NCBI GenBank assembly: GCA_040235515.1
Contig: JBECKX010000090.1
Span: 1-14,799, forward strand
Source of the DNA: Candidatus Zixiibacteriota bacterium
GTDB lineage: Bacteria > Zixibacteria > MSB-5A5 > CAIYYT01
Direction: 5' to 3'
Length of the DNA stretch: 14,799 nucleotides
The notes beneath the pieces are model-generated. The model worked only from the letters and a program-made list of their open reading frames with translations, ran no database searches and was not told the origin of the DNA. Position 1 is the first letter of the stretch, and each line of letters opens with the position of its first letter. This document shows, in pieces, positions 1 through 14,799 of the stretch. The translations under genes were made by a program, and so were the position numbers.

Positions 1-363
1 CTCCACCCCCAGTCCCGACGGGTCGGCATCGACCGGAAAACGGTAGGTAAAGAGTTGAAAGATCTCCGGGTGACCGGTCACCGTCTCATCGGCCAGCGCC
101 ATCAGGCGACTGCGCAGATCACCCACCGATGGCATGGCGAAGGCGTCGCGCAGGACGCGCGAACTCCCACCGGAATCGAATGGGGTCACGATATGAATCG
201 AATTGTGCGTGTACTCCGCCAGGTGGCGGGAGAGCGGATTGAGAGCCGTCCCCCCCGAAAAGAAGAGCACCCGTGGCCCCACTTCAGGCGCACGATGATA
301 TCGAGCCAGCTTCAGTTCATCGGGGATTGAAACGGAATGAGTGACCCTGAGCATTGCTGACAT
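1..363 (-). CDS. CofD/YvcK(GlmR)-like protein of the GAK system, N-terminal part (3' end beyond the left window edge)
   Basis: Not in the ORF track. Manual translation of the minus strand from ATG 363 is open to base 1: MSAMLRVTHSVSIPDELKLARYHRAPEVGPRVLFFSGGTALNPLSRHLAEYTHNSIHIVTPFDSGGSSRVLRDAFAMPSVGDLRSRLMALADETVTGHPEIFQLFTYRF... The FSGGTA, TPFDSGGSS and PSVGDLR motifs match the GGGTG, DxGGSSG and PGDxR motifs of CofD/YvcK. An alternative start is ATG 354, which has AGAGAG 9 nt upstream. Confidence 0.88.
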   Translation of the reverse strand, partial: MSAMLRVTHSVSIPDELKLARYHRAPEVGPRVLFFSGGTALNPLSRHLAEYTHNSIHIVTPFDSGGSSRVLRDAFAMPSVGDLRSRLMALADETVTGHPEIFQLFTYRFPVDADPSGLGVE

Positions 364-407
364 CTCTCTATTCTTTCGATTCCTGTAACCCGGGGGCTGC
401 CCGCTAG

Positions 408-1529
408 CTATACTTCCGAATCGACTTCCGTATCGGCGCGGTCGCCTTGCAGGAGACGCATACAGAAGCTCGCAGCTTTCTCGAAGTTAACTCCGCCACT
501 CAACTCAAACGCCGCAGCCACAGGCAACAGTTCAAGATAGCAATCCTCATCGAACTCCTCCCTGACGCCGGCTGTGGCCCTGTAAAACAAACCTGGCTGC
601 TTCATGATTGCACCCAGCAGATCGCGCCGCCGCTGAAGATCGACTCGCTGCGCAGTAAGCGCTCTGCTGTCTCGTTGCCAATTCAGCAGTATGATGACGT
701 CGAGCGAAGTCCGCAGCACGAACCGATCCTCCCCATACACATCATCAATAATCACATCATACTTTTGCTCCAGTTCCCACAACTCATCGGGGGGGATCGC
801 CGCGAGCGCCTTCCGCTTTTCGGCAGGCATGACTTCCGCCAGCTCTGCATTATTCAACACCGTGCCCGGGTTCACGCGCGGATGCTTGGCGATCCCGAAC
901 ATCTCAAGCTTTCCCGTATCTCCCGCTGAGCGGATCACCAGTCGATCGTTCGACACAAACCGACAACCGCGATTCATCAACTGCAGCGCTAGCGTCGATT
1001 TGCCCATCCCCGAGAAGCCGGCTATTGCCATACCTCTGCCGTTCAATTCCACGCCGGCGGCATGCGCCAGTAGCCCGCCGTGCTGTAACTGCCACTCGAT
1101 GTAACGATTGTTAATGAAATTTATCACCTGATTGCTGTTCGCCAGACAGGGGCCAAACGCCAGGTTGAGATCATTTGCCATCGCGAAAATCACGCCGGTA
1201 AGGCGCTTTCTTACCAATCGACCATCAGCGAAATCGAAATACTCCTCCTTGATCTTCGACTTTCCCGGATCAGGCTGCTTGATCGTCCAGTCAAGCTCAA
1301 GGTCGGCGGCGGGCATTTCAATCGCCAGCACTTCGAGACCCGGGTCACCAGCTTTCCCGACGAATCCACCGAAATACTCCTTCAGCGACGCGATCAGTTC
1401 CGGCGAATTGCTCGCGACTCGAATCGCGAACTCCTCATCAAAGGCCACATCGAGGGAGACGTTACAGTCGACCTCCGCAAGCATGCTCGCCGCAATCTCG
1501 CGAACACTCTTCATCATAGTCAGTCTCAT
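408..1529 (-). CDS. HprK-related kinase B (P-loop kinase, GAK system)
   Basis: LAHAAGV precedes the Walker A motif GFSGMGKSTL, followed by FVSNDR (HprK-type LxxDD position) and HPRVNPGT. ATG 1529 overlaps the upstream stop as ATGA (1526-1529). ATG 1517/1514 and GTG 1538 are alternative starts. Confidence 0.85.
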   Translation of the reverse strand: MRLTMMKSVREIAASMLAEVDCNVSLDVAFDEEFAIRVASNSPELIASLKEYFGGFVGKAGDPGLEVLAIEMPAADLELDWTIKQPDPGKSKIKEEYFDFADGRLVRKRLTGVIFAMANDLNLAFGPCLANSNQVINFINNRYIEWQLQHGGLLAHAAGVELNGRGMAIAGFSGMGKSTLALQLMNRGCRFVSNDRLVIRSAGDTGKLEMFGIAKHPRVNPGTVLNNAELAEVMPAEKRKALAAIPPDELWELEQKYDVIIDDVYGEDRFVLRTSLDVIILLNWQRDSRALTAQRVDLQRRRDLLGAIMKQPGLFYRATAGVREEFDEDCYLELLPVAAAFELSGGVNFEKAASFCMRLLQGDRADTEVDSEV

Positions 1530-2431
1530 CCCCTGCACCGCATTTGTTTGACTACATAACGGGTATATAGTTCAGCCGCATGAATGTTGTTAGCGGCTTT
1601 AAGTCCACGGAATCCACCGAATGCGGACACTTCGAAGACAACCGGTTCCTTCTCGGTGAGGGCAATATCGACACAGGTGAAGTCCAGCTGGAACAGGCTC
1701 TGCGCCCTGCGGGCCAGTTCGATAATCTCGGCGCTCGGTTCGAATGGCTCATATTTTCCGCCATGATGAATCGTCGTGTTCCAGGTACCCCCCCCACTGA
1801 CCCGAGCGTAGGTCGCCAGATACTCTCCACCTAAGAAAGCCAGCCCGAGATCACGGCCGTTGAGTTGCACCTTCTGTTGCACATAGATCATCGGATTGCC
1901 GTCGGCCCGGAATGCCTCTATCGTTTGCTGCAAATCTCCATCCTCCGCCGACACCAGCACCATTCCGCGCGCCTTCGACGAATAGAGTGGCTTCAAGATC
2001 GCTTTTCCATAGCGCTTGACTGCGTCGACGGCAACTGCGACATCCTCAGTCACGACAGTGGCCGGCATCGGAATTCCCCCGGCCTGCAGGGTCAATGTGC
2101 CTGCCAGTCTGTTGATAGCCAGCGCCAGCGATTCGGGGCGCGAGAATATCCTCACCCCGCGCCGCTCGAGGAAGCGCAGGATTTCAAGCCTGTCGAGAAG
2201 CTGAGGCGAATAGGTGCGCCCCATCTTCTTTACGATGATCGCGTCGAGTTCCAGCAGGTTTGTACCATCGCATTCAACCGTACCGCGCGCGAGGTCCGCC
2301 GAGATCCGATCCATATCGATCAACACCCCAAAGCCCGTCTCGCGCTCCACTGAAGCAGTCAACTGCTGTGAGGACCAACCCTCCTCGACTCCGATCACGC
2401 CAATCCGCAACGTACCACCACTATCATTCAT
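1526..2431 (-). CDS. RimK/LysX-like ATP-grasp ligase (GAK system)
   Basis: ATP-grasp motifs ILKPLYSSKARGM, YVQQKV, WNTTIHHGG, FTCVDI and VFEVSAFGGF are present. ATG 2431 (MNDSGGTLRIGVIG, 301 aa) is preferred over the ORF-track start at 2551, which overlaps the upstream gene. GGAAAGCGGA lies 9 nt upstream of 2431. Confidence 0.88.
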   Translation of the reverse strand: MNDSGGTLRIGVIGVEEGWSSQQLTASVERETGFGVLIDMDRISADLARGTVECDGTNLLELDAIIVKKMGRTYSPQLLDRLEILRFLERRGVRIFSRPESLALAINRLAGTLTLQAGGIPMPATVVTEDVAVAVDAVKRYGKAILKPLYSSKARGMVLVSAEDGDLQQTIEAFRADGNPMIYVQQKVQLNGRDLGLAFLGGEYLATYARVSGGGTWNTTIHHGGKYEPFEPSAEIIELARRAQSLFQLDFTCVDIALTEKEPVVFEVSAFGGFRGLKAANNIHAAELYTRYVVKQMRCRG

Positions 2432-2508
2432 GTTGATTGTTCCGCTTTCCATGCGTGAGGTAACTTCCATACACTCGCGTGCCGCGATACACGCCGGCCC
2501 GACTCGAG

Positions 2509-4146
2509 TCAATATACGAGCGCCTGTTGAGGCATCCTGAACTGGTTCCACGGTTTGCTCTCGTGATCCAGCATTTTCTCCAGCAGGAATGTTGCGCGCA
2601 TATACATCGACTTGGCGAAATCCTCTTCCAGTTCAAAACGGGTCGAAGTCGCGAATGAACGTATCAGTCCGAGAGTAAGCCGGGCCTCGAATGTGTCATC
2701 GTTGCTCGAAGCGGCATACCCGCGCGCGAATCTCAGCAACTCATTGATCGCCCAATTCACCAGTGCGCGACGATCATTCTGCAGGATCGGCAGCCGGTAC
2801 GCGGACACGATAAACACCGAGATATCCTGAACATAGTCCATATTGCGCGAACGATGGAGATCAATGTAGTGAACTCGCTTCTCCTTATGATCGAAAATCA
2901 CGTTGTCGACATTGAAATCGCCGTGGATGAAAACCGAAAACGGCGCGCTCATCTGCTCTTCGAGATGTATGGCACGTTCGAGCAACTCCTCGAATGAAGG
3001 TGCCTCCAGCGATCCGATCTGATTCATCGGGAGACGGTAATCGGGATGCACCTTCAGCACATCCTCGATCCGCGCCTTGAGCTGGGCGAAAAAGCCGGCA
3101 TTCACACTCTCTTCCGTGCGGGTTTTTTCCCAGGTCTGCGTGAGCGTCGCTTCCAGTGACTGCATCGCTTCCTTCAGCAGCGCTCCCCGGTTTTTCAGCA
3201 GCATGTCCTTTATCGTATTGCCGGGGAAGAATTCCAGCAGCAGCGACCCGTTGTCGCCATGCTTCTGGAATCCGAAAATCTTCGGCGCTATCCCCGGAAT
3301 GATCTCCTGCCAGCGCTCGATATTCTCTTTCTCCTCCTGGAGCTTGCGTAGCTTTCCCTCCTTGAAAATCGCTGCGCCGGCGCTGTCACCACCCTTGCCC
3401 TTGACACGCGCGATCCGGCAGCCCGAACGCGTTTCCCATATCGATTCGAGGTCAAGATCGGAAACCGACCCCGCCAGATGGGCGCCCTCGAGCGATTCCT
3501 CCAGCGCCTCGAATTGATGTATCTTGAGTTTTTCCCCCACCGCGGCCGAGATGATCGCTTCCCCGATATTGAGCAGGCAATCGCCGATTCGTTCGAGATA
3601 GCGAAAGATGAATATTGCAGTTACGTAGTCTTCCGGTTGGTCGGTTCGACGCAATTCGTCGAGCAGACCCCGAAAGGTCTCTTCATACAACGCGTCAACT
3701 TCGGTTTCCGATTTGCAGATCTCGAGCGCAACCTGTATGTCGCGGCTGAAGACAGCTCCCTGAATCCTGTCATAGGCCTTCAGGATAACGTCGAATGTTG
3801 GCTTAATACTGAATTTTTGGAAGATGTTGGCAGATTTGAGGTACTTGGTCTGACCCACGAGGTTGTTGGCGAAGTCCGCGATACGCTCCAGATTGCTGGT
3901 GATCACGATTACCGACTTCATCAGGTCGACTGTTACCGTGTCATTCCCGCTTACGGTGAATATCAGCGAGAAACACTTGCTCTCGATAACCCCCTTGAGG
4001 TTATCGATGTAATCATCCCGAGCATCGAGCGTCTCCGCCGGCACACTTCCCGGTTCGGTGAGTACCCGCTGCGCATCCTGTAACTGAGATCGAACTTCCA
4101 GAATCAGAAATCGGAAATTGTCTTCAATCTCTTTCCGAGTCAGCAA
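2509..4146 (-). CDS. PhoU-domain / aminoglycoside-phosphotransferase(APH)/choline-kinase-like fusion protein
   Basis: The N-terminal ~200 aa carry two PhoU repeats with the D/E-x-x-x-D motifs DDYID, ERIAD, ETEVD and ERIGD. The C-terminal kinase-like fold has AIFKEG (Lys), LLLEF (hinge), FIHGDFNVDN (catalytic loop) and YIDL. The start is TTG 4146: an in-frame TAG lies two codons upstream, and AGGT precedes it. Confidence 0.88.
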   Translation of the reverse strand: MLTRKEIEDNFRFLILEVRSQLQDAQRVLTEPGSVPAETLDARDDYIDNLKGVIESKCFSLIFTVSGNDTVTVDLMKSVIVITSNLERIADFANNLVGQTKYLKSANIFQKFSIKPTFDVILKAYDRIQGAVFSRDIQVALEICKSETEVDALYEETFRGLLDELRRTDQPEDYVTAIFIFRYLERIGDCLLNIGEAIISAAVGEKLKIHQFEALEESLEGAHLAGSVSDLDLESIWETRSGCRIARVKGKGGDSAGAAIFKEGKLRKLQEEKENIERWQEIIPGIAPKIFGFQKHGDNGSLLLEFFPGNTIKDMLLKNRGALLKEAMQSLEATLTQTWEKTRTEESVNAGFFAQLKARIEDVLKVHPDYRLPMNQIGSLEAPSFEELLERAIHLEEQMSAPFSVFIHGDFNVDNVIFDHKEKRVHYIDLHRSRNMDYVQDISVFIVSAYRLPILQNDRRALVNWAINELLRFARGYAASSNDDTFEARLTLGLIRSFATSTRFELEEDFAKSMYMRATFLLEKMLDHESKPWNQFRMPQQALVY

Positions 4147-4214
4147 TCGCTACCTGAGCCTTTCAACAAAGCAGTCTCAAACAAAGTATGAATATCAGCT
4201 CCATTCACTCCACG

Positions 4215-4499
4215 CTAGCTCTTCTGGGAATCGATCACCAGTGGCTTAGCGTCAATCTGCTCGGAAACATCCTCCTCTTTCCAGGAGACCTTGATCGACA
4301 GCTTGATCCTGTCATCTTTGCGGCGCGCCTTCAGGTCAAGCTTCAGCAGACCGGTCGGCTCAAGCACTATCGGATCTCCACCATTCGCCAACTGCAAATG
4401 GCCGTTCTCGAAGCCCTCGGTCAGGGCCTTCAGGTACTTCACTATCGACTCGCAGTCCTGCAATGACTCGTGCCGAAATTCTCCCGACTCTCTTGCCAT
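4215..4499 (-). CDS. amphi-Trp domain protein (GAK system)
   Basis: 94 aa with an N-terminal amphipathic helix (ESIVKYLKALTEGF), then beta-strands ending in the family-naming Trp (KLSIKVSW). GGAGG RBS is 10 nt upstream. The gene context matches GAK loci. Confidence 0.85.
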   Translation of the reverse strand: MARESGEFRHESLQDCESIVKYLKALTEGFENGHLQLANGGDPIVLEPTGLLKLDLKARRKDDRIKLSIKVSWKEEDVSEQIDAKPLVIDSQKS

Positions 4500-4522
4500 A
4501 AGAAACGTTCCTCCGTGGTAGA

Positions 4523-5683
4523 CTACTGTAATCTGCTCTTGTATTCCGAAATCGCTCTCCGGCGGTCGACGCCGGCAAAGATCAGACTCTTTCTGATTGC
4601 CAGGTCATCCCAGGCAGGCTGCACGCCGATCTCGCGTGAGGCCTTCTCCCGGTCCTGAAAACGCGGCTCTTTAACCTTCTCTCCCATATGGCAGTCGTCG
4701 CCCATCGTGATCAGCAGCGGTCTGCCCCGGCGTTGCGAAGTCTCATTCTGGCGATTGACGACATTGATCAGAAACTCGGTGTACTCCTGCGATTGCGGGT
4801 TCCAGACCTCGTAGCCGTCGACATCATATCCTGCCAGCAGGATAGGCCAGAATTGTTCGGGATGCGGAATGATGATTCCTCCCCCCAGTGACCTGATCTC
4901 TTCTATGAATTCATTGACCTCATAAAAGTGACTGAGCGAGAACTGGCGCTTCACGATCTCCTTGACCGCTTTCAGAAAGATCTGTGCACGGCCAATGGTG
5001 CGATCGTCGCAGATGTCGCGCAGGGCGTCGAAGTAGTTTCTGATCAGCTTGTTGCGCAGCATCTCCTTCGGAGTCTCGTTATAGTGAAGCTCGACCAGCT
5101 TGCGGAGCTTGTGTGTGCCTGTCCTGACAAATTCCACCAGCACGTCGTTGGCGCCGGTCGATGCTGCCGCTTCATTCAGGCGATCCTCATAACGACTGTC
5201 GAGGATCGTATCGAAGTATTCATCGAGCTGTCCAGAGCGGTACTTGAAGGTATGATCGAGCATCTTCTTGAAGACATCAGCATCCGCGACTCGTTCCTCC
5301 TTGAAGTGAACCAGGAACTGCACCTTGCGGTGAAACGCCTTCGCGTAGCAATCAATCTCCACACCGGCATACCCGTTGTAGCACTCGAGTCGATTGTGTT
5401 GTGTGGGAATGATCAGTTCAAGATCGCTGTTAGGAAAACTTGCCGCCACCCTCCTGGTGATCAACTCCATCGGGACAAATTCCGGGTGCCAGTGAATCGC
5501 CAGGATCGCGTCCTGGTCAAAATGCACACGTGGTGGCTCAACTATCCGCTTCTGCTGATCCGGCGACAGATCAACCGTCACCAGTCGCAGGTAGGCGTCG
5601 TGGTCAAAGTCGGTGATCTCCTCCGTGAGCACCGCCCCCTGGAAACCCGGATTATCTAATTTTCGCGCTTTGGATGATTCCAT
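4523..5683 (-). CDS. Divergent PHP-family (polymerase/histidinol phosphatase) metallo-phosphoesterase-like protein
   Basis: PHP motifs occur in the correct order: H64-W-H66 (HxH), PTQH96N (cf. ITDHN), GVE109I, IIPH274P (cf. AHP), DGYE292V, and MGDD330CH332 (cf. GSDxH). It is the first gene of the operon. Confidence 0.68.
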   Translation of the reverse strand: MESSKARKLDNPGFQGAVLTEEITDFDHDAYLRLVTVDLSPDQQKRIVEPPRVHFDQDAILAIHWHPEFVPMELITRRVAASFPNSDLELIIPTQHNRLECYNGYAGVEIDCYAKAFHRKVQFLVHFKEERVADADVFKKMLDHTFKYRSGQLDEYFDTILDSRYEDRLNEAAASTGANDVLVEFVRTGTHKLRKLVELHYNETPKEMLRNKLIRNYFDALRDICDDRTIGRAQIFLKAVKEIVKRQFSLSHFYEVNEFIEEIRSLGGGIIIPHPEQFWPILLAGYDVDGYEVWNPQSQEYTEFLINVVNRQNETSQRRGRPLLITMGDDCHMGEKVKEPRFQDREKASREIGVQPAWDDLAIRKSLIFAGVDRRRAISEYKSRLQ

Positions 5684-5837
5684 GCCTGAATTTTGTCCTT
5701 ATGCAATTGGTACGCAGGAAGAGCGCAATATACGTAGGATTGTCAATTTAGCCCAAGCGGGCCGTGAGTGTCCAGTTAGAAATTCATTAGGATTATGTTA
5801 AACGCAGGTCTTTGACCCGGCTAAAGTTTTTGCTCTT

Positions 5838-5872
5838 TTGAACTTGCGTGCCAGTCCTGTTTACTATATCGT
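5838..5872 (+). promoter_or_regulatory. Candidate sigma70-type promoter for the plus-strand envelope operon
   Basis: Either TTGAAC(5838-5843)-N18-TACTAT(5862-5867) or TTGCGT(5844-5849)-N17-TATCGT(5867-5872), in the AT-richer divergent intergenic region about 115 nt upstream of ATG 5985. Confidence 0.3.
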
Positions 5873-5984
5873 CCACCCCTACGGTAATTTGTAGACGTTT
5901 CCGCTCTCTGATGGTAATTCTCACCAAAGGTGTACCTCAGAGGGCAACAATCACGCGCAAACAAGGTATCTACAGGGTTATTCG

Positions 5985-7286
5985 ATGAGAAACAGAACCA
6001 GGATGCGCAGCATCCTAAGCCTTGCTCTGATAACATCCGCTCTGGCAGCCCTGCTGCTTGCCGGGTGCTCACAGAGCAATCTGAGTCAGGGCAGAAAAGC
6101 CCTCGACGATGGCCGCTATGATGCGGCTGAGACCTATCTAAAATCCGCATTGCAGGAGAATCCGAACGATCCTCGTGTTCTCAAGGCGCTCGGTCGCCTG
6201 CAGTATCATCAGGGCTCGATCGCGGAAGCCAAGCAAAATCTTACGATCGCCCAGCGGTCGCTCCCTGCGGATCCGCAACTAAACCTCTATCTGGGATTCT
6301 GCTCCGAGGCCCAGGGTGATTTTGCCACAGCCGCGAATGCCTATGAGCAGTTCCTCGAGCGCAACCCCAAGTCACGGGTAGCGGACAACGTGCGGGGACG
6401 GTTGCTCTATGTCAAGAATGAGCGCCTTCGGAAACAAGTCGCCGAGGCGGTGAAGGCGGAAGCCACACTCGGTCAGGCTGAGCCGCAACCGTTGACCGTG
6501 GCAGTGCTTCCATTCGTCGTGGCCGCAGATGCCACCCCGCAGGTGAAAGCCCTCGCGGATGGACTCGCCGCCACCCTCTGGTACGATCTGGCATCAATCG
6601 AGGAACTCACCGTCGTCGAGCGTCTCCAGGTCAACTACCTGATGCAGGAACTCCAGCTCACGCAGGAGGGCCTGACTTCGGAAGAATCAGCACCGCGGGT
6701 CGGCAAAATAGTCAGCGCGGCACATCTGGTGAACGCCAGTGTCAACGCCCCCGCCGAGGACAAGCTCTCACTCGATGCGGCACTAGTAATGACCACCACG
6801 TCAGAGTATAAGCCTGCCTATAATGCCGACAACGACCTGAAGAAAGCTCTCGAACTTGAGAAGAATATGACGCTGGCGATCCTCGACTCGCTCGGCATCG
6901 AGATCAAGGGTAGTCGGCGAAAAGCCCTGCTCGATCAGCCCACCGACTCGTATGAGGCCTTCCTCGCTTTCAGCCAGGGAATCAAACTCTACGATCAGGG
7001 TAACTACGTGGATGCAAAGAAGTTCTTCGATGAAGCCCGCAGTATCGACCCCCGCTTCGGATTGGCCGGTCAGTTCGCTTCCGAAACTCAGCTTCTGATC
7101 AGCAACGCCGGAGACTTGCAGCAATTCGACAGCATGGTAATGGCGAGCATCGAAGCCACCACGCAGGTCATTACCAGCCTTACCGATGAATTGCGCGCCA
7201 TCGGCGCGCCTGATACGAACCCGCGCGTCGAGGATGAACCCTCCGAGGGTCGCTCTACCGCTACGGTCTCCGGGGAGGTGCGCTAA
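5985..7286 (+). CDS. Lipoprotein with N-terminal TPR repeats, central CsgG/HfaB/TolB-N-like alpha/beta domain and C-terminal TPR
   Basis: Lipobox LLAG-C28. TPR signatures include GRYDAAETYLKSALQENPND, LGRLQYHQGSIAEAKQNL and GDFATAANAYEQFLERNP. The central TVAVLPF...LTVVER...LMQELQL...APRVGKIVSAAHLVNAS is typical of CsgG/TolB-N-like domains. A further TPR follows (EAFLAFSQG...AKKFFDEARSIDPRF). Confidence 0.8.
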   Translation: MRNRTRMRSILSLALITSALAALLLAGCSQSNLSQGRKALDDGRYDAAETYLKSALQENPNDPRVLKALGRLQYHQGSIAEAKQNLTIAQRSLPADPQLNLYLGFCSEAQGDFATAANAYEQFLERNPKSRVADNVRGRLLYVKNERLRKQVAEAVKAEATLGQAEPQPLTVAVLPFVVAADATPQVKALADGLAATLWYDLASIEELTVVERLQVNYLMQELQLTQEGLTSEESAPRVGKIVSAAHLVNASVNAPAEDKLSLDAALVMTTTSEYKPAYNADNDLKKALELEKNMTLAILDSLGIEIKGSRRKALLDQPTDSYEAFLAFSQGIKLYDQGNYVDAKKFFDEARSIDPRFGLAGQFASETQLLISNAGDLQQFDSMVMASIEATTQVITSLTDELRAIGAPDTNPRVEDEPSEGRSTATVSGEVR

Positions 7287-8473
7287 TGAAGCCTTTGAAT
7301 AGAACCATCACGCTGCTGCTTATCCTCAGCCTCGCGCTGATGGCAGTTGCAACCAATGCCGACGCGGCAAGGAAAGAGTCAACCCGTGGAAGCATCTATT
7401 TCCTTTACAACGGCTGGAGCACGGAGTACACCGGCCTGGGTGACTTTGACATCAAACAGACCGTGTTCGGGCTAAATACGGTGCTGATGCCCTCGGAAAG
7501 CTTCCGCCTCCAGATCGATGGCAAGCTCTCCGGCAACTCCGCCAAGGGACAGGCTACTTTTCTCGGGATGCAGGGCGACGCAGATGTCTCCTTCTCCTCG
7601 ATCAATGATACGCGCGTCAAGGCGACCTTCTTCTCCGCCAATCAGGCCACCGCGCTGAGTATCTACGCCGGCCTGCCAACCGGCAAAACGGAACTCTCGC
7701 TGGAGCAATATGCGATTGTCACCCTGCTCTCCGATGCCTCACGCAAATACATCGTGCGTCGCGTCGGACAGGGGCTCGATCTGGGCGGTGAAGGGTTGTT
7801 GCTGCCACACTTTGGCGATGTCACGCTGCAACTTGGTGGAGCCTTCTTCTATCGCGGACCATACCGTGCCCGCGAGATTGACACCGAGGATTACAAGTAC
7901 GGCAATGAAGTGCATGGTATCGGTGGCTTCGATTATGATGGGCGCCAGGTAGACTTCAGCGGGAACGTGACCGTCATTTACTATTTCAAAGACAAGTATG
8001 GCGATGAGGAAATCTACCAGTCCGGCATCACCCAGATCTACCAGGTGAATGTTCAGTACACCGATATGTTCAGCCTCTTCGCCGGCGGCAATTTCCTGAT
8101 TCGCGGCGCTGCCAAGCTCCCGAATGAACAGGGCGGCGACTTCATCGAAGAGCAACTCAACTCCGGACGCAATGAGATGCTGATCTATGGCGGCGGGTCA
8201 TATCCCGTCACGCCGGAGTTAAGCGTTCTTGCGCAGCTTGAGTTGAAGTCGATGAGCGAAAATGAGTATCCGCAGAATTCGTTCCTCTATCGTCCCGGTT
8301 CCAGCTACGTGGGCCTCAGCGGCGGCGCCGGTTATCGGCTGACCGAGGTTGTCGGGATCAGCGGTATGCTCAGTTACTATAGTGGATCGATCGATGGTCA
8401 GGCCGGCGTGATCCCCGACGCCGATCTCTCAGGATTCGGCGCTACCATCGTCATGACAGTGAGGGCTCAGTAA
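7286..8473 (+). CDS. Predicted outer-membrane beta-barrel protein (possibly COG4313/MetA-pathway phenol-degradation-like channel)
   Basis: Sec signal peptide (A25-D-A27 cleavage site). Many alternating Gly/aromatic amphipathic strands (LQLGGAFFYR, VHGIGGFDY, YVGLSGGAGY, ISGMLSYY). The GLPTGK...GQGLD pattern resembles COG4313 barrels. It overlaps both neighbours by TAATG. Confidence 0.65.
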   Translation: MKPLNRTITLLLILSLALMAVATNADAARKESTRGSIYFLYNGWSTEYTGLGDFDIKQTVFGLNTVLMPSESFRLQIDGKLSGNSAKGQATFLGMQGDADVSFSSINDTRVKATFFSANQATALSIYAGLPTGKTELSLEQYAIVTLLSDASRKYIVRRVGQGLDLGGEGLLLPHFGDVTLQLGGAFFYRGPYRAREIDTEDYKYGNEVHGIGGFDYDGRQVDFSGNVTVIYYFKDKYGDEEIYQSGITQIYQVNVQYTDMFSLFAGGNFLIRGAAKLPNEQGGDFIEEQLNSGRNEMLIYGGGSYPVTPELSVLAQLELKSMSENEYPQNSFLYRPGSSYVGLSGGAGYRLTEVVGISGMLSYYSGSIDGQAGVIPDADLSGFGATIVMTVRAQ

Positions 8474-8496
8474 TGATGAACACTATGATGAATACG
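8473..8496 (+). repeat. Imperfect 12-bp tandem duplication at gene start (MMNT-MMNT)
   Basis: ATGATGAACACT followed by ATGATGAATACG. Confidence 0.6.
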
Positions 8497-10068
8497 AAGA
8501 AGTCCTCGCTCACAGCCGCAGTTATCGCCCTGTTGCTGTTGACGCTGCTTATGACGCTGTTGCTCAGTTGTTCCAGCAAGCCGACTGCGGGCTCGGAGCG
8601 AGTCGACACCAGCTTGAGTATCACGATCCCCAAAAGTTCGCTGGTAGATCGCATCGACCTGATTCGCCTCCAGATCATCGTGGAAGACGAAGTCGTCGAC
8701 GAGCGTGAGACTCAACTGGTGGATGGCCGTTTCGACTTCGGCACGATTTCGATCCCGACCGGGCAGGTGATTTTCGTCGTTGAGGCAATCGAGAATTCCA
8801 TAGCCGACGCACCGGAGCATGTGCTCTACGCCAATACCGCCATCATTGAGGTGGAACCGGGTGATGAGGTCACTGTGCCTATTACCTTGCTTCCCGCCGT
8901 CCCGATGGTGAAGCTGACACCCTACCACGACCAAGCGACTTCGCAAACGCTTTACAGCACGACAATCGAGCTGTGGCGCATTGGAAGCTTCAATAACGGC
9001 ATCTTCCGAATCGCCTACGACACCGACCACTTCCAGTTCGCCAACGCGGTGCAGGCCAACTCTGCCTGGGGCACCCTCGATATCCTGGCGGATTTTGAAG
9101 CCGGTGAAGTGTTTCTTGATGTCAACCGCCCCCTTGGACTAGAGACGATCCCCGTTACCACCGAACTGGTGCGCGTAAACTTCAATGTCCTCGATGCAGG
9201 CACTGCTACGCTCGACCTCTCTGTTGATGCCATGTCGAACAACAGTGGCATTATCCCGGAGTTGGTTGCAGGAGTACTCTTCGTCGATGATGCAACGGTC
9301 GTGATCTCCGCCGAGGGCAGCAGCGGCAACATGCAGGGCACTGTGGTCAACGCCAGCAATAATAATCCGATCCCGAATGCGGATGTCACGCTGAGCGGGC
9401 CGGTATCACGTCAGGCGACCACCAACGCGCTCGGCCAGTTCAGCTTTACGGACTTGCCGTTTGGCACCTACCAGTTGCACGTGGTCGCAGATGGTTTCAT
9501 CTCCCGCACCAGCACTCAAGTCGTCGATGAACTCGACGAGCAGGTGACCGTCGCGCTCTCCACGCAACTCGGTGAAGGTGAGTTCAGGATCATTCTTTCC
9601 TGGAGCTCGCAACCGGAGGATATCGATGCTCACTACTATACCGTGGTTGACAACATCCTCTTCTCTGTCGATTACGTGAATACGGGCTCGGCTGATCAGC
9701 TCCCCTACGCGGTCCTCGATGTGGATGACCAGGATGGTTTCGGGCCGGAGACGATCACGGTTTACGATCTGGTTGGACCGGCCGCCTTCGCAGTTCACAA
9801 CTATGATCAGGATGCCGGCGGTACAGCGACCTTCGCACAATCGCAGGCAAAGGTCGAGGTTTACTCGGGCAGTTCCCTGCTGCAGACATTCACCGTTTCA
9901 CCTTCGGCAACGCAACTGTGGTGGTATGTGTTCAATCTGTCTCAGAGCGGTACAATAACGACCGTGAACACCTATTCTGACTCACCACCCAGCTTTGCCT
10001 TCAAGGTTGGGGAGTTTGTCCCCGAGACCCCGTTGATGCCCAAGCGCGTAGCGGGAATGCTGAAGTAA
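8473..10068 (+). CDS. Multidomain lipoprotein: Ig-like, cohesin-like, carboxypeptidase-regulatory-like and YfaP/DUF2135-like domains
   Basis: Lipobox LLS-C33. Aa ~145-279 look cohesin-like (FRIAYDTDHFQF...ELVRVNFNVLDAGTATLDL). Aa ~285-363 look CarboxypepD_reg-like (GTVVNA...PIPNADV...TTNALGQFSFTDLPFGTYQL...GF). Aa ~369-500 look YfaP/DUF2135-like (RIILSW...DIDAH...LDVDDQDGFGPETIT...VHNY...AKVEVY). Confidence 0.72.
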   Translation: MMNTMMNTKKSSLTAAVIALLLLTLLMTLLLSCSSKPTAGSERVDTSLSITIPKSSLVDRIDLIRLQIIVEDEVVDERETQLVDGRFDFGTISIPTGQVIFVVEAIENSIADAPEHVLYANTAIIEVEPGDEVTVPITLLPAVPMVKLTPYHDQATSQTLYSTTIELWRIGSFNNGIFRIAYDTDHFQFANAVQANSAWGTLDILADFEAGEVFLDVNRPLGLETIPVTTELVRVNFNVLDAGTATLDLSVDAMSNNSGIIPELVAGVLFVDDATVVISAEGSSGNMQGTVVNASNNNPIPNADVTLSGPVSRQATTNALGQFSFTDLPFGTYQLHVVADGFISRTSTQVVDELDEQVTVALSTQLGEGEFRIILSWSSQPEDIDAHYYTVVDNILFSVDYVNTGSADQLPYAVLDVDDQDGFGPETITVYDLVGPAAFAVHNYDQDAGGTATFAQSQAKVEVYSGSSLLQTFTVSPSATQLWWYVFNLSQSGTITTVNTYSDSPPSFAFKVGEFVPETPLMPKRVAGMLK

Positions 10069-10104
10069 GATTCAGTGTCAGCGACCTTAACGGGTCAAAA
10101 TGGA

Positions 10105-10146
10105 GAACGGCGCTTCCAGTTGGAGGCGCCGTTCCTATTTGTTGTT
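10105..10146 (+). terminator. Rho-independent terminator after the envelope operon (possibly bidirectional with rmuC)
   Basis: GAACGGCGCTTCC-AGTT-GGAGGCGCCGTTC forms a 13-bp stem with one G-U pair, followed by CTATTTGTTGTT. It lies between convergent genes. CAAAA upstream gives a short U-tract on the minus strand. Confidence 0.78.
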
Positions 10147-10171
10147 GGCCATCCTGTATTAAAGCGGAGCA

Positions 10172-10209
10172 ACCGCTGGTCTTAGACCGCTAGTCTTAGA
10201 CCGCTAGTC
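10172..10209. repeat. 14-bp tandem repeat, 2.7 copies, overlapping the rmuC stop codon
   Basis: ACCGCTGGTCTTAG (10172-10185), ACCGCTAGTCTTAG (10186-10199), ACCGCTAGTC (10200-10209). Confidence 0.85.
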
Positions 10210-11466
10210 ATCACGATCAGAGAGGCGACTCTCCTCAAGCAGAGGCAACTCGCCATCATCGCCATCCACAGGCTCCCCTGCCTCGACACCCATTCCCTTC
10301 TGGGTGCGTAAGTCCTCGATGCGGTTCAACACTTTCTCCAATTGTCGACTTCTCGTACCGGCAACCTCCTCGTAGCCACGGTGCGCCGTCTCGATCTGAC
10401 GGCCCAGCTTAGCCAATCCTTCACAGAACTTGCCCCACTGTTTCTGGAACTCACCGTACAATTCGACCATCTTATGAGAGGTTCTTTCCAGGGCGAAGTT
10501 ATCGGCTGCCTGACGAATCACCGCAAGAATCGCATAGAGGGTAAGGGGAGAACAGAGGATCACGCGACTCTCCAGCGCCCGGTCGATAAGGCTTGCGTCG
10601 TGTTCGTGGACGAAGGCATAGACCTGTTCATTGGGTATGAACATCAGAGCATAAGCCAGTGTATTTTGCTGCGGATTGATGTACTCGCGCTTCGAAACCG
10701 CCTTGATGTGGTTCTTTATATCCTGAACGAAGGCTGAGGTCAGTTGGTTTCTCTGGTCTTCCGACTCAGCTTCCAGGTAGCGCAGATAATTGTCCAGCGG
10801 GAACTTCACATCCATGTTCAGGACCTGTCCCTGAGGAAGCGGGAAGGTGAAATCAGGTCTGGTTCCGGCCCCTTCAATCGTCTTCTGTTTTTCGTAGTTG
10901 ACTCCCTCGATGAAACCTGCCAGCCTGAGCACATCCTCCGCCATGCGTTCTCCCCATTGGCCACGTGCCTTGGTAGAAGCGAGAGCTTCCCGCAACGATG
11001 AGGCAGTTTGCATCAATTGCTGAACCTGCTGTTGTTGCGATTCAAGATTGCTGCTGAGTTGTCCGAACTTCTCGGAACGATCCTTCTCAAGCGCTGTCAT
11101 CAGCTTCTGCACTTTGTCCAGTTCGGCGTTCATATTCTGCAACTGCTGGTCAATCAGGGTTTTCTTCGACTCAAGCTCTTTCGCAGAGATCTCGCGGTCG
11201 GAATCAAGCAAGGTCTTACGCACCTTCATGAATTCGTCGCTGGCCTTCGAGAGCACTTCGTTCGAGATATTGCCGAAGCTCAATTTTAGATGCTCCGTCA
11301 GCGCCGCCAGGTCCTTCTCGCGCCTTGCTTCTGCATCCTGCGCCATCTGTTCCGCCAGCGCAGCTGCTTCGCGCTGCTGACGCGACTTCAGCAGCCACGT
11401 GATTGCCACCCCCAGCAGAAATCCAACTACGAATGTGATTATGGCAATGAGCAATCCGCTCTCCAT
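10204..11466 (-). CDS. rmuC: DNA recombination protein RmuC
   Basis: N-terminal TM anchor, coiled coil, RGQWGE, RPD...DVKFPL (PD-(D/E)xK fold), ALMFIPNE and SPLTL. Strong AAGGAGG RBS. Confidence 0.93.
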   Translation of the reverse strand: MESGLLIAIITFVVGFLLGVAITWLLKSRQQREAAALAEQMAQDAEARREKDLAALTEHLKLSFGNISNEVLSKASDEFMKVRKTLLDSDREISAKELESKKTLIDQQLQNMNAELDKVQKLMTALEKDRSEKFGQLSSNLESQQQQVQQLMQTASSLREALASTKARGQWGERMAEDVLRLAGFIEGVNYEKQKTIEGAGTRPDFTFPLPQGQVLNMDVKFPLDNYLRYLEAESEDQRNQLTSAFVQDIKNHIKAVSKREYINPQQNTLAYALMFIPNEQVYAFVHEHDASLIDRALESRVILCSPLTLYAILAVIRQAADNFALERTSHKMVELYGEFQKQWGKFCEGLAKLGRQIETAHRGYEEVAGTRSRQLEKVLNRIEDLRTQKGMGVEAGEPVDGDDGELPLLEESRLSDRDD

Positions 11467-11485
11467 TCAATCCTCCTTGAGGGAA

Positions 11486-11515
11486 GATATAACTCCCCGA
11501 CTTCCCCCTCGTCAA
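11486..11515 (-). promoter_or_regulatory. Candidate sigma70-type promoter for rmuC
   Basis: On the minus strand, TTGACG(11515-11510)-N18-TATATC(11491-11486) lies about 20 nt upstream of the rmuC ATG. Confidence 0.4.
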
Positions 11516-11582
11516 GCTACATCTGACTATGAAACGACCCGGGTTATGACAATCGCTTTTTGATTTCAGGTTTGACGACAGG

Positions 11583-12344
11583 TTACGACTTGAGGAACCG
11601 ATTGAGTGATTCCTTGAATTGCGAGCGCTCGATGCCGCGCCGGAGCGTGCCCTCGTAGGCAATCGAGATATCCCCGGTCTCCTCGCTGACCACGATACAG
11701 ATTGCGTCCGATTCCTCGGTGATACCAACCGCGGCTTTGTGGCGCATCCCATACTCGCTCATGTAAACGGGATTCTGCGAAAGGGGTAGCATGCATCCGG
11801 CAGCGATTACGCTGTCGCCGCGAATGATTATCGCACCGTCATGCAATGGCGTGTAAGGAGTGAAGATCGTGGTAATCATCTCCGCCGAGACGGTAGTATT
11901 GATCATCTTGCCCGATTGCACGAAGTCCTTCAACCCCACCGTCCGCTCGATCACGATCAGCGCGCCATGGTTTAACACCGACAGGCGCAGAACCGCCTTG
12001 GCGATCTCGTCCACGCTCGCACCCTCTTCACCCCGATAGAAATATCGCACGATTCGAGAGTGTCCGATCCGCGCCAGCGCACCGCGAATCTCCGGCTGGA
12101 ACAGGATCACCAGCACGATGAATCCAACCGTTGCCAGGTTGGTGAATAGCCACATCAAACCCTGAAGCTGGAACCAGTAGGCGAAGAAGGCGATCACGAA
12201 GAGCAGCGTCAACCCCGTGATCATCTGCGCTGCCCGCGTCCCCTTCAGTAGCGTGAAGAACTTATAAAAGATATAGGCCACGACCACGACATCGATCAGG
12301 TCGAGCAGCGAGAACTTCAAGAATTCAAAGCTAAACAGCTCCAT
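11583..12344 (-). CDS. cdaA: Diadenylate cyclase CdaA (DacA)
   Basis: Three N-terminal TM helices, VILFQPEIR, GALIVIER, TPLHDGAIII, GMRHKAAVGITE and IVVSEETGDIS. TGATG overlap with folP. Confidence 0.93.
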   Translation of the reverse strand: MELFSFEFLKFSLLDLIDVVVVAYIFYKFFTLLKGTRAAQMITGLTLLFVIAFFAYWFQLQGLMWLFTNLATVGFIVLVILFQPEIRGALARIGHSRIVRYFYRGEEGASVDEIAKAVLRLSVLNHGALIVIERTVGLKDFVQSGKMINTTVSAEMITTIFTPYTPLHDGAIIIRGDSVIAAGCMLPLSQNPVYMSEYGMRHKAAVGITEESDAICIVVSEETGDISIAYEGTLRRGIERSQFKESLNRFLKS

Positions 12345-13201
12345 CAGTCCTCCAGCCTCAGTCGCACCGCGATATCCACTGCCTGACGGGTTGCGGCGAC
12401 ATCATGTACGCGAACCGCAACCGCACCATACAACACAGCCGCGACAGCCACCGCCACCGACCCTGCCACTCTGTTCTCGACCGTAGCGCCAGTAATCTTT
12501 CCGATGAATCCTTTGCGCGACGCGCCGATCAGAATCGGGTAACCGGAGCGGGCAAACCGCCCGACCGCTTTCACCAATTCGAGGTTCCCTTCAACATCCT
12601 TGCCGAATCCGATTCCCGGATCAAGCATAATTCTCTCTTTCGCGACACCGGCCGCAATCGCTCGGGCCGCTGCCGCAGCAAGGTAACCGTCAACTTCTTC
12701 AATCAAGTTACCATATTCGGTGTTGAGTTGCATCTCCTTCGGCGTGCCGCGTTTGTGCATCAGGATGGCACCGGCTCGATGCTCAGCTATCACACTCGCC
12801 ATCTCCGGATCACCCTCAAGTGCGGTGATATCATTGACGATTGCGCAGCCTGCAGCCAGTGCCGCCGCTGCAACCGGTGCTTTCCAGGTGTCGATGGAAA
12901 CAGGGATGGCGAGCTTGCCGGTCAGCTGCTCGACGACCGGCAGGATGCGCTCCAGTTCCTCTTGCTCCGAAACCGGTTCTGATCCCGGACGGGAGGATTC
13001 CCCGCCGATATCGATAACGTCCGCGCCTTCCGCCTCCAGCCGCAATGCCTGCTGCACAGCGTCGGATGTAGCCAGATAACGCCCACCGTCGGAAAAAGAA
13101 TCGGGAGTGACGTTAATCACTCCCATAACAATAGTCTTGGATTTTCTCGCGAAGAGACTCGCTACATCAAACTTTGATCCTACCTGCGTACCTGAACTCA
13201 T
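12344..13201 (-). CDS. folP: Dihydropteroate synthase
   Basis: [47 protein letters not shown] and RVHDV. ATGA overlap with the ftsH stop. Confidence 0.96.
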
Positions 13202-14799
13202 GTTTTCTCGGTTGGATTGACCGGTGTCTTGTCGAGTTTATCGCCCTTCAAGATAACATCGATCTCCTCACTGTCAAGAATCTCATGCTCAAGCAATGCT
13301 GTCGCCAGCAGATGGAGCTTATCGAGGTTCGCCTGCAGCAACTCCTCGGCGTGGTTGTATGCGGTCTCCACGATGTTGCGAACGGCATCATCGATCTGCT
13401 GTGCCGTCTTCTCGGAGTAGTCGCGATGCTGCTGAATTTCGCGGCCCAGGAAGACCTCCTCCCGCGACTTGCCGAAGGTCAACGGACCCAACTCCTCATT
13501 CATGCCCCAGGAGCAGACCATCTTGCGCGCAAGGTCGGTAGCCCGTTCGATATCATTGCCCGCGCCGGTGGTAAGCTGGTCAAAAACCAATTTCTCGGCG
13601 GCACGGCCACCCATGAGATAAACAAGCTTGGTCTCCAGGTAAACCTTGCTGTAAGTGTGCTTCTCCTCCACCGGCAGGAAGCTGGTTACACCGAGCGCCA
13701 ACCCACGCGGGATAATAGTCACTTTATAGACCGGGTCAGCCTTGGGCAACAGCTTGCCGACCAGGGCGTGCCCTGCTTCGTGGTAGGCTGTCGTCCGCTT
13801 CTCCTCCTCGGATATCACGAGCGAACGGCGTTCGGCACCCATCATAACCTTATCTTTGGCCATCTCGAAATCGACCATCGAAACCTTATCGGCGTTTCGG
13901 CGAGCCGCCAGCAGCGCTGCCTCGTTGACCACGTTGGCCAGGTCCGCGCCGGACAACCCCGGAGTACCCCTTGCGATCAGTTCGGCATTTACTGAATCAG
14001 AAACATTGATCTTGCGCATATGAACCTTGAGGATTCCCTCCCGGCCTTTGACGTCAGGCAGGTTTACTACGATCTGGCGGTCAAAGCGTCCGGGCCTGAG
14101 CAACGCCGGATCAAGCACATCGGGTCGGTTGGTCGCCGCGATCAGGATAACGCCCTCGTTGGACTCGAAGCCATCCATCTCAACGAGCAACTGGTTGAGC
14201 GTCTGCTCGCGCTCGTCGTGTCCACCACCAAGCCCCGCGCCACGCAGGCGTCCGACGGCATCGATTTCATCTATGAAAATAATGCAAGGGGCATTCTTCT
14301 TGCCCTGATCAAACAGGTCACGCACACGCGAGGCACCCACGCCAACGAACATCTCCACAAAGTCTGAGCCTGACATCGAGAAGAACGGCACCCCGGCCTC
14401 ACCCGCGATCGCGCGAGCGAGCAACGTCTTACCGGTTCCGGGGGGGCCGACTAGCAAGGCTCCCTTAGGGATCTTGCCGCCCAGTTTCTGGAACTTGCCC
14501 GGCTCCTTCAAAAACTCGATGATCTCCGCCAACTCTTCTTTCGCTTCATCAGCACCAGCAACGTCGTTGAACGTCACCTTCGGGCGGTCCTCGGTCAACA
14601 ACTTGGCTTTCGATTTTCCGAATGAGAATAATCCCTTCGGGCCGCCACCCTGCATCTGCCGCATGATGAATACCCATAGCAGGATAATCAGCAGAAATGG
14701 CGCTAAAGTAATCAGGTACCCGACCCAGCCGTCATCCGACTTTTCAGCACGGATCTCGACTCCCTTCTCTTCCATCTTGTCGACGAGATCGGTGTCGGC
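13198..14799 (-). CDS. ftsH: ATP-dependent zinc metalloprotease FtsH (5' end beyond the right window edge)
   Basis: Second TM helix, Walker [16 protein letters not shown] pore loop, Walker [30 protein letters not shown] and zinc motif HEAGH. The frame stays open upstream of ATG 14775 to the edge (ADTDLVDKM), so that ATG is internal. Confidence 0.98.

Follow-up and report, generated by a model that had tools for sequence, protein, structure and literature searches.

The window, one whole contig of 14,799 nucleotides, carries an operon that is real, widely conserved and part of the GAK enzyme system, which has never been characterised. The new observation was that this operon is rarely found together with ppk1 in the genomes tested. 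Our best reading, which is still tentative, is that it may encode a system that works independently of PPK1 and yields a poly(pyro)phosphorylated product, probably a sugar. The original prediction had proposed either a phosphorylated, amino-acylated metabolite or a protein-modification switch responding to phosphate status, and it was partly supported.

Organization of the Operon

Six co-oriented, tightly spaced open reading frames were confirmed on the minus strand (Table 1), with intergenic gaps of 23, 68, 77, -4 and 44 nt in operon order. The predicted ATGA overlap between the grasp stop and the HprK-B start is real if HprK-B begins at ATG 1529, a start favoured because the same-genus orthologue uses it. 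The prediction of a six-gene operon held for the window, but the contig ends within the CofD-like gene. Contig C159 of the same genome opens with the remainder of this gene (391.8 bits against TIGR04357, cut-off 340), followed by a second amphi-Trp gene (together at G000:C159:3-1300) and then an M4 peptidase gene. In a same-genus genome, the CofD-like gene is unbroken and the M4 peptidase gene also follows the operon. The operon is thus likely to comprise seven genes and to continue on C159. The window start and the overlapping C159 start were identical at 44/84 nt, and the match of two independent run contigs to the window ended at base 80, suggesting that bases 1-80 probably come from another allele. 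Upstream, the putative transcription unit reaches the repeat listed last in Table 1.

Table 1. Coordinates of the operon genes and the upstream repeat in the window
Feature	Positions	Strand	Remarks
PHP-fold gene	4523-5683	-	386 aa; first gene of operon
amphi-Trp A gene	4215-4499	-	94 aa
PhoU-PhoU/APH-choline-kinase-like fusion gene	2509-4146	-	545 aa; TTG start
GAK ATP-grasp gene	1526-2431	-	301 aa; start taken from same-genus orthologue
HprK-related kinase B (HprK-B) gene	408-1529	-	ATG 1529
CofD-like gene, 5' part	1-363	-	YvcK/UPF0052-type; open at contig end
Candidate regulatory repeat	5769-5801	-	three direct repeats, 11-bp period

Membership and Distribution of the GAK System

TIGRFAM/NCBIfam defines the GAK system by the models TIGR04354 (amphi-Trp), TIGR04355 (HprK-related kinase B), TIGR04356 (ATP-grasp), TIGR04357 (CofD-like) and TIGR04358 (XXXCH). 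The profile check placed the operon in this system, as predicted: three window proteins exceeded their cut-offs, namely amphi-Trp A (77.9 bits, cut-off 31), HprK-B (473.7 bits, cut-off 200) and the grasp (421.9 bits, cut-off 300). The CofD-like fragment of the window, which covers only model positions 1-90, scored 157 bits against a cut-off of 340, and the protein exceeded the cut-off on C159. Unlike the modelled members, the PHP and PhoU-kinase genes, which are obligate here, have no dedicated model. XXXCH gave no match in the window's genome by a profile search in which the positive-control genomes gave no match either; it was present in 29/47 related loci and is optional in GAK loci. In the literature searched, the system is named but no function is assigned to it, and no paper on it was found, in agreement with the original prediction.

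The gene order of the window recurs in many relatives, and the homologues are clustered rather than scattered in other genomes. Where loci were split, all parts were still present in the genome in 5/5 cases tested. Amphi-Trp and PhoU-kinase genes come after PHP in 66/71 loci with enough downstream DNA (some of them near-duplicates), which argues that the order is not due to chance, and the grasp accompanies PHP in 46/46 PHP-positive genomes. The PHP and PhoU-kinase genes are conserved members of the system. HprK-B, found in 33/46 PHP-positive and 0/34 PHP-negative genomes, is an accessory member. The CofD-like gene was absent in 2 of the 46 PHP-positive genomes and occurred without PHP and grasp in 21/80 genomes; thus it is not a dedicated step.

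Predicted PHP Fold of the First Gene Product

The first protein had no Pfam or NCBIfam match, and no consistent Pfam family emerged among 120 members of its family, for which 1541 homologues were collected. Its predicted model (pLDDT 91) was matched by Foldseek to 3e0f, 3o0f and 9etk (E<=2e-4, probability 1.00). In the VIA comparison, 3o0f aligned with the model at Z 15.4 (rmsd 3.6, 243 residues) and RNase AM (9etk) at Z 14.9 (rmsd 3.3, 237 residues), and non-PHP structures gave Z<7. Ten residues (H64, H66, H96, E109, H126, H274, E292, D329, D330 and H332) were invariant in 120/120 homologues. They contain the PHP metal-ligand candidates HxH, H, E, H, HP and DxH, which we take to follow the PHP motif order; the HP region alone was aligned directly. 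On the basis of the model, the unannotated gene is predicted to encode a PHP-fold metallo-phosphoesterase, in line with the probable phosphoesterase proposed originally. The protein shares the fold (Z about 15) and the full His/Asp/Glu metal-ligand candidate set with the RNase AM/TrpH/CV1693 branch of the PHP family, but it differs in its low identity (14-17%), a large helical insertion (residues about 130-250) and the lack of a Pfam PHP match.

Three Rhodobacterales plasmids lack PHP and instead carry a His-phosphatase and a calcineurin-like phosphoesterase, with a Nudix gene in 1/3, suggesting that the eraser role is interchangeable between PHP and unrelated phosphatases. These data bear on phosphate scavenging or nucleotide/RNA end-processing, in which PHP would resemble RNase AM or a 3',5'-nucleoside-bisphosphate phosphatase in its action while the kinases and grasp healed or recycled ends. 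The top structural neighbours of the model (9etk and 2yb1), the Nudix gene of one plasmid variant and an SNase gene at locus L124 fit this explanation. However, the PHP sequence showed negligible similarity to that of E. coli RNase AM (HHalign probability 1.5%), unrelated phosphatases can stand in for PHP, the neighbours include no recurring RNA-repair genes, and the ATP cost of two kinases would be odd for scavenging, so we consider end-processing very improbable.

Conserved Residues of the Kinases

The 545-aa protein matched Pfam PhoU (twice), APH and EcKL over cut-off. Its K262, E272, H408-G-D410-x-N-x-x-N415 and D429 were invariant in 45/45 sequences, as were R432, R451, R489, R496 and R503, which form an Arg-rich substrate lobe. 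In HprK-B, H159, the G-x-S-G-x-G-K-S-T motif and N197-D198-R199 were conserved, and the nearest solved relatives were HprK/P (E 7e-7). Like HprK/P and the lasso-peptide kinases, HprK-B retains the His, the Walker A motif and the signature's second Asp. It differs in having N-D for D-D, in long N- and C-terminal parts that are unrelated, and in its accessory status. HprK-like lasso-peptide kinases put several phosphates on one Ser (PMC8498205).

The ATP-Grasp and CofD-Like Proteins

By sequence, the grasp was nearest to the RimK/LysX/MptN ligases. It shares with the RimK/LysX/MptN/CofF alpha-L-glutamate ligases the ATP-grasp fold and the ATP/Mg residues K147, Q185, D255 and E267 (matches in the 20-25% similarity range, E 1e-12 to 1e-22). 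In contrast, it scored below the ligase cut-offs (TIGR00768 98/143, NF040720 152/350, TIGR02144 81/276, TIGR04443 for CofF 31/300), and Arg189, the R-S-N loop and the Asn of E-x-N are replaced. The equivalents of RimK R189, R211, N213 and N262 are G, N, T and S; G196 occupies the R189 position in 54/55 sequences, and E-V-S replaces E-x-N in 54/55, with S269 at the N262 position. The RimK glutamate belt comprises R8, R64, R96, R98, R102 and R189, the last being the glutamate/acyl-phosphate site (PMC10375531). Of this belt, the grasp keeps R64 alone (as K69) and mostly R96 (34/55). K68, K69, R108, K147, K153 and R210 were present in 55/55 sequences, and K68, R108, K153, R155 and R275 are invariant gains. 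The loss of Arg189 and the gain of basic residues make a glutamate-ligase role doubtful as judged from the alignment, and the predicted amide-bond ligase is weakened. Together with the Arg-rich lobe of the PhoU-kinase, the basic residues fit a polyanionic substrate.

The 6 PDB matches of the CofD-like protein at E<=1 included 2o2z, 2hzb and 2ppv (UPF0052/YvcK, E 1e-25 to 1e-23) and no CofD structure. The protein matched Pfam CofD and has the glycine-rich motifs of YvcK/GlmR (UPF0052) and CofD, but it differs from both by an insertion of about 50 residues after the first domain, by F-S-G-G-T-A for G-G-G-T-G and by D-S-G-G-S-S for D-D-G-G-S-S; TIGR01826 gave 45 versus 196 bits on the fragment. 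There were no cof (F420) genes among the recurring neighbours. An identity as CofD (2-phospho-L-lactate transferase) was rejected on these PDB matches and neighbours. The analogy to CofD plus CofF in F420 synthesis also lost ground, since the grasp falls far below the CofF cut-off and the CofD-like gene, nearest to YvcK, also lives alone.

These results also bear on the possibility that a CofD-like transferase and an amino-acid-ligating grasp yield a cofactor or metabolite that is both phosphorylated and amino-acylated, in the manner of F420 or methanopterin glutamylation, or act on a LysW-like carrier. The glutamate and aminoadipate ligases nearest to the grasp (MptN at 152 bits, RimK, LysX), the Pfam CofD match and the presence of the CofD-like gene in 44/46 PHP-positive genomes speak for it. 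However, the four RimK residues are replaced, and the CofD-like protein is nearer YvcK and independent of the grasp. LysW is a small carrier with a conserved C-terminal Glu. The C-terminus of the amphi-Trp proteins shows no such conservation (Glu in 12/93 A and 11/39 B proteins), which leaves no LysW-type acceptor. Amino-acylation is improbable in our judgement.

Promoter Repeat and Link to Phosphate

The upstream repeat consists of YTAAY-type half-sites starting at 5801, 5790 and 5779, is PHO-box-like and precedes the first start codon by 86-118 nt. The phoB-like promoter and the porin-pstS promoter on contig C44 supplied the 7 half-sites that were the sole training set of a matrix, and this matrix ranked the upstream repeat 1st of 417 three-repeat sites in the 3.59-Mb genome and 4th of 1119 two-repeat sites, where it was the top non-training site. 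It is a candidate PHO box that the operon appears to share with the phoB/pst promoters of the genome; the PhoB-like protein scored below cut-off (257/296) and its box is a presumed one. Similar repeats were found upstream of the operon in genomes G001 and G029. Among related upstream regions, 21/82 reached p<=0.05 versus shuffles and 61/82 failed the repeat test. The 11-bp period occurred in 24/76 non-redundant regions, compared with 1-8 at periods 7-10 and 12-15, and on the reverse strand in 13/76. Five further loci from the window's phylum included two without a site and one with the site on the opposite strand.

In 8/46 PHP-positive genomes, pstB lies at most 5 kb upstream of PHP on the same strand (coordinates compared by hand). 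Detached modules adjoin pstB-phoU (locus L119), pstS (L124) and PiT/DUF47 (L137 and 10 CofD-only loci). The repeat and the pst/PiT neighbours suggest that the operon is putatively linked to the Pho regulon, and the predicted tie to phosphate status stood. At L124, HprK-B and pstS are separated by an SNase gene.

Near-Exclusion with ppk1 and a Possible Phosphate Store

The ppk1 gene (TIGR03705) was found in 1/122 PHP-positive versus 38/118 PHP-negative genomes in the order of genome G031; the Fisher P of 1e-12 overstates this difference, because kin are not independent and the ppk1 carriers may be few clades. PHP served as the marker for genomes G113-G272; 7 of their matches belong to a divergent class, and the kinase is missing from one or more of these (L103). 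The corresponding counts were 0/8 grasp-positive versus 19/113 genomes in the window's phylum (P 0.24 alone) and 0/4 versus 5/10 in the class of genome G032. The counts cover these three lineages; the alphaproteobacterial hosts of the operon commonly carry ppk1, which speaks against a general exclusion. In the window's genome (100% complete), profile search gave no ppk1, and a crude scan for the PPK2 Walker-A motif was negative.

We propose tentatively that a Pho-linked enzyme set builds and breaks down a highly phosphorylated small molecule, probably a sugar, that bears pyro- or oligophosphate. Cells without polyphosphate kinase 1 would use this molecule to store or buffer phosphate. Starting from a nucleotide-sugar, the YvcK/CofD-like enzyme would provide a sugar-1-(di)phosphate; hydroxyls would then be phosphorylated by the APH-type kinase under the control of its phosphate-sensing PhoU domain. 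The grasp, acting as a kinase like ITPK1/PPIP5K, might add further phosphates, with HprK-B as an accessory extender or regulator. PHP, or its His-phosphatase, metallophosphoesterase or Nudix substitutes, would free the phosphate. Eukaryotic inositol pyrophosphate metabolism (ITPK1, PPIP5K/Vip1, Nudix/DIPP) likewise has ATP-grasp kinases, His-phosphatase or Nudix erasers and a tie to phosphate homeostasis, and PPIP5K pairs its kinase with a His-phosphatase (PMC8024741). This is an analogy only: the PDB search with the grasp profile gave no sequence match to those kinases, and there are no conserved inositol genes among the neighbours.

Several observations disfavour the store. In the order of G031, 80/118 PHP-negative genomes have neither a GAK-type operon nor ppk1, and kin are not independent; most related promoters fail the repeat test. 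By sequence comparison, no inositol kinase (ITPK1/PPIP5K) appeared among the 33 PDB matches of the grasp profile, whose nearest relatives are ligases. The CofD-like gene is dispensable, the small-molecule model leaves the conservation of amphi-Trp Ser12 unexplained, and starvation induction suits scavenging over storage, unless it primes refeeding. The store is favoured by the promoter repeat, the pst/PiT neighbours, the near-exclusion with ppk1, the interchangeable eraser, the polyanion-suited residues of grasp and kinase, the abundance of an amphi-Trp protein (below), lasso-kinase multi-phosphorylation and the PPIP5K pairing.

The Amphi-Trp Proteins

Amphi-Trp A contains the motif F-x-x-E-S-x-Q-D, with Ser12 in 91/93 and Trp73 in 92/93 sequences; Ser12 is its sole near-invariant hydroxyl residue and was present in 3/3 alphaproteobacterial copies. 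Fold comparison of the amphi-Trp A model (pLDDT 84) gave nothing above Z 2.8, and Ser12 stands directly before the main helix. The second copy, on C159, matched PF20068 (29.7, cut-off 27).

The conservation of Ser12 argues for a reversible protein switch, in which the PhoU-kinase (and HprK-B) would (oligo)phosphorylate Ser12 by phosphate status, the grasp would extend or modify it further, PHP would erase it, and the modified small protein would relay a signal to Pst/PhoR or some other target. The position of amphi-Trp A between PHP and PhoU-kinase in those 66 of 71 loci, the calcineurin-like phosphoesterase replacing PHP in Rhodobacterales, and the targeting of Ser in small proteins or peptides by HprK-family enzymes are consistent with such a switch. 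However, the switch does not lead one to expect the near-exclusion with ppk1 and leaves the YvcK-like gene without a role; Ser12 may be structural given its place before the helix, and amphi-Trp B lacks it. APH-type kinases and PHP relatives, moreover, act mostly on small molecules or nucleic-acid ends. The originally proposed switch is thus possible but not our first choice, and we regard it as rather unlikely. In the preferred reading, the phosphate store, the role of the abundant amphi-Trp proteins would be to bind or package the product, or to act as a scaffold for the enzymes. In Dissulfuribacter, an amphi-Trp protein was one of the 20 proteins with the highest abundance in one condition (PMC13490349), which fits a stoichiometric role.

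Organization of the GAK operon

The window had been described as beginning with a six-gene operon of the GAK type, a TIGRFAM system name. Three GAK models passed in a profile search and the gene order kept in relatives confirmed this description. The window makes up all of contig C96 in a 3.59-Mb, 100%-complete assembly, and the six genes are separated by intergenic gaps of 23, 68, 77, -4 and 44 nt. The ATGA overlap between the ATP-grasp and kinase genes was present with the start of HprK-related kinase B (HprK-B) at ATG 1529. It was observed that the amphi-Trp protein passed TIGR04354, HprK-B passed TIGR04355 and the ATP-grasp enzyme passed TIGR04356; the last gene (CofD-like) runs off the contig and covers TIGR04357 positions 1-90. 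Another contig of the same genome (C159) starts with TIGR04357 positions 66-368; another amphi-Trp gene and then a gene for an M4 peptidase come next. In a same-genus genome, the order was unbroken: PHP, amphi-Trp A, PhoU-kinase, ATP-grasp, HprK-B, CofD-like, amphi-Trp B and M4 peptidase. The identical seven-gene set was found in five further genomes of the phylum. The locus is a real and typical representative of a system that has a name but is uncharacterised.

The facing contig ends (window 1-80 and C159 1-84) carry two alleles of one CofD-like stretch. Because the ends overlap by 84 nt with just 44 nt identical, and two run contigs cease to match the window at base 80, window bases 1-80 are likely another allele. 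The difference likely reflects a strain mix or a chimeric end.

Main features of the window
Position	Strand	Feature	Basis
1-5683	-	Six-gene GAK operon	Profile search
5801-5769		Three-repeat YTAAY-type site	Matrix from C44
5985-10068, first gene	+	TPR/CsgG-like lipoprotein	Profile search
5985-10068, second gene	+	395-aa protein, outer-membrane-barrel look, no Pfam/NCBIfam match	
5985-10068, third gene	+	Lipoprotein with carboxypeptidase-regulatory-like domain	
10204-14775	-	Housekeeping run ftsH (5' end cut)-folP-cdaA-rmuC	

The PHP and PhoU-kinase proteins

The 386-aa PHP protein (gene 4523-5683) matched no Pfam or NCBIfam family, and a sequence search against the PDB and Pfam likewise gave no match. 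Its predicted model (pLDDT 91) was a PHP barrel, closest to BAD_1165, RNase AM and CV1693. The protein has 1541 homologues, and ten His/Asp/Glu residues were invariant in 120/120 PHP sequences. A role of the system in nucleotide or RNA-end processing, considered beside these structural neighbours, is very improbable. The 545-aa protein consisted of PhoU-PhoU and an APH-type kinase, whose catalytic residues are intact and whose invariant arginines form a cluster.

Several variants were observed. In a divergent PHP class (L104 of G180, and genomes G193, G209, G257 and G258), an in-frame insertion of ~50 residues, close to model position 135, divides the match into two parts. At L056, L057, L077, L078 and L103, PHP lacked an adjoining PhoU-kinase and stood alone or with XXXCH/amphi-like genes. 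A PHP-glycosyltransferase (GT4) fusion lay near the operon at six loci (L007:2007-4397 and five others).

Genes that belong together

Amphi-Trp A and PhoU-kinase followed PHP in 66/71 PHP-anchored loci, and the 47 loci in full view held HprK-B in 40, ATP-grasp in 38, amphi-Trp B in 33, CofD-like in 32 and XXXCH in 29; both counts include some near-duplicate loci. Among 80 consecutive genomes (G033-G112 of 251) of one order of sulfate reducers, 46 carried PHP. ATP-grasp was present in 46/46 PHP-positive versus 1/34 PHP-negative genomes, HprK-B in 33/46 versus 0/34, and CofD-like in 44/46 versus 22/34. On the basis of this co-occurrence and locus content, the core consists of PHP and ATP-grasp, plus the kinase and amphi-Trp A from the loci, while HprK-B acts as an accessory that depends on this core and CofD-like is semi-independent. 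The placing of PHP and PhoU-kinase within the operon was supported. A minimal PHP-amphi-kinase core with independent loss of ATP-grasp, HprK-B and CofD was rejected: in 5/5 genomes with an incomplete locus, all three "missing" genes were held elsewhere. Pairwise-identity correlations between operon genes (0.34-0.68) were uninformative.

Of five further matches, the three examined lie on Rhodobacterales plasmids. In these three, PHP was absent; a histidine phosphatase and a calcineurin-like phosphoesterase stood instead beside the same kinase, ATP-grasp, HprK-B and amphi-Trp, with a Nudix gene also in one of the three. The system is large, its ATP-grasp clusters numbering at least 4282 (E<=1e-60). 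It is found in half of the sulfate-reducer order and is patchy elsewhere (8/121 genomes in the window's phylum, 4/101 in the class of G032, a second lineage). At L120 and L121, a peroxiredoxin-like gene and a phosphate acetyltransferase gene stand between ATP-grasp/HprK-B and CofD-like.

Link to phosphate

On contig C44 of the same genome, the phoB-like and porin-pstSCAB-phoU promoters share a YTAAC repeat with an 11-bp period, which is likely the PHO box of this lineage. A matrix was built from seven C44 half-sites alone. With this matrix, the window site ranked 1st of 417 three-repeat sites genome-wide and was the top non-training two-repeat site. Related upstream regions reached p<=0.05 in 21/82 cases, and the majority failed. 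The 11-bp period occurred in 24/76 related upstream regions, versus 1-8 at other periods and 13 when the opposite strand was read. In a related order, a single box has been mapped by experiment, (c/t)GT(n)AC (PMC3333781, partial text), and repeats upstream of several related loci resemble it. A Sigma-70 scan gave one weak site, at chance level. The C44 region (3961-14556) encodes phoB-phoR-porin-pstSCAB-phoU; the two genes that follow, labelled by inspection, resemble a Na/Pi cotransporter and a further PhoU.

Coordinates compared by hand placed pstB <=5 kb upstream of PHP in 8/46 genomes, and detached GAK modules adjoin pstB-phoU, pstS or PiT/DUF47. The presence of pstB failed to separate GAK-positive (43/46) from GAK-negative genomes (28/34). 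At ten loci (L126-L129, L132-L136, L140), probably one clade, CofD-like occurs unaccompanied by the other GAK genes, and its context is yidC-jag-mnmE-exonuclease-CofD-RluA-DUF47-PiT. An unscripted count found ppk1 in 9/10 of these genomes; by eye, G054 was positive and G059 and G102 were negative. The ppk1-positive CofD-only genomes and the PiT/DUF47 neighbourhood suggest that the CofD-like gene has a phosphate-related role of its own.

Near-exclusion of GAK and ppk1

Across 240 of 250 sampled genomes of the sulfate-reducer order, ppk1 was found in 1/122 PHP-positive versus 38/118 PHP-negative genomes, of which 80/118 had neither GAK nor ppk1, and kin among the compared genomes are not independent. 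In the sole genome with both, the PHP is divergent. Within the window's phylum, ppk1 occurred in 0/8 ATP-grasp-positive versus 19/113 other genomes (P 0.24 alone), and in G032's class in 0/4 GAK-positive versus 5/10 hand-picked, larger negative genomes. The comparison leaves out alphaproteobacterial hosts.

The ATP-grasp, CofD-like and amphi-Trp proteins

The ATP-grasp enzyme was nearest to RimK, LysX and MptN, with every family score under the cut-off. In RimK, Arg189 lies in the acceptor-glutamate site beside the ATP gamma-phosphate (PMC10375531, partial text). In the alignment, the position of E. coli Arg189 was Gly in 54/55 ATP-grasp sequences, the R-S-N loop was N-T-T, and E-V-N was E-V-S in 54/55. 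RimK R8, R98 and R102 had no basic counterpart; R96 was retained in 34/55 and R64 as K69. K68, K69, R108, K153 and R210 were present in 55/55, R155 in 53 and R275 in 51. Judged from these residues, the enzyme is probably not a glutamate ligase, and amino-acid ligation as the function of the system is distinctly unlikely. Since amphi-Trp C-termini vary freely, the amphi-Trp sequences offer no acceptor of the LysW or S6 type. For the CofD-like protein, the closest match was YvcK/UPF0052. Together, these three results weakened the suggested analogy with CofD and an amide-ligating ATP-grasp in F420 synthesis.

In the main rival to a phosphorylated small molecule, amphi-Trp A would carry the phosphates at its Ser12. 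This residue was present in 91/93 amphi-Trp A proteins, and polyphosphorylation of peptide Ser by HprK-like kinases is a precedent (PMC8498205, partial text); we regard this reading as possible, though rather unlikely. A fold search with amphi-Trp gave Foldseek E>=0.97 and a best Z of 2.8, and the atlas returned its own family alone; a new fold is not implied.

A possible function of the GAK system

Two kinases with a basic-pocket ATP-grasp, interchangeable phosphatase erasers, putative Pho control and the near-exclusion of PPK1 point to a system that may make and unmake a phosphate-rich product, a reading that is plausible but falls short of probable. Both APH-type kinases and YvcK-type proteins deal with sugars or nucleotide-sugars. 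For this reason, and because eukaryotic inositol (pyro)phosphate kinases use ATP-grasp folds (PMC8024741, partial text), our preferred candidate for the product is a small molecule, with a sugar as the likely kind. Starvation induction would prime phosphate capture upon refeeding, as is reported for Caulobacter ppk1 (PMC13250506).

More specifically, GAK could be the make/break machinery for a poly-pyrophosphorylated sugar granule replacing polyphosphate, with alpha-glucose 1,2,3,4,6-pentakis(diphosphate) as a candidate, although we consider this unlikely. Electron-dense granules of Desulfovibrio gigas reportedly contain this compound (Hensgens et al. 1996, Eur J Biochem). The YvcK/CofD-like enzyme would use UDP-glucose to form the 1-diphosphate, monoesters would come from the APH kinase and pyrophosphates from the ATP-grasp, and amphi-Trp would coat the granule. 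Within this granule reading, such a sugar might be the prokaryotic counterpart of inositol pyrophosphates, by analogy and with the same low likelihood. D. gigas lies outside the 120 homologues listed, which says nothing either way; Pseudodesulfovibrio and Maridesulfovibrio species are among the named carriers. The available text and supplement of its genome paper (PMC4287179) held nothing on granules or GAK, and a literature search for pentakis compounds with D. gigas gave inositol papers alone.

The original prediction took GAK to have no demonstrated function, and the literature searched gave none beyond database names. No paper was found on the GAK system, HprK-related kinase or an ATP-grasp, PhoU and CofD operon, with subscription journals and most supplements outside the scope; amphi-Trp appeared in one table row. 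In the accessible parts of the fitness/DAP-chip data of PMC5193443, the supplements of PMC10102598, and the text and supplement of PMC3333781, no GAK gene was identifiable by annotation, and "hypothetical" entries could hide some.

Three results give a large, name-only system a sharp testable lead: the repeat in the promoter, the exclusion with ppk1 and the changes at the ATP-grasp site. If such a phosphate-rich product is made, it would be a second bacterial route to phosphate storage and perhaps a prokaryotic parallel to inositol pyrophosphates. It would bear on phosphorus cycling in anoxic sediments and on surveys in which ppk1 is the sole marker for counting phosphate-accumulating organisms.

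Other genes of the window

The three-gene set divergent from the GAK operon was conserved in the same-genus genome (G001). Look-alikes of its TPR/CsgG-like lipoprotein and 395-aa protein were also found near the operon in L145.
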